Origin: a virus
Lineage: Duplodnaviria; Heunggongvirae; Uroviricota; Caudoviricetes
Direction: 5' to 3' (one strand)
Length of the DNA stretch: 43,118 nt
IMG/VR virus record: IMGVR_UViG_2541047857_000011
Shown: piece after piece, positions 1 through 43,118 of the stretch
How positions within the stretch are numbered: the first letter of the stretch is position 1
How the letters are laid out: every line of letters starts with the position of its first letter
Made by a program: the position numbers and the translations under genes
The notes under the pieces: generated by a model
Told to the model about the DNA's origin: nothing
What the model saw: the letters and a program-made list of their open reading frames with translations, nothing else
Database searches by the model: none

Positions 1-2109
1 TTACACCATACTGTTAACCTGGCCGGGTAATTCGCTAGCTGGAATACGAAAGGTATACCAGGCATAACGACAGCGTTTCCACAGGCTGGAGAAATGGAGA
101 TGATAAAGGCAATCTGCAATAATTTCGTTATCTGGATATAAAGACTCGGCAAAATGTGTCCAGCGCGCACTGAGTTTCATGTTAAACAGTTTTTCATCTT
201 CTTTGTTACCATACAGGCGCGACAAAGTAATCATTGCTTCGAGCGTACCTTTATTCGCTTCTTCTTGTACCTGTTGGAGGTGCAAATGAGCAAGTGAGAG
301 TTCTTTCACCTCAAAGATATTAAGTAAAAAAAGCCCCCATGCTTTTTCATGTCCAGCTTCATGAGCCAGAAATAAATTGTCAAGGAGATTTTTTTCATAA
401 ATAGCCCGTGTTTCTTTAGAAATTTCTTGTTTATTTAGTGCCTGGTAGCAGATAGCAATGCTAAAATAAATATTTTGTAGATCTTGTTGATGTTCGCTAT
501 AACCATAATTTTTTACCAGTGGATAAGATACCGAGCTATGGAAATTTAGGTCATCTTGAAGTATTTTAAGTGCCCGTCGAAAATACTCCAAAGCTGTAGA
601 TGGTTCATAAGGTAATTTTGTATTGTCTTCCTTATCCAAATATTCAAGAGCAACTAAATTTAATGCGGCAGGAATATTTCTTTGCTTACCAATTGTCGCA
701 AGCGGAATGAAATAATCAGAAAGGTCAAACCAACTCAAATCTTTTATTGCCGACCGCCAATTATGATTGTATTTAATGTCACTAGCTTTTTCCAGCCAAG
801 CATCGCCCTGCCCTTCATCTTTTTCAAAACCCAAAATACCCTCTCGCTGGAAAAACCCCCTATAAATAACAGGTGTAGCATAAGTTGTATTCTGTGAATT
901 TTGGCAGATAAAATTATATATCCAGAATGAATCTGGATAATAACTTAATGCAAATTTTATCGCGTACGCAGTGTAATAATTATTGAGCTTCATGTCTTCC
1001 ATCACCGCTCGCTGTATACAGCACCACAACTTATCGTGATCGTTCTGCTTGTTATAGCAGGCAAGTAACCACTCTAGGGCATTATGGCGACATTCCTGAA
1101 ATTGTGCGTACTGAGCAATATTCTCTGCTAAGTCGATTGCATATTGTTGCTCCTCGGGCGCAATGTCCTCAATGCTGACATCTCGGTAATCATCCCACCA
1201 AAGTAAGAGATCCATATAGTCATGTTCTTCGGTAGATAAGTGCTTACAGGTTACTGAATCCAGCAATTCGGAAATTTCTTTATGCGACCCTCCCCAGCGT
1301 GGCATTCGAAATGGTATATATTCAACAAAAGGATAAAAAGTGTGAGGAAAAATAGTCAGGCAAACAGAAAGCCAATATTTTTGCCCACCATCATCATCAT
1401 ACTCAGGAAGTATATTGGGGCGAGGCAAAACGGGGCATATTGCATGCTCAAACGAAAGTCCGGAATACGCCATCAACGCTTCCACTTCTTGCGGGGAGCG
1501 GCGGTGATAATTTTTCAGTGCGATCATTAATGGTATTCCTGCGACACTATCACCGTTAAGGTGTGCCGCCAGCCAGGCTGGCTGACCAAATACTTTTGAG
1601 TTGGTGCTGGTAAGTAATGCAGCCATCCATTGTCGTGGGTCACAATCAATTGCTTTAAGTGTAGCGATGACCATTTGTTCATTACATGCACCAGCACAAA
1701 GCCACATTGCATGTGTGGTATCATTTGCCCAGCCATAACTGCGATATAACCATGCACGGTGATTCCAGTATTGTGCTTCGGCAAGCCAGGCATGTGTAGA
1801 ATGAGGTCTTGCTTGCTGCCAGGTTTTAATGAGTCTTAAACCTTCTGTTCCGGCATCAACTAGCGTGTTCATATCATAAAAATAGTTGCACATTTGGGTC
1901 CAGGATAAAAAATAGCGCTTTTCAGCCTGACGAGAAGTGAAACTCTCCTGTAATACCTGGTTATAAATTTCATCTAGTTCCTGATAACGTTTTTCTTGTA
2001 ACATATAAGGAATATTTGCGATTTGCCATTTTCTCTCAAGAGTATTAAGTGGCATTTTTTGGTCACACATCTTTTGCATTGCACTGAGTAAACGAGCATC
2101 CTGTTCCAT
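1..2109 (-). CDS. Hypothetical protein, ~702 aa, third gene of an AT-rich operon; Trp-rich, no motif recognised
   Basis: Complete ORF with stop at 1-3. Start chosen at ATG 2107-2109 (MEQDARLL) because AAGGA lies 7 nt upstream; track alternative start is 2148. Lies 10 nt after the stop of the upstream gene. Visibly AT-rich compared with yegQ. Confidence 0.55.
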   Translation of the reverse strand: MEQDARLLSAMQKMCDQKMPLNTLERKWQIANIPYMLQEKRYQELDEIYNQVLQESFTSRQAEKRYFLSWTQMCNYFYDMNTLVDAGTEGLRLIKTWQQARPHSTHAWLAEAQYWNHRAWLYRSYGWANDTTHAMWLCAGACNEQMVIATLKAIDCDPRQWMAALLTSTNSKVFGQPAWLAAHLNGDSVAGIPLMIALKNYHRRSPQEVEALMAYSGLSFEHAICPVLPRPNILPEYDDDGGQKYWLSVCLTIFPHTFYPFVEYIPFRMPRWGGSHKEISELLDSVTCKHLSTEEHDYMDLLLWWDDYRDVSIEDIAPEEQQYAIDLAENIAQYAQFQECRHNALEWLLACYNKQNDHDKLWCCIQRAVMEDMKLNNYYTAYAIKFALSYYPDSFWIYNFICQNSQNTTYATPVIYRGFFQREGILGFEKDEGQGDAWLEKASDIKYNHNWRSAIKDLSWFDLSDYFIPLATIGKQRNIPAALNLVALEYLDKEDNTKLPYEPSTALEYFRRALKILQDDLNFHSSVSYPLVKNYGYSEHQQDLQNIYFSIAICYQALNKQEISKETRAIYEKNLLDNLFLAHEAGHEKAWGLFLLNIFEVKELSLAHLHLQQVQEEANKGTLEAMITLSRLYGNKEDEKLFNMKLSARWTHFAESLYPDNEIIADCLYHLHFSSLWKRCRYAWYTFRIPASELPGQVNSMV

Positions 2110-2119
2110 AGATATCCTT

Positions 2120-2836
2120 TTAATTAGGTTCAAAAATTTTAAATTCATTCCACGGCAATTTTTTCCAGTTACTGGATGGATCTTTCAACCATGCAGTGAC
2201 TTCCTTTAAATCACGGTTCGCAGTGGCGACGGGGGTATCGTATATCATTAACCATTTTTGTCGGGCGCGAACATAAGCACTGGCATAATCTTCCCATGAA
2301 GCGAAACAATCTTGTGCTCTTTGAGCATTCAGTAATAACACTATCCAGGCCTGGTTTTCATCGCACCAGCCTAAACCGGCGATGCAACGAGTTAAAAAAG
2401 CAGTGCGCATACAGTCAAACGCCAGCCCATCCAGAACCTGGCCTTGTGCTGCCAGTTGTTCGTAAAAATCATGTGGAGAATTACCAAGCCCTGTAGCCCA
2501 GCGCTGTAATATAACGCCAATTTGTTGACGGAAATCTTCGTTGCTTTGGTAAGTTTCTGTTCCTAGCTCTTGTTTAACCTGTAGTGCAAGTTGTTGACGC
2601 TTATCATCAGTCAACTTTAAATCTAACGTGAAGCCATTTACTGACAGTCCATTACGACGAGCAACTATATCACCAATTGCTAATGCCCACTTACGTCTCT
2701 TTGTTGCTCGTCTTTTGTCCTTGATTAGATCCTTTTCTTTTTCTTTAGCAATAAAAGCATCGATTTGTGGTTTGTTTTTTTTGTATCTATAGATAAAAAT
2801 AAATATTGCGACCAGGAGAACAATGATAAGACTCAT
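2120..2836 (-). CDS. Membrane-anchored hypothetical protein, 238 aa; N-terminal TM helix; C-terminal region resembles DUF1266-type proteins (tentative)
   Basis: Hydrophobic N-terminus MSLIIVLLVAIFIFIY followed by a Lys/Arg-rich stretch. Start ATG overlaps the stop of the upstream gene (ATGA at 2836-2839). The DUF1266 resemblance is from memory, not a search. Confidence 0.55.
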   Translation of the reverse strand: MSLIIVLLVAIFIFIYRYKKNKPQIDAFIAKEKEKDLIKDKRRATKRRKWALAIGDIVARRNGLSVNGFTLDLKLTDDKRQQLALQVKQELGTETYQSNEDFRQQIGVILQRWATGLGNSPHDFYEQLAAQGQVLDGLAFDCMRTAFLTRCIAGLGWCDENQAWIVLLLNAQRAQDCFASWEDYASAYVRARQKWLMIYDTPVATANRDLKEVTAWLKDPSSNWKKLPWNEFKIFEPN

Positions 2837-4050
2837 TATTTTTCAACCTCTGACAGGGGTAAGTAATGAGATGTCTGTAATGTCAAACTCTCTATCTCAA
2901 AGGAAATGTTGCTGATATTTTGACCTGCAAATTGCGGATGCCACTCAGCGCCAGGGAATAACATTTCCGCAGAAGTAGCAACTATAGGGTCAATAGCATT
3001 AAGATAATGTAACTTATCAGGTGCGCTGTGTAACAGTAACCACTGCAACTCCACTGAAGGATTTGTAAAATGTTCTAATAAATGAAAGTTATTATGTAGT
3101 ACGCTTAGTAAAAAACTGGTTTCGTATACTTCCGTTACATATTTCCACCCCTGATATTCAGGTGTATTTTCATAAACAATACCCATACCTTCACAATCAC
3201 TATGTCGAACTGCTTGTGGTGATAATAGTTGCAAAAGAGACAAAACATCGTCCGCATATTTTTTAACTGGATGACGATTTTGCTTACCTTTTATTTGATC
3301 AATTTCAAGTGAATCACCAACAACATTGAGAGCAATAGTAACATGAGGAATATTATTATTATCACGCAAACTGAATAACCGTAATTTATGTTGCTCAATT
3401 TGATTTGCATAATACTCACCATAACCACCGGTAAGATTTTTTCGATCATCAAACTGGCCTACGCAATGTTGCATATGCCATGATTCATAAGCCATTTCAC
3501 GACGAAGGTTCGAATGACTGGCATCAAACTCAACAATTTTTCCGTCTGGCACATCAAGTATTGACTTTACAGTATTTTGTTCACTCGGCTGCCACCCTTT
3601 CTCGCGTCGTTGAAGCATCTTTTCATGCTCTTCTTCACGCATTCTGAACGCAACGTAGCAGGTTATGCGCTGTAGTTTTGATTCCAGACGGGTACCACAT
3701 TTCCTGGAAAGAAATTCCACCAACTCCCGTTCTTTGGTTAATATTTGTTGATGATCGGTTTCGATATAATAAAGTGTCGCAGTTGATACTGAGGCAGTAT
3801 TAAACTTCGATACCAGCCATTCCGGGATTACATCATCATTTTTATTAAACAGTGAATATTCTGCAAGCGAGTTAATTTGTTGCACCATTGGAAAGTCACT
3901 AATTAGCCATCGATAAAAATGGTTGAGTAACCATTTTTGGATGGTCTCATTATCCTGGCGAAACAGACTTCTTTGCAAAATTGCTGTTTTTACTTCCGGG
4001 GCATTAATTACATCCCTTGCATTATAATTCTGGTGAATATTTCCAGTCAT
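2836..4050 (-). CDS. Hypothetical protein, 404 aa, first gene of the AT-rich operon
   Basis: Long ORF preceded by an AT-rich promoter-like region (4051-4270); translationally coupled to the downstream gene. Contains an HMQHCVGQ...YGEYY segment; no family assigned confidently. Confidence 0.55.
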   Translation of the reverse strand: MTGNIHQNYNARDVINAPEVKTAILQRSLFRQDNETIQKWLLNHFYRWLISDFPMVQQINSLAEYSLFNKNDDVIPEWLVSKFNTASVSTATLYYIETDHQQILTKERELVEFLSRKCGTRLESKLQRITCYVAFRMREEEHEKMLQRREKGWQPSEQNTVKSILDVPDGKIVEFDASHSNLRREMAYESWHMQHCVGQFDDRKNLTGGYGEYYANQIEQHKLRLFSLRDNNNIPHVTIALNVVGDSLEIDQIKGKQNRHPVKKYADDVLSLLQLLSPQAVRHSDCEGMGIVYENTPEYQGWKYVTEVYETSFLLSVLHNNFHLLEHFTNPSVELQWLLLHSAPDKLHYLNAIDPIVATSAEMLFPGAEWHPQFAGQNISNISFEIESLTLQTSHYLPLSEVEK

Positions 4051-4537
4051 AACATCCGCCCGTGTTTATTATATCACTCAAAGCAATAATTGTTGACTAT
4101 AGATTTTTTATCTAAATCAGCATGGTTGCAGGTACATACTCAAGTAAGCCACTCAAGAAAATAACGTAAACTCAATAGTGGCAGCGTCACAAACTTTGGA
4201 AATTATGTCTTATATTTGCAGTTTATTTTAGTGAATAATTGAGATAAATGACATTATTTTACATCCTCAATAATTCAGGCTGTAAGAGGACGGCAAATAC
4301 ATTCATAATTATCAGGGGATGAACATTCAGGAAAGTAGTCAGTATCGTCAACTTTTTCTTTTATCACTACATGAAGATTTCGTGTAGATACTCCCATCTC
4401 TGCCACTTCTCCCCTCACATTTACACTGGAGCTAAACCCGCCGATTGCGCTACAATGCCCGCCCTTAAAGTGGGGGCACTCCCCTAACCGCTTCATCAGG
4501 TGAAGCGGCTCTGACCTGTCATCAGAACGAGAGAATT

Positions 4538-5899
4538 ATGTTTAAACCGGAACTCCTTTCCCCGGCGGGAACGCTGAAAAATATGCGTTACGCTTTCGCT
4601 TATGGCGCAGATGCTGTTTATGCGGGCCAGCCGCGTTACTCCCTGCGTGTACGCAACAACGAATTCAACCACGAAAATCTTCAGCTCGGCATCAATGAAG
4701 CCCACGCGCTGGGGAAAAAGTTTTATGTCGTGGTCAACATTGCACCGCACAACGCCAAGCTGAAAACCTTTATCCGTGACCTGAAACCGGTGGTGGAAAT
4801 GGGGCCGGATGCGCTGATTATGTCCGATCCAGGGCTGATTATGCTGGTGCGTGAACACTTCCCGGAAATGCCAATCCACCTCTCGGTACAGGCTAACGCC
4901 GTAAACTGGGCGACGGTGAAATTCTGGCAGCAAATGGGTCTGACCCGCGTGATCCTCTCTCGCGAACTGTCACTGGAAGAGATTGAAGAGATCCGCAATC
5001 AGGTGCCGGATATGGAGATCGAAATCTTCGTTCACGGCGCGCTGTGCATGGCCTACTCCGGTCGCTGCCTGCTCTCTGGCTATATCAACAAGCGCGACCC
5101 GAACCAGGGCACCTGCACCAACGCCTGCCGCTGGGAGTACAATGTCCAGGAAGGGAAAGAAGATGACGTCGGCAACATCGTACACAAGTACGAGCCGATT
5201 CCGGTGCAAAATGTTGAGCCGACGCTGGGTATCGGCGCGCCAACCGACAAAGTGTTTATGATCGAAGAAGCCCAGCGTCCGGGCGAGTATATGACCGCGT
5301 TTGAAGATGAGCACGGCACTTACATCATGAACTCGAAAGATCTGCGCGCCATCGCCCATGTTGAACGCCTGACCAAAATGGGCGTGCATTCGCTGAAAAT
5401 CGAAGGCCGTACCAAATCTTTCTACTATTGCGCACGCACCGCGCAGGTTTACCGTAAAGCTATCGATGACGCCGCTGCGGGCAAACCGTTCGATACCAGC
5501 CTGCTGGAAACGCTGGAAGGTCTGGCGCATCGTGGCTATACCGAAGGTTTCCTGCGTCGTCATACCCACGACGATTATCAGAACTACGAATACGGTTATT
5601 CGGTTTCTGACCGCCAGCAGTTTGTTGGTGAGTTTACCGGTGAGCGCAAGGGGGAGCTCGCGGCGGTAGCGGTGAAAAATAAATTCTCCGTTGGCGACAG
5701 CCTTGAGCTGATGACGCCGCAAGGCAACATTAACTTTACCCTTGAGCATATGGAAAACGCCAAAGGTGAAGCGATGCCGGTCGCACCAGGCGATGGTTAT
5801 ACTGTGTGGCTCCCGGTGCCGCAGGATCTTGAGCTAAATTACGCGCTGCTGATGCGTAATTTCTCCGGGGAAACCACGCGTAACCCCCACGGTAAGTGA
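4538..5899 (+). CDS. yegQ: U32-family peptidase-like protein YegQ (tRNA hydroxylation protein TrhP)
   Basis: 453-aa ORF whose N-terminus (MFKPELLSPAGTLKNMRYAFAYGADAVYAGQPRY...) matches E. coli YegQ as I remember it; conserved position immediately upstream of cyaR. Confidence 0.9.
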   Translation: MFKPELLSPAGTLKNMRYAFAYGADAVYAGQPRYSLRVRNNEFNHENLQLGINEAHALGKKFYVVVNIAPHNAKLKTFIRDLKPVVEMGPDALIMSDPGLIMLVREHFPEMPIHLSVQANAVNWATVKFWQQMGLTRVILSRELSLEEIEEIRNQVPDMEIEIFVHGALCMAYSGRCLLSGYINKRDPNQGTCTNACRWEYNVQEGKEDDVGNIVHKYEPIPVQNVEPTLGIGAPTDKVFMIEEAQRPGEYMTAFEDEHGTYIMNSKDLRAIAHVERLTKMGVHSLKIEGRTKSFYYCARTAQVYRKAIDDAAAGKPFDTSLLETLEGLAHRGYTEGFLRRHTHDDYQNYEYGYSVSDRQQFVGEFTGERKGELAAVAVKNKFSVGDSLELMTPQGNINFTLEHMENAKGEAMPVAPGDGYTVWLPVPQDLELNYALLMRNFSGETTRNPHGK

Positions 5900-5983
5900 T
5901 TAATTTCGATTATTTTTCCCGGATGGAAAATTCTTAGAAACCGATCACATACAGCTGCATTTATTAAGGTTATCATCCGTTTC

Positions 5984-6070
5984 GCTGAAAAACATAACCC
6001 ATAAAATGCTAGCTGTACCAGGAACCACCTCCTTAGCCTGTGTAATCTCCCTTACACGGGCTTATTTTTT
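5984..6070 (+). ncRNA. cyaR: CyaR (RyeE) Hfq-dependent sRNA
   Basis: Sequence GCTGAAAAACATAACCCATAAAATGCTAGCTGTACCAGGAACCACCTCCTTAGCCTGTGTAATCTCCCTTACACGGGCTTATTTTTT matches cyaR as I remember it, ending in its terminator hairpin and U-tract; TATCAT -10-like element at 5971-5976. Confidence 0.85.
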
Positions 6071-6071
6071 A
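6044..6071. repeat. Prophage att core, ogr-proximal copy, overlapping the cyaR 3' end
   Basis: AATCTCCCTTACACGGGCTTATTTTTTA is repeated exactly at 42446-42473 and contains the reverse complement of the 27-bp P2 att core AAAAAATAAGCCCGTGTAAGGGAGATT. Confidence 0.85.
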
Positions 6072-6133
6072 CGCGTAACACAATGAAATAAAAGGATTTA
6101 TTTCTGGTCACGTCCACACATTGACCACATCGA

Positions 6134-6158
6134 CAAAAAAGCCCCTCGACTGAGGGGC
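6134..6158 (-). terminator. Rho-independent terminator downstream of ogr
   Basis: Hairpin GCCCCTC-GACT-GAGGGGC followed on the minus strand by TTTTTTG. Confidence 0.6.
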
Positions 6159-6171
6159 TTCCTGTTTGTAA

Positions 6172-6390
6172 TTACATCCACATAATTTGCTGCCCTGACG
6201 GCAACGGGTGCGGTCTTACGGCGTGGACTTCTCCCGGCTTCACGATGTATCGCTGTACCGACTCATAAGTGATGAATGTGGCGCTGCAATTCACGTTCTG
6301 ACACTGGTGATAACGCTCTTTTGTCGTGTCAGTGATATAGCGGCTTGTACGCGCATGTGCGGCATGCTGGCATAAAGGACAATGAAACAT
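6172..6390 (-). CDS. ogr: P2 Ogr late-gene transcriptional activator (zinc finger), 72 aa
   Basis: Translation MFHCPLCQHAAHARTSRYITDTTKERYHQCQNVNCSATFITYESVQRYIVKPGEVHAVRPHPLPSGQQIMWM matches P2 Ogr. Start set at the ATG at 6388-6390, downstream of the track's longest ORF. Confidence 0.9.
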   Translation of the reverse strand: MFHCPLCQHAAHARTSRYITDTTKERYHQCQNVNCSATFITYESVQRYIVKPGEVHAVRPHPLPSGQQIMWM

Positions 6391-6471
6391 CGCGAGCACC
6401 TCTTCCGGTTTTGTTGATGGTGCCATTTTAGTTAATTTATCCTTATAAAACAAACAGATAAATAAATTACA

Positions 6472-7635
6472 TCACTCATCATCTTCTGTTTCGTACTCCA
6501 CATCAGAAAGCCTGACCTCAAGCTCTAAGGACGTCGTGAAGCCGCTATTATTCAGAAAATGTGTCACCTTAGTGATTGTCCAGTCCTGCTCGTCTATGAC
6601 GCGCTTAAAGCCTGATACTTTAACCGGTGTTTCCGTGTAAATATCAGCACGACCGGTAGCCAGGCTGATGGAGAACTCCGCAACGCCCCGTTGCAGTTTA
6701 TCCCACTTCGCCTGAGCGGCACGCATGGCCTGTGCTTTCGTGGCATATACCGTGGTCAGGGCAAAAACGTTGTCAGCCTCACCGGCCATGTATTCACCTT
6801 CGCGCGCTTCCGGTACTCTTGGCGCTTTCTTCTGCCTGACCGGTTTTGCTTTCGGGTGCTCCAGTGCGCGCAGGTGTTTTTCTTTCTTTTTGCGTTTCAG
6901 TTTTACCTTCTGCTTTTGCGGCTTCGGGTCTTTGGTGTGTAACCACTTTGCCGTTACGCCGGTATAGGCTCCACGGTCAGCAATCGCAAAATGATGGCGG
7001 TCGCCGTCGCTGCGGGTGATGGTGACCTGCGGGATTTTTTTACCGCTGGCCGTCACCCCCTGCCCCGCTTTGAGAAACAGCAGTTTTCCCATTTTTACCG
7101 ACACCTCACCGCCGTTGCGTTCTGCAAGACGGGTCAGGAATTTCGCATCAGACTCCTGCGACTGGTCGATGTGCGGAATTTTAATTCCGGCCAGTGACGG
7201 AGCGATACTGGCTTCCAGCCTGTTACGGGAGGCAATCGCCTCAACAATCGCACCGAGCGTGGTGTCATGCCAGGAGCCTTCCCGGCGGGAATTGAGCGTC
7301 CCGCGAAAATCTGCACTCCGGGCGCGGATGGTGACCACATCCGGCGCGCCCCGGTGTTCAACCTCATCAACGGTAAATTTCCCTTTGCATACCAGGGCAA
7401 AACCTTTCCAGCCGATATACACCGTCAGGACAGCGCCACGAACCGGCAGCCCGACCTGCCCGTCGGCATCGTTCAGTTCAATATCAAGCTGGTCAGCCTC
7501 AAAGCCCCGGTTATCCGTCAGGGTCATGCTCATCAGACGGTCGCTGATATTGCCGGTAATATCCCTGCTGTCGAGCATCAGCATGTAATCCGGCGTCAGC
7601 GTACTGCCTGCATCAAATGTCAGCGCATCCAGCAT
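6472..7635 (-). CDS. D: P2 gpD-like tail protein
   Basis: 387 aa, same size and position as P2 D between U and ogr. Confidence 0.85.
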   Translation of the reverse strand: MLDALTFDAGSTLTPDYMLMLDSRDITGNISDRLMSMTLTDNRGFEADQLDIELNDADGQVGLPVRGAVLTVYIGWKGFALVCKGKFTVDEVEHRGAPDVVTIRARSADFRGTLNSRREGSWHDTTLGAIVEAIASRNRLEASIAPSLAGIKIPHIDQSQESDAKFLTRLAERNGGEVSVKMGKLLFLKAGQGVTASGKKIPQVTITRSDGDRHHFAIADRGAYTGVTAKWLHTKDPKPQKQKVKLKRKKKEKHLRALEHPKAKPVRQKKAPRVPEAREGEYMAGEADNVFALTTVYATKAQAMRAAQAKWDKLQRGVAEFSISLATGRADIYTETPVKVSGFKRVIDEQDWTITKVTHFLNNSGFTTSLELEVRLSDVEYETEDDE

Positions 7636-8114
7636 TATCCCGCCCCCGTCATACCCGTGAATTTAGTCGCCATACTGCCAGCCTTACCGATGAGCGATTC
7701 CGCCTGTTTACCGATATCGCCATAAAGCGCGGCCAGTGATTCATCAACGCGGGTGAGCGACAGCGTAAAATCAATTTTTCGGGGTGTGCCGTCTGCAAAG
7801 AAAATACTCCCTGTTTCACTCACCCTGCTGATGACATACATGCCGTAAATCATGCCGGTGCCATCCAGCAACGGCCACGCCCGGCCTTCCTCTGCCATCA
7901 GTCTGAGCGTGGTCATCGTCAGCTTTCCGCCGGTCAGTTCTGGATAAAGCACACCGGCAAGCGTAATGTTTTCCTCACCCACACCGAGAAACTGGTAGGC
8001 ATCCCGTTTGCCGATACGGGAATTTGACGGCCAGCGATAATCTGATTCACGCTGCATGGTCTGGTGTGGCAGCGTCTGGCGCATAAAAACAAACATACCT
8101 AACGCGAGCATCAT
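7635..8114 (-). CDS. U: P2 gpU-like tail protein
   Basis: 159 aa, in P2 order T-U-D; stop overlaps the D start. Confidence 0.85.
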   Translation of the reverse strand: MMLALGMFVFMRQTLPHQTMQRESDYRWPSNSRIGKRDAYQFLGVGEENITLAGVLYPELTGGKLTMTTLRLMAEEGRAWPLLDGTGMIYGMYVISRVSETGSIFFADGTPRKIDFTLSLTRVDESLAALYGDIGKQAESLIGKAGSMATKFTGMTGAG

Positions 8115-8128
8115 TTTTCGTCACCTCC

Positions 8129-10576
8129 TTAACCGTCATGCATCATGCTGGCACGGGCGCGCGCACGTTTATCCCGCTCGTATTTTTCGAGCGCATCCTG
8201 TAACTGGCGGTCAAGCTGTGTCCCCGGCGCAGTACCACCCGTCAGGCTGATGTGATATTCGTTTTTACTCTGGTCCACATAAGAGCGGCCAGCCGGTGCC
8301 GTGACCGGCTGATAAGCTTGATAGCCTGCATAAGAGCTGGTCGCCGGAATATAACCACCGGTGCCATACGTGGCGGCATGAGTTCTGGCGGCGGTCTGGT
8401 CAAGTGTGTCTGACTCTTTGTTGATGACCCCGAGCTTTTCCAGTACCCAGTCAATGCCGCTGCGCAGTTTGTTGAACGCATTAAGCGGCAGCATCAGCGC
8501 GTCAGCCAGTGCCTGCCCGAACATGACGCCCGTGTCACGGCAACGGTTCAGGGTGTCCTGTGTGGCTTTGACCGGGGCAATCAGGTTTTTAAACCACTGC
8601 CACGCGGCCTGTAACTTTTCGCCCAGCCAGTCAAACACCGGCTTAAGTGGCGTGAACAGTTCCCCCACCGGCGCAAATGCCGCTTTCAGCCCTTCCACCA
8701 CACCGCCAAAGAATGCGCTGACAGGCTCCCAGTATTTACGGATAAGCAACGCACCGGCGACAATGGCGGCCACCACGGCCACAACCGGCCAGCTAATCGC
8801 CCCGATGGCCGTCATAACAGCACTGCCAACCGTCGTGAAGATTGCCCCCATTGCGCCTGCTGCCGCGATGATGGCATTGATGCCAGTGATAACCGGCCAG
8901 GCTACGAGGCCAATGGCACCGATGACAGCAGTCAGCGCCAGTGCACCACCGACAATGAGGCCGATGGTTGACGCCAGTGATTTGTTTTTCTGGATCCAGC
9001 CGTCGAGTTTTAACACATACTTTGTGGCCGTCTGCGTGAGCTTACGCAGTGCGCCTTCCTGCTGGTCAAACAGGTCAGTCCCCACCGCCTCATAAGCGGA
9101 CTGAAACTCCTTAAAGTCACCGCCGAGGTTGTCCTGCATGATATTTACCAGCTCGGCGGTCTTCCCGTCTGAGGCTTTAAACGCAGCGGTCAGTTTGTCC
9201 AGCTTTCCAGTTGAGGCGGCAGTCATCAGCACGGCGGCGGCTGAGCTGGCCTCCTCCCCGAAAATAGTTTTCATGTATTCAGCCTGCTGGGCAGTACCGA
9301 GCCGGTTTTTCTCAAAACTGGCCTGCATTTCTTTCAGAATGGTAAATACTGGTCGAGTATTCCCTTTACTGTCTGAGGTTTTCACGCCAAGCTCTTTCAG
9401 TGCATCCCATGCTTTTCCCGTCGGTGCCTGCAGGCGGCTTAACACGGCACGGCTTCCCGTCCCCGCCATTGAACCGGTAATTTTTGCATCATGCAGCGCC
9501 CCGACCATTGCGGCGGTTTCTTCAATGCTGACACCAGCATTTTTTGCCACAGGTGCGGCATAGGTCAGCGCATCGCTCATGCCATCAAAATCGGCGGCGG
9601 TTTTGTTCATCGTCATGGAGAGAACATCCCCGATATGAGCGACCTTATCGTTTGAAAGCTGAAAGGCGGATTTCATCCCCATCAGCAGGGCGGCGTTTTC
9701 TTCCATCGTGCGACGGTTCGCCAGCGCCATATTCAGCGTGACCGGCGTTGCCGCCTGAATGGCATCAACATCCCCACCGGCTTTCGCAATAATAATCTGC
9801 GCACCGGCTGCATCATCTGCCGAGGCTGCGGTATTGTCGCCGAGCTGGCGCGCCTGCTTGCGTAGTGCAGCCATTTCGGCGGAGTCTTTTGCCACACCGA
9901 GCACAGCCTGCAATTCTGAGTTTTTCTGCGCAAACTCATAACCGGGCATCAGCAACTTAACTCCGGCCATCGTTCCCGCAGCAGCAATCCCCACACCGGC
10001 AGCGCCCACTGAGGCCATATTTCCGGCCAGTTCCTTTCCGGCCTGATAACGCTGTTTTACTGCGTTAAGTTTTGCCTGTTGTGCACTGACACGCGCCAGC
10101 GCGTCACGCTGACGGTTAAGCTGTGCGGTGGTTTCACTGATACGGTTTTTCAGTCCCTGCTCATCATGTGCAAGATTGCGGGTATTAATTCCCACAGCGG
10201 CCAGTTCCCGCTGCTGGCGTTTAATGGAATCTGTCAGGCGGTTATATTTCGCCTGTAAGTCCTCCGCCGCACGCTTTGCGGATTCCAGCACTTTCGCCTG
10301 AGCACGGGTCGGACGTTCAGTGTTTTTAAACTGTGTGGCAAGGGCTTCGGCTTCCTGCCGTGCCTTTTCAAGTGCATGACCAGTCACGGCAAGCTGTGCG
10401 CTGGTCTTGCGAAATCCCTCAATACGGGATGCGTGACCGTTCAGCTCGCGCAGTGATTTTTGTGTTTCCCGGATATCCCCCGACAGCGACTTACTCGCTG
10501 TGCGGATGGATTTAAACGGGCGGGATGCCTGGTCAACAGCCCTGAGCAATACCTGTAATTTTACATTGTTACTCAT
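8129..10576 (-). CDS. T: Tail tape measure protein (P2 gpT-like)
   Basis: 815 aa, Ala/Gly-rich with coiled-coil N-terminus and hydrophobic middle segments; follows E/E'. Confidence 0.9.
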   Translation of the reverse strand: MSNNVKLQVLLRAVDQASRPFKSIRTASKSLSGDIRETQKSLRELNGHASRIEGFRKTSAQLAVTGHALEKARQEAEALATQFKNTERPTRAQAKVLESAKRAAEDLQAKYNRLTDSIKRQQRELAAVGINTRNLAHDEQGLKNRISETTAQLNRQRDALARVSAQQAKLNAVKQRYQAGKELAGNMASVGAAGVGIAAAGTMAGVKLLMPGYEFAQKNSELQAVLGVAKDSAEMAALRKQARQLGDNTAASADDAAGAQIIIAKAGGDVDAIQAATPVTLNMALANRRTMEENAALLMGMKSAFQLSNDKVAHIGDVLSMTMNKTAADFDGMSDALTYAAPVAKNAGVSIEETAAMVGALHDAKITGSMAGTGSRAVLSRLQAPTGKAWDALKELGVKTSDSKGNTRPVFTILKEMQASFEKNRLGTAQQAEYMKTIFGEEASSAAAVLMTAASTGKLDKLTAAFKASDGKTAELVNIMQDNLGGDFKEFQSAYEAVGTDLFDQQEGALRKLTQTATKYVLKLDGWIQKNKSLASTIGLIVGGALALTAVIGAIGLVAWPVITGINAIIAAAGAMGAIFTTVGSAVMTAIGAISWPVVAVVAAIVAGALLIRKYWEPVSAFFGGVVEGLKAAFAPVGELFTPLKPVFDWLGEKLQAAWQWFKNLIAPVKATQDTLNRCRDTGVMFGQALADALMLPLNAFNKLRSGIDWVLEKLGVINKESDTLDQTAARTHAATYGTGGYIPATSSYAGYQAYQPVTAPAGRSYVDQSKNEYHISLTGGTAPGTQLDRQLQDALEKYERDKRARARASMMHDG

Positions 10577-10720
10577 TCGTGTTTCCGCTTCGCCGGAGCG
10601 CCTTTTCGCGCCATGTGATGAGTTCGATCAGGCTCATGGGATACAGTTCTGATGGCGGCCAGTGAAATATCACTGCCACATCCGCCATCAGGTCATCGAC
10701 CGAGAGATTTTTCGGGAACG

Positions 10721-10996
10721 TTACTGCACCGAGTTCGGCGACAAAAAACCGACCACCTTACCGGCCAGCGCCACAAGGTCAGGCAGTTCCAGCGCGGCGA
10801 CTTCCTGCTCGGTCAGCATCGGTGCCGTCATGCGCGGCAGCACCTTAATCAGTGCATCGACTTCGGAGTTCGCGACCGCAGCCAGACTGACACCGCGCAG
10901 CGTCCCGGCATTAGGTTTCATCAGCGTGACCTGTTCGATAACCTGCTCACCACGCTTGACCGGATTGTCCAGGGTAATCACATTTTCTTTGTTCAT
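10721..10996 (-). CDS. E: Tail assembly chaperone gpE (E' made by -1 frameshift)
   Basis: 91 aa, position between FII and T; slippery heptamer near its 3' end. Confidence 0.85.
   Translation of the reverse strand: MNKENVITLDNPVKRGEQVIEQVTLMKPNAGTLRGVSLAAVANSEVDALIKVLPRMTAPMLTEQEVAALELPDLVALAGKVVGFLSPNSVQ
10742..10748 (-). other. Programmed -1 ribosomal frameshift site (TTTTTTG) for the E+E' fusion
   Basis: Minus-strand GGT TTT TTG within the last codons of E, the canonical slippery heptamer position for the P2 E/E' and lambda G/GT tail chaperones. Confidence 0.7.
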
Positions 10997-11052
10997 GGTT
11001 TTCTCACTTCTGAATCGGGGTTAACCGGTCAGCCAGGCTGACCGGATGAAAA

Positions 11053-11571
11053 TCACAGGCCGATATTGCGGCGGTGTTGCTCCAGCCGGTCGACGCCGTT
11101 CACCTTCTCAATCATGTTGATGGTGTCGATTTCGACCAGCTCCTTACCGTCCATCGTCAGCCGGAAATAGGTGCAGACCACGGAGATTTTCGACTCGGTG
11201 TCTTCTCCCTGTTTGCCCTCGCCGGTGTCGATTTCTTTCTGACGTCCACGCATGACCACCTCGACGGCCACCGTTTCGCCGGTATCGTCGCGCTGGTAAG
11301 AGCCTGCAAAACGAATCGGTACGGAATCCACACCGGTTGCGGCGTAAAGCTCCCAGATAACCGAATCCGGGAAGCCACCGAGCGACCACTCCATTGACAG
11401 CGCATCGTCATCAAGGCCGAGGTCTACCGGTGCGCTGCCGTTCATCCCCGCACCGCGATAGTTTTCGAGCTTACGGGTCAGTTTTGGTAGCGTGACGGAC
11501 TTCGCGACGCCCTGATAGCTGTAGCCGTTCAGAAAGACGTTCATTAACTTGAGTTTGCGCGGCATTGCCAT
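11053..11571 (-). CDS. FII: Tail tube protein (P2 gpFII-like)
   Basis: 172 aa, directly downstream of FI. Confidence 0.85.
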   Translation of the reverse strand: MAMPRKLKLMNVFLNGYSYQGVAKSVTLPKLTRKLENYRGAGMNGSAPVDLGLDDDALSMEWSLGGFPDSVIWELYAATGVDSVPIRFAGSYQRDDTGETVAVEVVMRGRQKEIDTGEGKQGEDTESKISVVCTYFRLTMDGKELVEIDTINMIEKVNGVDRLEQHRRNIGL

Positions 11572-11583
11572 CGGTCAGGCTCC

Positions 11584-12774
11584 TTAATTGCTGTTAACCG
11601 AGGTGACCAGATTTGCCAGGTATTTATCGGTAATACGCTGGCGCAGGGTCAGGTTTTCAAGAGGAGGCACCGGTGTATAGTCGTAGTCGATATACAGTTT
11701 TCCGGCCTTGAGGGTTTCCGCATCGTTGGATTCTTCGCTGAACCAGCAGGTCGCATCCACGATATAGCCGTTTGTTTTCAGCTCACGGAATTTGGCATTG
11801 ATGCCGTCAACGATGTCGCGAATCAGCGTTGCGGTGATGGGCTTGTCCACCGCCCACATGTGCGCCTCAGCCATCGTGTCGGCCATCACCTGCGCGGTGC
11901 GGGTGTAGTTTTCAAAGAGGAACAGCGGGTCATCAGAGCAGGTACGGTTACCCCAGAATCGGAAACCGTCGCGGCGAATCAGCGTAGTGACGCCTGACTC
12001 GTTAAGCAGGTCAGCATCGGTGCCGGACTCCTGCAAATCCCAGAATACAGATGCGCTGATGCCGGTAACACCGTTTACCCCGACGTTGGACAGCGTTTTA
12101 TGCCAGCCCTGCTCCTGGTCGATTTTAGCGCGCAGACCCAGCGCACGGGCGGTGGCATACGCGGTGGCGGTGGTACTGGTGACCGTATCCCATGCGAGGA
12201 AATCCGGCCAGATGACCATCAGCTCACGCTGGCTGAAATTCTGGCGGTAGGCTTTCACCTCGGAAATGGTCTTACAGCCCCATGCGCTGATATATCCGAA
12301 AGCGCGCAGCTTCTGACAGACGGATGCCAGTGCAACAGCCACCTCTTTGGTATCCAGTCCCGGCACACCGAGAATACGCGGTTTAACACCGGTTACCGAC
12401 TCCGCCGCCAGCAGGGCTTTTAGTCCGGTGTACTGACCGTTTTCGTCGGTGGTGCCGATGATATTGGAAACGGTCTGCGCGAGTTTCGTTTCCTCGTCAT
12501 CACCGGTGCCGTCTTCCACGCGCACGACAACGGTGACCGGTTTTGACTGGTCAGCGATGGCCTGCAACGATGCCGCCAGCGTGCCTTTTTTACCGGCCTT
12601 TGCAATTGCGCTTTGCACATTGGTAATCAGCACCGGTTTATTGAGGGGGAAGGTTTCCGCATCCGCATCGCTGGCCGTGCAGACCATGCCGACAATGGCA
12701 GTGGATACGGTGGAAATGACGCGGGTGCCGTCGTTAATCTCCAGCACCTGCACGCCATGATGATAGTCACTCAT
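11584..12774 (-). CDS. FI: Contractile tail sheath protein (P2 gpFI-like)
   Basis: 396 aa, same size as P2 FI; first gene of the FI-FII-E-T-U-D operon. Confidence 0.9.
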   Translation of the reverse strand: MSDYHHGVQVLEINDGTRVISTVSTAIVGMVCTASDADAETFPLNKPVLITNVQSAIAKAGKKGTLAASLQAIADQSKPVTVVVRVEDGTGDDEETKLAQTVSNIIGTTDENGQYTGLKALLAAESVTGVKPRILGVPGLDTKEVAVALASVCQKLRAFGYISAWGCKTISEVKAYRQNFSQRELMVIWPDFLAWDTVTSTTATAYATARALGLRAKIDQEQGWHKTLSNVGVNGVTGISASVFWDLQESGTDADLLNESGVTTLIRRDGFRFWGNRTCSDDPLFLFENYTRTAQVMADTMAEAHMWAVDKPITATLIRDIVDGINAKFRELKTNGYIVDATCWFSEESNDAETLKAGKLYIDYDYTPVPPLENLTLRQRITDKYLANLVTSVNSN

Positions 12775-12860
12775 CCGTTTAACTCCGTGGTTAATGGGTG
12801 CAACTATTTTCTGTTGTGCAGAGCATAAGACGCTATTTGACCTGGCTGGTCAGTGGATGA

Positions 12861-12898
12861 AACAACAGATAAAGAAAAGGCGGGCAATTCGCCCGCCT
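12861..12898 (-). terminator. Rho-independent terminator between the cargo cassette and the FI late promoter region
   Basis: Hairpin AGGCGGGC-AATTC-GCCCGCCT followed on the minus strand by TTTCTTTATCTGTTGTT. Confidence 0.55.
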
Positions 12899-12953
12899 GT
12901 CCTGATTTGTACTCACTCATTTTCCGCCTGACAATTTACATAGCCCAAATGCT

Positions 12954-12977
12954 ATCAAATCTGACAGTCTGCTTTGA
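12954..12977 (+). repeat. Cassette-flanking site A (core CTGACAGTCTG)
   Basis: ATCAAATCTGACAGTCTGCTTTGA; about 21/23 identical to site B in direct orientation; 16-bp exact inverted match to site C (12958-12973 vs 15392-15407). Confidence 0.7.
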
Positions 12978-13104
12978 GCGAAAAGTGGACATTAGAGTTA
13001 CAAAAGCAAGTTTAAATCATCCAAAATATTACAATGTCCTTATCTATCTGATATCGTTATGATAAAAAGCTCCTGAATATAATCGATAGTAGGTGGTTAT
13101 TTCC

Positions 13105-13482
13105 ATGAAATCAATTTTAGAGGTTTTTACTCAAGGAAATACTAAAGAAAAACTGGCTGTTATCGCCGATCTCACAACCATTGCGGGAATATCGATTGCA
13201 ACTATTATTGCTGGTTTGTTAACCCTAGTTGCAAAAACAGATAAACTAGATGTTGGAAATCTGTTTGGAGTTGTCATAATATCTCTGCTCGGATTGGCTG
13301 GTGTTTGCTGTTTTGTGGCCTTATTTATTTGGGTTATAACCCAAATGTCTAAACCATGGGGAACACCTCGGGGGGTTCAGCCCTTAGTTAAGTGTGCTAT
13401 TTCCCTTATCTTTATCTGTATGTTTTTGCTGGCTGTCTTTACATTTTATGAGTTTATTTCTTCGATGAGCATACGCTATTGA
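13105..13482 (+). CDS. Small integral membrane protein, ~125 aa, three predicted TM helices (prophage cargo)
   Basis: AGGTGG 8 nt upstream of the ATG at 13105; TATAAT-like element upstream; three long hydrophobic segments; AT-rich; opposite strand to the flanking late genes. Confidence 0.65.
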   Translation: MKSILEVFTQGNTKEKLAVIADLTTIAGISIATIIAGLLTLVAKTDKLDVGNLFGVVIISLLGLAGVCCFVALFIWVITQMSKPWGTPRGVQPLVKCAISLIFICMFLLAVFTFYEFISSMSIRY

Positions 13483-13504
13483 ATATAAAATCAGCCCCCA
13501 TAAC

Positions 13505-14089
13505 TTAAAAGAGACCTTCTATATCGACTTCAATGCCCAAATAACGGACTGTGCTTTCCAGTTTCTTATGGCCCAACAGAAGTTGGATCCCCCGGAGACT
13601 CTTGGTTTTCTTGTAGATTAAGTAAGGTTTTGTTCTTCTCATGGAATGTGTGCTGTACAGCGAATCTTCGAGACCAAGCTTTTCTACCCACCCATGAAAA
13701 ATTCGGTTGTATTGCCGGGTTGATATATGGTGGTTAGTTCCGACCCGAGAGCGGAACAGGAAGCCTTTACTATGCCAGTTGCCGAGCTTTATCAATGCAG
13801 TAACCGCTTCCCTTGTCCCTTTGGTTATCTCAAATTGGACAGGGCTGCCGGTTTTCTGTTGCAACACCGTTGCTCTGCTTGAGACAGAACTGCCATATGC
13901 AGCATCTGATACTTTGAGTTTGACCAAATCACAGCCCCGTAGCTTAGTGTCCAAAGCCATGTTGAACAGAGCTAGATCGCGTGTTTTACCTTCCAACTCA
14001 AGTCTAATCCGGATCCCCCAGATATGAGATATCTGAAGTGGCCTTTTTTGACCGATGGTACGGTCTTTATTCCACGGTGACGTTTTCAT
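13505..14089 (-). CDS. Small tyrosine site-specific recombinase, ~194 aa (FimB/FimE-sized, catalytic core only)
   Basis: Start ATG 14087-14089 has AGGAGA 8 nt upstream. Catalytic signature present: R in TKLRGCDL, K in QQKTGSP, HSMRRT (H-x-x-R), LLGH, and Tyr in STVRYLG. No N-terminal arm-binding domain. Confidence 0.75.
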   Translation of the reverse strand: MKTSPWNKDRTIGQKRPLQISHIWGIRIRLELEGKTRDLALFNMALDTKLRGCDLVKLKVSDAAYGSSVSSRATVLQQKTGSPVQFEITKGTREAVTALIKLGNWHSKGFLFRSRVGTNHHISTRQYNRIFHGWVEKLGLEDSLYSTHSMRRTKPYLIYKKTKSLRGIQLLLGHKKLESTVRYLGIEVDIEGLF

Positions 14090-14195
14090 ATTCAAATCTC
14101 CTGCAATGTGGGAGATTTGAGTATGGTTGTCTCTCAAGAGCGAAAATAAGTCAACTATCACTAGTTGTTGCGCATGTACGTATTCTGTCAATTAA

Positions 14196-15038
14196 TTATT
14201 GACAATCATCAATTCTGGAATGATCAAAATCATCATATCGAATTATAGTCTGGTTGACTGTATCTATTGTTGGTGTCATTTCTGTTATAATATCCTGATA
14301 ACCTAAAGAGTTAAATACATTTACTAAGGCCTCACACCGAAGGGCCGTAGCAATTACAAAATTATAAATTGCCAGCCGTTTATTTTCTTGTTTAACTGCA
14401 AGAATGAATTCGATAGCAGTATTTTCATCACTTTGGATTGCATTATATAGAGATACTATATTTACCATATCATCAGAGAATGTATGTATTGAATCACAAA
14501 GAGGAACGTAATGGGCATGATAGTGTGTTTCCCAGCCAATTAATTCAAAAAGTTTTCTGGTTCCTGGATATTCAGGTGTATTTGGCCACAATCTATTAAA
14601 TAGATCAGTTAGTTCTTTTCCCATGCGAATCCTTTCATTTGCTGCTGGATTAGTCATTCCTTTGGATTTTAAACACTCCAGCCACCGTTTTCCATTACTA
14701 TGAACTAATTTCTTACTAGCCTTGAGTAATGCTTGTGCATTTTCGCCATCATCTATTGCTATATAAAATTGATTGGCAGCCTGTTCTATTATAACCCTAG
14801 CTAATACTTCCGATGCTGAAAAGGCTCCTATATTCAAAGAAGAGATAGCCTGATTACTAAGTTCATTCAGTACATTAAAGTACTGTAAGACCATCAATTT
14901 TTGTTCCACACCCTTTAGGTTGTCTATTTTATTTTTATGCTCCTCAAATTTTGCATGGATATATTTATTTATCGCGGCTATTTTTTTTACATCTTCGTCA
15001 AGATCAAACGGGCAACGTCCAAACAATTCTTTTTTCAT
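14196..15038 (-). CDS. Hypothetical protein, 280 aa, unknown function; co-oriented immediately upstream of the recombinase
   Basis: ATG at 15036-15038 with AGGAGA 6 nt upstream; AT-rich; no nucleotide-binding, RT or nuclease motif recognised. Confidence 0.65.
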   Translation of the reverse strand: MKKELFGRCPFDLDEDVKKIAAINKYIHAKFEEHKNKIDNLKGVEQKLMVLQYFNVLNELSNQAISSLNIGAFSASEVLARVIIEQAANQFYIAIDDGENAQALLKASKKLVHSNGKRWLECLKSKGMTNPAANERIRMGKELTDLFNRLWPNTPEYPGTRKLFELIGWETHYHAHYVPLCDSIHTFSDDMVNIVSLYNAIQSDENTAIEFILAVKQENKRLAIYNFVIATALRCEALVNVFNSLGYQDIITEMTPTIDTVNQTIIRYDDFDHSRIDDCQ

Positions 15039-15263
15039 ATATTTCTCCTGTTGTACAAGCTTCCATAAGTTGGCAGATTATACACTGAAGATTACCTATA
15101 AATAGCTGTGCGGGATAGCAGATCAGTGCAAGAAGTACAACCAAGTGAACTGTGCGTATTCAGATACCTGGCCTAACGTTCGCGATAGCCGTCCCCTGCA
15201 CGAAGCCATATATTAGATGTATTAGCTCAGACCTTATCTGACAGGTTGAGTAGGTAGAATCTA

Positions 15264-15287
15264 ATCAAAGCTGACAGTCTGGTTTGG
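15264..15287 (+). repeat. Cassette-flanking site B (core CTGACAGTCTG), direct repeat of site A
   Basis: ATCAAAGCTGACAGTCTGGTTTGG; a partial half-site ATCTGACAG also lies at 15236-15244. Confidence 0.7.
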
Positions 15288-15391
15288 ACTGTGAGTTCAA
15301 CCGATGGATGCAACACACAGCGATCTACGGACATTACTAGCATAGCTGTGTATTAATCATCGGGAAGCAGGTCAGTCCGCTCCTAGCACAG

Positions 15392-15407
15392 AGCAGACTG
15401 TCAGATT
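15392..15407 (-). repeat. Site C, inverted copy of the site A core
   Basis: Plus strand AGCAGACTGTCAGATT is the reverse complement of AATCTGACAGTCTGCT; lies ~100 bp beyond site B, just downstream of G. Confidence 0.7.
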
Positions 15408-15459
15408 AGGCTTTACTCTGTGCTATAGATACGTTAGCTCACTCCAGAGATCATACAAC

Positions 15460-15987
15460 TTATTGCGGCATTTCCGGCCATTCAGGATTTGCAGGATCCA
15501 CACGGCTGACCAGAACACTGTAGCGTTCCCATGCTTCCAGTCGGCTACGCTCATCATCTGTTGCCATATTCAGTCTGACAGAGCGTTCCAGTGGCTGAAT
15601 GATAGTTTCAGCTTCGGAAAGCAAAGCTGACTTCTGTAATTCCGCCAGTTGCAGCTGTTCGTCTGCCGTATAAATCCGCTTAATCACGGCACCATCCTTA
15701 AACATCCATTTACCTGAGTCATCAGCACGTCGGTTGGCGGTAATATCAGGAACCTCGACAACGCTAAAACCTTCAGGGTTGAGCGTTGAAGCATCTCTGG
15801 TGATGCCGACAATTATATTATTCTCATCGTAAACAATCTTTATCGTGTCTTCCTGAAAATTACTTACTTCCTCATACCAGTTTTTTCCCTCTTCGGACCA
15901 TAACCAGATAACATCAAAATTTTTTGTCAGTTGATATTGGGCAACAGTTTTTGGATTACCCGCAGTAATATTTTTTAAATGCTGCAT
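15460..15987 (-). CDS. G: Tail fiber assembly chaperone (P2 gpG-like)
   Basis: 175 aa, same size as P2 G; immediately downstream of the tail fiber gene. Confidence 0.8.
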
Positions 15988-15990
15988 AAA

Positions 15991-18726
15991 TTACACCTGT
16001 GCGACGTTATACCATGTGCCATTGATGTATTTTTGTATTGGTCTGAATACTGCGGGGTCATCACCATCGACTTCACCGACAATACCAAGCCCGGTAATTA
16101 CGTGCCCTGCTTTCTCATACATCACCCCTTTCTGCATGGTCTGGACAACACGTGTGCCAAGTCTGACATCTCTCACATAGCGGGAATCAAAGTTACCGTA
16201 ATCCGAGGGATTAACACGCCCCGTAATATTTATGGTTTTATTACTTTGAACGCTTCCGGAGACAAAGCGCATAACATGGACGCTATTAGCATAAACATCC
16301 AGATTACCATCACCATTTTGTTTAAAGCCCGTGTCATTATCACCCAAAACAATCGAATTACCGCCAAGAGCACTGGATGTTCCTATACCCAGAGCACCAT
16401 TCAATTGACCACCAGATAACGGCAGTGCACCGACATCTCCCGCTGTAGGTTTTCGCGTTGTGGTATAAAACTCAGACCAGTCAGCCTCGAATCCGTAACC
16501 GTCACGAGCAGAACGATAAAAAATACCACCGTTCTTATAATTAACGCGAAACTGGGCGGCGGGACAACTTCCTTCCCCGATATTAAAATGAAGAATTAAC
16601 GTTGATGCCCCACCAATAGTTGCGTTATAGGCTCCGCTACTCCAGTTCCATCCAACGGCTTTATCATTCGCAACGGTGTCTCCTGTTTTTCCTGAAGCAA
16701 ATGCACCAATATTTTTCGGCGTCAGGTTAATATCTGATGTTCCATCAAACGAAACGTTATTAATTTTACGGGCTGTTTTCAGCTTTGTTGCTGTCGCCGC
16801 ATTGCCGGACAGTTCACCAGAAAGGCCAGCACTGAATGTCTGTTTCGCGCCCCATGTCTGGGCTTCGTCAATGATTGGTACTCGTCTTGTTGTGATCGTG
16901 CGGCTTCCCGGATTTCCTGAAATGCGCACCATAAAAAAGCGGTAGTTGGCTTTACTTACAGTGCTGCGCCATACATGCATTGAGCGCCCCGAACCAGAAT
17001 CATCACTCGGACCGACTGAGATGTTTATCAGGTTGCCATCAATGACGCCCCAGTCCATACCGTCGGGAATGTTGGTCATATTATCAAGCCGAACGGTTAT
17101 CAGACTGCCCGGCACAAAATCGTAGGTCTGCCAGTCCAGACTGGATAGTTTTGCCACTGCGCCACCGATGCCCAGATTCAGAGGCAACGAAAAGGAGTTA
17201 TATACTTCTCGCCATTCGGTCCATTTGCTCCCGGCATAGACGCGCTCAAAAGTGCGCCCCTGTGTGGTTTCTGATTTCCCTGTGGTTGTGTAACGCTGCC
17301 AGACAGATACACCATCAAAACGCCTGATTACTTCCAGTATTCCAAGCAGTGTCGCTCCAGCGGTATCCTGCATTGGACCGTTTGACGCCTTCCCTGTAAC
17401 GCTGTAAATGCCTGGCGAAGTCAGATCATTCAAATCACCTTCGTAATAACGACATTCTGACTGATGGCCTACTCTTGACCACGGCTCCCACTGTGGGTTC
17501 TGTGCATTCCATATAGCAGAAAGGCAGCGAACATATACGTTCCCACGGCGGGTCGTATAGCGTTGCGTGCGTGAGTACCCACCACCCTCAAGAACTTCAA
17601 GGAATCCCTGACCATAACTTCCTTCTTCCGGATAGTTGCGGTCAAATGAAGCGATAGAGCCACTACTGTTTCGCCATAAACCAAGATGCTCTGCGCCTCC
17701 TAGCGTGTTCAGGTCAATAGTTGTGCTCAGGGGGCGTGTTGCAGACTGAATCTGACGCCAGTAGATCCACGGACCGTCTGAGCCATTCCAGGTGCCAGAA
17801 AGATTACGCATATAAACATTGCCAGTTCTGGTGGTATAACGCTGCATTCCGGAAAAATTACCGCCATTGAATACCTCAAGAACACCGACTGCACCGTCTT
17901 CAGGGAAATTTTTCTCCAGTGTTGCGTTGGAGGATGTGGATTTATACCAGACACCCACATAAGCCTTAACTGGACCAAATGTATTGAGATCAGCATCAAC
18001 CGGCATTTCGCCGTTGTTTTTCATAAACGTCAGGCTGGTAACACCAATATTGTCCAGAAAAGCTGATTTATCCTGGATATCTGCACCGTTCTGATTTTTC
18101 GCCAGACGTGAATTTGCGTTGTCATTTGCTGCCTTGACCGCTTTTGGCGTTGCCGCCAGCTCTTCACTGGTGCTGTTTGTTGCACTGCTTAACTGAGTAA
18201 AACCTTTTTCTGTCAGCGTGGCGTCAGGATGGCGGCGGGACTGCTCATGCTCTGCGATTTTGTCATCGACGTAATCCTGCGTCGCCATCACTGTGCTGGC
18301 ATCAATACTCAGCTCAACGGACGCCACGTTGCTGAGAATAATAACCATGCGGCAGGTCTGCGCACGTCCGGAGCCTTCAGCCAGTTCTGGCTTATAGCTT
18401 TCAGCCATGTTGGATACCGCAATCAGTGTTCCGGCATCGTCATACAGACCAAGCTCACGCATCCAGAAGCCGCCCACTTCGGGCGGTACAACCAGTTCAG
18501 CCACAATATAGTTTTTATTCTTATTATCCACACTGACTTTATTCAGAGCGTGACGCCAGACCTCATGCACCAGTTTCGTCTGACCGGCATCCGGCACCGG
18601 TAATTTGCCATTACCGTCACCCACGGCCATTGCAGACAGGTTTACTTTTTTCCCGCCGGGGACAGTGGCGGCTGCCAGCTTTGCGGCTCCGGCAGTAGTG
18701 ATAACGGTTTTAAATTTCGTGCTCAT
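15991..18726 (-). CDS. H: Tail fiber protein (P2 gpH-like N-terminus, extended repeat-containing C-terminal region)
   Basis: 911 aa; P2 H-like N-terminus (MSTKFKTVITTAGAAKLAAA...); three internal repeats carrying QRYTTRxGNVY. Confidence 0.85.
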   Translation of the reverse strand: MSTKFKTVITTAGAAKLAAATVPGGKKVNLSAMAVGDGNGKLPVPDAGQTKLVHEVWRHALNKVSVDNKNKNYIVAELVVPPEVGGFWMRELGLYDDAGTLIAVSNMAESYKPELAEGSGRAQTCRMVIILSNVASVELSIDASTVMATQDYVDDKIAEHEQSRRHPDATLTEKGFTQLSSATNSTSEELAATPKAVKAANDNANSRLAKNQNGADIQDKSAFLDNIGVTSLTFMKNNGEMPVDADLNTFGPVKAYVGVWYKSTSSNATLEKNFPEDGAVGVLEVFNGGNFSGMQRYTTRTGNVYMRNLSGTWNGSDGPWIYWRQIQSATRPLSTTIDLNTLGGAEHLGLWRNSSGSIASFDRNYPEEGSYGQGFLEVLEGGGYSRTQRYTTRRGNVYVRCLSAIWNAQNPQWEPWSRVGHQSECRYYEGDLNDLTSPGIYSVTGKASNGPMQDTAGATLLGILEVIRRFDGVSVWQRYTTTGKSETTQGRTFERVYAGSKWTEWREVYNSFSLPLNLGIGGAVAKLSSLDWQTYDFVPGSLITVRLDNMTNIPDGMDWGVIDGNLINISVGPSDDSGSGRSMHVWRSTVSKANYRFFMVRISGNPGSRTITTRRVPIIDEAQTWGAKQTFSAGLSGELSGNAATATKLKTARKINNVSFDGTSDINLTPKNIGAFASGKTGDTVANDKAVGWNWSSGAYNATIGGASTLILHFNIGEGSCPAAQFRVNYKNGGIFYRSARDGYGFEADWSEFYTTTRKPTAGDVGALPLSGGQLNGALGIGTSSALGGNSIVLGDNDTGFKQNGDGNLDVYANSVHVMRFVSGSVQSNKTINITGRVNPSDYGNFDSRYVRDVRLGTRVVQTMQKGVMYEKAGHVITGLGIVGEVDGDDPAVFRPIQKYINGTWYNVAQV

Positions 18727-18736
18727 TGTTTCTCAC

Positions 18737-19267
18737 TTATCCGGGATAAACAGTAATAACATCACCATCACAGACCACACCGCCTGTATACAGGTAGCCG
18801 GGAATGTCCTGGGTAATGTTCAGACCAATAAGGTGACGGCTTGCGGGTTTGGCATCAGCAATCAGTCGCTCCATTTCCAGATACATTTCCTCTGTGATGC
18901 CGCTTTCCAGTACACCAATATCGAGCCGGAAGGTGCCGGGCGGGTCATTGTTTTCCCACCACTCCGTCACATTGATGAGATAGCCGAGCGGCTCCACCAC
19001 ACGCCGGATTGCGCCGACAGTGCCTTTATGACAGTGGATGAAATAGGCATCGCGGATAACGGCGCGTTTTGTCGCTTCCGGCCACTTTTCATCCCACCTG
19101 TCGACCGAAAACGCCCACGCCAGCCACGGCAGCAGATTTGCCGGACAGGTGTCCGGGTTCCACAGCTCACGAATACTGACCGGCGTTTTTTCAATTTCCG
19201 CACAGGCTTTTGCAGCGGCGACTTCAAGCGGTGATGAGCCGGTCGGCAGCAGTCGCGAATCACTCAT
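18737..19267 (-). CDS. I: Baseplate protein (P2 gpI-like)
   Basis: 176 aa, synteny J-I-H. Confidence 0.8.
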   Translation of the reverse strand: MSDSRLLPTGSSPLEVAAAKACAEIEKTPVSIRELWNPDTCPANLLPWLAWAFSVDRWDEKWPEATKRAVIRDAYFIHCHKGTVGAIRRVVEPLGYLINVTEWWENNDPPGTFRLDIGVLESGITEEMYLEMERLIADAKPASRHLIGLNITQDIPGYLYTGGVVCDGDVITVYPG

Positions 19268-20168
19268 CCGAGCCTCCGGTCACGACGCGGTATTCGGTAC
19301 AGAAAGACGCCTGCGTGCTGTTAAGCACGATATCGGCCAGCGGTGCAGCCAGTTCGACACGCTGCACGCCTTCCACATGCAAAGCGGCATAAATGGCAGA
19401 CAGACGGATGTCGCGCCCCAGCCGGTGCTGTGCCGTGATGTACGCTTCCAGTTTTTTCACTGCAGCAGCGCGAATTGGTTCACTTTCGGGACCAGGGTAA
19501 AGGTAAAGCGTGGCGTTTATCTGGTATTCAACGATGGCGGCAGACTGCACGGTCACGCGGTCGGCCACCGGTCTGACGTCCTCGCCATTAAGGGCGTTAC
19601 GCACCACCGCCAGCAGGTCTTCGGAAGCGACACCGTTATTTTCACGTGACAGCACAGAGATGGTGACACAGGCCGGAGACGGACTGGTGACAGAGATATC
19701 CGCGACACGCCCGTCGGCACTGCGGCCATGATACTGATAGGCACCCACCGACCCGGCGACGCTTAAACCTTCAAACGCCTGCTGAATACGCAGACGATAA
19801 TCAGTGTCAGATTCCATTACTGCCGGTGTCGGCGGGATGGTCGAATCATCTGCCGGGGTGATAATCAGGCGCGTGGTATTGTAATTGGCACCAATCACAT
19901 CAAGGTCATTACCGGCGGCACTGGCCAGCATCACCGCCCGTGCGGCCTCATTCACACGCTGACGCCAGATAAGCTCACGATAAGCATTTTCCTCCAGCAG
20001 TTTGACGAGAGGTTCGGATTCCAGCGTCAGGGTACGGGCGACCGCCTCCTGCTGGTCTTCCGGGTAAAGGGAAATCAGTGTCGCCTTGCGTTCGGCAAGA
20101 ATGGTTTCAAAGTCCAGCTCCTCGACCACATCCGGTGCGGGTAGCTGGTTCAGGTCGATAATCGGCAT
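19260..20168 (-). CDS. J: Baseplate wedge protein (P2 gpJ-like)
   Basis: 302 aa, same size as P2 J; overlaps the I start. Confidence 0.85.
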   Translation of the reverse strand: MPIIDLNQLPAPDVVEELDFETILAERKATLISLYPEDQQEAVARTLTLESEPLVKLLEENAYRELIWRQRVNEAARAVMLASAAGNDLDVIGANYNTTRLIITPADDSTIPPTPAVMESDTDYRLRIQQAFEGLSVAGSVGAYQYHGRSADGRVADISVTSPSPACVTISVLSRENNGVASEDLLAVVRNALNGEDVRPVADRVTVQSAAIVEYQINATLYLYPGPESEPIRAAAVKKLEAYITAQHRLGRDIRLSAIYAALHVEGVQRVELAAPLADIVLNSTQASFCTEYRVVTGGSDE

Positions 20169-20172
20169 GGTT

Positions 20173-20520
20173 TCAACTCACAGGGATGGTTAACGAAAGT
20201 GGCTGGCCGGTGTCGTTGTGCTGACCGGTTAACGTGACCGTCATTCGCCCGTCAAAACTGCGCTCAGTGGTGACGGATGACAGGGTGACGCGGGGTTCCC
20301 ATTTCAGCACCGCCATGTAACAGGCGACCTTAATCTGCAACTCAAGCGCCGGAGTCTGCGGCTGGTCAATCATTGACGCCAGCAACGAGCCGTAATCACG
20401 ACGCATCACCCGCGAGCCGACCGGTGTGCGCAGGATATCGCCGATACTCTGGCTGATATGCTCAAGGTCAGTGACAGTCAGGCCATCACTGCGATTCATT
20501 CCGAGATAACGCGCAGTCAT
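20173..20520 (-). CDS. W: Baseplate protein (P2 gpW-like)
   Basis: 115 aa, synteny V-W-J. Confidence 0.85.
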   Translation of the reverse strand: MTARYLGMNRSDGLTVTDLEHISQSIGDILRTPVGSRVMRRDYGSLLASMIDQPQTPALELQIKVACYMAVLKWEPRVTLSSVTTERSFDGRMTVTLTGQHNDTGQPLSLTIPVS

Positions 20521-21152
20521 AGAGGTCCCCCGGTTGTGCCGCCGCTGTCGCCGGGGTGTTTATGGGTATGCAGTACCTTACCGTTTGATGAGAGTTCACC
20601 GCCGGTGTGTTCAATGTTGCCGCGCATCGTCCCGCCCTTCTGTACTTCCAGCGTGCCGGTAATCAGTCTGTTGGTGCAGACCACCTCCGGGGTGTCCAGG
20701 GTGATGCGGGTTGACGCTTTCACCATGACTACCGGCACCGTGGCGGTAACAGAATCAGAAGCCGTCACGCTGGCCGTTTTAATTCCGCTTACCATCAGTG
20801 CACTGGTTTCAGGTTCATACTCAATCACCGCCCCGTCAGGGAAACGTATGTGCAGGGCATCCGCCGACGCAGACGGCGGAGGGTTATCGCCGGAATAAAT
20901 CCCCGGCAGAACGAACGCCGTGTCGAGTTCACCGCCCACGGCCAGAATCAGCACCTGTTCCCCCACGGAAGGTGCCCACCATGTGCGTGAACGTCCGGCA
21001 CGATGGGTCAGCCACTGAAGCCAGTCGGTGCACATGCCGCCGGTCTGCACACGGCAGCGACCGGCGTTAAGGTCGGTTTCGACGATAATGCCGGGGCGTA
21101 TCATGTTGCGCAGTGCGCGCGCGAGTTCCTGGATATTTGCGAGTGTTTTCAT
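20517..21152 (-). CDS. V: Baseplate spike/hub protein (P2 gpV-like)
   Basis: About 211 aa from the start MKTLANIQELARAL; alternative start at 21164. Confidence 0.8.
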   Translation of the reverse strand: MKTLANIQELARALRNMIRPGIIVETDLNAGRCRVQTGGMCTDWLQWLTHRAGRSRTWWAPSVGEQVLILAVGGELDTAFVLPGIYSGDNPPPSASADALHIRFPDGAVIEYEPETSALMVSGIKTASVTASDSVTATVPVVMVKASTRITLDTPEVVCTNRLITGTLEVQKGGTMRGNIEHTGGELSSNGKVLHTHKHPGDSGGTTGGPL

Positions 21153-21209
21153 AAGATCTAGCATGCTGCTGAGAACTGATGAGAACAATAAAAGAGTGTT
21201 TTTCTAAGG

Positions 21210-21242
21210 TTGACACAACACTCCATTTGAAGTGAATATAAT
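21210..21242 (+). promoter_or_regulatory. Candidate sigma70 promoter for the toxSAS gene
   Basis: TTGACA (21210-21215) and TATAAT (21237-21242); the spacer is longer than optimal, so the exact -10 is uncertain. Confidence 0.4.
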
Positions 21243-21285
21243 GATTACTTAACTGGCAAAAAAACATCCTCACTAATTGGAGCCA

Positions 21286-22377
21286 ATGGATACACGCATG
21301 TCAGACATTCTAATTACTTATGATGAACGGAAAGATAAATTTGAGTCCTATGCCCTTACTCTTAAATCGTTATTAACCACGTTAATTCGCAATGAAAAAA
21401 TTTCAATTCACTCACTTGAATCAAGAGTTAAAACAAAAAAAAGCCTTGAAGGTAAGATTAATAAAAAGGGAAAATACAAGTCTATAGATGATATTACTGA
21501 TATCGTTGGTATCAGGATCATCACACATTATGCTGATGATGTTGATAAGATAGCTGCTATAGTTGAAAAGGAGTTCACCATTGACCAAGAGAACTCTATT
21601 GATAAAAGAACCTCAATTGCGCCTGATAAATTTGGTTACCTATCACTTCATTATATAGTAACTTTAAACTCAACCAGAACAAACTTAAAAGAATATGAAG
21701 TATATAAAAACATCAAAGCCGAATTACAAATACGATCAATCCTTCAGCATGCCTGGGCGGAGATTGAACACGACATTGGTTATAAGTCGGCCACAGGACT
21801 GCCTAATGAAATAAGAAGATACTTTTCACGCTTAGCTGGTCTTTTAGAAATGGCCGATGATGAATTTATTAAAATCAGAAAAAAGATTTCTGAACGGCAG
21901 AAAGAGGTTGCAAAAGAACTAGAGCAAGGAACTAGTGATTCAGTTTTAGATATTTTCACTTTGGATGAATTCTTAAACACAAGTCGAATTATGAGTGAAC
22001 TTTCAGAAGAGATAAAAGAAAAAACAGGAATCACAGTACATGGCCGATACAAGGATAAAGATTTGGGATACCTACTAAATGGTTTAAACCTAGCCAACAT
22101 AACTACAATAGAACAACTCAATCAAAAACTCTCACAAATGAAAAAGCAGATCGTAGATAGAATATTCTGCTTCGGAGAACCATTTATTAATTATTGCAGA
22201 GAAACCCCCATGCCAAAAGAAGCTCTTTTGAGTTATTTATGTCAAATTATCGTTGCGTTTCAAAACTCACCTTCGTTAGAATCTGAATTTAATAACAAAG
22301 CAGGTTTAAATCTGAAAAACAGCAATATCTCCGATTTTTTCTCGAATATAAGAGAAAACATAAGCACACAACCTTAG
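21286..22377 (+). CDS. RelA/SpoT-homolog toxin small alarmone synthetase with C-terminal extension (CapRel-like fused toxin-antitoxin)
   Basis: Synthetase motifs DIVGIRIITHY, YLSLHYIV and ELQIRSILQHAWAEIEHD in the N-terminal half, then a ~100-aa C-terminal domain; AT-rich; inserted between V and S on the opposite strand. Start could be ATG 21286 or 21298; the track start 21277 is TTG. Confidence 0.75.
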   Translation: MDTRMSDILITYDERKDKFESYALTLKSLLTTLIRNEKISIHSLESRVKTKKSLEGKINKKGKYKSIDDITDIVGIRIITHYADDVDKIAAIVEKEFTIDQENSIDKRTSIAPDKFGYLSLHYIVTLNSTRTNLKEYEVYKNIKAELQIRSILQHAWAEIEHDIGYKSATGLPNEIRRYFSRLAGLLEMADDEFIKIRKKISERQKEVAKELEQGTSDSVLDIFTLDEFLNTSRIMSELSEEIKEKTGITVHGRYKDKDLGYLLNGLNLANITTIEQLNQKLSQMKKQIVDRIFCFGEPFINYCRETPMPKEALLSYLCQIIVAFQNSPSLESEFNNKAGLNLKNSNISDFFSNIRENISTQP

Positions 22378-22406
22378 CTTTAGTTTTAACGTATTCTAAC
22401 AGAAGA

Positions 22407-22432
22407 CTGCTGCCGGTAAGCACCGGCAGCAG
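22407..22432 (-). terminator. Hairpin terminator between the convergent toxSAS and S genes
   Basis: Perfect 11-bp stem CTGCTGCCGGT-AAGC-ACCGGCAGCAG; T-rich tract on the minus-strand side only. Confidence 0.5.
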
Positions 22433-22457
22433 CGATGAGGTGTCGGGAATGGCACAA

Positions 22458-22910
22458 CTAACGCTCAAGGTGAGCCAGGATAATCTCTTCAATCATCTGC
22501 ACATCCTCACCGGTAAAGCCGAGCAGAGGACGCGCCGGATAATCAATTTTCTTACCGTCTTTCCGGGTTTCTTCCGACAGACCGAACTGATGCACACTGG
22601 CGATTTTCGGTGACTTTCCGCCGTAAAACTCCATTGATGCCTGTTCCGGGCTGGCGCGGATATGCAAAAAACGACTGGTGATAAGTTTCGCAAACATTTT
22701 TCGCTTAACACGACCGGTCTTTTTTCTGGCGCTCTGCTGCTGGCGTGGTGCGTAGGGTGTGCCGTCCGGGGCTTTCTGTGCCATCACCCGGCGCTGCTGA
22801 CTCTGCCGCAGATGTTTCGCCAGTTCGGTGCTCAGTCGCCGACGCCCTGATGGTGACAGTGATTCAATCAGCCCGGTCAGCCGGTCTTCAAAACGCTTAA
22901 ACTCATTCAT
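22458..22910 (-). CDS. S: Tail completion protein (P2 gpS-like)
   Basis: 150 aa, synteny R-S. Confidence 0.85.
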   Translation of the reverse strand: MNEFKRFEDRLTGLIESLSPSGRRRLSTELAKHLRQSQQRRVMAQKAPDGTPYAPRQQQSARKKTGRVKRKMFAKLITSRFLHIRASPEQASMEFYGGKSPKIASVHQFGLSEETRKDGKKIDYPARPLLGFTGEDVQMIEEIILAHLER

Positions 22911-23370
22911 CCCACTTGCTCACCAGTTCGCCATTGATATAAAGCTCCATCGGGCGGGTGACCGGCTCCGGCGGCGGAGGTTCCGGGATATTCTTCACAT
23001 GCAGTGCGCCGTCCACCTCACTGACCAGCGTGCGCTCGGTCAGCATCAGGCTGATGCTGATATCAAAGCTGCTGTCATTGTTGATGTCCGCATAAAACGT
23101 GAAGCCCTTTTTCTGGCCTTCGTCGGTGGTCATGATGTCGGGCTGATTTTCCCGCAGCCACGCCAGCACCGGCACGATGAGCAGGTCAAAATCACCGGTA
23201 AAGTCGGTCACAATGACATTGAGCGTGTAACGCTTTTCGAATGACAGCGACGTCGCCAGCGTGGAGGCAATACTCCCGTTATCCACGAATATCCGCAGCA
23301 TCTCGGGACTGGTTTTCAGCACCGTGACGGCATCAGTCAGCGCCCTGCGCAGGCTGTCGGGTTTGAGCAT
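22903..23370 (-). CDS. R: Tail completion protein (P2 gpR-like)
   Basis: 155 aa, same size and position as P2 R. Confidence 0.85.
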   Translation of the reverse strand: MLKPDSLRRALTDAVTVLKTSPEMLRIFVDNGSIASTLATSLSFEKRYTLNVIVTDFTGDFDLLIVPVLAWLRENQPDIMTTDEGQKKGFTFYADINNDSSFDISISLMLTERTLVSEVDGALHVKNIPEPPPPEPVTRPMELYINGELVSKWDE

Positions 23371-23623
23371 CGTTTTCGTCCTGACAGTGTTTAATCATTT
23401 TTACCTGGCTGGCACAGCGTGCCAGCGCGTTCTCAAGCAGCCGGATATCGGCACTTAAATCGCCGTTCGTCTGCGGGTCACTGCCCGGCATCGGGCAAAG
23501 GCTCACTTTCGGGCAGGCGTTGGCGACAATCACTGGCGTCGGCGCAGGCCGGGCGCTGGTGCAACCGGCGCACAGCATCAGGCAGGTCAGCACCGTACCA
23601 GCGGCGAAAATCTTCGTTTTCAT
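23333..23623 (-). CDS. lysC: Outer-membrane spanin lipoprotein (P2 LysC / Rz1-like)
   Basis: Starts MKTKIFAAGTVLTCLMLCAGC (signal peptide plus lipobox); embedded out of frame in the 3' end of lysB. Confidence 0.7.
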   Translation of the reverse strand: MKTKIFAAGTVLTCLMLCAGCTSARPAPTPVIVANACPKVSLCPMPGSDPQTNGDLSADIRLLENALARCASQVKMIKHCQDENDAQTRQPAQGAD

Positions 23624-23903
23624 TGAGTAACCTCGTGATGGTTTTCTCGCGCTGAGCTTCACGCTTCGCGGCGTTTTCCAGTTCCTGACGCAGTGCCACC
23701 TGCGCCAGCTCGTTTTTGTCTGCCCTGGTAAGGGCAACATGAAGCTGGTTTTTCAGCATGGTGATGGTCGTCTGCTGCCCGCTGGCGACATTGTTCGCCC
23801 TGTCCAGCGAGGCGCGCAGGCTGGCATTTTTATGTTTCACCAGAAACAGACCGGCCACCGCCAGCGATAACAACACGACCAGCACAATCATCAGCTTTGA
23901 CAT
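23478..23903 (-). CDS. lysB: Inner-membrane spanin (P2 LysB / Rz-like)
   Basis: 141 aa with an N-terminal TM helix and coiled-coil region. Confidence 0.8.
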   Translation of the reverse strand: MSKLMIVLVVLLSLAVAGLFLVKHKNASLRASLDRANNVASGQQTTITMLKNQLHVALTRADKNELAQVALRQELENAAKREAQREKTITRLLNENEDFRRWYGADLPDAVRRLHQRPACADASDCRQRLPESEPLPDAGQ

Positions 23904-24316
23904 AGTTCCCGCCCCTCAAGACGCTGACGACAGGCTTTACGTATCAGCCGGAAAAACAGCGACGCCACAAGATAAATCAGCGCGGTAAAAATCCACCCGG
24001 CAGCGACCAGCGAGATAAACGTCGCCACCATCACCACCAGAGCCGCCGCCCGTCTGCGCCACGGCACCGGCTGCAAAAACAGCGACGTGACAATCTTCAC
24101 GGCCAGCGATTCCGGCGGCAGCTCCCGCCCGTAGCGTTCCAGCACATACTCCGTGGCATACACGCCGACACCACCGGCAACCACACAGATAACCGTCGCC
24201 AGAATCGCCCAGGTGGCGACAAAACTGACGGCCACGCTCTGCGGGTAAATCAGGGACAGTGCCAGCATCAGCGCCAGCGACACGTTCAGCATCAGTGAAA
24301 GGGATAATTTCTTCAT
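23891..24316 (-). CDS. lysA: Lysis regulatory membrane protein (P2 LysA-like)
   Basis: 141 aa with multiple TM helices, between K and lysB. Confidence 0.75.
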   Translation of the reverse strand: MKKLSLSLMLNVSLALMLALSLIYPQSVAVSFVATWAILATVICVVAGGVGVYATEYVLERYGRELPPESLAVKIVTSLFLQPVPWRRRAAALVVMVATFISLVAAGWIFTALIYLVASLFFRLIRKACRQRLEGRELCQS

Positions 24317-24330
24317 GGTGTTTACTCCGT

Positions 24331-24828
24331 TTAAGCCGGTACGCCGCCGGCGGTACGCCAGACGGTGACCAGTTTTTCCAGTGAATGCTCACGCTGACCG
24401 TAACCGGCACCCGGCAGGGACGCCCAGATATTGCGACAGCGTGAAATGGCGCGCTCAATGCGTCCCGCCCGGATGTCATCCAGTGCACCGCGTTCGCGGA
24501 TCAACTGAATGGAGAGCCTGTCCTGTGACAACGGACTGAAATCCGGCAGGGCAAGCTGTTTGCGGTAGTGCGGCCAGAACAGGTAAAGCTGCTGATAGCG
24601 ACCGGAGGCCGTGGATTTTTCACCGCGACGGTTAAACACCTTCGCCGGTCGGCCATGCGCGAACGGGTGGTCACTGTAGTCGGTGAAAATTTCCGGCTTT
24701 CCGTCCAGTCCGGTGACTATCACGTCATAGCCCCGGTTTTTCGTCAGCGGATGATTCGCCGTCCCTTCCGACACGGCCAGCATGTCGAGAAAGGCGGCGA
24801 TATTCTGATGCGTGTTAATTACCGGCAT
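24331..24828 (-). CDS. K: Endolysin (P2 gpK lysozyme-like)
   Basis: 165 aa starting MPVINTHQNIAAFLDMLAVSEGT; synteny Y-K. Confidence 0.85.
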   Translation of the reverse strand: MPVINTHQNIAAFLDMLAVSEGTANHPLTKNRGYDVIVTGLDGKPEIFTDYSDHPFAHGRPAKVFNRRGEKSTASGRYQQLYLFWPHYRKQLALPDFSPLSQDRLSIQLIRERGALDDIRAGRIERAISRCRNIWASLPGAGYGQREHSLEKLVTVWRTAGGVPA

Positions 24829-25109
24829 TACGGTTTCCCCCTGCCCTTAAAACGGCGCTGAATGGCAATCTCAATCACCTGATAACCGGCGATACCCAGC
24901 ATGGAGCCGATGCCGCACACCGCAGGCAGTGACAGGTCAGGAAACTGCACCAGAACAACACCGGCAACCATCGAGACAAAACCACCGAGCAACATGCGCC
25001 CGATAAACAGACGCGGGGTGATGGGTTCACCACCGGCAAGCACCTTGCCGACAACAATCAGCACCCCAATCATGAAAAGCGACAGGACGCTTTTTTCTTC
25101 TGCTGTCAT
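24828..25109 (-). CDS. Y: Holin (P2 gpY-like)
   Basis: 93 aa, hydrophobic, immediately upstream of the endolysin. Confidence 0.8.
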   Translation of the reverse strand: MTAEEKSVLSLFMIGVLIVVGKVLAGGEPITPRLFIGRMLLGGFVSMVAGVVLVQFPDLSLPAVCGIGSMLGIAGYQVIEIAIQRRFKGRGKP

Positions 25110-25112
25110 GCG

Positions 25113-25316
25113 TTACTCCCACAGATTGACAGTTTCAGCCACGGGCGCGGTCTGAACGTCGGGCAGTTCGACGGCGGTGCCATGTGGCAGCACCGCCCCC
25201 AGTTCAGCCAGTCCCGGATTTGCGGCGAGCACGGTCTCAACCACGCCCTCAGTGCGCCCGTAATACCGGACACAAATGGCGTCGAGCGTGTCGCCCTGTA
25301 GCGCAAAGGTCTTCAT
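25113..25316 (-). CDS. X: Tail protein X (P2 gpX-like), 67 aa
   Basis: Starts MKTFALQGDTLDAICVRYYGRTEGVVE; start ATG overlaps the L stop. Confidence 0.8.
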   Translation of the reverse strand: MKTFALQGDTLDAICVRYYGRTEGVVETVLAANPGLAELGAVLPHGTAVELPDVQTAPVAETVNLWE

Positions 25317-25825
25317 CAGATTTGACTCACGATGCAGCGCGGCTTGTCCTGGATACGCGCCACTGCCCAGCGCATATCCCGCCACAGTTCATCAATGGTG
25401 CTGTCAATGCTGTCGGCCTTCTTGTCGCCTTTCGCACTGGCATCCACGCCGCGGTAACGCTCATAAAGCGACGCGGTCGCCATCGCACACACGGCGCGCT
25501 CGTAGTAAAAAACTTTGATACTTTCACCGTCGATGTCGTCCGCCGGAACGTCCGCCAGACGCGTAAAACCGGCGGCTATTTTCTGTTCGCGGTACTCGTA
25601 CAGCTCCGCATTCGTCTCCGCCATGCCTGACTTGATGGCCTCACGCAGACGGGCGGGGGCGACGGTCTGCTCAAGGCGCATACGTTCCCGGACGCGCTTC
25701 GGGTCGATATCGGGAAAAAAGAACGTGTTTTTAATCACCGGCTCGTCGCCTGCCGGTTGCGGGATGACCACCGTACCCTCACCGGACACGGGAGCCTCCT
25801 TTCGCGGAATAATCAGCGTCATCAT
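25316..25825 (-). CDS. L: Head completion protein (P2 gpL-like)
   Basis: 169 aa from MMTLIIPRKEAPVSGEG. Confidence 0.85.
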   Translation of the reverse strand: MMTLIIPRKEAPVSGEGTVVIPQPAGDEPVIKNTFFFPDIDPKRVRERMRLEQTVAPARLREAIKSGMAETNAELYEYREQKIAAGFTRLADVPADDIDGESIKVFYYERAVCAMATASLYERYRGVDASAKGDKKADSIDSTIDELWRDMRWAVARIQDKPRCIVSQI

Positions 25826-25924
25826 GACTACCTCTGAAAAGTCGGGCGGTGGACGCCGGTGCAGTGTCAGGTGATTCACCCTCACTGACCGGCGTGCCGC
25901 CCTGGCGCGGGGCGCATTCGGTTG

Positions 25925-26668
25925 TTAACTGGCTTTCTTTTTCGGGCGTCCACGTTTTGCCGGTGTCGCACTCCGGGTCTTACGCGGGGCGCAGGTGGCC
26001 GCTTTTGGCTGTGGCTCCGGCTTCGGTTTCAGTTCCCGCTCCAGTCGTTCAATCTCTTTTTTGACGCCTGCCTGACAGTCGAGCTGTGTCGCACGTTGCA
26101 GGTGCGCCAGCGCACCTGCGGCATCACCAGCGTCACGCAGAAACAGACCGGTGATTTTGTGCAGCTTTGCGCGCACTTCATCAGGCATGTCAGCCGTGGC
26201 GGTCAGTTCGAGGGTGTCCGTCAGCAGGCGGGGATCCACAGACTCACCGGCAGCGTGGGCGCGCATGGCCGCGAGCGCCACCTCCTCGGTGAACATGTAC
26301 GGCGGGGTGCGGCGGTGTTTACCCGGCATGGTCAGACCGTACTTCAGGGCATAACGGGCAATCTCCAGCGCACCGGCAATATCGCCGGTATCCAGACGCC
26401 ACAGCATGACCGTCATCAGAATGTCATCCTGTGCACCTTTGCCCTGCTCCAGCACGCCGTTCACCCACGGCAACCAGAACGGCAGCAGTTCGCGTTTTTT
26501 CGCGGCCTTAAGCTCTTTTGAGTAAATCGCTTTCAGTGTGCGCTGGTCTGCGGCGAGCTTAACCAGCATCTGCTCATAGACAGTTGCATGTCGCAGCGGG
26601 GCGGCTTCCCGCTGCGCGGTCATCGCTGCCGAGACCCGCATCATGTGGCGCTGTGCGGGACTCGTCAT
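25925..26668 (-). CDS. M: Terminase small (endonuclease) subunit (P2 gpM-like)
   Basis: 247 aa, same size as P2 M; synteny N-M-L. Confidence 0.85.
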   Translation of the reverse strand: MTSPAQRHMMRVSAAMTAQREAAPLRHATVYEQMLVKLAADQRTLKAIYSKELKAAKKRELLPFWLPWVNGVLEQGKGAQDDILMTVMLWRLDTGDIAGALEIARYALKYGLTMPGKHRRTPPYMFTEEVALAAMRAHAAGESVDPRLLTDTLELTATADMPDEVRAKLHKITGLFLRDAGDAAGALAHLQRATQLDCQAGVKKEIERLERELKPKPEPQPKAATCAPRKTRSATPAKRGRPKKKAS

Positions 26669-26671
26669 CAG

Positions 26672-27745
26672 TTACGCTCCCGGCTCTGCGGTCGCCCTGG
26701 CCGGTGTGGAGAAATCACCGACCTTAATTTTTTCCACCAGGCAACCGGCGGCGTAGTCTTCCACCACGTAATCAATATTCATTGACTCGTAGTTCTCCAC
26801 GCGGTCGAGTTTCGGGTTTTCCACAATCACGCGGCGATGGCTGTCATCCATGTAGTAGATGGACAGGTTTTCCAGCTTCGTGATGAGCATCGCATCCGCC
26901 GGGAAGTACGGGACGCGTACCGCTGGCAGGTTGCCGATGCGTTTCTGGCTGATGATGACGTCAGCGGCCAGCATCTCGCTGTTGTCCTGCTCCTTGTTGA
27001 CGATGGGGAAATACTTGTCCGCCAGTAGCTGACGCCCCACAATCACCACAAGGTCAGGGTCTTCCTGATACCACGGTTCAATCAGGTTGTTGGTCGCATC
27101 CATCACCAGTGCATCAAGGCGGGCATAATCACCGCCCTTACCCACGCGGATAACCTCAGAGGTGGTGCGGCCTTCCTCGTCAGTGACCTTGCTCATCACG
27201 CGCGCCGGGGCTTCATTGCGGTATTTCTGCAGCCAGCCGACCGCCACATCCTGCAACATCGGATTGCTGCTGCGGTCAGAGGTTTCGGCACGCTTCACGC
27301 CGTTAAAACCGGCCATGATTAAATCAAGGGACTGGCGTTTGATAATGGCGTTACGGACACGGAGCTGGAAATCCTGATAACGCGCCCACAGGTCAAGCGT
27401 TTTGTAGCGGATATAAAAATCGAAGTTAATCTGGTCGCATTCGTACTTACTGGACGCCAGCTTCGAGAAGTCCTTCGGCTGACGCTCGGTGCCACCGGCG
27501 GTGTCGGTGGTGCTGGCGATGGAGCCGGTGACACCAATACCAATTTTTTCCCCTTTCATTTCGCTGACCGGCACAATGTTGATGCGGGTCAGAAAGTCAG
27601 AGGACTCCTGCATGGTGTTCATCAGGGTCTGGGTGACCGACGGTTCAACGGTGAATTTTTTCGACACATCACCGGCGTCGATGCCGTTCAGCTCGGCAAC
27701 ACGGGACAGGTAGGCATTAAATTTAAAGCGGGTTTCCTGGCGCAT
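26672..27745 (-). CDS. N: Major capsid protein (P2 gpN-like)
   Basis: 357 aa, same size as P2 N. Confidence 0.9.
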   Translation of the reverse strand: MRQETRFKFNAYLSRVAELNGIDAGDVSKKFTVEPSVTQTLMNTMQESSDFLTRINIVPVSEMKGEKIGIGVTGSIASTTDTAGGTERQPKDFSKLASSKYECDQINFDFYIRYKTLDLWARYQDFQLRVRNAIIKRQSLDLIMAGFNGVKRAETSDRSSNPMLQDVAVGWLQKYRNEAPARVMSKVTDEEGRTTSEVIRVGKGGDYARLDALVMDATNNLIEPWYQEDPDLVVIVGRQLLADKYFPIVNKEQDNSEMLAADVIISQKRIGNLPAVRVPYFPADAMLITKLENLSIYYMDDSHRRVIVENPKLDRVENYESMNIDYVVEDYAAGCLVEKIKVGDFSTPARATAEPGA

Positions 27746-27803
27746 AGTTTTTCCTGAAATTAAGGGTTAATCGTGAAGGTTTTCCCGGACTGACTGACGC
27801 CGG

Positions 27804-28658
27804 TCAGCAGTTCGTCATCAGGGCGTCACCGCCACCGCCGGTGGCCTTGCTGCGGCGCTGCTGGGTCAGACTTTCGGTGTGGTCGAGACTGTTTTTCAGG
27901 CGGGTGAATGCCTGGCTGGTTTCATCCGCCCTGTCAGTCACCTCCTGCTTAAGTGCGGAAAAGGCGGTTTCCATCTCAGCGAGGCGCTGCTCAGTGGCAC
28001 TCAGCTTTTCCTGCACATGTTCAGCAACAGCGGTCACCGCTTCATGCACGTCATTCAGACGGGCGTCATCGCTGGCCTGTTTGCGGCCAAAAATGGATTT
28101 CACCTTTTCGGTCAGGGCGGTGAACACGGTTTCAGGCAGGTCTTCAAATTCCAGCTCAACAGGCGTTGCCACTGAAATCAGGTTTTCAGGGCTTAATTTG
28201 AAGCGGTTCAGGGGGTTGTGTTTTGCCGTGCGGCAGAATTCCAGGTATTCCGTGCCGAGGCTTGCCGGGTCATCGGTGACGGCCAGCCCCACCAGATAAC
28301 ATTTGCCGGTGTTGGCAAAGTTCGGCTGAATTTCCATTGAGGTGTAGACCTTCTGCGCGGCCTTGTTCATCGCGATAAGGTCATCGGTCGGGGTGATTTT
28401 CGCAAACAGCGCCCATTTGCCTTTCAGCGCCGAATCGTCATCAATCTTTTCGGCCTTCAGTTCGGCCACATCGCCATAACGTTTAAAAATACCGTCAGGC
28501 AGGATGCCGCGCAGATGTTCCAGGTTAATGCGGCAACCATAGACACGCGGGTCAAAGGTTTCCGCCATTTCCTGAATATCCTGCGCACTGATGACACGCC
28601 CGTCACAGGTGTCACCCTCAACGCCGATACGAAAGAATTTTGAGACTTTTTTTGCCAT
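27804..28658 (-). CDS. O: Capsid scaffolding protein (P2 gpO-like)
   Basis: 284 aa from MAKKVSKFFRIGVEG; divergent from P. Confidence 0.85.
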   Translation of the reverse strand: MAKKVSKFFRIGVEGDTCDGRVISAQDIQEMAETFDPRVYGCRINLEHLRGILPDGIFKRYGDVAELKAEKIDDDSALKGKWALFAKITPTDDLIAMNKAAQKVYTSMEIQPNFANTGKCYLVGLAVTDDPASLGTEYLEFCRTAKHNPLNRFKLSPENLISVATPVELEFEDLPETVFTALTEKVKSIFGRKQASDDARLNDVHEAVTAVAEHVQEKLSATEQRLAEMETAFSALKQEVTDRADETSQAFTRLKNSLDHTESLTQQRRSKATGGGGDALMTNC

Positions 28659-28831
28659 TGTCAGGAGTCCTGAATAGTGATTAGAGGAGTCACATGTCGG
28701 CATCAGTTTCCCGACGATGCGCATCCTCCGCCATCAGTCCCGGATGGCTTATCACTGACACAACAGCACCTTAGCGAATCGCGGGGCGCGACTCAGTAGC
28801 CTTGCCGTGTATTCATCACGGCGAGGTATTC

Positions 28832-30604
28832 ATGACCATCACCACAGACACCACTCTTTTACACGACCCGCGTCGTCAGGCGGCGCTGCTGTACTGGCAG
28901 GGATTTTCCGTGCCGCAGATTGCCGCCATGTTGCAGATGAAACGCCCGACGGTGCAGAGCTGGAAACAGCGCGACGGCTGGGACAGCGTTGCTCCCATCA
29001 GCCGTGTCGAAATGAGTCTGGAAGCGCGGCTGACCCAGCTCATCATCAAACCGCAGAAAACCGGTGGTGACTTCAAGGAAATTGACCTGCTGGGACGCCA
29101 GATTGAACGACTGGCACGGGTAAACCGCTACAGTCAGACCGGCAACGAGGCAGACCTTAATCCGAACGTCGCTAACCGCAACAAAGGCGGGCGTCGCAAA
29201 CCGAAAAAGAATTTTTTCAGTGACGAGGCCATCGAAAAGCTGGAGCAGATTTTCTTTGAGCAGTCTTTCGAATATCAGTTGCACTGGTATCGCGCCGGGC
29301 TTGAGCACCGCATCCGCGATATCCTGAAATCCCGCCAGATTGGCGCGACGTTTTATTTTTCCCGCGAGGCGCTGCTGCGCGCCCTGAAAACCGGTCATAA
29401 CCAGATTTTTCTGTCGGCCAGTAAAACGCAGGCGTATGTGTTCCGCGAATACATCATCGCCTTTGCCCGGCTGGTTGACGTTGACCTGACCGGTGACCCG
29501 ATTGTCCTGGGCAATAACGGCGCAAAACTGATTTTTCTCGGCACCAACTCCAACACCGCACAGAGCCATAACGGCGACCTGTACGTCGACGAGATTTTCT
29601 GGATCCCGAATTTTCAGGTACTGCGTAAGGTGGCATCAGGTATGGCCTCACAGAGTCACCTGCGCTCGACCTATTTCTCCACCCCGTCCACGCTGGCGCA
29701 CGACGCCTACCCGTTCTGGTCGGGTGAACTGTTCAACCGGGGACGCGCCAGCGCCGCCGAACGCGTGGAAATCGACGTCAGTCATAACGCCCTTGCCGGA
29801 GGTCTTCTCTGTGCGGACGGCCAGTGGCGGCAGATTGTCACCATTGAGGACGCCCTGAAAGGCGGCTGCACGCTGTTCGACATTGAGCAGCTCAAACGTG
29901 AAAACAGCGCCGACGATTTTAAAAACCTGTTCATGTGTGAATTTGTTGACGACAAGGCGTCGGTGTTCCCGTTCGAGGAGCTGCAACGCTGCATGGTCGA
30001 CACGCTGGAAGAATGGGAAGACTATGCGCCGTTTGCCGCGAATCCGTTCGGCTCCCGCCCGGTATGGATTGGTTACGACCCGTCACACCGTGGCGACAGC
30101 GCCGGATGCGTGGTACTGGCACCGCCGGTGGTGGCCGGTGGCAAATTCAGAATACTTGAGCGTCACCAGTGGAAAGGCATGGACTTTGCCACTCAGGCGG
30201 AATCCATCCGCAAACTCACCGAAAAATACAACGTCGAATACATCGGTATTGATGCCACCGGCCTCGGTGTCGGCGTGTTCCAGCTCGTGCGCTCGTTCTA
30301 TCCCGCCGCGCGCGACATCCGCTACACGCCGGAAATGAAAACCGCAATGGTGCTCAAGGCCAAAGACGTTATCCGCCGTGGCTGTCTGGAATATGACGTC
30401 AGCGCCACCGACATCACCAGCTCGTTTATGGCTATCCGCAAGACCATGACCAGCAGCGGACGCAGCGCCACCTATGAGGCCAGCCGCAGCGAGGAAGCCA
30501 GCCACGCCGACCTCGCCTGGGCGACCATGCACGCCCTGTTAAATGAGCCACTCACCGCAGGTATCAGCACCCCGCTGACATCCACCATTCTGGAGTTTTA
30601 CTGA
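28832..30604 (+). CDS. P: Terminase large (ATPase) subunit (P2 gpP-like)
   Basis: 590 aa from MTITTDTTLL with GAGG upstream; stop overlaps the Q start. Confidence 0.9.
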   Translation: MTITTDTTLLHDPRRQAALLYWQGFSVPQIAAMLQMKRPTVQSWKQRDGWDSVAPISRVEMSLEARLTQLIIKPQKTGGDFKEIDLLGRQIERLARVNRYSQTGNEADLNPNVANRNKGGRRKPKKNFFSDEAIEKLEQIFFEQSFEYQLHWYRAGLEHRIRDILKSRQIGATFYFSREALLRALKTGHNQIFLSASKTQAYVFREYIIAFARLVDVDLTGDPIVLGNNGAKLIFLGTNSNTAQSHNGDLYVDEIFWIPNFQVLRKVASGMASQSHLRSTYFSTPSTLAHDAYPFWSGELFNRGRASAAERVEIDVSHNALAGGLLCADGQWRQIVTIEDALKGGCTLFDIEQLKRENSADDFKNLFMCEFVDDKASVFPFEELQRCMVDTLEEWEDYAPFAANPFGSRPVWIGYDPSHRGDSAGCVVLAPPVVAGGKFRILERHQWKGMDFATQAESIRKLTEKYNVEYIGIDATGLGVGVFQLVRSFYPAARDIRYTPEMKTAMVLKAKDVIRRGCLEYDVSATDITSSFMAIRKTMTSSGRSATYEASRSEEASHADLAWATMHALLNEPLTAGISTPLTSTILEFY

Positions 30605-31638
30605 TGAGCAAGAAAAAAGGGAAAACACCGCAACCTGCGGCAAAAACAATGACTGCCAGCGCCCCGAAAATGGAGGCATTCACCTTTGGTGAGCCGGTAC
30701 CGGTACTCGACCGCCGTGACATTCTGGATTATGTCGAATGCATCAGTAACGGCAGATGGTATGAGCCGCCGGTCAGCTTTACCGGTCTGGCAAAAAGCCT
30801 GCGTGCTGCCGTGCATCACAGCTCACCGATTTACGTCAAACGTAATATTCTGGCTTCAACGTTTATCCCGCACCCGTGGCTTTCCCAGCAGGATTTCAGC
30901 CGCTTTGTGCTGGATTTTCTGGTGTTCGGTAATGCGTTTCTGGAAAAGCGTTACAGCACCACCGGTAAGGTCATCAGACTGGAAACCTCACCGGCAAAAT
31001 ATACCCGCCGTGGTGTGGAAGAGGATGTTTACTGGTGGGTGCCGTCCTTCAACGAGCCGACAGCCTTCGCACCCGGCTCCGTGTTTCACCTGCTGGAGCC
31101 GGATATTAATCAGGAGTTGTACGGCCTGCCAGAATATCTCAGCGCCCTTAACTCTGCCTGGCTGAATGAGTCGGCCACGCTGTTCCGCCGCAAGTATTAC
31201 GAAAATGGCGCACATGCCGGATACATCATGTACGTCACCGATGCCGTGCAGGATCGCAACGATATCGAAATGCTTCGCGAAAACATGGTTAAGTCGAAAG
31301 GCCGCAATAACTTTAAAAATCTGTTTCTCTATGCCCCGCAGGGGAAAGCCGACGGCATTAAAATTATCCCGCTCAGTGAAGTGGCGACGAAGGACGATTT
31401 TTTTAATATCAAAAAAGCCAGCGCCGCTGACCTGCTGGACGCACACCGCATCCCCTTTCAGTTGATGGGCGGCAAGCCGGAGAACGTCGGGTCGCTGGGT
31501 GATATTGAGAAAGTGGCAAAGGTCTTTGTCCGCAATGAGCTTATCCCGCTACAGGACAGGATCCGCGAGATAAACGGCTGGCTCGGTCAGGAGGTCATCC
31601 GCTTTAAAAACTACTCACTGGACACTGACAACGACTGA
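30604..31638 (+). CDS. Q: Portal protein (P2 gpQ-like)
   Basis: 344 aa, same size as P2 Q; ends ~170 bp before cos. Confidence 0.9.
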   Translation: MSKKKGKTPQPAAKTMTASAPKMEAFTFGEPVPVLDRRDILDYVECISNGRWYEPPVSFTGLAKSLRAAVHHSSPIYVKRNILASTFIPHPWLSQQDFSRFVLDFLVFGNAFLEKRYSTTGKVIRLETSPAKYTRRGVEEDVYWWVPSFNEPTAFAPGSVFHLLEPDINQELYGLPEYLSALNSAWLNESATLFRRKYYENGAHAGYIMYVTDAVQDRNDIEMLRENMVKSKGRNNFKNLFLYAPQGKADGIKIIPLSEVATKDDFFNIKKASAADLLDAHRIPFQLMGGKPENVGSLGDIEKVAKVFVRNELIPLQDRIREINGWLGQEVIRFKNYSLDTDND

Positions 31639-31807
31639 ACATCGCCGCCTGCGGGCGGCTTTTTTACATCCCGTCATCACGCCCTCACACGCTCACCACC
31701 GCACAAAACACCCCTTAGACACACCAACGCCCCGACGCACAATCTAAACGCCATCACGACGCGCTCAGACGCTGAAAAAATAAAATCAGCACCACCGCCA
31801 GCGCGCA

Positions 31808-31826
31808 GTGCTTTCCCCGCCTCGCC
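31808..31826. other. Phage cos site (19-nt cohesive-end sequence)
   Basis: Plus strand GTGCTTTCCCCGCCTCGCC is the reverse complement of the P2 cohesive end GGCGAGGCGGGGAAAGCAC as I remember it; lies between Q and the old/tin-position cargo gene, as in P2. Confidence 0.6.
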
Positions 31827-31977
31827 CGCCCGCTTCATGGGTCGGTTTGAATGCAGTTGAATTACAACTACCAAACCAAGCAATCCCTACTATTACGCAG
31901 AAAATGCATACTGAAATACCTCGTGCAAATTGATGCAGCTAAGTATGCATAGGTTTTATGCCTCAACGTATACGTTA

Positions 31978-33810
31978 TCAAACAGAGCCCTGTTCAAATA
32001 CAGTATCAAAATATGGTAGGAGAGGATAAGCACACAGAAAGAAAATCAGGATGCATGCATATGTCGTTGTTTCATCGTAACAAGCATTAGTATATAAATT
32101 ACCATGTGCTAATTTATGTCTTAAGGTTGCCCCACTCTTTCTATTAAAAAGAACATCGATAGTTAAAACAAGATTCTTAGAAAAGATACTTTCCAAATCA
32201 TCTCTGCATTTATCTAGAAGCTGAGAAATACTTGTTGACTCCTCTAATCCCTTATCCAAATATCTAGTAGCATCCTTTCCACTAAGCTCATAATAATAAC
32301 GAACCATACCTTCCATTTGTGGTATTAAAAGATAAGCTGCACTGATGTAATCTCCCTGCCATAATTTGTAAAAGCCCAAATTAAAAATCTCCCTAAACTC
32401 CGGCTTGACAATTGGACTAGTTGTAACTAATTTAACGAATGTTGACAACGTCAAGCCATGTTCTTGAGAAAGTACATAGCGAGCAGGTTCAAAGACACCG
32501 TTTACAAAAATCTTATGAGTAATCTCGAAATTTCTTAGATATTGATCAATAACAACATCATCACTCATATCTTTTTTATTATTCAACGGCGGGATTGTAT
32601 ATACCTTACGCCCACTCTCATCATTAATTTCTGTTCCAACAAAACTAGAGAATAAACTTTTTTCTGATAATCTTAAAACTTGCTCCCTCATGCTTTCAAT
32701 ATTTTCAATCGGTGTTTCACGCATTAAAACTTTGAATATATCGGGCAAAGAACGCCCCGTCAGTTTTTTTTCACTTTCAGCAACCAAGTCACTAATATCA
32801 ATAGAATGGCTTAAAGTGACATATTCACTCCTTACTTCTTCTCTCAAATTAGCAAGTTGTTCCTTTAAATCTTCTATCTGTTGGCTATCACCACCATACT
32901 GTCTTAATTCAGAGATAGCTGTTCTTAACCAAGAGATCTTACCCATATTATCAGGTCGATCTGTTGCAACTTTAATAGTAATATTTGCAGATGCCAGTTT
33001 ACATCTCTTGGCACGTTCATACTCACCATTTTTTTCATAAATAACTGCACTTGTCATATAAAGTGATTTTACAGCATCATAATATTTTTTATCTTTATGC
33101 TGCTCAGCCATCTTCTCAGCATTTTCCGCATACTGCAGATTATACCCATCAAAATCACGCACCATAAACCAAGTCAAATTATTGAAACCTTCAAAGATTA
33201 ATCTTTCATTTTGAATACTATAAAGAGAATGAATGGCATTTTTAATCGCCATGTTTCCTTCTGATTTTCTAGGGTAGACCATTTTATTAATGTGCAAAGC
33301 CCTAGCAATATAATCACGAGCAAAAATAAAGCAATTTAAATCACTTTCATCCATGCTTTCGTTTTTTATTATTAGTTTTTCAATTGCTATATTTAGCATT
33401 TCAGCATAGGAATCAATTGCTTTAATTGCCACGTCTTTGTTTTTCCGGTTATTACACCAAACAACATCATATATTCTTGATAACAAAAATGGATTGGTTA
33501 TTTTTTGAGAAACATATAAAAGACAGTCATTCACCTGCTCATCAAAATCTTCAGGCAATATTGATCTTTTATTACCCCAAATCATTTGGGGTTCAAATGA
33601 TGGAGTGTTGTTAACAACTTGCAAATTGAAACTATATAGCATACCAAAAAGAGATGCTAATTTTTTCTCTTTGGGGTTTCCTGATGATTCAGCAATCCCA
33701 TCCAGATATTTTTTTATTTTATGTGCATGAAATGTAACTGGTATATGCATAAAAACACTATAATCTAGTGTTTCAAGCTCTTCCCTTGTAAGAACAAAGA
33801 TATCATTCAT
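31978..33810 (-). CDS. Large hypothetical protein, ~610 aa, with C-terminal Rx4HG (HEPN-like) motif; candidate abortive-infection effector at the P2 tin/old position
   Basis: Start set at ATG 33808-33810 (MNDIFVLTREE) with AAGGTGA 7 nt upstream; the track's longest ORF starts at 33912 without an SD. Strongly AT-rich. C-terminal LRHKLAHG; no Walker A motif, so not an Old-type ATPase. Confidence 0.65.
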   Translation of the reverse strand: MNDIFVLTREELETLDYSVFMHIPVTFHAHKIKKYLDGIAESSGNPKEKKLASLFGMLYSFNLQVVNNTPSFEPQMIWGNKRSILPEDFDEQVNDCLLYVSQKITNPFLLSRIYDVVWCNNRKNKDVAIKAIDSYAEMLNIAIEKLIIKNESMDESDLNCFIFARDYIARALHINKMVYPRKSEGNMAIKNAIHSLYSIQNERLIFEGFNNLTWFMVRDFDGYNLQYAENAEKMAEQHKDKKYYDAVKSLYMTSAVIYEKNGEYERAKRCKLASANITIKVATDRPDNMGKISWLRTAISELRQYGGDSQQIEDLKEQLANLREEVRSEYVTLSHSIDISDLVAESEKKLTGRSLPDIFKVLMRETPIENIESMREQVLRLSEKSLFSSFVGTEINDESGRKVYTIPPLNNKKDMSDDVVIDQYLRNFEITHKIFVNGVFEPARYVLSQEHGLTLSTFVKLVTTSPIVKPEFREIFNLGFYKLWQGDYISAAYLLIPQMEGMVRYYYELSGKDATRYLDKGLEESTSISQLLDKCRDDLESIFSKNLVLTIDVLFNRKSGATLRHKLAHGNLYTNACYDETTTYACILIFFLCAYPLLPYFDTVFEQGSV

Positions 33811-33926
33811 CGTTTTCACCTTTTTCAGTATAAATTTGCACACATTATTAGCAACATAATTATCAATAGTTAACACATGTAGATAAACAGCAATTTTACT
33901 ATTATGCAACAAATTAAATCAGATGT

Positions 33927-35838
33927 TTATTGCTCTGAATAACAATAAAACCAACTCCACTCATCAGCGACCGGATACGTAAATTTTTTCCCGTTGTAAT
34001 CTACGGTCGCACCACGCGCCAGCGCCTCAAGCTCCCATCGCTGCGGCCTGATACCGTTCTGAGCAAGGTCAACGCGGATACGGGTAATTTGCATTCTTTC
34101 CGACCGGGTCAGTCTGGCCGATGGCGCTATTTCATGCGGTTTTAACGGGCTTCCGTTTCTTTGCTGACGGTTTGGTGTTATCAGGTCGTGTTTTAATGCG
34201 CCCCTGAGCGCCCTCACGACCTCCGGGTCATTCCATTCGATAACACCGTCATCAACCAGATTAAGCACTGCTGCGGCGTGTTCAGAAGGTGTGGGAGCCG
34301 GTAACGAAGTATCACCACTGGTGAGCTTTCCACAGTTATTGACAGGACTCCGAGGCGCGGCGATGCCGCTTTTTAAAGTCAAAGGCTCCACGACCGGAAC
34401 TTTCGGAACAATGCGCCAGTCCGTCGTTCTGGTGATATGAATATGACGCGCGCCGAGATGCGGCGCGTAAATGCCGACCACTCTCTCGACTTCTTCCTCG
34501 TACTCGTTAACTTCATCCGACGGGCTACGGGCGACTCTGACAGTCTGGCAATCGCGCGGAACATTTGCCCCACCCTGCGCACTGATATACAACGCAAAAT
34601 CGCCACTGTCTGCGGCAGCGCGTGCAGCCTCGACGCGTTCGTCAAACTCATCAGCAATGCTGACGCCGCGAGGCAATTTGCGTAGTTCACGGTAAGCCCC
34701 CATTGTCGGCAGACCAACCGTTTTAAATTGCGGGATGCGCCACGTTGACGCCCATGCAGTAACAGCCGCGGCAGTATCTTTCAGAGGTCTGCCGGTATCG
34801 TTATCGAGCTGACCATCCAGTGCATAGCCGTCGATATTTTTTGAAATGTATTTCGCGATATATCCCGCAGCACCGCCCCGGTTAAGGTGCTTTGCCTGAA
34901 AACGGTTTCGCGCGGCTCCTCTTTCGTCACCATCCTCTTTGAGCGCATAGCGACGCATGATTTCGATAATCTGATTACGCTGGCGTGGATTACAAAAAAG
35001 CATCATATGCCAGTGCGGCGTTCCGTCGTGGTGTGGCTCGACGACACGCAAACCGTAGACCTGTAAATCATTATCCTTGAATGCCGTGCGCATCAGGCTC
35101 CAGATGCGGCAGAGATAACGCTGCGCATCCTTTGGATTAAATGCCTCATCGTTCCAGCCGTGATTTAGCTGGACGGTTTTACTTTCGCCTTTTCCGACCT
35201 GACGTGTCGGGTGATACTTTGACGGCGCGGTCAGCGTGATAAACATCCCCACATCACCCTCTGCGGCGGCGTAACGCTCAATACCGGCAATGGTGTTCAT
35301 CAGCTCCATCCGGCGAATTTCAGGATTAGAAATACTTCCCATCACCTTACTGATAAGGTCGATGCGCTCGCCGGTTTCCCTGTTTTCAAGGTCACACGAT
35401 TTAAGAAATTCCAGATTTGCCTGGCGGCGCGCACGCACATCACGAATGGCATGTTTACTGGCATAAGGAGAACGGTCTTTATTGACCTCCCCGACAGCAA
35501 TCAGTAACGCTTCATGCCAGCGCATACGCTGACCTTTAAGCTGATGAGTCCACCACTCATCGTTAAACAGGCGGGCAATGGCAGAATATGCCTGCCTCGT
35601 GGTCATCTGTCCTTTACGGTATTTTTTCCAGTAAAGCGGGGAAATATTGAAAGCACGTGCAGCGCCAGCAACATGACCATACAGGTGAGCCTGAGCCTCA
35701 TCCGTAAACAGTGATTCTTTTTCGCCATGCGCATCCCCCCAGGCATCGCTGATTTCCTCATACATCATGAAAAGCTGCGATGAGATACGGGCGGCAAACT
35801 TTTTCAGCTCCTTATCATTCATCCCCGGCAGACGCGCA
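33927..35838 (-). pseudogene. A: P2 gpA replication initiation protein, C-terminal ~637 codons, separated from its 5' end by an IS insertion
   Basis: Reading frame continues ...ARLPGMNDKELKKFAARISSQLF... as in P2 A; the apparent ATG at 35873 lies inside the IS end. Confidence 0.85.
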
Positions 35839-35923
35839 TGCGTATTACCGTGAAGGAGATCGGTGAGTAACATCGATGGAGATCGGTTCGTGTCACTTTC
35901 ACAGAACCGTTTTTAAATTACCT

Positions 35924-36673
35924 TCACTGATCTCCTTCGGTCAACGGTGATTGTATTTTCCGCATTGATTCTCCTTTAAGTTCGATCTTGATACTGCCAT
36001 GAACCAGTCGATCTAGGATGGCATCCGCATGTGTGGAGTCTCCGATCATTTTGTACCAGTTTTCCACCGGCAACTGGCTCACTACGATGATTGAGCCTCG
36101 TTGGTACATCAGATCCACTATTTCCAGCAGGTCGCTACGCTGTTCTGATGAGAGAGGTTCCAGCCCCCAGTCATCCAGAAGCAGCAGATCGCTATTATTC
36201 AGCCTGGTCAAAAGTTTGCTGTATCTTCCATCAGCATGCCCCTGATAGCACTGTTCCATCAGCGCTTTAAGGCGATAATAGTAGACCTTGTATCCCTGTC
36301 GGCAGGCATTATGACCAAGTGCACATGCCAGGAACGTTTTACCGCTGCCGGTGGCCCCGGTCAGTAAAATATTTTGTTTCAGGGTTAACCAGTTTCCCTG
36401 ACTGAGTGAACGGATGAGGGCCCTGTCCAGCCCTCTATTGTTACGATAATCCAGCTTTGATAACTCAGCATTAAGTCTGAACCGTGCATGTTTGATCAGA
36501 CGCTCTGCCTTCCTGTTTTCACGGCAGGTTAGTTCTTCTGCTGTCAGTAATGACAGGCGTTCTTCGAAGCCCAGCTCCTGGTATGTGCCCGGCTGAGCAA
36601 GTTGCTTTTTAAGCGCATCACGGAAGCCGGTGAGTTTAAGTGCGGTCAGTTGTTCGTAAAGATGATTCATCAT
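35924..36673 (-). CDS. istB: IS21-family helper ATPase IstB
   Basis: 249 aa with Walker A GATGSGKT and Walker B LLLLDDWG; immediately downstream of istA. Confidence 0.9.
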   Translation of the reverse strand: MMNHLYEQLTALKLTGFRDALKKQLAQPGTYQELGFEERLSLLTAEELTCRENRKAERLIKHARFRLNAELSKLDYRNNRGLDRALIRSLSQGNWLTLKQNILLTGATGSGKTFLACALGHNACRQGYKVYYYRLKALMEQCYQGHADGRYSKLLTRLNNSDLLLLDDWGLEPLSSEQRSDLLEIVDLMYQRGSIIVVSQLPVENWYKMIGDSTHADAILDRLVHGSIKIELKGESMRKIQSPLTEGDQ

Positions 36674-36684
36674 TGGATCCCGTA

Positions 36685-38226
36685 TCAGTGGTAATACTCA
36701 CTGCCGCGTACGTTTTCGTGTTCCATCGTGGATAACAGATCTGGTTTTGGATCCTGAACAGGTTGTTTATCCAGACCTTTTTCCAGGATCGATTTAATAC
36801 CTGACAGACGCCATACCTTTGTTTTCAGAGCTCTTGCACATGCTGCATTAAGTCTGGCTTTACTGTATTTTTTATGAAGGTTCAGGAGTCCAAGGCAGAA
36901 GCGATAGCTTTGTTCCGGATGTGGACGAGAGTTCAGTATATGAAGCACATAACTATGAGTTTCACTGCCTATGTGCCCCGCCCATTCCAGAAGACGCTCT
37001 GGCGTCCAGGTGGCATGCTGTCGATGAGCTTCAGGCATGTGCTCGTTGCGGGTACTGTAGCCATAAGTACGCTTGCGCGGGTGCACAGCAACCTCCTGCC
37101 CCTGATTGAAGAGTCTTACCAGTTCTCCGGAGATCCATGCTTCCAGTTGCTGGCCTAACAGCGAACATGGAACCGAGTAGTAATGTTTGTCGATTTCCAC
37201 GTGGTAATCGGCATGAACTCTGACTTTCTTCACCAGGGTGTAACTGTAACTGGCTTCAGGAAGAGGCTTCAGTGCGGGTTTATCAAGCTGGATGAAGAGT
37301 TCTGCACGTGAATAACCCAACTTCTGCATTATTTTGTTATTCAGTCTTTCCAGCAACTCCCGAATGCGCTGATTAAGCGATGCAAGGCTGTAGAAGATCT
37401 CATGCCTGATTCGGGCCATGATCCAGCGTTCAACAACCTGAACGCCAACTTCAGCTTTGGCTTTATCTTTCGGTTTACGTGGCCGCGCAGGCAAAACTGC
37501 GACATTATAATGCTCAAGCATCTGCTGGTAGGTAGGGTTAACGTCAGGATCATACTTACATGCCCTGGATGTGGCGCTTTTCAGATTGTCCGGAACAACA
37601 AGTTCAGGAACGCCACCCAACCACTGGAAGCAGCGAACATGACTCATCACCCAGTCTTCAAGCTGCTGAGACCAGGTGGCCTCTGCCCATGTGTAACTTG
37701 ATGCCCCGAGAACAGCTACGATGACCTGAGCAGTTCTTATTTCTCCGGTCTCAGGGTCGGTAACGCCAACGGTAGGTCCACAGTAATCAACGAAAAGTTT
37801 TTCGCCAGCTTTATGTACCTGACGCATTGATGGTGAAGTGGTTTTGAGCCATTCACGGTACATCCGGCAGTAATGGTTATAGCTGTAAAAACCGCCTGGA
37901 TTACGCTCACAGTATTCTTCCCAGAGTAGCTGCAGCGTCACGCATTTATTACGCAGTTCCCGGTGTACTGTAGCCCAGTCAGGCAGAGAGTGCTTCTTCA
38001 TCTTAACCTGGGTCTGAAGGAACGCATGTTTTAGTTTTGTATCATCCCATCCTGTAGGTAAGGGCCACTGCTTTATGCCAAGTTGAGCCGCCCGATTAGC
38101 ATATCTGGATACAACGGAAGGGGAGATTGCAAGACTACGACCAATTTGTCGATGGCTGAGTCCAACACCGTATTTAAGCCTAAGAATTTCTTTAAGTTTT
38201 CTCATAGAAATTGGAACTGTTGGCAT
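36685..38226 (-). CDS. istA: IS21-family transposase IstA
   Basis: 513 aa with an N-terminal helix-turn-helix region and a DDE-type core; paired with istB. Confidence 0.85.
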   Translation of the reverse strand: MPTVPISMRKLKEILRLKYGVGLSHRQIGRSLAISPSVVSRYANRAAQLGIKQWPLPTGWDDTKLKHAFLQTQVKMKKHSLPDWATVHRELRNKCVTLQLLWEEYCERNPGGFYSYNHYCRMYREWLKTTSPSMRQVHKAGEKLFVDYCGPTVGVTDPETGEIRTAQVIVAVLGASSYTWAEATWSQQLEDWVMSHVRCFQWLGGVPELVVPDNLKSATSRACKYDPDVNPTYQQMLEHYNVAVLPARPRKPKDKAKAEVGVQVVERWIMARIRHEIFYSLASLNQRIRELLERLNNKIMQKLGYSRAELFIQLDKPALKPLPEASYSYTLVKKVRVHADYHVEIDKHYYSVPCSLLGQQLEAWISGELVRLFNQGQEVAVHPRKRTYGYSTRNEHMPEAHRQHATWTPERLLEWAGHIGSETHSYVLHILNSRPHPEQSYRFCLGLLNLHKKYSKARLNAACARALKTKVWRLSGIKSILEKGLDKQPVQDPKPDLLSTMEHENVRGSEYYH

Positions 38227-38419
38227 AGGTATCCTTTACCGGAATGGCAAAAGATACAGATCAACACACCTGTGAAGTTCCAATAACATTGATGGAGATC
38301 ACTGAATAACAAAATGAGTCAAAAGTGATCTCCATCGATGTTATTCAGCGATCTGTTCAAATGTTATTACCCGATCTCGATGGAAGTTATTGAGTGATCT
38401 CCTTTCATGAAAATACGCA

Positions 38420-38798
38420 GACGCGCATAATGGTCACGCTCTGCCAGAAACAGCAACGACGCGTCGGTGTTCATTTCATGGCGCTGATTCACACGCTCAA
38501 TGCGCGGCCATAAACGACGCTGAAAAGTGGATGTGAGGAAATAAAACCCGTGCACCGGGCTTTTATTGCGCCGGATGTAGTCATAGCGTGAAGTAAACAG
38601 CGAGCGCAAAAAGTAAGGCAGGCGATTAATCGTGGATAAAACACCTTGCACCTGACGCATCTCGTCACGTGTAAGGGGTCTTTCGCGCCCGACGGCCTCG
38701 CGTGGCGCATTCCATGCATAAGCACCGGTAAACGTCTCACCGGTGCCTGCGGCAAATGCTGACGGAGGGACAAAACGCCCGGAGGCTTTAACGGCCAT
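38420..38798 (-). pseudogene. A: P2 gpA replication initiation protein, N-terminal ~126 codons (5' fragment upstream of the IS)
   Basis: MAVKASGRFVPPSAFAAGTGETFTGAYAWNAPREAVGRERPLTRDEM... up to ...LAERDHYARL, then the frame runs into the IS end. Confidence 0.85.
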
Positions 38799-39063
38799 AT
38801 GAGCCAAAAGCCTCTGAACAACGCCTGCTGAGTTGCTCAACCTGCGCGTTTAAATCAGCGAAAGACTTTGCGCTTCCGGTCAGAATATCGTGATGCATCA
38901 GGCCGGAAACGAGCTGGCTTAATTTCGGGTAATAACCAACCACTGCCAGCCATTCCTGACCGGCGTTTTTACCGCTTTCCGCTCTCTTTTTCTCGTGGAG
39001 AATAAACTGAAAGCTGTCACTGGTAACGACATAACGTTCGCCAATTTCAATACGAATACTCAT
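38788..39063 (-). CDS. P2 early-region small protein (orf83-class), 91 aa
   Basis: Position directly upstream of A in the early operon; overlaps neighbouring genes by a few bases. Confidence 0.6.
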   Translation of the reverse strand: MSIRIEIGERYVVTSDSFQFILHEKKRAESGKNAGQEWLAVVGYYPKLSQLVSGLMHHDILTGSAKSFADLNAQVEQLSRRCSEAFGSYGR

Positions 39064-39284
39064 GCCGTTCTCCGGTAATGTTTGTTTTTTGCTTCAAAGA
39101 CTGACTGACAGGAAACACAACGCGTGGCTGACGGATAAGCCGCACGACGGGCAGCAGGTATTGGCGCGTCACACTCTTCGCAAACCAGCGCAGAAGCACC
39201 GCAATGTTTTACCCTTGCCGCGTTAATCTGGCGCTCCAGTAATTCAGCCTGTTGTTCCTGAATAAAATCTACGTTGTCCGGCAT
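39060..39284 (-). CDS. DksA/TraR-type C4 zinc-finger protein (P2 orf82-class), 74 aa
   Basis: CEECDAPIP...RCVSCQ (CxxC-x17-CxxC) pattern. Confidence 0.65.
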   Translation of the reverse strand: MPDNVDFIQEQQAELLERQINAARVKHCGASALVCEECDAPIPAARRAAYPSATRCVSCQSVFEAKNKHYRRTA

Positions 39285-39286
39285 TA

Positions 39287-39589
39287 TCAGCTCCTTTTAT
39301 CGTTAAGTTTCCTGGATACATCAGCGCAATAACTGGCAAGTTCTGTCGTTAATTTTGTCAGTTCATCCACGGAGGAAATTTGCTTGTGGAATACAGCGCG
39401 TTTAACAAGTAAATTGACCACATCAGACAGGAGGTTTAATTCATTCTGATAAATCGCGATAACAGATTCAGTTATGTCGCGTTTTTCTTTATCAAGACAA
39501 AGTTGAATAAGAGACAAATCACCATTTTCCATAACGGCGATTTTTAAGGCGTTATTCAGTAATACAACTGAATGAGAACAGGACATCAA
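39287..39589 (-). CDS. P2 early-region small protein, 100 aa
   Basis: Co-oriented, tightly packed ORF in the early operon between B and A. Confidence 0.55.
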
Positions 39590-39843
39590 AGTACCTCCCC
39601 GCGAGACAATCCGATATTGTGAAATTTTTCCGACTCCTGACTGAGCAGCTCGACTATCTCCACGCGGGATAACTCCGCCTTTGTGATGTGGCGAATCATG
39701 GCGTCAAGATGAGAAGAAAAGCGCGTCGCCGCGTCGGCCTGTGCTTCGGTTCTGGTCTGTTGCAGCAGTAATGCGTATTTACCGCACTGATTTTCAGAAA
39801 CTGTATGCATGACTTTCTCCAGGCAAAAAGAAGCCCCGCACAA
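39586..39843 (-). CDS. P2 early-region small protein, 85 aa
   Basis: Co-oriented ORF overlapping the next gene by 4 nt. Confidence 0.55.
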
Positions 39844-39873
39844 TTAAGTGCGTTAGAAACTCTGGTTACTTAC

Positions 39874-40374
39874 TTAATGCAGATATTGCTCTGGTTTTAC
39901 CGATGTCAGAATTGTCGGTGCATACTCAAACAGGCTGAACAATTCACGTAATGCACGGAATAAAGCATCACGCCAGTAACATGATTCTTCATTAATGCGC
40001 CAGTACGGCTGATTGAATTCTTTTTCTGTCAATCCCGCATGCATAAATAAAGTACGACGCTGACTGACTGTTAAAAAACTAATATATGCATACTCACTTG
40101 CACCGACCTGACGGCGTTTTGAGAATGCCCCACGCAGTTCATCAATTGCACAAACCAGCCGTTCACGTTCGACGTCGTTCATTTCTTCAAAACGCATCGT
40201 TGCGTGACGTTGTTTTAACTGCGCATGAAAGCAAACCGTTAGCCGTTCGCGCTCCATCATCTGATTATAATAATCACATGTCTCCTGCCAGCGAGGGACG
40301 GCAAGATGCTTGCCAATTATCCGGCGCATAGCTGCTGGCTGTTTTTCGACGAGATTGAGCGTCATCACTGTCAT
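39874..40374 (-). CDS. B: Replication protein gpB (helicase loader-like)
   Basis: 166 aa, same size and position as P2 B, downstream of cox. Confidence 0.8.
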   Translation of the reverse strand: MTVMTLNLVEKQPAAMRRIIGKHLAVPRWQETCDYYNQMMERERLTVCFHAQLKQRHATMRFEEMNDVERERLVCAIDELRGAFSKRRQVGASEYAYISFLTVSQRRTLFMHAGLTEKEFNQPYWRINEESCYWRDALFRALRELFSLFEYAPTILTSVKPEQYLH

Positions 40375-40565
40375 TTCCAGACCCTCCGGCTTTTCAGAAA
40401 GGTCAGAGCCTTCTTTAACGGACTCTGTTTTTTGGTGCGGATAATGATTCCCTTACGCCCCTTACCGTGGGTGATGGTGAAGTCAATCGCCCTGGGGCTT
40501 TCGTTACGCAATAACTGAGCAATACAACGAGGCTCGTTCATACGGTTCTCCTTAACGTGGTTCAC
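40371..40565 (-). CDS. P2 early-region small basic protein (orf78-class), 64 aa
   Basis: Small ORF between cox and B, overlapping both. Confidence 0.5.
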   Translation of the reverse strand: MNHVKENRMNEPRCIAQLLRNESPRAIDFTITHGKGRKGIIIRTKKQSPLKKALTFLKSRRVWK

Positions 40566-40827
40566 CGAGACCTAACCACATCAACCAGCCGTCACGAATC
40601 TCTTTAGGGCGGCTTTCATAAGCCAGTTTTAGTCCGTTATTCCATGCCGGAAGGTATACCCAATATTCACCTGCACGACCTGAAGCTGATTGTGGATCGG
40701 TCATATCAATTACAGGCAGCTTTCCTTTATCGATCATCCGACGAACCGCTCCTGTCGATTTTCCTATTAGTTTTGCGAACTCCTGATAAGGAATCGCATC
40801 AGTCATGAGTGTTACTTGCTTGCTCAT
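40552..40827 (-). CDS. cox: Cox excisionase / early transcriptional repressor
   Basis: 91 aa starting MSKQVTLMTDAIPYQEFAKLIGKSTGAVRRMIDKGKLPV, matching P2 Cox; divergent from C. Confidence 0.85.
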   Translation of the reverse strand: MSKQVTLMTDAIPYQEFAKLIGKSTGAVRRMIDKGKLPVIDMTDPQSASGRAGEYWVYLPAWNNGLKLAYESRPKEIRDGWLMWLGLGEPR

Positions 40828-40908
40828 GTCGTCCCCCAGCCCTCATGAATTGCGTTTAATGCCTTATAATGCCTTTTAGTGCCCACATCCAAGCACTAAA
40901 CAATCTAC

Positions 40909-40938
40909 ATCTAAACCAAATACTATTGAGATCTAAAC
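40909..40938 (+). promoter_or_regulatory. Immunity operator: two direct ATCTAAAC repeats 22 bp apart in the cox-C divergent promoter region
   Basis: ATCTAAAC at 40909-40916 and 40931-40938; P2 C repressor binds direct repeats spaced two helical turns apart, flanking the early promoter. Confidence 0.6.
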
Positions 40939-40941
40939 ACC

Positions 40942-41241
40942 ATGTCAAACACGATAAGCGAGAAGATAGTCTTAATGCGAAAATCAGAGTATTTGAGCAG
41001 ACAACAACTTGCTGATTTAACAGGGGTTCCGTATGGCACGCTGAGTTACTATGAAAGTGGTCGTTCAACACCTCCAACAGATGTCATGATGAACATCCTG
41101 CAGACCCCACAATTCACCAAATACACTTTATGGTTCATGACCAATCAGGTCGCTCCTGAGTCCGGGCAAATTGCGCCCGCTCTCGCACACTTTGGGCAAA
41201 ACGAAACAACGTCGCCCCACTCCGGTCAAAAGACTGGTTAA
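40942..41241 (+). CDS. C: Immunity repressor C
   Basis: 99 aa, MSNTISEKIVLMRKSEYLSRQQLADLTGVPYGTLSYYESGRSTPP, HTH-containing; position between cox and int. Confidence 0.85.
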   Translation: MSNTISEKIVLMRKSEYLSRQQLADLTGVPYGTLSYYESGRSTPPTDVMMNILQTPQFTKYTLWFMTNQVAPESGQIAPALAHFGQNETTSPHSGQKTG

Positions 41242-41356
41242 CAATTCATCGTGAATATATTCATCACAAGTGCCTACTATTGGTGGCTAAATTTCAGCCA
41301 CCACGAAAAAAGCGATTAGTAGTCGCAAAAAAACACACCACTCGGAGGGTTTTCTG

Positions 41357-42366
41357 ATGGCAATCAAAAAACTCGATGATGGTCGATATGAAGTGGACAT
41401 CCGCCCTACTGGACGTAATGGAAAACGCATCCGTAGGAAGTTTGATAAGAAAAGCGAAGCTGTCGCTTTCGAGAAATACACGTTGTACAACCACCACAAT
41501 AAAGAATGGCTATCAAAACCAACAGACAAGCGACGTCTGTCGGAGCTGACACAGATCTGGTGGGATTTAAAGGGTAAACACGAAGAGCATGGGAAATCTA
41601 ATCTTGGAAAAATTGAAATCTTCACAAAAATAACGAATAACCCATGCGCATTTCAAATTACGAAATCGCTTATCAGCCAGTACTGCGCCACCCGAAGAAG
41701 TCAGGGTATTAAACCTTCGAGTATCAATCGTGATTTAACATGTATTAGCGGCATGTTTACAGCCCTGATTGAAGCGGAGTTATTCTTTGGTGAGCACCCT
41801 ATCAGAGGGACAAAAAGGCTTAAGGAGGAAAAACCAGACACAGGCTATCTCACGCAGGAAGAAATTGCCTTACTGCTTGCTGCTCTTGACGGCGACAACA
41901 AAAAGATTGCGATTCTTTGCCTGAGTACTGGAGCACGTTGGGGAGAAGCAGCTCGTTTGAAAGCAGAAAATATCATCCATAACCGCGTCACGTTTGTTAA
42001 AACGAAAACAAACCACGCACCGTCCCGATCTCAGAGGCTGTTGCCAAAATGATCGCGGATAACAAACGAGGTTTTTTATTCCCTGATGCTGATTACCCTC
42101 GCTTCAGACGAACAATGAAAGCAATAAAACCGGATTTGCCAATGGGGCAAGCCACACATGCACTAAGGCACAGCTTTGCCACTCATTTCATGATTAATGG
42201 AGGAAGTATTATCACGCTACAACGGATACTAGGTCACACGCGGATTGAGCAAACTATGGTTTACGCTCATTTTGCGCCAGAGTACCTTCAGGACGCCATT
42301 TCTCTTAATCCGCTAAGAGGTGGTACTGAGGCCGAGAGTGTCCACACAGTGTCCACAGTAGAGTAA
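41357..42366 (+). pseudogene. int: P2-type tyrosine integrase, frameshifted (two overlapping ORFs of 231 and 105 codons)
   Basis: N-terminal ORF ends ...VTFVKTKTNHAPSRSQRLLPK. The next frame encodes ...PRTVPISEAVAKMIADNKRGFLF...HALRHSFATH...LGHTRIEQTMVYAH (box II). The frames join if one base is restored near 42014. Confidence 0.75.
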
Positions 42367-42445
42367 CGTTTAAGGGCTTTCAGTGGTAATTTATGCCGCT
42401 CAAACCCGCATTGTACCGTTGAAAGCCCCTACTGGTGACACCCTA

Positions 42446-42473
42446 AATCTCCCTTACACGGGCTTATTTTTTA
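42446..42473. repeat. Prophage att core, int-proximal copy
   Basis: Exact 28-bp repeat of 6044-6071. Confidence 0.85.
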
Positions 42474-42800
42474 TGCATAAGCCCTATCCCTGGTCACCGT
42501 CTTCCATTGACCACATCGATAGAATCCTCCTTCATAGCACGATGCTTTTCACTTATCGACATCGTGCTCGCACAGGTTCCGGTTACGCACAGCCAGAACG
42601 CGCATGTTTGACGCTTACCAAAAAATGAACCTAAAGCATTGGAACATTTTTGACATCATTTTCTGATGGCTGCATAAAATAAAAATTCTGCTTTAGTTTC
42701 ATCTATCTGTTTGTCATTATTACTCACATTCAATAATGGTGTTGAAGAATATCCCATCACAGATAAAATAAATATGTGCATGGTAGTCTTGAATCTATTC

Positions 42801-43118
42801 TCACTCTCCACATTTGAATGTCAGACGAGCGACGCCATGTAATCCTGCACCTTCTGTCTTCAGGTCAACTATCTGCATTTTTTTGCCCTGAGTAACACAG
42901 AAATGAACTGCATCATTTTTTACTATATTTTCTGCACCAGATATTCTACCCCTGGCTAAAGAAGCTTCGGCTTCGGTGTAGTATTGGTTATCGAGTTTAC
43001 GCTGAATATTACTTTTATATGCAAGACCAAATTTACCGATACTTGTCTCATCATTATGTACAGCACACCCAGACATAAGAAAAACACTAATTAATGATAT
43101 AGCAGCTATCTTTTTCAT
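42801..43118 (-). CDS. yegR: Lipoprotein-like small protein (YegR-like), 105 aa
   Basis: MKKIAAISLISVFLMSGC signal peptide with lipobox; conserved position downstream of the cyaR/ogr prophage site. Identity inferred from size and synteny. Confidence 0.6.
   Translation of the reverse strand: MKKIAAISLISVFLMSGCAVHNDETSIGKFGLAYKSNIQRKLDNQYYTEAEASLARGRISGAENIVKNDAVHFCVTQGKKMQIVDLKTEGAGLHGVARLTFKCGE

Follow-up and report, generated by a model that had tools for sequence, protein, structure and literature searches.

A decayed composite cassette in the Z/fun slot of a P2-like prophage and a candidate recombinase family for its boundary sites

The window, a stretch of viral DNA of 43,118 nucleotides (Caudoviricetes; IMG/VR record IMGVR_UViG_2541047857_000011), carries a P2-like prophage that is itself defective, and the interval between the tail sheath gene FI and the tail-fibre assembly gene G is an ordinary Z/fun cargo slot. 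The cargo in this slot is a decayed cassette assembled from three units and enclosed by two short palindromic sites, L and R, that bound the slot throughout P2-like phages. The small recombinase family to which one of the cargo genes belongs would recognise sites of the L/R type and exchange the cassettes lying between them. This reading of the slot, cassette and family as a whole is given a probability of about 60%. It starts from the observed anatomy of the interval, the universality of L and R, the mapped junctions and the absence of rearranged forms, and extends from these to the activity of the family. For this locus the practical message is the opposite of that of a preliminary description, which saw an active recombinational module: the locus is probably a fossil rather than a switch.

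The slot and its boundary sites

The preliminary description placed the cargo between FI and G, and this was confirmed by the open reading frames, by RefSeq records of genomes with the identical sequence and by annotated repeats. E. coli S88 and MS7163 match the window at 100% over the interval searched. The interval measures 2.7 kb. Its description as an AT-rich three-gene module also holds, with a GC content of 33-44% against 53-60% in FI/FII and three open reading frames, which encode a three-TM protein, a tyrosine recombinase of 194 amino acids and a DUF5677 protein (Table 1).

Table 1. Features of the FI-G interval and its flanks (positions in the window).
Feature	Position	Strand	Remarks
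FI sheath gene	11584-12774	-	flanks the cargo interval
Conserved FI-side backbone flank	12928..12966	+	part of the annotated 'right inverted repeat'
L site GTCTGCTTTGAGCGAAAAGTGGAC	12967..12990	+	24-bp imperfect palindrome, left boundary of the Z slot
Three-TM protein gene, 125/129 aa	13105..13482	+	three hydrophobic segments; PHROG 4155, match 8e-83
Tyrosine recombinase, 194 aa from ATG	13505..14089	-	PF00589 E=6e-17, 62 bits vs cut-off 27
Illegitimate fusion junction	13523..13524	.	in the terminator-hairpin loop of the TM cassette
Hairpin over recombinase start codon and Shine-Dalgarno sequence	14087..14125	-	15-bp stem; inverted repeat I5
L' site, degenerate GTCTCTCAAGAGCGAAAATAAGTC	14129..14152	+	5' boundary of the recombinase unit; recombinase-distal half lost
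DUF5677 protein, 280 aa, all-helical	14196..15038	-	PF18928 E=5e-10
Site B, relic of a P2-type FI-side slot boundary	15238..15287	+	49 nt, 71% to 12928-12976
Spacer between B and R, 87 bp	15288..15374	.	part of the travelling module
R site GTCCGCTCCTAGCACAGAGCAGAC	15375..15398	+	24-bp imperfect palindrome, right boundary of the Z slot
G-side backbone hairpin	15385..15428	.	TAGCACAGAG, 24-nt loop with site C, then CTCTGTGCTA; read from the sequence
G, tail-fibre assembly gene	15460-15987	-	flanks the cargo interval on the other side

Both L (consensus GTCTGCTTTGAGCGArrAGCGGAC) and R (consensus GTCCGCTyyTGGCACAGAGCGGAC) are found in 63/63 P2-like Z regions, a sample that covers 35 unrelated cargo types. 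Conservation is about 70-100% across the two 24-bp sites, bar two to three variable positions in each, and identity falls to about 35% immediately inside them; cargo-specific sequence begins directly inside L. By eye, the inner halves of L and R display purine/pyrimidine complementarity, but inconsistently so.

The backbone on either side is also independent of the cargo. The FI-side flank ends in AATCTGACA and holds the first half of what the preliminary description called site A (12954-12977). It is more than 90% aligned with P2-EC58, EC67 and EC31, all of which carry unrelated cargo, and its column conservation is at least 90% over the 35 cargo types. On the G side, site C (15392-15407) spans the outer end of R and the backbone flank TGTCAGATT, and the hairpin that contains it (fold -18.5 kcal/mol) is conserved in all P2 relatives. 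Inverted repeats designated 'right' and 'left' have been annotated in GenBank since 2004 for P2-EC58, EC67 and EC31, each with an unrelated single-gene cargo, and R lies within the 'left inverted repeat' of AJ512683, AJ512685 and AJ512677. A and C are universal backbone boundaries of the P2-like Z slot, whatever the cargo. The preliminary description had taken them for sites peculiar to the cassette and had named beforehand, as the finding that would speak against it, their presence at the same backbone positions in P2 relatives lacking the recombinase. Exactly this was found: the recombinase is present in a single cargo type of the 35, that of the window, and 62 of the 63 Z regions are without one.

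The geometry of the repeats, by comparison, was described correctly in every particular. A and B agree at 21 of 24 bases, and their likeness extends to 49 nt at 71% (12928-12976 vs 15238-15286), taking in a 'half-site' noted earlier. A and C form an inverted repeat of 33 nt (82%) with a perfect 16-bp core, and B and C one of 28 nt (75%) with 84 nt between the arms. Exact copies of the shared core CTGACAGTCTG start at 12961 (+), 15271 (+), 15394 (-) and 34537 (+), four matches in the window where 0.51 are expected, a count reached in 0 of 100 shuffles. The copy at 34537 was considered as a link to a second hotspot and rejected, being located inside replication gene A and unrelated. No L or R site was found elsewhere in the window.

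Site B has a different standing. The segment assigned to it comprises the 'half-site' CTGACAG, the repeat first described (15264-15287) and an L-like outer half, and it sits in the upstream region of the DUF5677 gene. It is kept together with the recombinase and DUF5677 genes in a lambdoid prophage (L005) and in Buttiauxella (L020), as is the adjoining spacer (about 89% and 96.6%, respectively), up to the match of window position 15375. Both contexts lack A as well as the CTGACAGTCTG core of C, and an exact inverted copy of that core occurs in neither; the locus L021 is without B and retains the half-site. B is a diverged, relic copy of the FI-side boundary that travels with the recombinase and DUF5677 genes into non-P2 contexts, and it is not specific to the proposed A/B/C geometry.

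In the model of the preliminary description, the resident recombinase acts at the CTGACAGTCTG sites and could thereby invert the entire cassette (A×C), flip the B-C segment of about 100 bp as a promoter switch (B×C) or remove the cassette (A×B). In its favour, the repeats exist and are not random, the protein has its catalytic residues, and the B/C inverted repeats lie just upstream of the DUF5677 gene, a plausible position for a promoter switch. However, A and C belong to the backbone of all P2-like phages regardless of cargo, and the partner of B is missing in L005 and L020. Nor were rearranged forms detected: all 35 E. coli genomes with a complete cassette are colinear with the window in a single alignment piece (99.7-100%), none of 65 related cargo pairs has its cargo in opposite orientations, and no A×B deletion product occurs in 5,426 genomes, it being understood that assemblies show the majority state only and that rare inversion or excision is invisible in them. 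The recombinase, moreover, is no Fim-type invertase and has lost its tail and 3' site. An active switch is accordingly very hard to credit here, and neither inversion nor excision is supported; what survives of the earlier proposal is the connection of A and C with site-specific recombination, not their role as the cassette's own sites.

Anatomy of the cassette

The first of the three units is a stand-alone cassette for the three-TM protein. In IMG/VR locus L086, an 856-bp Z cassette carries this gene as its only cargo (99% identity), and homology to that locus runs from 12892 to 13524 in the window; the gene and the surrounding 12991-13523 are what is left of a separate cassette. Precisely where the match to L086 stops, at 13524, similarity to the L005 and L020 recombinase modules sets in (13523). 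The other E. coli homologues, more than 800, all align only from nucleotide 19 of the recombinase gene. Because of this junction, the recombinase of the window ends in IEGLF in place of the C-terminal tail DALEISESIEV, which is invariant in the family; the R' site that follows the stop codon of other recombinase units is likewise absent. The fusion of the first unit to the second within the terminator loop is due to a deletion, which took away both the 3' site and the tail.

The second, the recombinase unit of about 730 bp, is a discrete block in other genomes. It consists of an R'-type site, a hairpin, the recombinase gene, a hairpin hiding the ribosome-binding site and an L'-type site, and such units occupy the junctions between two cassettes in prophages, islands and plasmids. 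On the 3' side, 12 of the 14 other intact, distinct loci have a hairpin and a half-site TGCCAnnnGCGGA[AC] 9-12 nt beyond the stop codon, and a homologue of only 58% identity keeps the motif TGCCAnnnGCGGA next to a hairpin of different sequence. On the 5' side of the proposed unit, L' would lie some 42 nt upstream of the start codon, with the hairpin over the ribosome-binding site in between. Eleven contexts conserve this hairpin, L006 with two compensatory pair changes, and in the window its RNA folds at -17.4 kcal/mol (z = -5.2). In 11 contexts L' and R' enclose the unit, and sequence conservation drops sharply beyond them; the half of each site next to the unit is constant, whereas the outer half changes from neighbour to neighbour.

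Compared with these, L' in the window is degenerate, with 11 of 24 positions mismatched to the L consensus. Other contexts have GTCCCTTATGAGCGAGGAGTGGAC at this position, directly beyond which their mutual homology stops. L' has this degenerate form in L005 and L020 too, the two other contexts in which recombinase and DUF5677 occur together, and homology to L021, a locus with DUF5677 only, ends at 14136, within L'. The third unit is a DUF5677 cassette that carries the relic of another P2-type boundary, site B.

Could the recombinase and DUF5677 instead constitute one two-gene system, such as a defence or regulatory module with the recombinase as effector or switch? The two genes are co-directional, 106 bp apart, and neighbours in each of three contexts, namely the window, L005 and L020; in Bacillota, DUF5677 genes are enriched beside serine recombinases, and co-transcription is predicted (PMC12632615). 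Yet DUF5677 stands alone in L021, the recombinase is without it in nearly all other contexts, and in L005 the recombinase is a pseudogene while DUF5677 is intact. The dead L' between the two genes explains their linkage. No PADLOC model was matched by the three cargo proteins (E up to 0.1), and the DUF5677 gene from Bacillota put to the test did not belong to those that conferred defence (PMC12632615). Searches of the three proteins against NCBIfam and PHROGs returned 'integrase' as the sole functional assignment and none related to defence. A dedicated two-gene system is improbable on these grounds; DUF5677 is cargo, separable from the recombinase.

Taken as a composite, the cassette joins a TM cassette, a recombinase unit and a DUF5677 cassette in a decayed state. 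Since the 3' site and the tail are lost and L' is degenerate, it is most likely frozen, and nothing in it is likely to work as an inversion switch. The outer L and R are intact, and intact family members elsewhere in the cell could act on them in trans.

The recombinase family and L/R-type sites beyond the P2 slot

The recombinase is small and Xer-like and consists of a catalytic domain only. The family alignment shows no variation at residues R51, K79, H148, R151, H174 and Y183, all of which are found in the protein of the window, their roles presumably being those of the XerD counterparts. The claim of intact catalytic residues is correct in that sense, and does not extend to an intact recombinase, the last residues being chimeric. 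The family profile matches the XerD catalytic domain at 8e-6, and XerD and XerA are the closest solved relatives; the AF2 model is of low confidence (pLDDT 64). Models for established groups score the protein far below their cut-offs: 42.5 bits vs 335 for XerC, 22.9 vs 330 for XerD, and 17.9 vs 265 and 17.8 vs 435 for the integron models TIGR02249 and NF011946. Its designation as a FimB/FimE-type invertase likewise fails, with 20.6 bits against a cut-off of 222 for the tyrosine-type DNA invertase model NF007371; only the size of about 200 amino acids is similar.

Sites of the L/R type are not confined to single boundaries or to P2. Z regions with several cassettes hold internal sites, for instance R and L separated by 19 nt in L047, and sites of this type bound cassettes in L020 (Buttiauxella), in L021 (downstream of guaA), in E. 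coli 042, in ATCC 25922 and in an IncFII plasmid. Their density is 24 per 100 kb at recombinase loci, 3.6 at control viral loci and 0.03 in shuffled sequences. Of 111 matches to CTGTGCCANNNGCGGAC in further viral loci, 86 were chance hits, and use was made of the 25 full palindromic sites only. In one lambdoid prophage, an intact recombinase unit adjoins an OLD-family nuclease and an ATPase+HNH pair.

As the recombinase unit is always bounded by L- and R-type sites at cassette junctions, the family is a candidate enzyme for cargo exchange at these sites, an association drawn from genomic context. Such small Xer-like recombinases would recognise GTCCGCT and AGCGGAC separated by about 10 nt, and would insert, excise or exchange the cassettes so bounded, which would account for the turnover of cargo in the slot. 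Several observations stand against the link. Every cassette is bounded by such sites, and a site beside the recombinase gene is partly expected; the 62 Z regions mentioned above and some arrays (L021) are without a nearby recombinase; a member of the family is carried by only 16% of E. coli genomes; and L and R have unlike central regions, which fits poorly with a single simple attP×attB event.

L and R could alternatively be structural or transcriptional boundary hairpins, or mere microhomology, with cargo replaced through homologous and illegitimate joins and the recombinase no more than a cargo relic. Both sites are small hairpins, most slots are without a recombinase, and the conserved flanks of about 90-110 bp on both sides are usable for homologous exchange between P2-like phages. 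Two mapped breakpoints fall in terminator loops rather than in L or R. No clean cassette-sized polymorphism with junctions in the site centres was found; the one segment that different cargo types share (L036 and L048) breaks elsewhere. As some cargo breakpoints are located at terminator loops, away from L or R, illegitimate recombination also contributes. However, the 24-bp sites bound cassettes in unrelated replicons without flanking homology (a lambdoid prophage, chromosomal islands, the IncFII plasmid and the guaA locus). L keeps AGCGGAC despite its mismatch to its own outer half GTCTGCT, suggesting that sequence and not pairing is selected, and no T-run follows L or R. The exact ends of the recombinase unit in half-sites, with distal halves that change with the neighbour, also argue against passive boundaries. 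This alternative is unlikely, but it retains appreciable weight beside recognition of L and R by the recombinase family.

A wider proposal, put forward tentatively and at somewhat less than even odds, is that in Enterobacterales and other Gammaproteobacteria the Xer-like recombinases of about 200 amino acids and the L/R palindromes make up a system of cassette exchange that has had no name so far, similar to integrons or dif modules but built from different parts. Its sites would bound the Z/fun slot of P2, the lambdoid hotspot after replication gene P, chromosomal arrays and plasmid cargo, and its recombinase gene would live in the loop of a cassette junction. Sequence-word and keyword searches of the literature found no description of the L/R sites or of the recombinase family.

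Relation to known systems

The closest precedent is the P2 Z/fun cassettes (AJ512677-AJ512685; Nilsson, Karlsson & Haggård-Ljungquist 2004), which share the position, the inverted repeats and the foreign, AT-rich cargo. The cargo of the window differs from them as a three-unit composite with a tyrosine recombinase, the only one among the 35 types sampled. The inverted repeats around fun have been cited as enabling site-specific recombination (PMC8987985, citing Nilsson 2004). Part of the wider L/R pattern may already be described in that primary paper, known here through citation, and no enzyme for the Z/fun repeats is named in the literature searched. The mechanism of swapping at P2/P4 hotspots is described as unresolved in PMC13586616. 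The recombinase family could bring the movement of accessory and defence genes through fixed hotspots of P2-like phages down to one protein of 200 amino acids and two 24-bp sites. If real, the exchange system would fill in the enzyme missing from the 2004 proposal of site-specific recombination in P2, and would offer a mechanism for rapid swapping of defence genes between unrelated mobile elements.

Integrons resemble this arrangement in their promoter-poor cassettes of one to two genes set in arrays, in imperfect palindromes whose outer stems are conserved around a centre with mismatches, and in relying on a tyrosine recombinase, as the putative enzyme here is. In contrast to integrons, the recombinase of about 200 amino acids has a catalytic domain only and is not IntI, its gene lies within a cassette junction and not at the end of an array, and the cassettes in arrays lie in both orientations. 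The sites (GTCCGCT...AGCGGAC) are also without GTTRRRY/RYYYAAC boxes and have no Rfam match.

The Xer/dif system, including the pdif modules of Acinetobacter plasmids, offers a second parallel, with paired short, opposed core-type sites, inverted arms around a short centre, and XerD and XerA as the nearest solved structures. Here, however, the recombinase is neither XerC nor XerD, has no N-terminal DNA-binding domain and is encoded by the element, not by the host as a housekeeping enzyme. The L/R-type sites, which have 24 bp against 28 bp, are presumably unrelated in sequence to dif and pdif. The FimB/FimE invertases are alike in size (about 200 amino acids) and in being limited to the catalytic domain; they differ in that the invertase model stays below its cut-off and that no segment was found in both orientations. 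In Rfam searches of the window and the array loci, no family matches the hairpins or the L/R-type sites, and CyaR was the single match returned.

Boundaries of the Z slot between FI and G

In the Z/fun slot between the late genes FI and G, the P2-like prophage carries a three-TM protein (plus strand), a 194-aa tyrosine recombinase and a 280-aa DUF5677 protein (both minus strand). The preliminary description had placed these ORFs among repeats sharing a CTGACAGTCTG core (sites A, 12954-12977; B, 15264-15287; C, 15392-15407) and had interpreted the cassette as an inversion or excision switch driven by its own recombinase. The sequence bears out each of these ORFs, with its strand and size, as well as the repeats and the low GC content, which is 33-44% in the interval versus 53-60% in FI and FII. 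A and B are identical at 21 of 24 bases inside a 49-nt stretch of 71% identity, while inverted repeats are formed by A and C (33 nt, 82%) and by B and C (28 nt, 75%, spaced 84 nt).

A and C are phage backbone and not, as had been proposed, sites of the cassette itself, as the same backbone positions are occupied in P2 relatives lacking the recombinase, an observation that the preliminary description had itself named as refuting. In GenBank, the Z-region entries for P2-EC58, P2-EC67 and P2-EC31, whose cargo is one unrelated ORF without a recombinase, mark a 'right inverted repeat' of 91 nt and a 'left inverted repeat' of 113 nt at the A/C positions, and in alignments with these phages backbone identity passes through A and C and ends a few bases further in. 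Complete Z regions were gathered from GenBank phages and by scanning IMG/VR, 63 in all; they comprise 35 unrelated cargo clusters (788-5837 bp), and every one of the 63 is bounded by two 24-bp imperfect palindromes, L and R, with backbone AATCTGACA preceding L and TGTCAGATT following R. Column conservation is ~70-100% across both sites, save two to three variable positions each, and ~35% directly inside them. Among the Z regions sampled, only the cargo of the window includes the recombinase. In a passage of the review PMC8987985, citing Nilsson et al. 2004, the inverted repeats around fun are described as enabling site-specific recombination. CTGACAGTCTG itself occurs four times in the window (0.5 expected by chance); the fourth exact copy (34537-34547), in GC-rich coding sequence inside replication gene A, is taken as coincidental because no L/R-type site adjoins it.

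The switch interpretation is not supported by the available assemblies, in which rare events could escape. The FI-G interval is identical in E. coli S88 and MS7163 and matches ~33 more complete genomes at 99.7-99.9%, many of human extraintestinal and avian origin, where the genes are annotated as hypothetical protein, tyrosine-type recombinase/integrase and DUF5677 protein. The 35 full-cassette genomes each align as a single colinear piece (99.7-100%), none of 65 related cargo pairs from the 63 Z regions shows opposite orientation, and no contiguous match to a synthetic A×B deletion junction exists among 5,426 complete E. coli genomes, 2,064 of which carry P2-like flanks. Two further cassette carriers, NZ_CP173533 and NZ_CM160072, contain IS insertions, namely an IS21-like ISEc12 that follows the position matching 15232, immediately ahead of site B, and an IS3-family element within the cassette.

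A composite cargo with a damaged recombinase

The cargo is a composite (Table). The TM gene alone constitutes a complete Z cassette with the same L site in IMG/VR locus L086 (99% identity), and this homology stops at window position 13524, in the loop of the TM cassette's terminator hairpin, a single base from the point at which the recombinase-module homology sets in. As a result of the fusion at 13523/13524, the window recombinase ends in ...GIEVD-IEGLF, whereas 16 homologues (72-92% identity) end in a nearly invariant ...GIEVDDALEISESIEV; alignments with all 800+ other E. coli homologues start only at nt 19 of the window gene. This copy is thus damaged, with its catalytic residues kept. Of the four expected sites two are intact, the outer pair only, which is common to every P2 relative.

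Table. Features of the FI-G interval and flanking late genes.
Feature	Position	Strand	Remarks
FII	11053-11571	-	P2-like late gene
FI	11584-12774	-	P2-like late gene
L site	12967-12990		consensus of 63 Z regions, GTCTGCTTTGAGCGArrAGCGGAC
TM cassette	12991-13523		truncated within terminator loop
Recombinase	13505-14089		C-terminus replaced, R' site deleted
Start-codon hairpin	14087-14125	- (RNA)	covers start codon and ribosome-binding site
L'	14129-14152		degenerate, distal half lost as in L005 and L020
DUF5677	14196-15038		
Putative boundary relic	15238-15287		half-site and B
Spacer	15288-15374		
R site	15375-15398		consensus of 63 Z regions, GTCCGCTyyTGGCACAGAGCGGAC
G	15460-15987	-	P2-like late gene
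H	15991-18726	-	P2-like late gene

The recombinase, DUF5677, the upstream half-site, B and the spacer recur together in two further loci: at ~89% identity in a lambdoid prophage (L005), beside replication gene P and an ATPase/HNH pair and with the recombinase as a pseudogene, and at 96.6% identity in a Buttiauxella MAG (L020). Homology begins at window position 13523 in both and ends at 15375 (L005) or 15398 (L020). The dead L' between recombinase and DUF5677 accounts for the two genes travelling together. B, formerly considered a switch site of the cassette, travels with this module, even to L020, which has no P2 genes nearby; over 49 nt, B and the half-site reproduce, in diverged form, the FI-side flank of P2 plus the outer half of L, and the pair is read here as a probable relic of another P2-type slot boundary.

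Two independent cargo breakpoints, the one at 13523/13524 and another seen in comparison loci L036 and L048, lie in terminator-hairpin loops (AAAAGAGACCTTCTATA| and GCCGCCCCGGAGGG|), and such loops may be favoured points of illegitimate joining in these hotspots.

The recombinase family and L/R-type sites

Assignments as Fim-type invertase, integron integrase or XerC/XerD all fell below NCBIfam cut-offs. The family profile matches the catalytic domains of XerD and XerA (E about 1e-5). The family is large, with at least 7,988 clusters at E ≤ 1e-5 in a search that scored up to 8,000 candidates; the best 120 hits share 72-95% identity with the query and belong to Enterobacterales, Idiomarina, Cycloclasticus and others. 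Of 5,426 E. coli genomes, 869 carry a family member.

Wherever the family was found among the loci examined, L-type and R-type 24-mers accompany it. Per 100 kb, recombinase loci contain 24 L/R sites, compared with 3.6 for control viral loci and 0.03 for shuffles. A hairpin CAGGGCTGC...GCAGCCCTG lies 9-12 nt past the stop codon in 12 of the 14 distinct loci with an intact gene and runs into TGCCAnnnGCGGA[AC], a match to the distal 14 nt of an R site; in a homologue of 58% identity, a hairpin of other sequence precedes GGCCAGAAGCGGA. Ahead of the gene, ~42 nt from the start codon, an L-type site (GTCCCTTATGAGCGAGGAGTGGAC in window orientation) lies on the far side of a hairpin whose 15-bp stem buries the Shine-Dalgarno sequence and AUG (-17.4 kcal/mol, z = -5.2). 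This fold is kept in 11 contexts, the Providencia copy showing two compensatory pair changes, and looks like the translational occlusion of some transposase genes.

Across 11 contexts, conservation collapses just beyond the sites flanking the recombinase unit (L' and R'), and the gene-proximal half-sites are constant while the distal halves differ with the neighbour. The recombinase gene therefore sits where ordinary junctions, formed by one cassette's R site and the following cassette's L site, have a 16-20 nt loop. Such junction hairpins part genes in L020 and in an array downstream of guaA (L021), and are also found in an E. coli 042 lambdoid-type prophage remnant, an ATCC 25922 island and multi-cassette P2 Z regions; an IncFII plasmid locus has two junction-type sites. 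In a lambdoid prophage (L102, IMG/VR contig 1917-7320), R-type sites flank a recombinase located between an OLD-family nuclease and an ATPase and HNH endonuclease pair.

These associations suggest, with a probability of about 0.4-0.5, that intact family members recognize the GTCCGCT/AGCGGAC arms of L/R-type sites and would exchange strands in the site centres, leading to cassette insertion, excision or swap, with the P2 Z slot as one docking position of a cassette-exchange system. L and R might instead be mere hairpins, to which sequence-specific recognition is foreign; however, L retains AGCGGAC despite the mismatch to its own outer half, no T-runs follow the L/R sites, and the sites bound cassettes in replicons without common flanks. 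Against the proposed exchange, the link between recombinase and sites is associative, a recombinase is missing from most slots, L and R do not share the same centre, and some breakpoints are illegitimate. The cassette type and inverted repeats are already known, and the three-gene cargo is annotated but unstudied. No description of a small recombinase family tied to L/R sites was found in the texts searched, part of the pattern may already be described in the Nilsson papers of 2004 and 2007, and a 2026 survey calls the swapping mechanism unresolved (PMC13586616). As a pointer the observation is worth following: it leads to a specific candidate enzyme and to candidate sites at which the cargo of prophage hotspots may be exchanged.

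L102 and L005 represent the same locus after replication gene P with swapped cargo, DUF5677 in L005 replacing OLD. The L021 array (4217-10730, Bacterium BS0013) begins directly after guaA and consists of L/R-bounded cassettes encoding DUF5677, a PLD-family nuclease, an AAA_33 kinase and a DJ-1 family protein, with no recombinase within 10 kb. In L020, the array that contains the tyrosine recombinase unit also encodes a small serine resolvase (2164-2787) with an R-type site 22 nt past its stop codon; a second recombinase type may use or ride on such arrays.

Other features of the prophage

The prophage is defective and probably unable to replicate: an IS21-family element (istB, 35924-36673; istA, 36685-38226) cuts replication gene A (33927-35873), a 648-aa ORF matching Pfam Phage_GPA (region 33927-38226). 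Its P2-type integrase (41357-42366, plus strand) seems split in two overlapping ORFs of 231 aa (Int_N plus the first part of the catalytic domain) and 105 aa, which fits a frameshift during prophage decay. The second P2 hotspot (Q-A) harbours a 644-aa DUF7380 protein (31978-33912, minus strand) that matches the PADLOC candidate system PDC-S39 at 1e-84; no L/R sites surround this hotspot in the window. Amid the late genes, a 366-aa RelA/SpoT-domain protein encoded on the opposite strand (21277-22377, plus; PADLOC PDC-S33 at 1e-16) could represent a third cargo position, occupied by a toxic small alarmone synthetase or a CapRel-like defence gene. A CyaR/RyeE small RNA (5982-6067, plus strand; Rfam 100.7 bits), just preceded by a peptidase U32 gene and ~400 bp ahead of the first P2-like late gene, gpD (6472-7635), may mark the prophage end.

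Follow-up and report, generated by a model that had tools for sequence, protein, structure and literature searches.

The window analyzed here, a DNA stretch of 43,118 nucleotides, holds a prophage with an identical counterpart in E. coli S88, whose PGAP annotation at this locus gave the same open reading frames as those called in the window (Table 1). Between the tail sheath gene FI (11584-12774) and the tail-fibre assembly gene G (15460-15987), which is the Z/fun position of phage P2, genes for a 125-aa membrane protein and a 280-aa protein were found where an earlier note on this DNA had placed them, together with a gene for a small tyrosine recombinase. The GC content was 0.35-0.36 at 13001-13500 and 14001-15000 and 0.46 in the recombinase stretch, in comparison with 0.51-0.59 in the tail genes, which agrees with the AT-richness described before. 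The interval is cargo of the P2 Z/fun hotspot, that is, a variable AT-rich insert from G to FI with conserved backbone at both ends. The FI–G locus with fun has been described as a "second defence-enriched locus" (Vassallo et al. 2022, PMC9519451), and both genes are, as had been proposed, accessory cargo in this P2 locus, which has yielded validated defence genes (PMC9519451).

Table 1. Features of the interval between FI and G (positions in the 43,118-nt window).
Feature	Position	Strand	Description
FI-side hotspot border	12959-12990		A-type 8-8-8 core at 12967-12990, flank outside
-10 hexamer TATAAT	13078-13083	+	Perfect; 21 nt upstream of membrane-gene ATG; -35 weak
Membrane gene ORF	13105-13482	+	125 aa, phrog_4155, three TM
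Tyrosine recombinase gene	13505-14089	-	Small, 194 aa, PF00589
Terminator hairpin of membrane gene, left arm and loop	13507-13523		Truncated at deletion junction
Inverted repeat 15-9-15	14087-14125	-	Pairs recombinase Shine-Dalgarno and ATG in mRNA
Degenerate A-type site	14129-14152		Adjoins recombinase 5' end; GTCTCTCA-agagcgaa-AATAAGTC
DUF5677 ORF	14196-15038	-	280 aa, PF18928, phrog_4167
Extended -10 promoter element TGTATAAT	15084-15077	-	About 40 nt upstream of DUF5677 ATG
Site B	15238-15295		Degenerate direct copy (71%, 49 nt): P2 flank and A-site left arm
G-side hotspot border, cargo-side element end	15375-15407		C-type core, flank outside

The membrane protein contained three hydrophobic stretches by inspection (about residues 17-43, 52-79, and 96-118), in keeping with the three TM segments reported earlier. 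Its Shine-Dalgarno sequence, AGGTGG, was read directly 8 nt before the ATG. A sigma70-like promoter had also been claimed for this gene; the perfect -10 hexamer stood, and TATAAT was also kept upstream of the Enterobacter homologue, but the -35 was poor and a scan for consensus promoters found no sigma70 site there. Promoter-like elements were not confined to the membrane gene, and the DUF5677 gene has an extended -10 of its own. Homologues of the membrane protein with 58-99% identity were spread across Enterobacterales. In Enterobacter and Serratia the gene was paired with a convergent gene for a 556-aa STAND-like P-loop NTPase; in E. coli P2 prophages this NTPase was reduced to a stub, and in the window the stub was gone too. 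The membrane gene was intact in 64 genomes, stood without a companion in the P2 hotspot of Ec1119, and stood with DUF6650 in CD306. Its full terminator hairpin, AAAAGAGACCTT-CTAT-AAGGTCTCTTTT, was present in L023, an element-free hotspot that carries the membrane gene alone. No family of PADLOC-DB v2 matched the membrane protein at E <= 1, and the pair of membrane protein and NTPase was absent from PADLOC, with weak matches only. Like known systems that combine a sensor NTPase with a small TM effector, the membrane cassette in its ancestral form comprises a three-TM protein and a STAND-like NTPase; unlike them, the window has no NTPase. The membrane gene is an independent cassette, the orphan of a pair, and its product is probably a remnant without its likely sensor. 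Without this likely sensor the protein probably has no activity, or at most a weak exclusion effect, although the gene, intact as it is, might still function by itself.

The recombinase matched PF00589 (Phage_integrase) at 6e-17 and 62.3 bits, and by sequence inspection it keeps the candidate catalytic residues R51, K79, H148, R151, H174, and Y183; both the catalytic-domain HMM match and the R-K-H-R-H-Y residues identify it as a tyrosine recombinase. It showed no match to PDB sequences and no PADLOC-DB v2 family at E <= 1. Of its 194 residues, 168-183 were identical to those of 200-aa recombinases from seven other contexts. The C-terminus was altered from residue 190, after Y183, so that the native DALEISESIEV reads IEGLF in the window. 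At the deletion junction, 13523|13524, the terminator loop of the membrane gene was joined to recombinase codon 189/190, and the homology of all recombinase-bearing loci started exactly at window position 13523. Since the last 11 codons and the recombinase's own end site are lost, the element in the window is probably immobile. The inverted repeat at the recombinase start folded as RNA at -17.4 kcal/mol (z = -5.2) and was kept in 11 contexts, with compensatory changes. It was also considered as a recombination core, and was rejected as such, since its sequence resembles neither the A-type nor the C-type sites and has no partner elsewhere; it is kept as a translational hairpin. An approximately 90%-identical recombinase gene plus the hairpin was present beside other cargo in 848 of 5426 E. 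coli genomes, with at least six different cargoes among eight sampled contexts. The cargo of these sister elements included PD-T7-1 (3.7e-157) and HEC-08 (1e-173), both experimentally validated as defence genes, and neighbouring cassettes carried DRT type 1 and Septu.

The 280-aa protein is a member of DUF5677 (PF18928), with a match of 5e-10 and 40.1 bits against a gathering cutoff of 27.1 over residues 50-194, and the RefSeq name of the identical protein is DUF5677 domain-containing. Its AF2 model (pLDDT 90.6) was all-helical, with ten helices. The profile and structure searches recommended in the earlier note thus gave a Pfam family and no informative fold match. That note had seen no ATPase, nuclease, RT, or HEPN motif in the protein; none was recognisable here either by profile, PADLOC, and fold searches (no PADLOC-DB v2 family at E <= 1), and the conserved Rx4-6H of a four-helix HEPN fold was not found. 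The invariant polar residues were R81/E85/Q86/N89, Y177, C181-D182-S183-x-H185, S188-D189, and R221. Because neither PADLOC nor the fold searches gave an informative match, we only infer that this cluster forms a catalytic or ligand-binding pocket and that the protein may be an enzyme. A Shine-Dalgarno sequence, AGGAGA, was read directly 7 nt before the ATG, so the strong Shine-Dalgarno sequences noted for both genes were seen again. The extended -10 element TGTATAAT was conserved in three unrelated contexts, including the Buttiauxella and lambdoid copies, and the Shine-Dalgarno sequence was conserved along with it. Across 18 loci DUF5677 had no conserved partner gene but the recombinase, in some loci. 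A Morganella homologue adjoins the candidate system PDC-S05, and the neighbours of distant homologues were mostly not known defence genes.

DUF5677 most likely acts as a single protein in the cytoplasm, against phages or mobile elements, and we treat it as a good candidate for a single-gene defence. This role is supported by the validated sister cargoes, the known hotspot, purifying selection, and the PDC-S05 neighbour in Morganella; a distant Bacillota DUF5677 ORF, which failed to protect against six E. faecalis phages, and the mostly unremarkable neighbours of distant homologues count against it. Alternatively, both genes may be morons that at present serve no purpose, or one other than defence, either as lysogenic-conversion genes or as decaying, hitch-hiking remnants. 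The membrane gene lacks its partner and had a dN/dS of 0.75 within E. coli, a value from just 10 differences; selection on the recombinase of the probably immobile element also looks relaxed (dN/dS 0.69 in comparison with the closest intact copy). In addition, tblastn of DUF5677 and the membrane protein against 50,697 sequenced phage genomes gave no match. However, DUF5677 showed a dN/dS of 0.22-0.37 across contexts, its promoter and Shine-Dalgarno sequence are conserved, and defence genes are enriched among the cassette neighbours, which leaves this explanation unlikely, though one to be kept in mind.

DUF5677 could instead have no immune role and be an accessory of the recombinase, for example as a directionality or regulatory factor or for cassette maintenance. 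The two genes run in the same direction, with DUF5677 immediately upstream of the recombinase in three contexts, a Pseudomonas homologue (35% identical) also adjoins a 53%-identical recombinase, and the DUF5677 domain is enriched beside serine recombinases in Bacillota. However, the recombinase occurred without DUF5677 in approximately 800 genomes, and most DUF5677 homologues had no adjoining recombinase. Moreover, DUF5677 was intact and under purifying selection where its recombinase was a frameshifted pseudogene, and in sister elements its slot is filled by PD-T7-1 or HEC-08. We consider an accessory role distinctly improbable. The best reading of the recombinase is that it mobilises the DUF5677 cassette and has no part in an immune mechanism.

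Palindromic sites marked both borders of the hotspot. The FI-side A-type core reads GTCTGCTT-tgagcgaa-AAGTGGAC, with the outer flank ATCTGACA before it. This border is one of just two such sites in the 43-kb window, is kept in P2-like phages with different cargo, and is a hybrid, its left arm resembling the backbone and its spacer and right arm the membrane cassette (L022 in comparison with L023). The C-type core at the G side (15375-15398) reads GTCCGCTC-ctagcaca-GAGCAGAC, followed by the outer flank TGTCAGATT; the border is likewise kept in P2-like phages, and the C-type site also terminates recombinase elements in three other loci (L025, L026, and L028). In the element-free hotspot L023, homology with the window covered 12701-13523 and resumed at 15376. 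In sister elements the A-type site beside the recombinase 5' end forms the attI-like boundary that separates the recombinase unit from its cargo. Across 11 recombinase contexts, homology broke at the A-type spacer TCGCTCA, and the homology of the window with other elements stopped at 14143. Site B was kept in two loci (L014 and L007) and travels with the DUF5677 element. Cassette junctions had the form GTCCGCTC-n8-GAGCGGAC, 18 nt, then GTCCGCTG-n8-AAGCGGAC; this C-18nt-A junction was present in 680 genomes, with 1-3 per genome, and was intergenic in all the cases listed. The other AT-rich islands of the window showed no use of A or C sites. Two forms of inversion were considered and rejected: a fimS-like invertible promoter between B and C, as C is a backbone border in P2-like phages and B a degenerate relic, and inversion of the whole cassette between A and C, as both are backbone borders in P2-like phages with other cargo. 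In a non-exhaustive literature search, including by site sequence and protein accession, no description of the conserved palindromic borders or of recombinase-borne cassettes was found.

The mobility of the sister elements was assessed from their empty sites. At least 11 genomes contained a copy, 100% identical, of the empty site of 78 nt predicted for the element with the recombinase and HEC-08, and strain NCTC9022 has the same island as the carriers, with the element absent. This empty site was precise, with duplication of a half-site. An Enterobacter element at a chromosomal, non-phage site was flanked by a perfect 16-bp direct repeat. For the PD-T7-1 element, no empty allele was present in the genome collection. 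The sister elements thus behave as site-specific integrative elements, with precise presence or absence and a duplicated core. In the window copy the recombinase-side end is deleted and the A-type site is degenerate, and for this reason mobility is not demonstrable from this copy. These data also bear on the suggestion that the A-type and C-type palindromes are mere terminators or homologous-recombination flanks and the recombinase an unrelated integrase remnant. The sites are indeed GC-rich hairpins at gene ends, and the recombinase gene is missing from most P2 hotspots. However, the breakpoints were located within the 8-nt spacers, purifying selection on the recombinase is strong (dN/dS 0.09-0.10), and the recombinase unit always has a C half-site on one side and an A site on the other; together with the empty site and the direct repeat, this makes the suggestion very unlikely.

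The single module envisaged in the earlier note, in which DUF5677 and the membrane protein would be the effectors of one three-gene defence system and the recombinase their partner, is scarcely credible: although the three genes adjoin in 36 E. coli genomes, always with identical junctions, and the locus is a defence hotspot, they are distributed independently, the junction of the membrane gene and the recombinase is a deletion scar within the terminator loop and the recombinase ORF, and the conserved partner of the membrane protein in other genera is the NTPase. The DUF5677 module was present in 55 genomes, and DUF5677 with the recombinase was found without the membrane gene in Buttiauxella (96.6% identical) and in lambdoid prophages (87-90% identical). 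The co-occurrence expected of a co-evolving three-gene operon was not conserved across contexts. The three genes are not one module and have separate histories.

We therefore favor, with a probability of roughly 55%, the reading that the interval consists of two unrelated cargo cassettes fused in the P2 FI–G hotspot, with DUF5677 as cargo of the second. The membrane cassette would have begun as a two-gene cargo of the three-TM protein and the convergent NTPase. The recombinase mini-element would measure 1.85 kb, from 13524 to about 15398, and its tyrosine recombinase of about 200 aa would integrate its own gene together with the cargo at C-type sites, which are 8-8-8 palindromes, while cargo would be exchanged at the A-type site by the recombinase 5' end, as at an integron attI. 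The element would have entered a prophage with the membrane cassette already in place, at its C-type site on the G side. A later deletion of approximately 400 bp would have taken away the last 11 codons of the recombinase, together with the end site on that side and the NTPase stub, and locked the element in place. DUF5677 would be transcribed from its own extended -10 promoter and may act through its invariant polar cluster.

These cassettes share several features with integrons, namely a tyrosine recombinase gene with a recombination site on its 5' side, gene cassettes beyond it with or without promoters of their own, composite palindromic junctions between the cassettes, and cargo enriched in defence genes; chromosomal integrons store anti-phage cassettes. 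Cargo exchange at the 5' side was seen in 11 contexts, and the likeness to attI is one of layout only. However, the recombinase has 194-200 aa, in comparison with about 320 aa and an extra domain in IntI, and it scored far below the integron-integrase models (NF011946, 17.4 bits against 435; TIGR02249, 17.5 against 265). The sites are double-strand 8-8-8 palindromes rather than folded attC sites, and no R and L boxes (GTTRRRY) were seen in the cassette junctions. Furthermore, the arrays are short, and the recombinase unit travels along with its cargo and inserts into phages, islands, and plasmids. Recombinases of the FimB/FimE type also have about 200 aa and little beyond the catalytic domain, but the invertase model NF007371 gave 20 bits against a cutoff of 222, and the empty site and direct repeats point to insertion and excision, not promoter inversion. 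The small serine recombinases of RADS, which serve as markers of defence genes (PMC12632615, PMC13552941), likewise adjoin variable defence cargo, and differ from the window in recombinase class and host phylum; that study flagged DUF5677 by enrichment, found its DUF5677 ORF inactive, and considered tyrosine recombinases unreliable baits. The cargo of the P2 Z/fun hotspot (fun and the PD systems; Vassallo et al. 2022) has the same G–FI position, AT-richness, and lysogen-expressible nature, whereas the cargo here is no described system. DUF5677 shares the cargo slot of sister elements with PD-T7-1 and HEC-08 (HEPN), but has no sequence or profile similarity to either.

The sister cassettes with proven anti-phage genes point to an integron-like traffic of defence genes between prophages, islands, and plasmids. 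More tentatively, and with somewhat less than even odds, there may be an undescribed integron-like platform of Enterobacterales, in which the minimal recombinase of about 200 aa would insert, excise, and swap short, mostly anti-phage cassettes via the double-strand A-type and C-type palindromes; DUF5677 would then be a new family of single-gene defences. On that reading the cassettes would include PD-T7-1, HEC-08, DRT1, the pair of TM protein and NTPase, and DUF5677; they would be exchanged among P2-like tail hotspots, lambdoid prophages, CP4/leo-type islands, and plasmids; and the conserved borders of P2 Z/fun would be docking sites for the platform. The locus also cautions that adjacent genes of a hotspot need not form one system. 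If the reading is true, the recombinase with its A-type and C-type sites would serve as a simple bait in the search of E. coli and related bacteria for new defence genes, with DUF5677 and several unannotated cargoes as the first defence candidates. With a very small recombinase, defined sites, a precise empty site, and recognisable cassettes, this locus gives a concrete, testable mechanism for the fast turnover of defence hotspots in prophages and islands.

Three ORFs lay between the tail sheath gene FI and the tail-fibre assembly gene G of this P2-like prophage. E. coli S88 and MS7163 matched the surrounding 2.8 kb at 100% identity. All three ORFs occurred in this arrangement in 36 of the 5426 complete E. 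coli genomes. The earlier note had described two AT-rich ORFs with Shine-Dalgarno sequences in the P2 tail hotspot, and this was confirmed: GC was 0.35-0.36 across both genes versus 0.51-0.59 in the tail genes, and good Shine-Dalgarno sequences preceded both. The sigma70-like promoter proposed for the membrane gene was not among the calls of a consensus scan, but a perfect TATAAT was read in the sequence. The proposal that both genes and the recombinase form one module was not borne out; the genes were found separately in other contexts.

Positions of features in the window and of C-18 nt-A junctions in comparison loci from other genomes
Feature	Position	Strand	Remark
Tail sheath FI	11584-12774	-	one hotspot flank
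A-type site	12967-12990		hotspot border
TATAAT, perfect -10	13078-13083		membrane-gene side; sequence reading
125-aa ORF (membrane gene)	13105-13482	+	between FI and G
194-aa tyrosine recombinase	13505-14089	-	between FI and G
15-9-15 hairpin	14087-14125		over recombinase SD and ATG; -17.4 kcal/mol, z = -5.2
A-type site beside recombinase	14129-14152		degenerate in all DUF5677 copies
280-aa ORF (DUF5677)	14196-15038	-	between FI and G
Extended -10 TGTATAAT of DUF5677	15084-15077	-	DUF5677's own strand; kept wherever the gene occurs
Degenerate direct copy of P2 flank and A-site left arm	15238-15295		upstream of DUF5677 promoter
C-type site	15375-15398		hotspot border
Tail-fibre assembly G	15460-15987	-	other hotspot flank
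C-18 nt-A junction, L022	2426-2491
C-18 nt-A junction, L024	7546-7611
C-18 nt-A junction, L025	2839-2904
C-18 nt-A junction, L026	6107-6172
C-18 nt-A junction, L028	5779-5844

Eleven regions upstream of the recombinase were aligned, and their homology stopped precisely at the spacer of the palindrome GTCCGCTC-cTCGCTCAt-AAGGGAC. A pattern search found two site types, the C-type GTCCGCTC-ctggcaca-GAGCGGAC and the A-type GTCCGCTG-tgagcgaa-AAGCGGAC. Each cassette was bounded by one site of each type, and tandem cassettes were joined by C-18 nt-A; this unannotated junction was carried by 680 of the 5426 E. coli genomes, each having it at one to three positions, and was intergenic in all of the matches listed. 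The recombinase unit itself was bounded by an A-type site and by a C half-site 3' of the recombinase, beside its terminator. The Enterobacter element of recombinase, membrane gene and NTPase gene had the 16-bp sequence GTCCGCTTCTGGCACA on both sides as a perfect direct repeat. At least 11 genomes contained the whole predicted empty site of the recombinase and HEC-08 element at 100% identity, and NCTC9022 had the island that elsewhere holds this element, its flanking proteins identical, but not the element itself. The same test found no empty allele for the PD-T7-1 element. The case for mobility of these elements is comparative rather than biochemical.

In 848 E. coli genomes the recombinase gene occurred at about 90% identity, together with the hairpin that covers its start codon and Shine-Dalgarno sequence. 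The hairpin was conserved, with compensatory changes between contexts, and probably holds recombinase translation low. Recombinases of other contexts were 200 aa long and had 168-183 of 194 residues in common with the window's copy, and dN/dS between elements was 0.09-0.10. The cargo beside the recombinase varied by context: PD-T7-1 (3.7e-157), HEC-08 (1e-173; in one genome a DRT type 1 cassette came next), unannotated proteins (476, 314 and 191 aa), and the membrane and NTPase pair of Enterobacter. PD-T7-1 and HEC-08 are defence genes validated by experiment. On a 100-kb NDM resistance plasmid (L027, 3963-6136), the recombinase and a co-directional, unannotated 476-aa cargo adjoined IS26.

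The P2 hotspot borders are the same sites as the A-type and C-type sites of the cassettes. In all P2-like phages compared, they were 8-8-8 palindromes, flanked on the outside by AATCTGACA / TGTCAGATT and conserved around unrelated cargo; borders and flanks together made a 33-nt inverted repeat enclosing the cargo. No other site of this kind occurred in the window. Three further AT-rich islands (GC 0.31-0.45; about 1-4500, 21000-22500 and 32000-34000) interrupted the prophage backbone; they had no A/C-type sites and probably represent additional accessory or defence loci, such as the one at the old/tin position. Compared with CD306, the window's A site was a hybrid, with the left arm of the backbone and the spacer and right arm of the cassette, as a crossover within the spacer would produce.

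The 125-aa protein (phrog_4155) had three hydrophobic segments and homologues of 58-99% identity across Enterobacterales. In Enterobacter (L035, 2805-4979) and Serratia (L033, 3501-5676), the three-TM gene was followed by a convergent gene for a 556-aa STAND-like P-loop NTPase (nSTAND1 at 5e-6, just below the Pfam cutoff). This pair gave only weak PADLOC matches (PDC-M28C 3.5e-5, mad8 4.7e-4) and seems to be a candidate two-gene system not yet described. The window's membrane gene is the apparent orphan of such a two-gene cargo, because E. coli P2 cassettes kept only the last 53-59 codons of the partner (81-89% identity) and the window lacked even this stub.

The history of the window's copy was reconstructed from sequence comparisons. 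Homology to E. coli Ec1119 covered 12701-13523, was interrupted, and returned from 15376. The prophage would already have held the membrane cassette when the DUF5677 element entered its C site on the G side. A later deletion, from the membrane-gene terminator loop (13523) into recombinase codon 190, would have taken the half-site and terminator on the recombinase side along with the NTPase stub, and replaced the recombinase tail DALEISESIEV by IEGLF. The window's recombinase had a dN/dS of 0.69 against its closest intact relative, with few differences, and its element is probably fixed in place. The degenerate copy upstream of the DUF5677 promoter accompanied the element into non-P2 contexts.

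The profile search and structure prediction suggested for the 280-aa protein were run. It fell into the Pfam family DUF5677 (5e-10, above cutoff) and into phrog_4167, with no PADLOC or NCBIfam match. The family is small: 11 proteins in a search of 5.8 billion sequences, 34 by profile search, and 80 clusters among 1.84 billion representatives. A search of 50,697 sequenced phage genomes matched neither this protein nor the 125-aa protein. AlphaFold2 (29 sequences) gave a confident ten-helix model (pLDDT 90.6, pTM 0.88). Invariant polar residues, including R81, E85, Q86, N89, Y177, C181-D182-S183-x-H185, S188-D189 and R221, suggest a putative pocket; that it is catalytic is a weaker guess than a defence role. 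HEPN was rejected, in agreement with the earlier reading, because the C-terminal R-x5-H was not conserved.

A single-gene anti-phage or anti-mobile-element factor is rated the most likely reading of DUF5677 (about 0.5), on the following grounds. It takes the place of cargo in cassettes whose cargoes, where identified, are defence genes. The P2 locus around it is the source of fun and three PD systems (PMC9519451). The gene carries a conserved promoter of its own, and its dN/dS of 0.22-0.37 indicates purifying selection, also where the recombinase has decayed. In Morganella, a homologue adjoins PDC-S05. Against this, the RADS study (PMC12632615, PMC13552941) saw no activity of a distantly related DUF5677 ORF from Bacillota against six phages, and most neighbours of distant homologues were unannotated. 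That both genes are non-defence morons or remnants is unlikely. Among 18 DUF5677-homologue loci, the recombinase was the only recurrent neighbour, and only in some of them. An accessory role for DUF5677 in recombination is improbable; in E. coli lambdoid prophages (87-90% identity) the recombinase was frameshifted and DUF5677 intact. A true three-gene system is very improbable, since an identical membrane gene stood alone in the same hotspot of Ec1119 and came after a DUF6650 gene in CD306, and DUF5677 and recombinase occurred without it in a Buttiauxella MAG (96.6% DNA identity) and the lambdoid prophages.

Septu adjoined the lambdoid-prophage copies (PtuA 1e-165, PtuB 1e-83); in L005-L008, for example E2348/69, DUF5677 was directly beside PtuA/PtuB, near hokD and rem. 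In Pseudomonas fluorescens (L020, 4482-7709), a 35%-identical homologue was flanked by an inversion-split recombinase homologue with a 41-nt inverted repeat inside its ORF; both pieces look decayed. The Buttiauxella element (L014, 3164-8314) lay in an array with a Hin-like serine invertase, unannotated ORFs and extra A/C-type sites at 3764, 4505, 8252 and 8291, so the site system reaches beyond E. coli.

A literature search found no description of the A/C sites, this recombinase or DUF5677 function. The arrangement resembles an integron in having a recombinase, an exchange site beside it, and cassettes with composite junctions storing defence genes. However, it lacks the integrase type and the attC structure of integrons, and here the recombinase unit moves together with its cargo.

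Follow-up and report, generated by a model that had tools for sequence, protein, structure and literature searches.

HEPN domains carry a short signature that comprises an Rx4-6H motif, a polar residue (N, D or H) directly after the arginine, and, further upstream, a conserved acidic residue that typically belongs to an Ex3[KR] motif of helix 2 (PMC3710099). In the survey of Anantharaman et al. 2013 (PMC3710099), a HEPN family named "C6orf70", with which the Pfam model DUF4209 overlaps, was described as catalytically active; its bacterial versions were reported as "fused to TPR" and "in R-M related operons". That survey was the only mention of DUF4209 found in our literature search, by which no paper naming DUF7380 or WP_000997854 and nothing on ERMARD together with HEPN could be found. 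To our knowledge, activity has been demonstrated for no C6orf70/DUF4209 member, either bacterial or eukaryotic.

Another HEPN protein of relevance is the anticodon nuclease PrrC, the paradigm of a latent RNase, which belongs to the type Ic restriction-modification (R-M) system EcoprrI. Its C-terminal HEPN RNase is encoded between hsdS and hsdR and is preceded by a regulatory N-terminal ABC ATPase. PrrC is silenced by its R-M partner and is freed when the T4 protein Stp disables that partner.

The site studied here, between gpA and cos of P2-like prophages, is the old/tin locus of P2, and partition systems and cdt toxins are also carried by this hotspot (PMC9122126). Rousset et al. 2022 (PMC9122126) listed 193 occurrences of system #13, "DUF4209", among 18,150 P2 hotspots. 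The gene of strain S88 and the native region upstream of it were cloned as pFR103 ("Putative HEPN") and screened against eight phages on a low-copy plasmid under the native promoter (PMC9122126). It is found among the "additional tested systems" of Table S2B and is absent from the "validated defense systems" of Table S2A; of the eight additional P2 systems, only three were reported as active, and these do not include the pFR103 gene (PMC9122126). The encoded protein also corresponds to the PADLOC candidate PDC-S39, the PDC set comprising 145 untested candidates whose source genes lie within BREX, DISARM and type I R-M systems as embedded genes (bioRxiv 10.1101/2024.01.29.577857).

Here, we analyzed a 43,118-nt stretch of DNA (IMG/VR record IMGVR_UViG_2541047857_000011, hereafter the window) that carries the same gene, identical to that of S88 including its flanks. 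The gene, its HEPN assignment, its residence in the hotspot and its status as a candidate defense gene are already published. The present analysis adds that the catalytic residues are invariant throughout the family and that the predicted fold supports the HEPN assignment; it also provides evidence against the annotated transmembrane (TM) segment and for a gene without partners.

The P2 hotspot locus and its cargo gene

The prophage in the window is P2-like and comes from Escherichia coli, and strains S88 and MS7163 match the region at 100% identity. When P2-like phages were compared, conserved sequence ended at ~31870 and resumed at ~33957; thus, the variable cassette contains one gene only. 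As the initial annotation had proposed from the position of the P2 tin/old locus, this gene is the sole cargo between gene A and cos (Table 1). The cos core string also flanks the P4 cos-proximal clones of Rousset et al. Among 5426 complete E. coli genomes, about 2160 have P2-type flanks and 55 carry the gene, in all 55 cases between gene A and the portal gene.

The initial annotation placed an AT-rich gene for a protein of about 610 aa at 31978-33912. These coordinates hold for the maximal frame in the ORF list, which begins at a TTG codon and encodes 644 aa; for the gene itself, the 5' end has to be moved, as the true start is almost certainly the ATG at 33810. This ATG is preceded by AGGTG, yields exactly 610 aa, and is the start used both for the protein listed by Rousset et al. 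and for the identical RefSeq entry WP_000997854.1 ("DUF7380 domain-containing protein"). The described AT-richness is evident from composition counts (GC 0.332 in the ORF vs 0.553 and 0.531 in the phage genes on either side). A promoter scan upstream of the gene gave matches not above the shuffle expectation in such AT-rich DNA, and scans of the cassette for Rfam families and repeats revealed no ncRNA family and no repeat or antitoxin-like array.

Table 1. Coordinates of the cargo gene, its encoded domains and motifs, and the neighboring P2 features in the window
Feature	Position	Strand	Remarks
CDS, 610-aa DUF7380/DUF4209 protein	31978..33810	-	Stop codon 31978-31980; = WP_000997854.1; full-length matches to PHROG 5183 and PADLOC PDC-S39
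DUF7380 domain, N-terminal (aa 4-184)	33259..33801	-	Pfam PF24098
Middle region, all-alpha, TPR/SNAP-like helical repeats (aa 185-420)	32551..33258	-	Most variable part of the protein
HEPN domain, C-terminal, C6orf70/DUF4209 type (aa 465-606)	31993..32418	-	
Ex3R motif EGMVR (E500-x3-R504), second HEPN active-site motif	32299..32313	-	E 100%, R 99% conserved (137 sequences)
Rx4H motif RHKLAH (R564-H565-x3-H569)	32104..32121	-	End of predicted helix 3
AT-rich upstream non-coding region, part of the variable cassette	33811..33957	-	RBS AGGTG 33821-33817; three sigma-70-like sites
P2 replication gene A, C-terminal part	33927..35873	-	One hotspot boundary, upstream of the HEPN gene
P2/P4 cos core GGCGAGGCGGGGAAAGCAC	31808..31826	-	Other hotspot boundary, 150 bp downstream of the HEPN gene stop
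Portal gene Q	30604-31638		Beyond the cos core

Several further features of the prophage were recorded. A strong terminator-like hairpin follows the portal gene (31644-31659, + strand). Gene A is interrupted by the IS21-family element ISEc12 (35924-38226, - strand; istB 35924-36673, istA 36685-38226), beyond which an N-terminal gene A remnant ORF is found at ~38367-38840; the prophage in the window is therefore probably replication-defective. The cargo gene itself does not differ from that of system #13/pFR103; the prophage in the window additionally has this insertion in gene A, and in strain S88 the same IS lies in the capsid gene instead.

Other AT-rich islands were also observed. One (GC 0.38), located among the prophage morphogenesis genes, contains a gene at 21277-22377 (+ strand) for a 366-aa RelA/SpoT-domain protein (Pfam PF04607, E 2e-21; PADLOC PDC-S33, E 1e-16), which may be a toxSAS/CapRel-like second defense candidate of the same prophage. 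Another (13505-15038, - strand; GC 0.35-0.41) encodes two proteins, a short one of 228 aa that resembles tyrosine recombinases (Phage_integrase E 6e-17) and one of 280 aa with DUF5677. PADLOC matched neither of them, and the island is probably another P2 moron slot. Outside the prophage, positions 1-4050 (- strand) hold a low-GC (0.37-0.44) trio encoding DUF4034 (715 aa), DUF1266 (238 aa) and PcfJ-like (404 aa) proteins, with no PADLOC match.

Domain architecture and conservation

The protein consists of three parts: DUF7380, a TPR-like helical-repeat middle region, and a predicted HEPN domain of the C6orf70/DUF4209 type. The HEPN fusion offered in the initial annotation as one of its readings is supported, the partners being DUF7380 and the TPR-like repeats; it is not new, having already been catalogued under the label "Putative HEPN". 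In Pfam searches with the query itself, DUF7380 was matched at E 1.2e-39, and DUF4209 (PF13910) was matched over aa 524-590 below its gathering cut-off (19.5 bits vs 22.3, E 1.1e-3). Among 53 diverse full-length homologs, all 53 contain DUF7380 and 49 contain DUF4209, with a best DUF4209 E-value of 9e-13. The two PADLOC PDC-S39 HMMs span nearly the whole protein (PDLC05011, aa 40-598, E 8.3e-85; PDLC05012, aa 7-596, E 1.3e-83), PHROG 5183, whose function is unknown, covers its full length, and an NCBIfam search returned no family. Because nearly all relatives match from end to end and nearly all of the 53 share these domains, the architecture is a fixed unit.

In DUF7380, a set of polar and aromatic residues (R82, D88, R112, D115, W118, Y135 and R170) is conserved at 93% or more each. 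Profile comparison revealed no similarity between DUF7380 and the HEPN domain, and no internal HEPN duplication emerged when the C-terminal domain was compared by hhalign with the N-terminal or the middle region (probability at most about 1%). Sequence varies most in aa 1-60, 141-160 and 181-240. Near the end of the middle region, a beta-hairpin (aa 393-406) modeled with low confidence contains the near-invariant residues D397 and G400.

The presence of an Rx4-6H motif by itself is not beyond chance, since 1.55 matches are expected in a protein of such composition and three are present. An alignment of 137 family members with 20-30% identity to the query separates them: R564 and H569 are each conserved at 100%, while the corresponding values for the other two matches are 34%/7% and 84%/39%. 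Thus, R564-x4-H569 stands apart as the only conserved pair. E500 is likewise invariant in this alignment; R504, P497, G400 and A298 are conserved at ~99%, G560 at 98% and G570 at 96%, and the polar residue directly after the motif arginine, H565, is a histidine in 79% of the family. All items of the published HEPN signature are therefore present in R564-x4-H569, H565 and E500-x3-R504. The motif LRHKLAHG, with which the protein had been said to end, is real, and its RHKLAH core lies 41 residues before the C-terminus.

Predicted fold of the C-terminal region

The full-length AlphaFold2 model (pLDDT 80, pTM 0.53) is all-alpha with two small beta-hairpins. Searching the whole model against PDB retrieved only TPR, SNAP, MIT and designed-repeat proteins; these matches describe the middle region and are uninformative on the C-terminus. 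Matches to HEPN folds comprised AF0298, a "HEPN domain containing protein" (6.3), AbiA (6.0), TTHA0636/1wwp (5.9), the sacsin HEPN domain (5.6), two MNT-associated HEPN toxins (5.4 and 5.3), YutE (5.1) and LsoA (5.0). In the models, helix 498-509 contains E500 and R504 and is followed by an insertion of short helices and a disordered loop; RHKLAH is placed at the end of helix 559-569, and then come a low-confidence loop and a long helix (580-604). The predicted topology is that described for HEPN domains (PMC3710099). Sequence and profile searches of PDB found no solved relative of the 610-aa protein. The signature residues, Pfam DUF4209 and the predicted fold together support a HEPN-type domain at the C-terminus, as the initial annotation had suspected from the motif and had proposed to check by profile searches and structure prediction.

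Two readings that would deny or modify this assignment can be weighed against the same evidence. That R-x4-H is fortuitous and the C-terminal region a generic, non-catalytic helical bundle might be argued from the number of motif matches expected by chance, from the helical-repeat proteins that alone were returned by full-length fold searches, and from the sub-threshold DUF4209 score of the query. This reading is largely refuted by the conservation and fold results above, and we regard it as extremely improbable. A membrane-anchored HEPN protein, similar to eukaryotic C6orf70, with helix 580-604 as a TM anchor that would bring the enzyme to RNA at the inner membrane, is suggested by the "1 TM" given for the 610-aa protein in Table S5B of Rousset et al. 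(PMC9122126), by the hydropathy profile, whose top 19-residue window is aa 587-605 (1.78), and by the single TM segment described for C6orf70 (PMC3710099). [quoted passage not shown] Since the segment is a core helix and so often charged at position 591, the annotated TM segment is considered a false positive; anchoring is very unlikely, and the bacterial DUF4209 proteins are probably soluble.

Homologs and their genomic neighborhoods

A single-protein search and two profile-alignment searches each identified the same 21 close enterobacterial relatives. All distant relatives were obtained by searching 1.84 billion cluster representatives with a profile, which returned 3357 relatives at E ≤ 1e-3 and 614 at E ≤ 1e-30, nearly all of them 600-640 aa long and matching end to end. 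In Klebsiella variicola, Kosakonia cowanii and a metagenomic contig, orthologs (64%, 55% and 53% identity) sit at the corresponding position of P2-like or 186-like prophages. In two of these three loci, small ORFs unrelated to each other are found beside the gene, which shows that there is no fixed partner or antitoxin. A second and clearly different DUF4209 protein, beginning with MSEFDVFSISVDDF, is listed for the E. coli P2 hotspot as system #55 with 76 occurrences (Table S5B, PMC9122126); thus, at least two DUF4209 lineages circulate at this hotspot.

For distant relatives, 80 loci were found with the subset of homologs sharing LIPQLENSL; they span Alpha- and Gammaproteobacteria, Verrucomicrobia, Desulfobulbaceae, Latescibacterota and Chloroflexota. 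The immediate neighbors are mixed, and recurrence is limited to HTH regulators, resolvases, integrases, relaxases, transposases and DNA methylases; many homologs adjoin ordinary metabolic genes. The commonest neighboring protein cluster occurs in only seven of the 80 loci. This result and the unrelated ORFs beside the orthologs led us to discard a conserved partner or antitoxin, in agreement with the single-protein, stand-alone gene proposed at the outset.

Several distant homologs are embedded in defense operons. In four loci (L072, L073, L077 and L079), the gene directly follows hsdM-hsdS, with gene ends touching or overlapping. One of these, L073 (Desulfobulbaceae MAG, 7884-12108), has the gene and a CBASS pair (SAVED-HNH and CD-NTase) nested between hsdS and hsdR. 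In a Rhodoferax MAG (L080, 3736-13711), the gene lies between a PglX-like methylase gene and that of an unannotated 1363-aa protein, with a second ORF of 621 aa downstream. Moreover, in five Pseudomonas loci the gene is separated by a few kb from a type I R-M system. Such embedding in type I R-M systems is the same criterion that defined the PADLOC PDC candidates. The context of the family is mobile and defense-associated.

Comparison with known systems

One close likeness is to the C6orf70/ERMARD HEPN proteins. The DUF4209 matches of its homologs, with the query itself below the gathering cut-off, would place the 610-aa protein in the same subfamily, and both the Rx4H and the Ex3R motif are kept. 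The architecture and context described for bacterial C6orf70 versions are also seen, namely the TPR/solenoid fold matches of the middle region and the loci with hsdM-hsdS-X-...-hsdR or PglX-X order. The eukaryotic proteins differ in being described as ER-membrane proteins, and the N-terminal domain of the bacterial ones is now modeled separately as DUF7380.

The position of the gene between hsdS and hsdR in distant homologs (L072, L073, L077 and L079) resembles that of PrrC. In contrast to PrrC and its ABC ATPase, the 610-aa protein has no NTPase motif and carries DUF7380 and helical repeats instead; and whereas PrrC is embedded in an R-M system, the E. coli gene has no adjacent one. The lack of an ATPase domain, together with R-M embedding in the distant homologs only, places the protein outside the PrrC/RloC group.

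The ApeA- or Abi-type membership considered in the initial annotation did not hold. No match to ApeA/HEPN_Apea was obtained in Pfam or PADLOC even at E ≤ 1, and no Pfam or PADLOC profile of the Abi HEPN families (AbiD/F = Abi2, AbiJ, AbiU2 and AbiV) matched. The ApeA and Abi HEPN proteins also differ in size and N-terminal architecture, and the cassette, unlike AbiF, contains no Rfam ncRNA or repeat array. The exclusion of the Old family, on the other hand, was correct. Old is an ATPase-TOPRIM nuclease; the 610-aa protein contains no Walker A motif ([AG]x4GK[ST]) and gave no ATPase, TOPRIM or OLD match. With old and tin, whose phage exclusion is documented (PMC9122126), it shares the locus between gpA and cos, but the proteins are unrelated.

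Proposed function and its alternatives

With somewhat better than even confidence, we interpret the gene as a stand-alone cargo of the peduovirus (P2/186-like) hotspot whose product would be a self-inhibited, infection-triggered HEPN endoribonuclease serving in an abortive-infection-type defense of the lysogen. By analogy with other HEPN enzymes (PMC3710099), the domain would be a metal-independent endoribonuclease that cuts RNA by means of H569, R564 and E500, and, judging from PrrC, RloC, RNase L/Ire1, Csm6 and RnlA, its active site would be composed when two HEPN domains dimerize. Because no antitoxin is present, the RNase is probably held inactive by the N-terminal and repeat regions of the protein itself. 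An infection cue, possibly a phage protein or, as with PrrC, the loss of a first-line defense, might then free the RNase. Cleavage of tRNA, mRNA or rRNA would arrest the cell and abort the infection, which would shield the lysogen population and the prophage. Since the hsdS-X-hsdR order of distant members recalls PrrC, a guard-type trigger is a reasonable hypothesis, and it would also explain the negative result of the small-panel screen.

The main alternative accepts the HEPN domain and makes the gene a prophage moron without anti-phage function, whose role might lie in the processing or regulation of RNA, in host fitness, in competing with satellites or plasmids, or in maintaining the prophage. 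It would fit the failure of the identical gene to be validated against eight phages and the partition systems and cdt toxins that the hotspot also holds (PMC9122126), the housekeeping RNA roles predicted for eukaryotic C6orf70 relatives (PMC3710099), and the ordinary metabolic genes next to many homologs. Nevertheless, we consider it unlikely: type I R-M and BREX-like operons harbor family members, as does the vicinity of CBASS, and it was from such embedding that the PADLOC candidate was defined; the distribution is sporadic and borne by mobile elements (55 of 5426 E. coli genomes), and the composition of the gene is atypical of its flanks. Moreover, the eight-phage panel was narrow, and defense is not excluded by a negative result, as the source papers emphasize. 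A more specific and rather improbable possibility is that the DUF7380-TPR-HEPN family is an ATPase-less counterpart of PrrC, i.e., an RNase, perhaps one that cuts anticodons, that stays latent while guarding first-line defenses such as type I R-M or BREX, or that senses anti-restriction factors via a conserved DUF7380 pocket. As such a protein would fire only at phages with the matching trigger, the negative eight-phage screen would be explained.

If the protein is an active, infection-triggered RNase, as in the interpretation we favor, it would add to known defenses a widespread single-gene system with more than 3000 cluster representatives at 50% identity in Proteobacteria and several other phyla. 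DUF7380 would then be a new sensor module, and the protein would be the first characterized member of the C6orf70/DUF4209 HEPN clade, which reaches eukaryotes. Should the family prove to be an ATPase-less PrrC counterpart, it would offer the first biochemical handle on C6orf70/ERMARD, which is conserved across eukaryotes.

Follow-up and report, generated by a model that had tools for sequence, protein, structure and literature searches.

What splits the replication gene A (gpA) of this P2-like prophage, and is the split an ordinary step of prophage decay or a sign of some special relation between the inserted element and its target? The gene lies in a stretch of 43,118 nucleotides (the window, meaning the whole stretch analysed here), in which the prophage is integrated at the cyaR/yegR attachment site; the strain is a close relative of E. 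coli S88. The prophage shows the P2 gene order, running from ogr through the late operons and Q/P to the early operon cox-B-A, with C and int, and it is bounded by attachment sites. This assignment is based on the annotation of the identical S88 prophage, on the att repeats and on gpA matches in Peduovirus. The two att repeats are perfect over 28 bp; the left one (6044-6071) overlaps the 3' end of the CyaR sRNA gene (5982-6067) and the right one lies at 42446-42473. CyaR is the only match in an Rfam scan of the window, which found nothing inside the IS or gpA.

Gene A, on the minus strand, is split inside codon 127 by an insert of 2589 bp, and its reading frame is no longer continuous. The 5' fragment is a 143-aa open reading frame (ORF; 38367-38798, minus strand; gpA proper 38420-38798) that comprises native residues 1-127, reads ...ERDHYARL and then runs through 16 IS-encoded residues to a stop. 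The 3' fragment (33927-35873, minus strand; gpA proper 33927-35838) retains native residues 125-760 and emerges from the IS as ...THARLPGMND... When the IS and one repeat copy are removed, a gpA of 760 amino acids is restored that is identical to the intact gpA of S88 and that aligns to P2 gpA in a single piece, with 97.1% identity over 100% of its length; many Peduovirus genomes carry a gpA that is 97-99% identical to it. An earlier note on this DNA had claimed that the frame is intact on both sides of the insert (...HYARL, then ARLPGMND) and had suggested the alignment of the two fragments to P2 A as a check, and the continuity that it predicted holds.

The reconstructed protein has the features of an HUH initiator: a Phage_GPA domain (PF05840, E = 4e-124), the motif H399-W-H401 and the tyrosines Y450/Y454. 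All of these map to the 3' fragment. The same fragment contains the counterpart of the P2 ori nick site (P2 29892), which P2 annotation and alignment place at 34351 on the minus strand; the 201 bp around the P2 nick site align at 97.5% to window positions 34251-34451.

The IS itself is 2581 bp long (35839-38419), has its genes on the minus strand and matches copies in S88 and ATCC 11775 at 100% identity. It starts with TGCGTATT and ends with AATACGCA, as do 12 other copies at other sites, so that the ends are fixed independently by 13 insertions including that of the window. The first gene, istA (36685-38226, minus strand), encodes a DDE transposase of 513 amino acids with the Pfam domains rve and Mu-transpos_C_2, and its product scores 310 bits against NCBIfam NF033546 (cut-off 160). 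The second, istB (35924-36673, minus strand), encodes an AAA+ helper ATPase of 248-249 amino acids that matches Pfam IstB_IS21 (E = 2e-67) and scores 270 bits against NF038214 (cut-off 200). Both NCBIfam models, for the IS21 transposase and for IstB, are equivalogs, and each is passed at its own cut-off. The two genes are consecutive on the same strand with 11 nt between them, which is the two-gene arrangement of IS21 elements, and the earlier assignment to this family is borne out.

The ends of the element are also those of an IS21 relative, with imperfect terminal inverted repeats and 5'-TG...CA-3' termini (repeat family I8). At the istB-side terminus (35839-35942), repeated motifs containing GGAGATC start at 35855 and 35878, with an inverted one at 35929 (repeat families D1, D2, I1, I2 and I12). 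The istA-side terminus (38282-38419) carries, besides the terminal inverted repeat, motifs at 38294, 38327 and 38396 (I1-I8). GGAGATC is concentrated here, since six of its eight sites in the 43-kb window fall within about 140 bp of the IS ends. The short repeats near both ends (D1, D2; inverted I1-I7, I12 and I13) are typical of IS21 elements and are presumed to be IstA binding sites. As for identity, the istA DNA is the same as that of the ISEc12 copy in ATCC 11775, where the product is WP_001298859.1, and the RefSeq name for the identical proteins WP_001298859.1 and WP_001016257.1 is "IS21-like element ISEc12 family." Judged by this naming of identical copies, the IS is ISEc12, a catalogued IS21-family element abundant in E. 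coli (2350 records match at 99% identity or more).

Across the junctions the window reads CCCCGGCA, GACGCGCA, the IS (TGCGTATTACC...GAAAATACGCA), GACGCGCA again and TAATGG. The two copies of GACGCGCA (35831-35838 and 38420-38427) are evident from the sequence and from repeat analysis, and a single copy stands at the empty site in S88, where 281 bp across the insertion, less the IS and one repeat copy, are matched exactly. The earlier note had thus given the element of 2581 bp and its 8-bp direct repeat correctly to the base. The exact direct repeat extends to 12 bp (GCAGACGCGCAT, repeat family D20) because the IS coincides by chance with the target in its last three bases and its first base; with a total insert of 2589 bp, the target duplication remains one of 8 bp. 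By chance, an 8-bp match at two given positions would be expected with a frequency of about 1/65,536, and the uninterrupted target in S88 makes a chance origin irrelevant. Direct target duplications in the IS21 family range from 4 to 8 bp (ISfinder). The duplication found here is at the upper end of that range and is atypical for ISEc12, since the 12 other copies are flanked by duplications of 5 bp (n = 9) or 6 bp (n = 3).

Comparison with S88 indicates that the IS insertion is neither the sole lesion of the prophage nor the first. The integrase pseudogene (41357-42366, plus strand) has lost 4 bp after 42005, as seen in the alignment to the intact ATCC 11775 allele, and the resulting frameshift after residue 217 precedes the catalytic motifs of the C-terminal part, leaving no functional integrase gene. 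The prophage was therefore already defective for excision. The same 4-bp deletion is found in S88, where the gene is annotated "frameshifted," and the lesion is thus older than the IS insertion. The prophages of E. coli S88, MS7163, N53 and N62 share with the window the att site, the integrase frameshift and the cargo genes, with one mismatch in 40.5 kb. They differ in the position of the IS: in these strains gpA is intact and ISEc12, in S88 identical over 2581/2581 positions, lies in the capsid gene N, in the opposite orientation and with a 5-bp duplication. In the window, N (26672-27745, minus strand) is intact, and ACTGG at 27331-27335 is the empty site of the S88 insertion.

No change is seen in any of the structural and lysis genes, in ogr or in the candidate defence cargo genes. 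The cargo genes had been described as intact, and they are, because the prophage is identical to that of S88; for the same reason, near identity to the prophage of a sister strain, their intactness is uninformative about selection. The earlier description of the prophage as "domesticated or defective" stands in its second half, given the integrase frameshift common to S88, while its first half is left without support.

The explanation that we regard as very probable is transposition of a single intact ISEc12 copy into gene A of a prophage of P2-like (Peduovirus) type. In the established scheme of IS21-family transposition, the TG...CA ends would have been joined to target cuts with an 8-bp stagger by the DDE transposase IstA and the AAA+ ATPase IstB, which captures the target, and gap repair of these cuts would have produced the GACGCGCA duplication. 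The break inside codon 127 parts the first 127 residues from the HUH motif and Y450/Y454. In P2, gene A is essential and cis-acting, and late transcription requires replication. The prophage should thus be unable to nick ori, to replicate or to switch on its own late genes; the loss of rolling-circle replication can be soundly inferred from P2 A being essential. P4 has no need of the P2 genes A and B, and the prophage could in principle still supply late functions to a P4-like satellite. By parsimony from one sister lineage, the integrase deletion would have come first and the insertion second, as a more recent, lineage-specific event. With the integrase already broken, the insertion would be an ordinary decay step, part of the routine stepwise inactivation of a prophage no longer able to excise.

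Might the insertion instead have been favoured? ISEc12 could prefer P2-like DNA, gpA especially, or there could be selection for killing replication in a prophage that cannot excise; in the latter variant, replication in situ and late-gene expression after derepression would be lethal, and the defence cargo would be kept. P2-like prophages do carry ISEc12 at no fewer than 14 distinct sites; gpA accounts for five (nt ~215, 372-379, ~516, ~1288 and ~1818), and the others are in N, W, W/J, O/P, P/Q, Q-cargo (two sites), cargo and the tail region. In 86 of 5426 complete genomes the 5' region of gpA has ISEc12 no more than about 2 kb away, and in each of two sister lineages the same excision-defective prophage has acquired it in an essential phage gene. 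However, most of the 86 genomes share a single clonal event, and three of the five gpA insertions (L001, L002 and L017) came from queries containing gpA flanks, so that their ascertainment is biased; the fifth (L014) came from a later 22-kb query. A query with the whole right arm gave six further insertions, none in gpA, and the idea of a gpA hot spot was rejected.

Nor do orientation and target sequence speak for a preference. The first nine insertions in P2-like prophages were all co-oriented with gpA, but an S88-oriented query, a synthetic query with the IS reverse-complemented and individual loci revealed insertions in the opposite orientation, one of them in gpA. The apparent rule was a search artefact, because the search joined pieces on one strand only. 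A target-site motif was likewise discarded, the 13 aligned target sites having no consensus. The selective variant has the further difficulty that the S88 insertion in N leaves replication unstopped. Outside P2-like prophages, ISEc12 is also found mostly in mobile elements (lambdoid Q genes, CbtA islands, plasmid tra/par genes), and purifying selection in core genes alone would give this pattern. We therefore consider a favoured insertion unlikely. Slightly less likely still is the general proposal that ISEc12 is a recurrent "disarming" agent, through either preferential capture of P2-like DNA or positive selection of disabling insertions; biased ascertainment, together with purifying selection in the rest of the genome, accounts for the same data. 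Were it true, ISEc12 would lock P2-like prophages in place, leaving them to carry defence genes (PDC-S39, a RelA/SpoT-like toxin), and disarmed prophages with intact late genes would also serve as P4 helpers. P2 prophages do not appear as a subject in the literature on ISEc12 that we inspected.

Could replication be impaired rather than abolished? An in-frame ATG at 35873, within the IS, opens a potential fusion ORF of 648 amino acids that is predicted by gene callers and holds the complete Pfam Phage_GPA domain (ORF residues 21-350) with HUH and Y450/Y454. The ori is intact in cis and istAB and gpA are co-oriented, so that read-through from istAB might express a truncated gpA that still nicks ori. 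Yet no Shine-Dalgarno-like sequence was detected before this ATG, and a consensus scan, which overall did not exceed shuffled expectation, gave no outward promoter-like site at the IS end. The 124 N-terminal residues that would be lost lie in the full-length, 97%-identical alignment with P2 gpA, consistent with their being needed. An active product of this kind seems to us quite improbable; residual nicking activity stays formally conceivable insofar as the 3' fragment keeps all recognisable catalytic elements, the ori and an in-frame ATG.

The two ISEc12 copies, 100% identical (2581/2581) and about 8.5 kb apart in otherwise identical prophages, could also stem from a single insertion, if the IS left the N site that it occupies in S88 by precise excision and moved to gpA. 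But at the N site the window has one clean, scarless ACTGG, precise IS excision is rare, the two copies are in opposite orientations, and other donor copies of 100% identity exist in this lineage, one of them on the S88 plasmid (hit H211); we hold such a move to be highly improbable. Although IS elements often cause misassembly, a repeat-induced misjoin that put an IS copy inside gpA is the least credible reading of all, as the sequence is contiguous across both junctions, the 8-bp duplication is perfect, the empty site fits the frame exactly, and the 143-aa junction product is called on 24 public contigs of different assemblies, six of them longer than 1 Mb. The same junction on so many contigs shows it to be real and inherited. 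A search of the 5426 complete E. coli genomes did not find the exact gpA::ISEc12 junction, which turned up in draft or other assemblies through the exact junction protein.

A simple ISEc12 insertion into a decaying prophage, the reading that we prefer, resembles several known systems. A tssM::ISEc12 insertion, with a 5-bp duplication at tssM, is fixed in E. coli ST131 clade C (PMC10711316). It involves the same element by RefSeq naming, and there too a simple intragenic insertion with target duplication inactivated a gene and was then inherited vertically; the target gene differs, as does the duplication length (8 bp here). With IS21, the prototype from plasmid R68.45, the window element shares istA (HTH + DDE) followed by istB (AAA+), TG...CA termini and multiple short end repeats. 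IS21 is about 2.1 kb long and makes 4-bp duplications, whereas the window element has 2581 bp and is a single copy, without the tandem (IS)2 reactive junction of IS21. The interrupted gene conserves the HUH motif, Y450/Y454 and the in-gene ori nick site of P2 gene A, the rolling-circle initiator. Whereas the P2 A-defective mutants are point or amber mutants of a viable phage, the gene here belongs to a resident prophage and is interrupted by an IS. E. coli K-12 carries a cryptic P2 remnant in the same chromosomal attachment region (cyaR-ogrK-yegZ-yegR), of which only ogr and a D fragment are kept. That remnant represents the end stage of P2 prophage decay, while the window prophage is of full length with two point-like lesions.

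What we see here, then, is a known element and an ordinary decay step, not a new kind of system, and apart from getting the annotation right it has little significance. Wider interest would attach only to an ISEc12 that enters P2-like prophages more often than selection alone explains. Both gpA fragments and both integrase fragments belong to a single P2-like prophage and should be labelled pseudogenes; release of this phage by the strain is not to be expected. The alternative positions of ISEc12, in gpA here and in N in S88, are handy lineage markers within the S88-related clade.

The replication gene A of this P2-like prophage, whose product is gpA, is interrupted by a 2581-bp element that begins with TGCGTATTACC at 35839 and ends with GAAAATACGCA at 38419. 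When window 35700-38560 is read directly, the target octamer GACGCGCA appears twice, at 35831-35838 and 38420-38427, bracketing the element. A repeat finder reports a longer exact flanking identity of 12 bp (GCAGACGCGCAT): the target resembles the IS termini (...CGCA|T), and three bases at the end of the element and one at its start coincide by chance with the target bases next to them. The termini TGCGTATT...AATACGCA recur in all 12 other copies that we compared, at other sites; these copies set the true ends and so the length of the duplicated target, 8 bp. Of the 13 copies, nine have a 5-bp and three a 6-bp duplication, and only the window copy has 8 bp. Judging from the biology of the IS21 family, insertion by IstA and IstB would have used target cuts with an 8-bp stagger.

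Two co-oriented ORFs on the minus strand fill the element. The product of the first (513 amino acids; 36685-38226) matches Pfam rve and Mu-transpos_C_2 and the NCBIfam IS21-transposase equivalog (310 bits; cut-off 160 bits), and that of the second (249 amino acids; 35924-36673) matches Pfam IstB_IS21 (E = 2e-67) and the NCBIfam IstB equivalog (270 bits; cut-off 200 bits). These profiles, with the octamer at both flanks, bear out the earlier note, which had described an IS21-family element with an 8-bp target duplication. RefSeq assigns the transposase and the helper ATPase of identical copies to the “IS21-like element ISEc12 family”. A motif containing GGAGATC occurs in several copies at each end of the element, six of its eight occurrences in the 43-kb window being no more than about 140 bp from a terminus. 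Multiple terminal repeats are typical of the IS21 family, and the motif copies match this type. Megablast against 5426 complete E. coli genomes finds the element in 2711, with at least 99% identity in 2350 records. The case is an ordinary one, a known IS inside a known gene.

Removal of the element and one repeat copy restores a 2283-nt ORF, whose 760 amino acid product does not differ from the intact “replication endonuclease” that E. coli S88 encodes; this strain carries a sister copy of the prophage. Across the empty site, too, 281 bp agree exactly with S88. The restored product aligns with bacteriophage P2 gpA in one piece (97.1% identity over 100% of the length), the comparison by which the claim of a frame intact and continuous across the two fragments was to be checked; that claim holds. 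The break lies inside codon 127 (gpA nt 372-379). Upstream of it, a 143 amino acid ORF combines 127 native residues with 16 derived from the IS. The downstream fragment (residues 125-760) retains the whole Pfam Phage_GPA domain, with H399-W-H401 and Y450/Y454, and also contains the position homologous to the P2 ori nick (approximately window 34351). An in-frame ATG at 35873, within the IS, opens a 648 amino acid fusion ORF; no Shine-Dalgarno-like sequence was found ahead of this ATG, nor did a consensus scan detect an outward promoter-like site at the IS end.

The exact gpA junction was not found among the 5426 complete genomes. Among public contigs, however, 24 have a gene call for the 143 amino acid junction product, and six of these exceed 1 Mb; this rules out misassembly, and the insertion is real and inherited.

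Over 40.5 kb, the window and S88 differ by one mismatch (window 27121) and two alternative IS positions. In the S88 prophage gpA is intact and a 100% identical ISEc12 (24841-27421 of the S88 locus, L010) interrupts capsid gene N instead, oppositely oriented and with a 5-bp duplication, ACTGG; in the window, gene N retains ACTGG as a clean single copy, the empty site, at 27331-27335. Identical donor copies are present in the lineage, one of them on the S88 plasmid (H211). The window holds a complete P2-like prophage between perfect 28-bp att repeats (6044-6071 and 42446-42473). The CyaR (RyeE) sRNA gene (gene plus repeat, 5982-6071; Rfam, 100.7 bits) overlaps the left repeat with its 3' end, so the prophage used this end of cyaR for integration and regenerates the gene. 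The integrase is a pseudogene (41357-42366) with a 4-bp deletion after 42005 (AAAC relative to the ATCC 11775 allele), which throws the reading frame off after residue 217, before the catalytic C-terminal motifs are reached. Since S88 carries the same deletion, the integrase lesion predates the IS insertion, which is the second lesion of the prophage. In the simplest history, the prophage would have lost the ability to excise first, and the window and S88 lineages would then each have gained ISEc12 independently.

ISEc12 is found at no fewer than 14 distinct sites in P2-like prophages of E. coli (loci L001, L002, L004-L009 and L014-L017). Besides that of the window, four lie in gpA: at nt ~215 (L001), ~1288 (L002, a clonal allele of many genomes) and ~1818 (L014) in the orientation of gpA, and at nt ~516 (L017) in the opposite one. 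Other sites are in N, W, W/J, O/P and P/Q, at two positions in Q cargo, in a cargo ATPase gene and, with an associated deletion, in the tail region. An apparent orientation rule proved to be an artefact of the search tool, which joins pieces on one strand only; opposite-orientation events exist, one of them in gpA. A control search that mirrored the first, with the IS reverse-complemented, gave 9 genomes versus 77, an excess due mainly to one clone. No target consensus was found across 13 target sites. Outside P2-like prophages, ISEc12 is mostly in other mobile elements. This bias is a prediction of purifying selection against core-gene insertions, and we therefore do not claim targeting of P2-like prophages.

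The cargo includes a 610 amino acid DUF7380 gene (31978-33810, minus strand), downstream of gpA in the tin/old position of P2, which matches the PADLOC candidate defence family PDC-S39 over its full length (E = 8e-85); the 116-nt gap after gpA contains three weak promoter-like sites. Phage genes V and S are separated by an inserted RelA/SpoT-like “GTP pyrophosphokinase” gene (21277-22377, plus strand; PADLOC candidate family PDC-S33, E = 1e-16), possibly a defence gene of the toxic small alarmone synthetase type. A second island (13093-15038), flanked by genes for the tail sheath and for tail-fibre assembly, carries a hypothetical 125 amino acid ORF, a short tyrosine-recombinase-like gene (194 amino acids) and a DUF5677 gene, none with a PADLOC match. 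In the flank upstream of trhP (yegQ), window 1-4050 (minus strand) contains a 715 amino acid ORF running off the window and, according to the S88 annotation, a DUF1266 gene and a PcfJ-domain gene.

The earlier note is confirmed in its observation as a whole, and its interpretation is supported with caveats. “Domesticated” is unsupported, since near-identity to S88 leaves no time for informative decay. P2 gpA is essential and cis-acting, so a prophage deprived of it would neither nick ori nor undergo rolling-circle replication, and the interrupted prophage has probably lost replication. As P2 late transcription depends on replication, self-driven late expression would presumably be absent too. 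The late genes and ogr are unchanged, and a P4-like satellite does not need P2 A or B; the prophage could thus in principle still serve such a satellite. The S88 allele, in contrast, with its IS in N, could probably not do so.

Follow-up and report, generated by a model that had tools for sequence, protein, structure and literature searches.

Reuse of attachment sites at the 3' ends of RNA genes is well established, as is the decay of prophages to stubs bounded by attachment cores, and the remnant at the cyaR site of E. coli K-12 is a textbook case. The known cryptic P2 remnant of this strain, PR-X, consists of ogrK and of yegZ, a fragment of gpD. In the nomenclature of P2, the ogr side of the attachment site is called P and the int side P'.

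The P2 site of E. coli C, locI, has been placed at position 2165238 of MG1655, the position of cyaR (PMC3448106), and ryeE, which is the same gene as cyaR, has been noted as a known phage target (PMC3603311). The arm repeats, which are the sites of the N-terminal domain of Int, have the consensus tgTGGaCa (PMC3448106). Here we describe an occupied cyaR site in which the bacterial DNA beyond the prophage resembles a phage arm. We think it probable that the bacterial arm of P2 locI is the fossil of an ancient P2-family integration whose surviving core has been reused.

The attachment site and its resident prophage

The window, by which we mean the whole stretch of 43,118 nt that was analyzed, is a piece of E. 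coli chromosome with trhP (yegQ), cyaR, a 36.4-kb P2-like prophage and then yegR. The sRNA gene cyaR (RyeE; 5982-6067, plus strand) is matched over its full length by Rfam family RF00112 at 100.7 bits, and a search of Rfam over the whole window returned CyaR alone. Two identical 27-nt cores, AATCTCCCTTACACGGGCTTATTTTTT, flank the prophage at 6044-6070 and 42446-42472, and the left part of the core is formed by the last ~24 nt of cyaR. The ogr-proximal copy completes cyaR and is the attR of the prophage in P2 nomenclature; the int-proximal copy is its attL and corresponds to the cyaR 3' end in an unoccupied site. The core overlaps the cyaR terminator and does not differ from the core that the phage P2 record annotates as attP, and by this identity the attachment site here is P2 locI, at the cyaR 3' end.

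The resident prophage has its ogr beside the core on the cyaR side and its int beside the core on the yegR side. Its ogr (6172-6390, minus strand) encodes 72 aa, with a translation that begins MFHCPLCQHAAHARTS. The integrase gene (41357-42366, plus strand) is split by a 4-nt deletion near 42006 into ORFs of 231 aa (41357-42052) and 105 aa (42049-42366). Compared to the intact 1014-nt int of the ATCC 11775 prophage, which occupies the same site, it differs by 16 substitutions and by the absence of one AAAC unit from a short tandem repeat. The resident int is probably a pseudogene, and with int broken, the excision of this prophage may be blocked. Within the int 3' end, at 42338-42358, the Int arm-type repeat GTGTCCACA of the P' arm occurs twice, corresponding to the P2 feature 'Int, P' arm' (24470-24496).

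More generally, insertions at the cyaR 3' end are frequent across Enterobacteriaceae, which makes it a hot spot. The distance between cyaR and yegS is ~3.2 kb in Salmonella enterica and ~0.55 kb in many Enterobacter. Enterobacter bugandensis has kept a stub resembling the ogr terminator at the cyaR 3' end, and in E. albertii a truncated P-arm stub is followed by >3 kb of other DNA.

A degenerate P-arm Int site beside the int-proximal core

The annotated P2 genome has the Int P arm, the IHF site and the core, followed by the Cox sites and the P' arm, which is the order expected. In the resident prophage, the Int arm-type binding site of the P arm is found at 6104-6133, and 28 of these 30 nt make up the P2 protein-binding site 'Int, P arm' (24293-24320 of NC_001895.1; GGTCACGTCCACACATTGACCACATCGA in the orientation of the window). 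The IHF-site region of the same arm, at 6071-6103, aligns to the IHF protein_bind feature at 24324-24357 of that record. Read on the minus strand, 6104-6133 has two direct repeats, TGTGGTCA and TGTGGACG.

The original prediction held that the 30 nt beyond the int-proximal core repeat this phage arm with the same 17-nt internal spacing, and this is borne out. The pattern CTGGTCAC-N9-TTGACCACATCGA is present at both 42490-42519 and 6104-6133, and in both copies the second block begins 17 nt after the first. Ungapped identity is 24/30, with only 3/9 in the 9-nt spacer, and in a repeat search the pair is lengthened to 40 nt with 75% identity. When the two flanks are aligned locally the score is 38, compared to 18.5 ± 2.4 for 500 dinucleotide shuffles, none of which reaches 38. 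Chance resemblance, or an artefact of low complexity, might be suggested by the shortness of the segment and its poorly matching spacer, but we give this next to no credence: besides the shuffling result, the two copies are colinear and do not change sides relative to the core, and two other lineages, described below, independently keep other parts of the same arm.

The likeness between the two flanks starts at the core itself and runs on for 8 nt beyond it (ACGCGTAA / ATGCATAA), after which the right-hand copy has a 16-nt gap. The gap removes the AATGAAATAAAAGG region, which belongs to the IHF site, and the arm starts 25 nt from the core in the bacterial flank, compared to 40-41 nt in eight prophages. 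On the minus strand the flank arm reads TCGATGTGGTCAATGGAAGACGGTGACCAG, in which the repeat TGTGGTCA is intact and the second repeat (TGTGGACG in the phage) is disrupted. Judged by its sequence, 42490-42519 is a degenerate copy of a P2-type Int arm-binding site, that of the P arm, and 42473-42519 as a whole reads as a decayed P-arm remnant made up of 8 arm-like nt, the 16-nt deletion and the Int-site remnant. By the naming used for P2, with P on the side of ogr and P' on that of int, the B arm is the chromosomal flank toward yegR, and the phage arm that it resembles is P, which lies to the same side of the core.

Beyond the arm, we find nothing of ogr. The following ~100 bp had been proposed to carry Ogr-like fragments on the minus strand. 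With the 30-nt segment excluded, the best DNA score between 42520-42800 and 6134-6420 is 21 on the same strand, which 37/500 shuffles reach, and 16 on the opposite strand, which 465/500 reach. Six-frame protein alignment of the flank to the resident Ogr gives a best score of 32, compared to 28.4 ± 4.5 for shuffled DNA (66/300 reach it); this best match is on the plus strand, and the minus-strand frames score only 21-23. The fragment cited as 'HAR.S' is the tetrapeptide HARS in a frame broken by stop codons. When the whole flank was compared with the whole prophage by blastn and tblastx, the arm segment (E = 0.006) was the only significant match. An ogr remnant in the flank is ruled out by these DNA, six-frame protein and blastn/tblastx comparisons, all of which stay at chance level, and aligning the two flanks with each other likewise gives no significant similarity outside the arm segment.

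A comparison of 42446-42640 with deposited phages showed no likeness beyond the core, apart from two records that contain the flank. The rest of the common flank, 42520-42626, is non-coding and has no detectable phage homology. Two small ORFs in the flank, of 10 and 22 aa, were set aside, as inspection showed that neither their stops nor their residues are conserved in K-12. The conserved flank has an inverted repeat at 42536-42568 (AGCACGATG...CATCGTGCT), with no T-run after it on either strand; the K-12 copy has two extra complementary bases on each side, giving a longer stem. Across 42300-43118 there is no terminator-like site, promoter-like sites occur at the level of shuffled sequence, and the minus-strand fold of the region is unremarkable (z = -2.5).

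The flank in E. coli and the cyaR-yegS interval in other species

The 152 nt of flank at 42475-42626 are found in 5411/5426 complete E. coli genomes at 92-100% identity, and at unoccupied sites the flank joins the 27-nt core directly. A synthetic empty junction of cyaR, core and flank is covered over at least 80% of its length in one place by 4572 genomes, and most of these matches are a single unbroken piece of 354-355 nt. In strain M16807 the empty junction is present at 100% identity, with yegQ, yegR and yegS annotated and no prophage between them. The segment at 42490-42519 therefore belongs to the locI bacterial arm of essentially all E. coli, and it occurs in prophage-free strains that have no ogr, an observation that the original prediction had itself named as refuting it. 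In K-12, PR-X begins at the cyaR core, includes a complete P arm and is closed by a truncated second core; it sits between cyaR and the common flank, which then reads ...CTACACGGGCTTATTTTTTTATGCATAAGCCCTATCTCTGGTAACCGTCTTCCATTGACCACATCGATAGAATCC....

These observations bear on the idea that a recent P2-like occupant of this strain decayed to an arm and an ogr pseudogene, and that a second phage then took the regenerated core. The arm-like 30 nt are real and K-12 proves that such remnants form at this site, and yet there is no ogr-like DNA or protein signal. The flank adjoins the core at unoccupied sites of nearly all E. coli, so it was not left by a previous occupant of this strain. Nor is it the counterpart of the K-12 ogrK scar, given that the ogrK/yegZ remnant lies on the cyaR side of the same flank. 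We regard a recent occupant as scarcely credible. What survives of the original prediction, an older P2-like scar whose core was used again by a second phage, is an earlier integration and the use of the surviving core; the ogr remnant, the strain-specific occupant and the kinship with ogrK fall away.

We then compared the cyaR-yegS interval among species by scanning one genome per species with a cyaR-internal 20-mer, which gave at least 120 loci; E. fergusonii and E. marmotae were outside this sample, and E. ruysiae and E. albertii were unreadable past the element in the site. In most of these representatives the start codon of yegS is found ~130-200 nt downstream of where the 20-mer match begins. 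Measured from the cyaR end, yegS is ~85 nt away in most other Enterobacteriaceae examined, E. whittamii and Escherichia sp. E1V33 among them; in these two, GCC(T)CACGACTTTCATCCTGTTCTGAC... comes directly after the core, and yegS next. Among the matches listed, yegR is near cyaR only in E. coli, Shigella and one further genome, L099. As yegS comes right after cyaR in most other species, the ~1-kb spacer between cyaR and yegS in E. coli, with yegR in it, is by this comparison an insertion. Its G+C content is 37.5%, compared to 43% in the left chromosomal flank and 50% in the prophage.

L099 is JAATUR010000014.1, 'E. coli SCPM-O-B-8794', which is labelled E. coli and is a separate species representative; in trhP-adjacent DNA it is ~93% identical to K-12, as distant as named Escherichia species.

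The insert of L099 starts with the complementary part of the arm, ATACGTAACCAATTGAATTAAAAGATTTGTTTCTGGTTACG, which comprises the IHF region and the start of the Int site, the rest being lost; it matches the prophage in colinear position (E = 3e-4). E. albertii has a third arm stub, cut after ...TTTATTTCTGATCGCGTCCAC. Complete arms, standing 40-41 nt past the core, are found in Citrobacter, Enterobacter and E. ruysiae within P2-like prophages; the arm sequence is absent from the unoccupied cyaR sites seen in other species of Citrobacter and Enterobacter. That the arm is present in prophages of several genera and absent from unoccupied sites makes it a property of the phage, from which the bacterial copies are derived.

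The direction could in principle be reversed, with an imprecise excision having brought the P arm of P2-like phages out of the E. coli chromosome. In favor of this, 3' gene ends of host origin are indeed present in phage attP sites, and the likeness here extends 8 nt past the core. Such an origin is nonetheless very unlikely in view of the fixed spacing at which the complete arm, IHF site and both repeats included, is conserved in prophages of three host groups and of the arm-free unoccupied sites in two of the same genera. Moreover, the P' arm within int repeats a motif of the same type, the bacterial copies are partial and mutually differing subsets of the phage arm, and related species are without the whole yegR segment.

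Past the core, the first ~90-140 nt cannot be aligned between E. coli and L099. From ~42564 on the two are orthologous, with yegR ~90% identical. The non-coding parts of the insert are 50-70% identical, compared to 93% in the adjacent core DNA. The common flank ends at 42626, and the AT-rich segment of 174 nt that follows downstream of yegR (42627-42800) belongs to the old insert; it is kept in 945/5426 E. coli genomes and in L099 and is deleted in K-12-like strains, so that the old insert is polymorphic for this deletion.

The insert ends on the right in a core-like 27-mer, placed exactly at the point from which the sequence is again homologous to the outgroup flank. In L099 it reads AATCTCTCTTATGCAGACTGACGGTTT and matches the outgroup form, AATCTCCCTTACGCAGGCTTATTTTTT, at 20/27; in E. 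coli it reads AATCCTCCATACTTGAACTGACTTTTT and matches at 17/27. Combining the two, 24/27 positions match, and the remaining three differences are common to both. At this fixed position the binomial P is ~3e-6 for L099 and ~4e-4 for E. coli. Over its first 21 nt the L099 copy matches at 17/21, the best in the whole insert on either strand, and the maximum over 300 shuffles is 15. This decayed right core is at 3946-3972 of locus L002 and at 2099-2125 of the K-12 locus L001; in the coordinates used here it would be at 43420-43446, ~302 nt beyond the end of the window. The insert thus has a direct repeat of the core at its two ends, the left one intact and the right one, outside the window, decayed. 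From E. coli by itself (17/27) the evidence for a putative right core is weak, and the case is carried by one sister-lineage genome together with the exact position. Immediately to the left of the decayed core, E. coli matches the int-side arm and core start of the prophage at 29/38, a level that ~10% of shuffles reach and that is at most suggestive of a P' arm remnant.

Inside this att-bounded insert, yegR (42801-43118, minus strand) encodes a lipoprotein-like orphan of 105 aa. The insert has kept no phage gene, and nothing in it is like int, ogr or other genes of the resident prophage. Precomputed tags assign YegR to the Pfam family PF27694 and name no other family, and the protein is almost confined to Escherichia; a Pfam scan of YegR gave nothing meaningful. 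A phage origin of yegR drew no support from the searches: PHROGs, the phage collection and IMG/VR gave only matches of at least 94% identity, and those inspected were at the edges of prophage predictions or in a chromosomal fragment deposited as phage. Matches so close, and so placed, are chromosomal flank rather than true phage homologues.

PHROG 21109 is essentially YegR (E = 6e-72), and yegR is found at ≥95% identity in 80 IMG/VR contigs, in most of them at the extreme end, as host flank taken into prophage predictions and from there into a phage protein family. Distant YegR homologues of 45-52% identity occur in unrelated, non-phage settings. One, in Enterobacter, shares an IS-rich island with genes for an omptin and for an MFS transporter; another enterobacterium has its homologue in a chromosomal spacer, beside a gene of the uracil-DNA-glycosylase family (PF03167) near dnaG/rpoD. 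In its distribution, yegR behaves as a small itinerant orphan gene.

History of the site and comparison with known systems

We infer the following order of events for the ancient integration that we favor. The starting state, in which yegS and its promoter region directly follow cyaR, is the one found in most other Enterobacteriaceae. A P2-family element would have entered by Int at the 27-nt core, giving the arrangement cyaR-core-P arm ... P' arm-core-yegS, either once, before E. coli and the L099 lineage parted, or as related elements separately in each. One ancient event and two separate acquisitions of related elements would fit the divergence of the non-coding insert equally well. Deletions would then have cut the element to the ~1 kb seen now, which comprises an arm stub, non-coding DNA, yegR and AT-rich DNA. 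Of the two cores, the left one is unchanged, presumably kept as the cyaR terminator, and the right one, which would be without selection, has decayed. The intact core stayed attB, and later P2-like phages at this site are represented by the ogrK/yegZ remnant of K-12 and by the 36.4-kb prophage here. Because the first ~90-140 nt cannot be aligned and the rest is orthologous, the arm stubs may postdate the yegR insert and could stem from later, independent cycles of integration and deletion over it.

The remnant in the flank is most likely an inert fossil that would have no present function, given that its IHF site is deleted, that it lies 16 nt nearer the core and that its second Int repeat is broken. 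It could instead be a functional Int arm-type site beside attB that aids the capture or retention of P2-like phages, for example by adding to the preference of P2 for locI or by altering excision from attL. The arm-type repeat TGTGGTCA is intact, and 42499-42516 is invariant in 33 distinct E. coli flank sequences. Against these stand the defects just named, and 7/30 variable columns compared to ~1/3 in the neighboring DNA is a weak trend. In addition, the copies of Shigella and K-12 have substitutions and an indel in the motif, L099 has lost this part of the arm and kept another, and for heterobivalent integrases the binding of arm sites is described solely in attP, with attB matching the core (PMC3448106). 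We consider a functional arm unlikely. It is tempting to speculate that the P2 landing site is itself phage-made, the cyaR-yegS spacer and yegR being cargo of a P2-family element or satellite that used the same core, with a flank arm that is predicted still to bind Int and so to bias locI preference or attL excision; this, too, strikes us as improbable.

With the arm read as a fossil, phage-like DNA just outside a prophage boundary need not signal a recent earlier occupant, and here it is the normal empty site. The data suggest that the bacterial arm of locI and the uncharacterised yegR lie within ~1 kb of fossil DNA that an ancient integration left at the cyaR 3' end. In the literature searched, which did not cover the original locI papers, we found no prior description of arm homology in the locI flank, and the interpretation of this arm and the yegR spacer as a fossil may be a new point. 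It has practical consequences for prophage-boundary callers and for sets of phage protein families, as the flank enters both (PHROG 21109 and the 80 IMG/VR contigs). The value of the case is local and not conceptual, and the biology is ordinary.

Compared to PR-X of K-12, the remnant described here has the same attachment site, the same orientation with the ogr side by cyaR, and the same course of integration followed by internal deletion to a core-bounded stub. PR-X, however, has an intact ogr, a D fragment and a full P arm and is found only in K-12-like strains, whereas the segment here is ~45 nt of decayed arm with no phage gene, is fixed across E. coli and lies on the yegR side of PR-X. 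With the P arm of P2 attP, the flank shares homology to the annotated Int site, its side of the core and one repeat that fits tgTGGaCa. It differs in having no IHF site, in standing 25 and not 41 nt from the core, in its degenerate second repeat and in the lack of an ogr terminator after the arm, and in that it is located in chromosomal DNA at unoccupied sites.

The closest general parallel is with the hot spots at the 3' ends of tRNA and sRNA genes, where selection on the RNA gene maintains the gene-proximal core, which is used again, and decay affects the distal core and the interior. The cyaR site illustrates how selection on an sRNA terminator can keep one att core usable through repeated integration and decay. 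There is no difference in principle between these hot spots and the locus described here; what is added is one more case, that of the locI bacterial arm and the yegR spacer.
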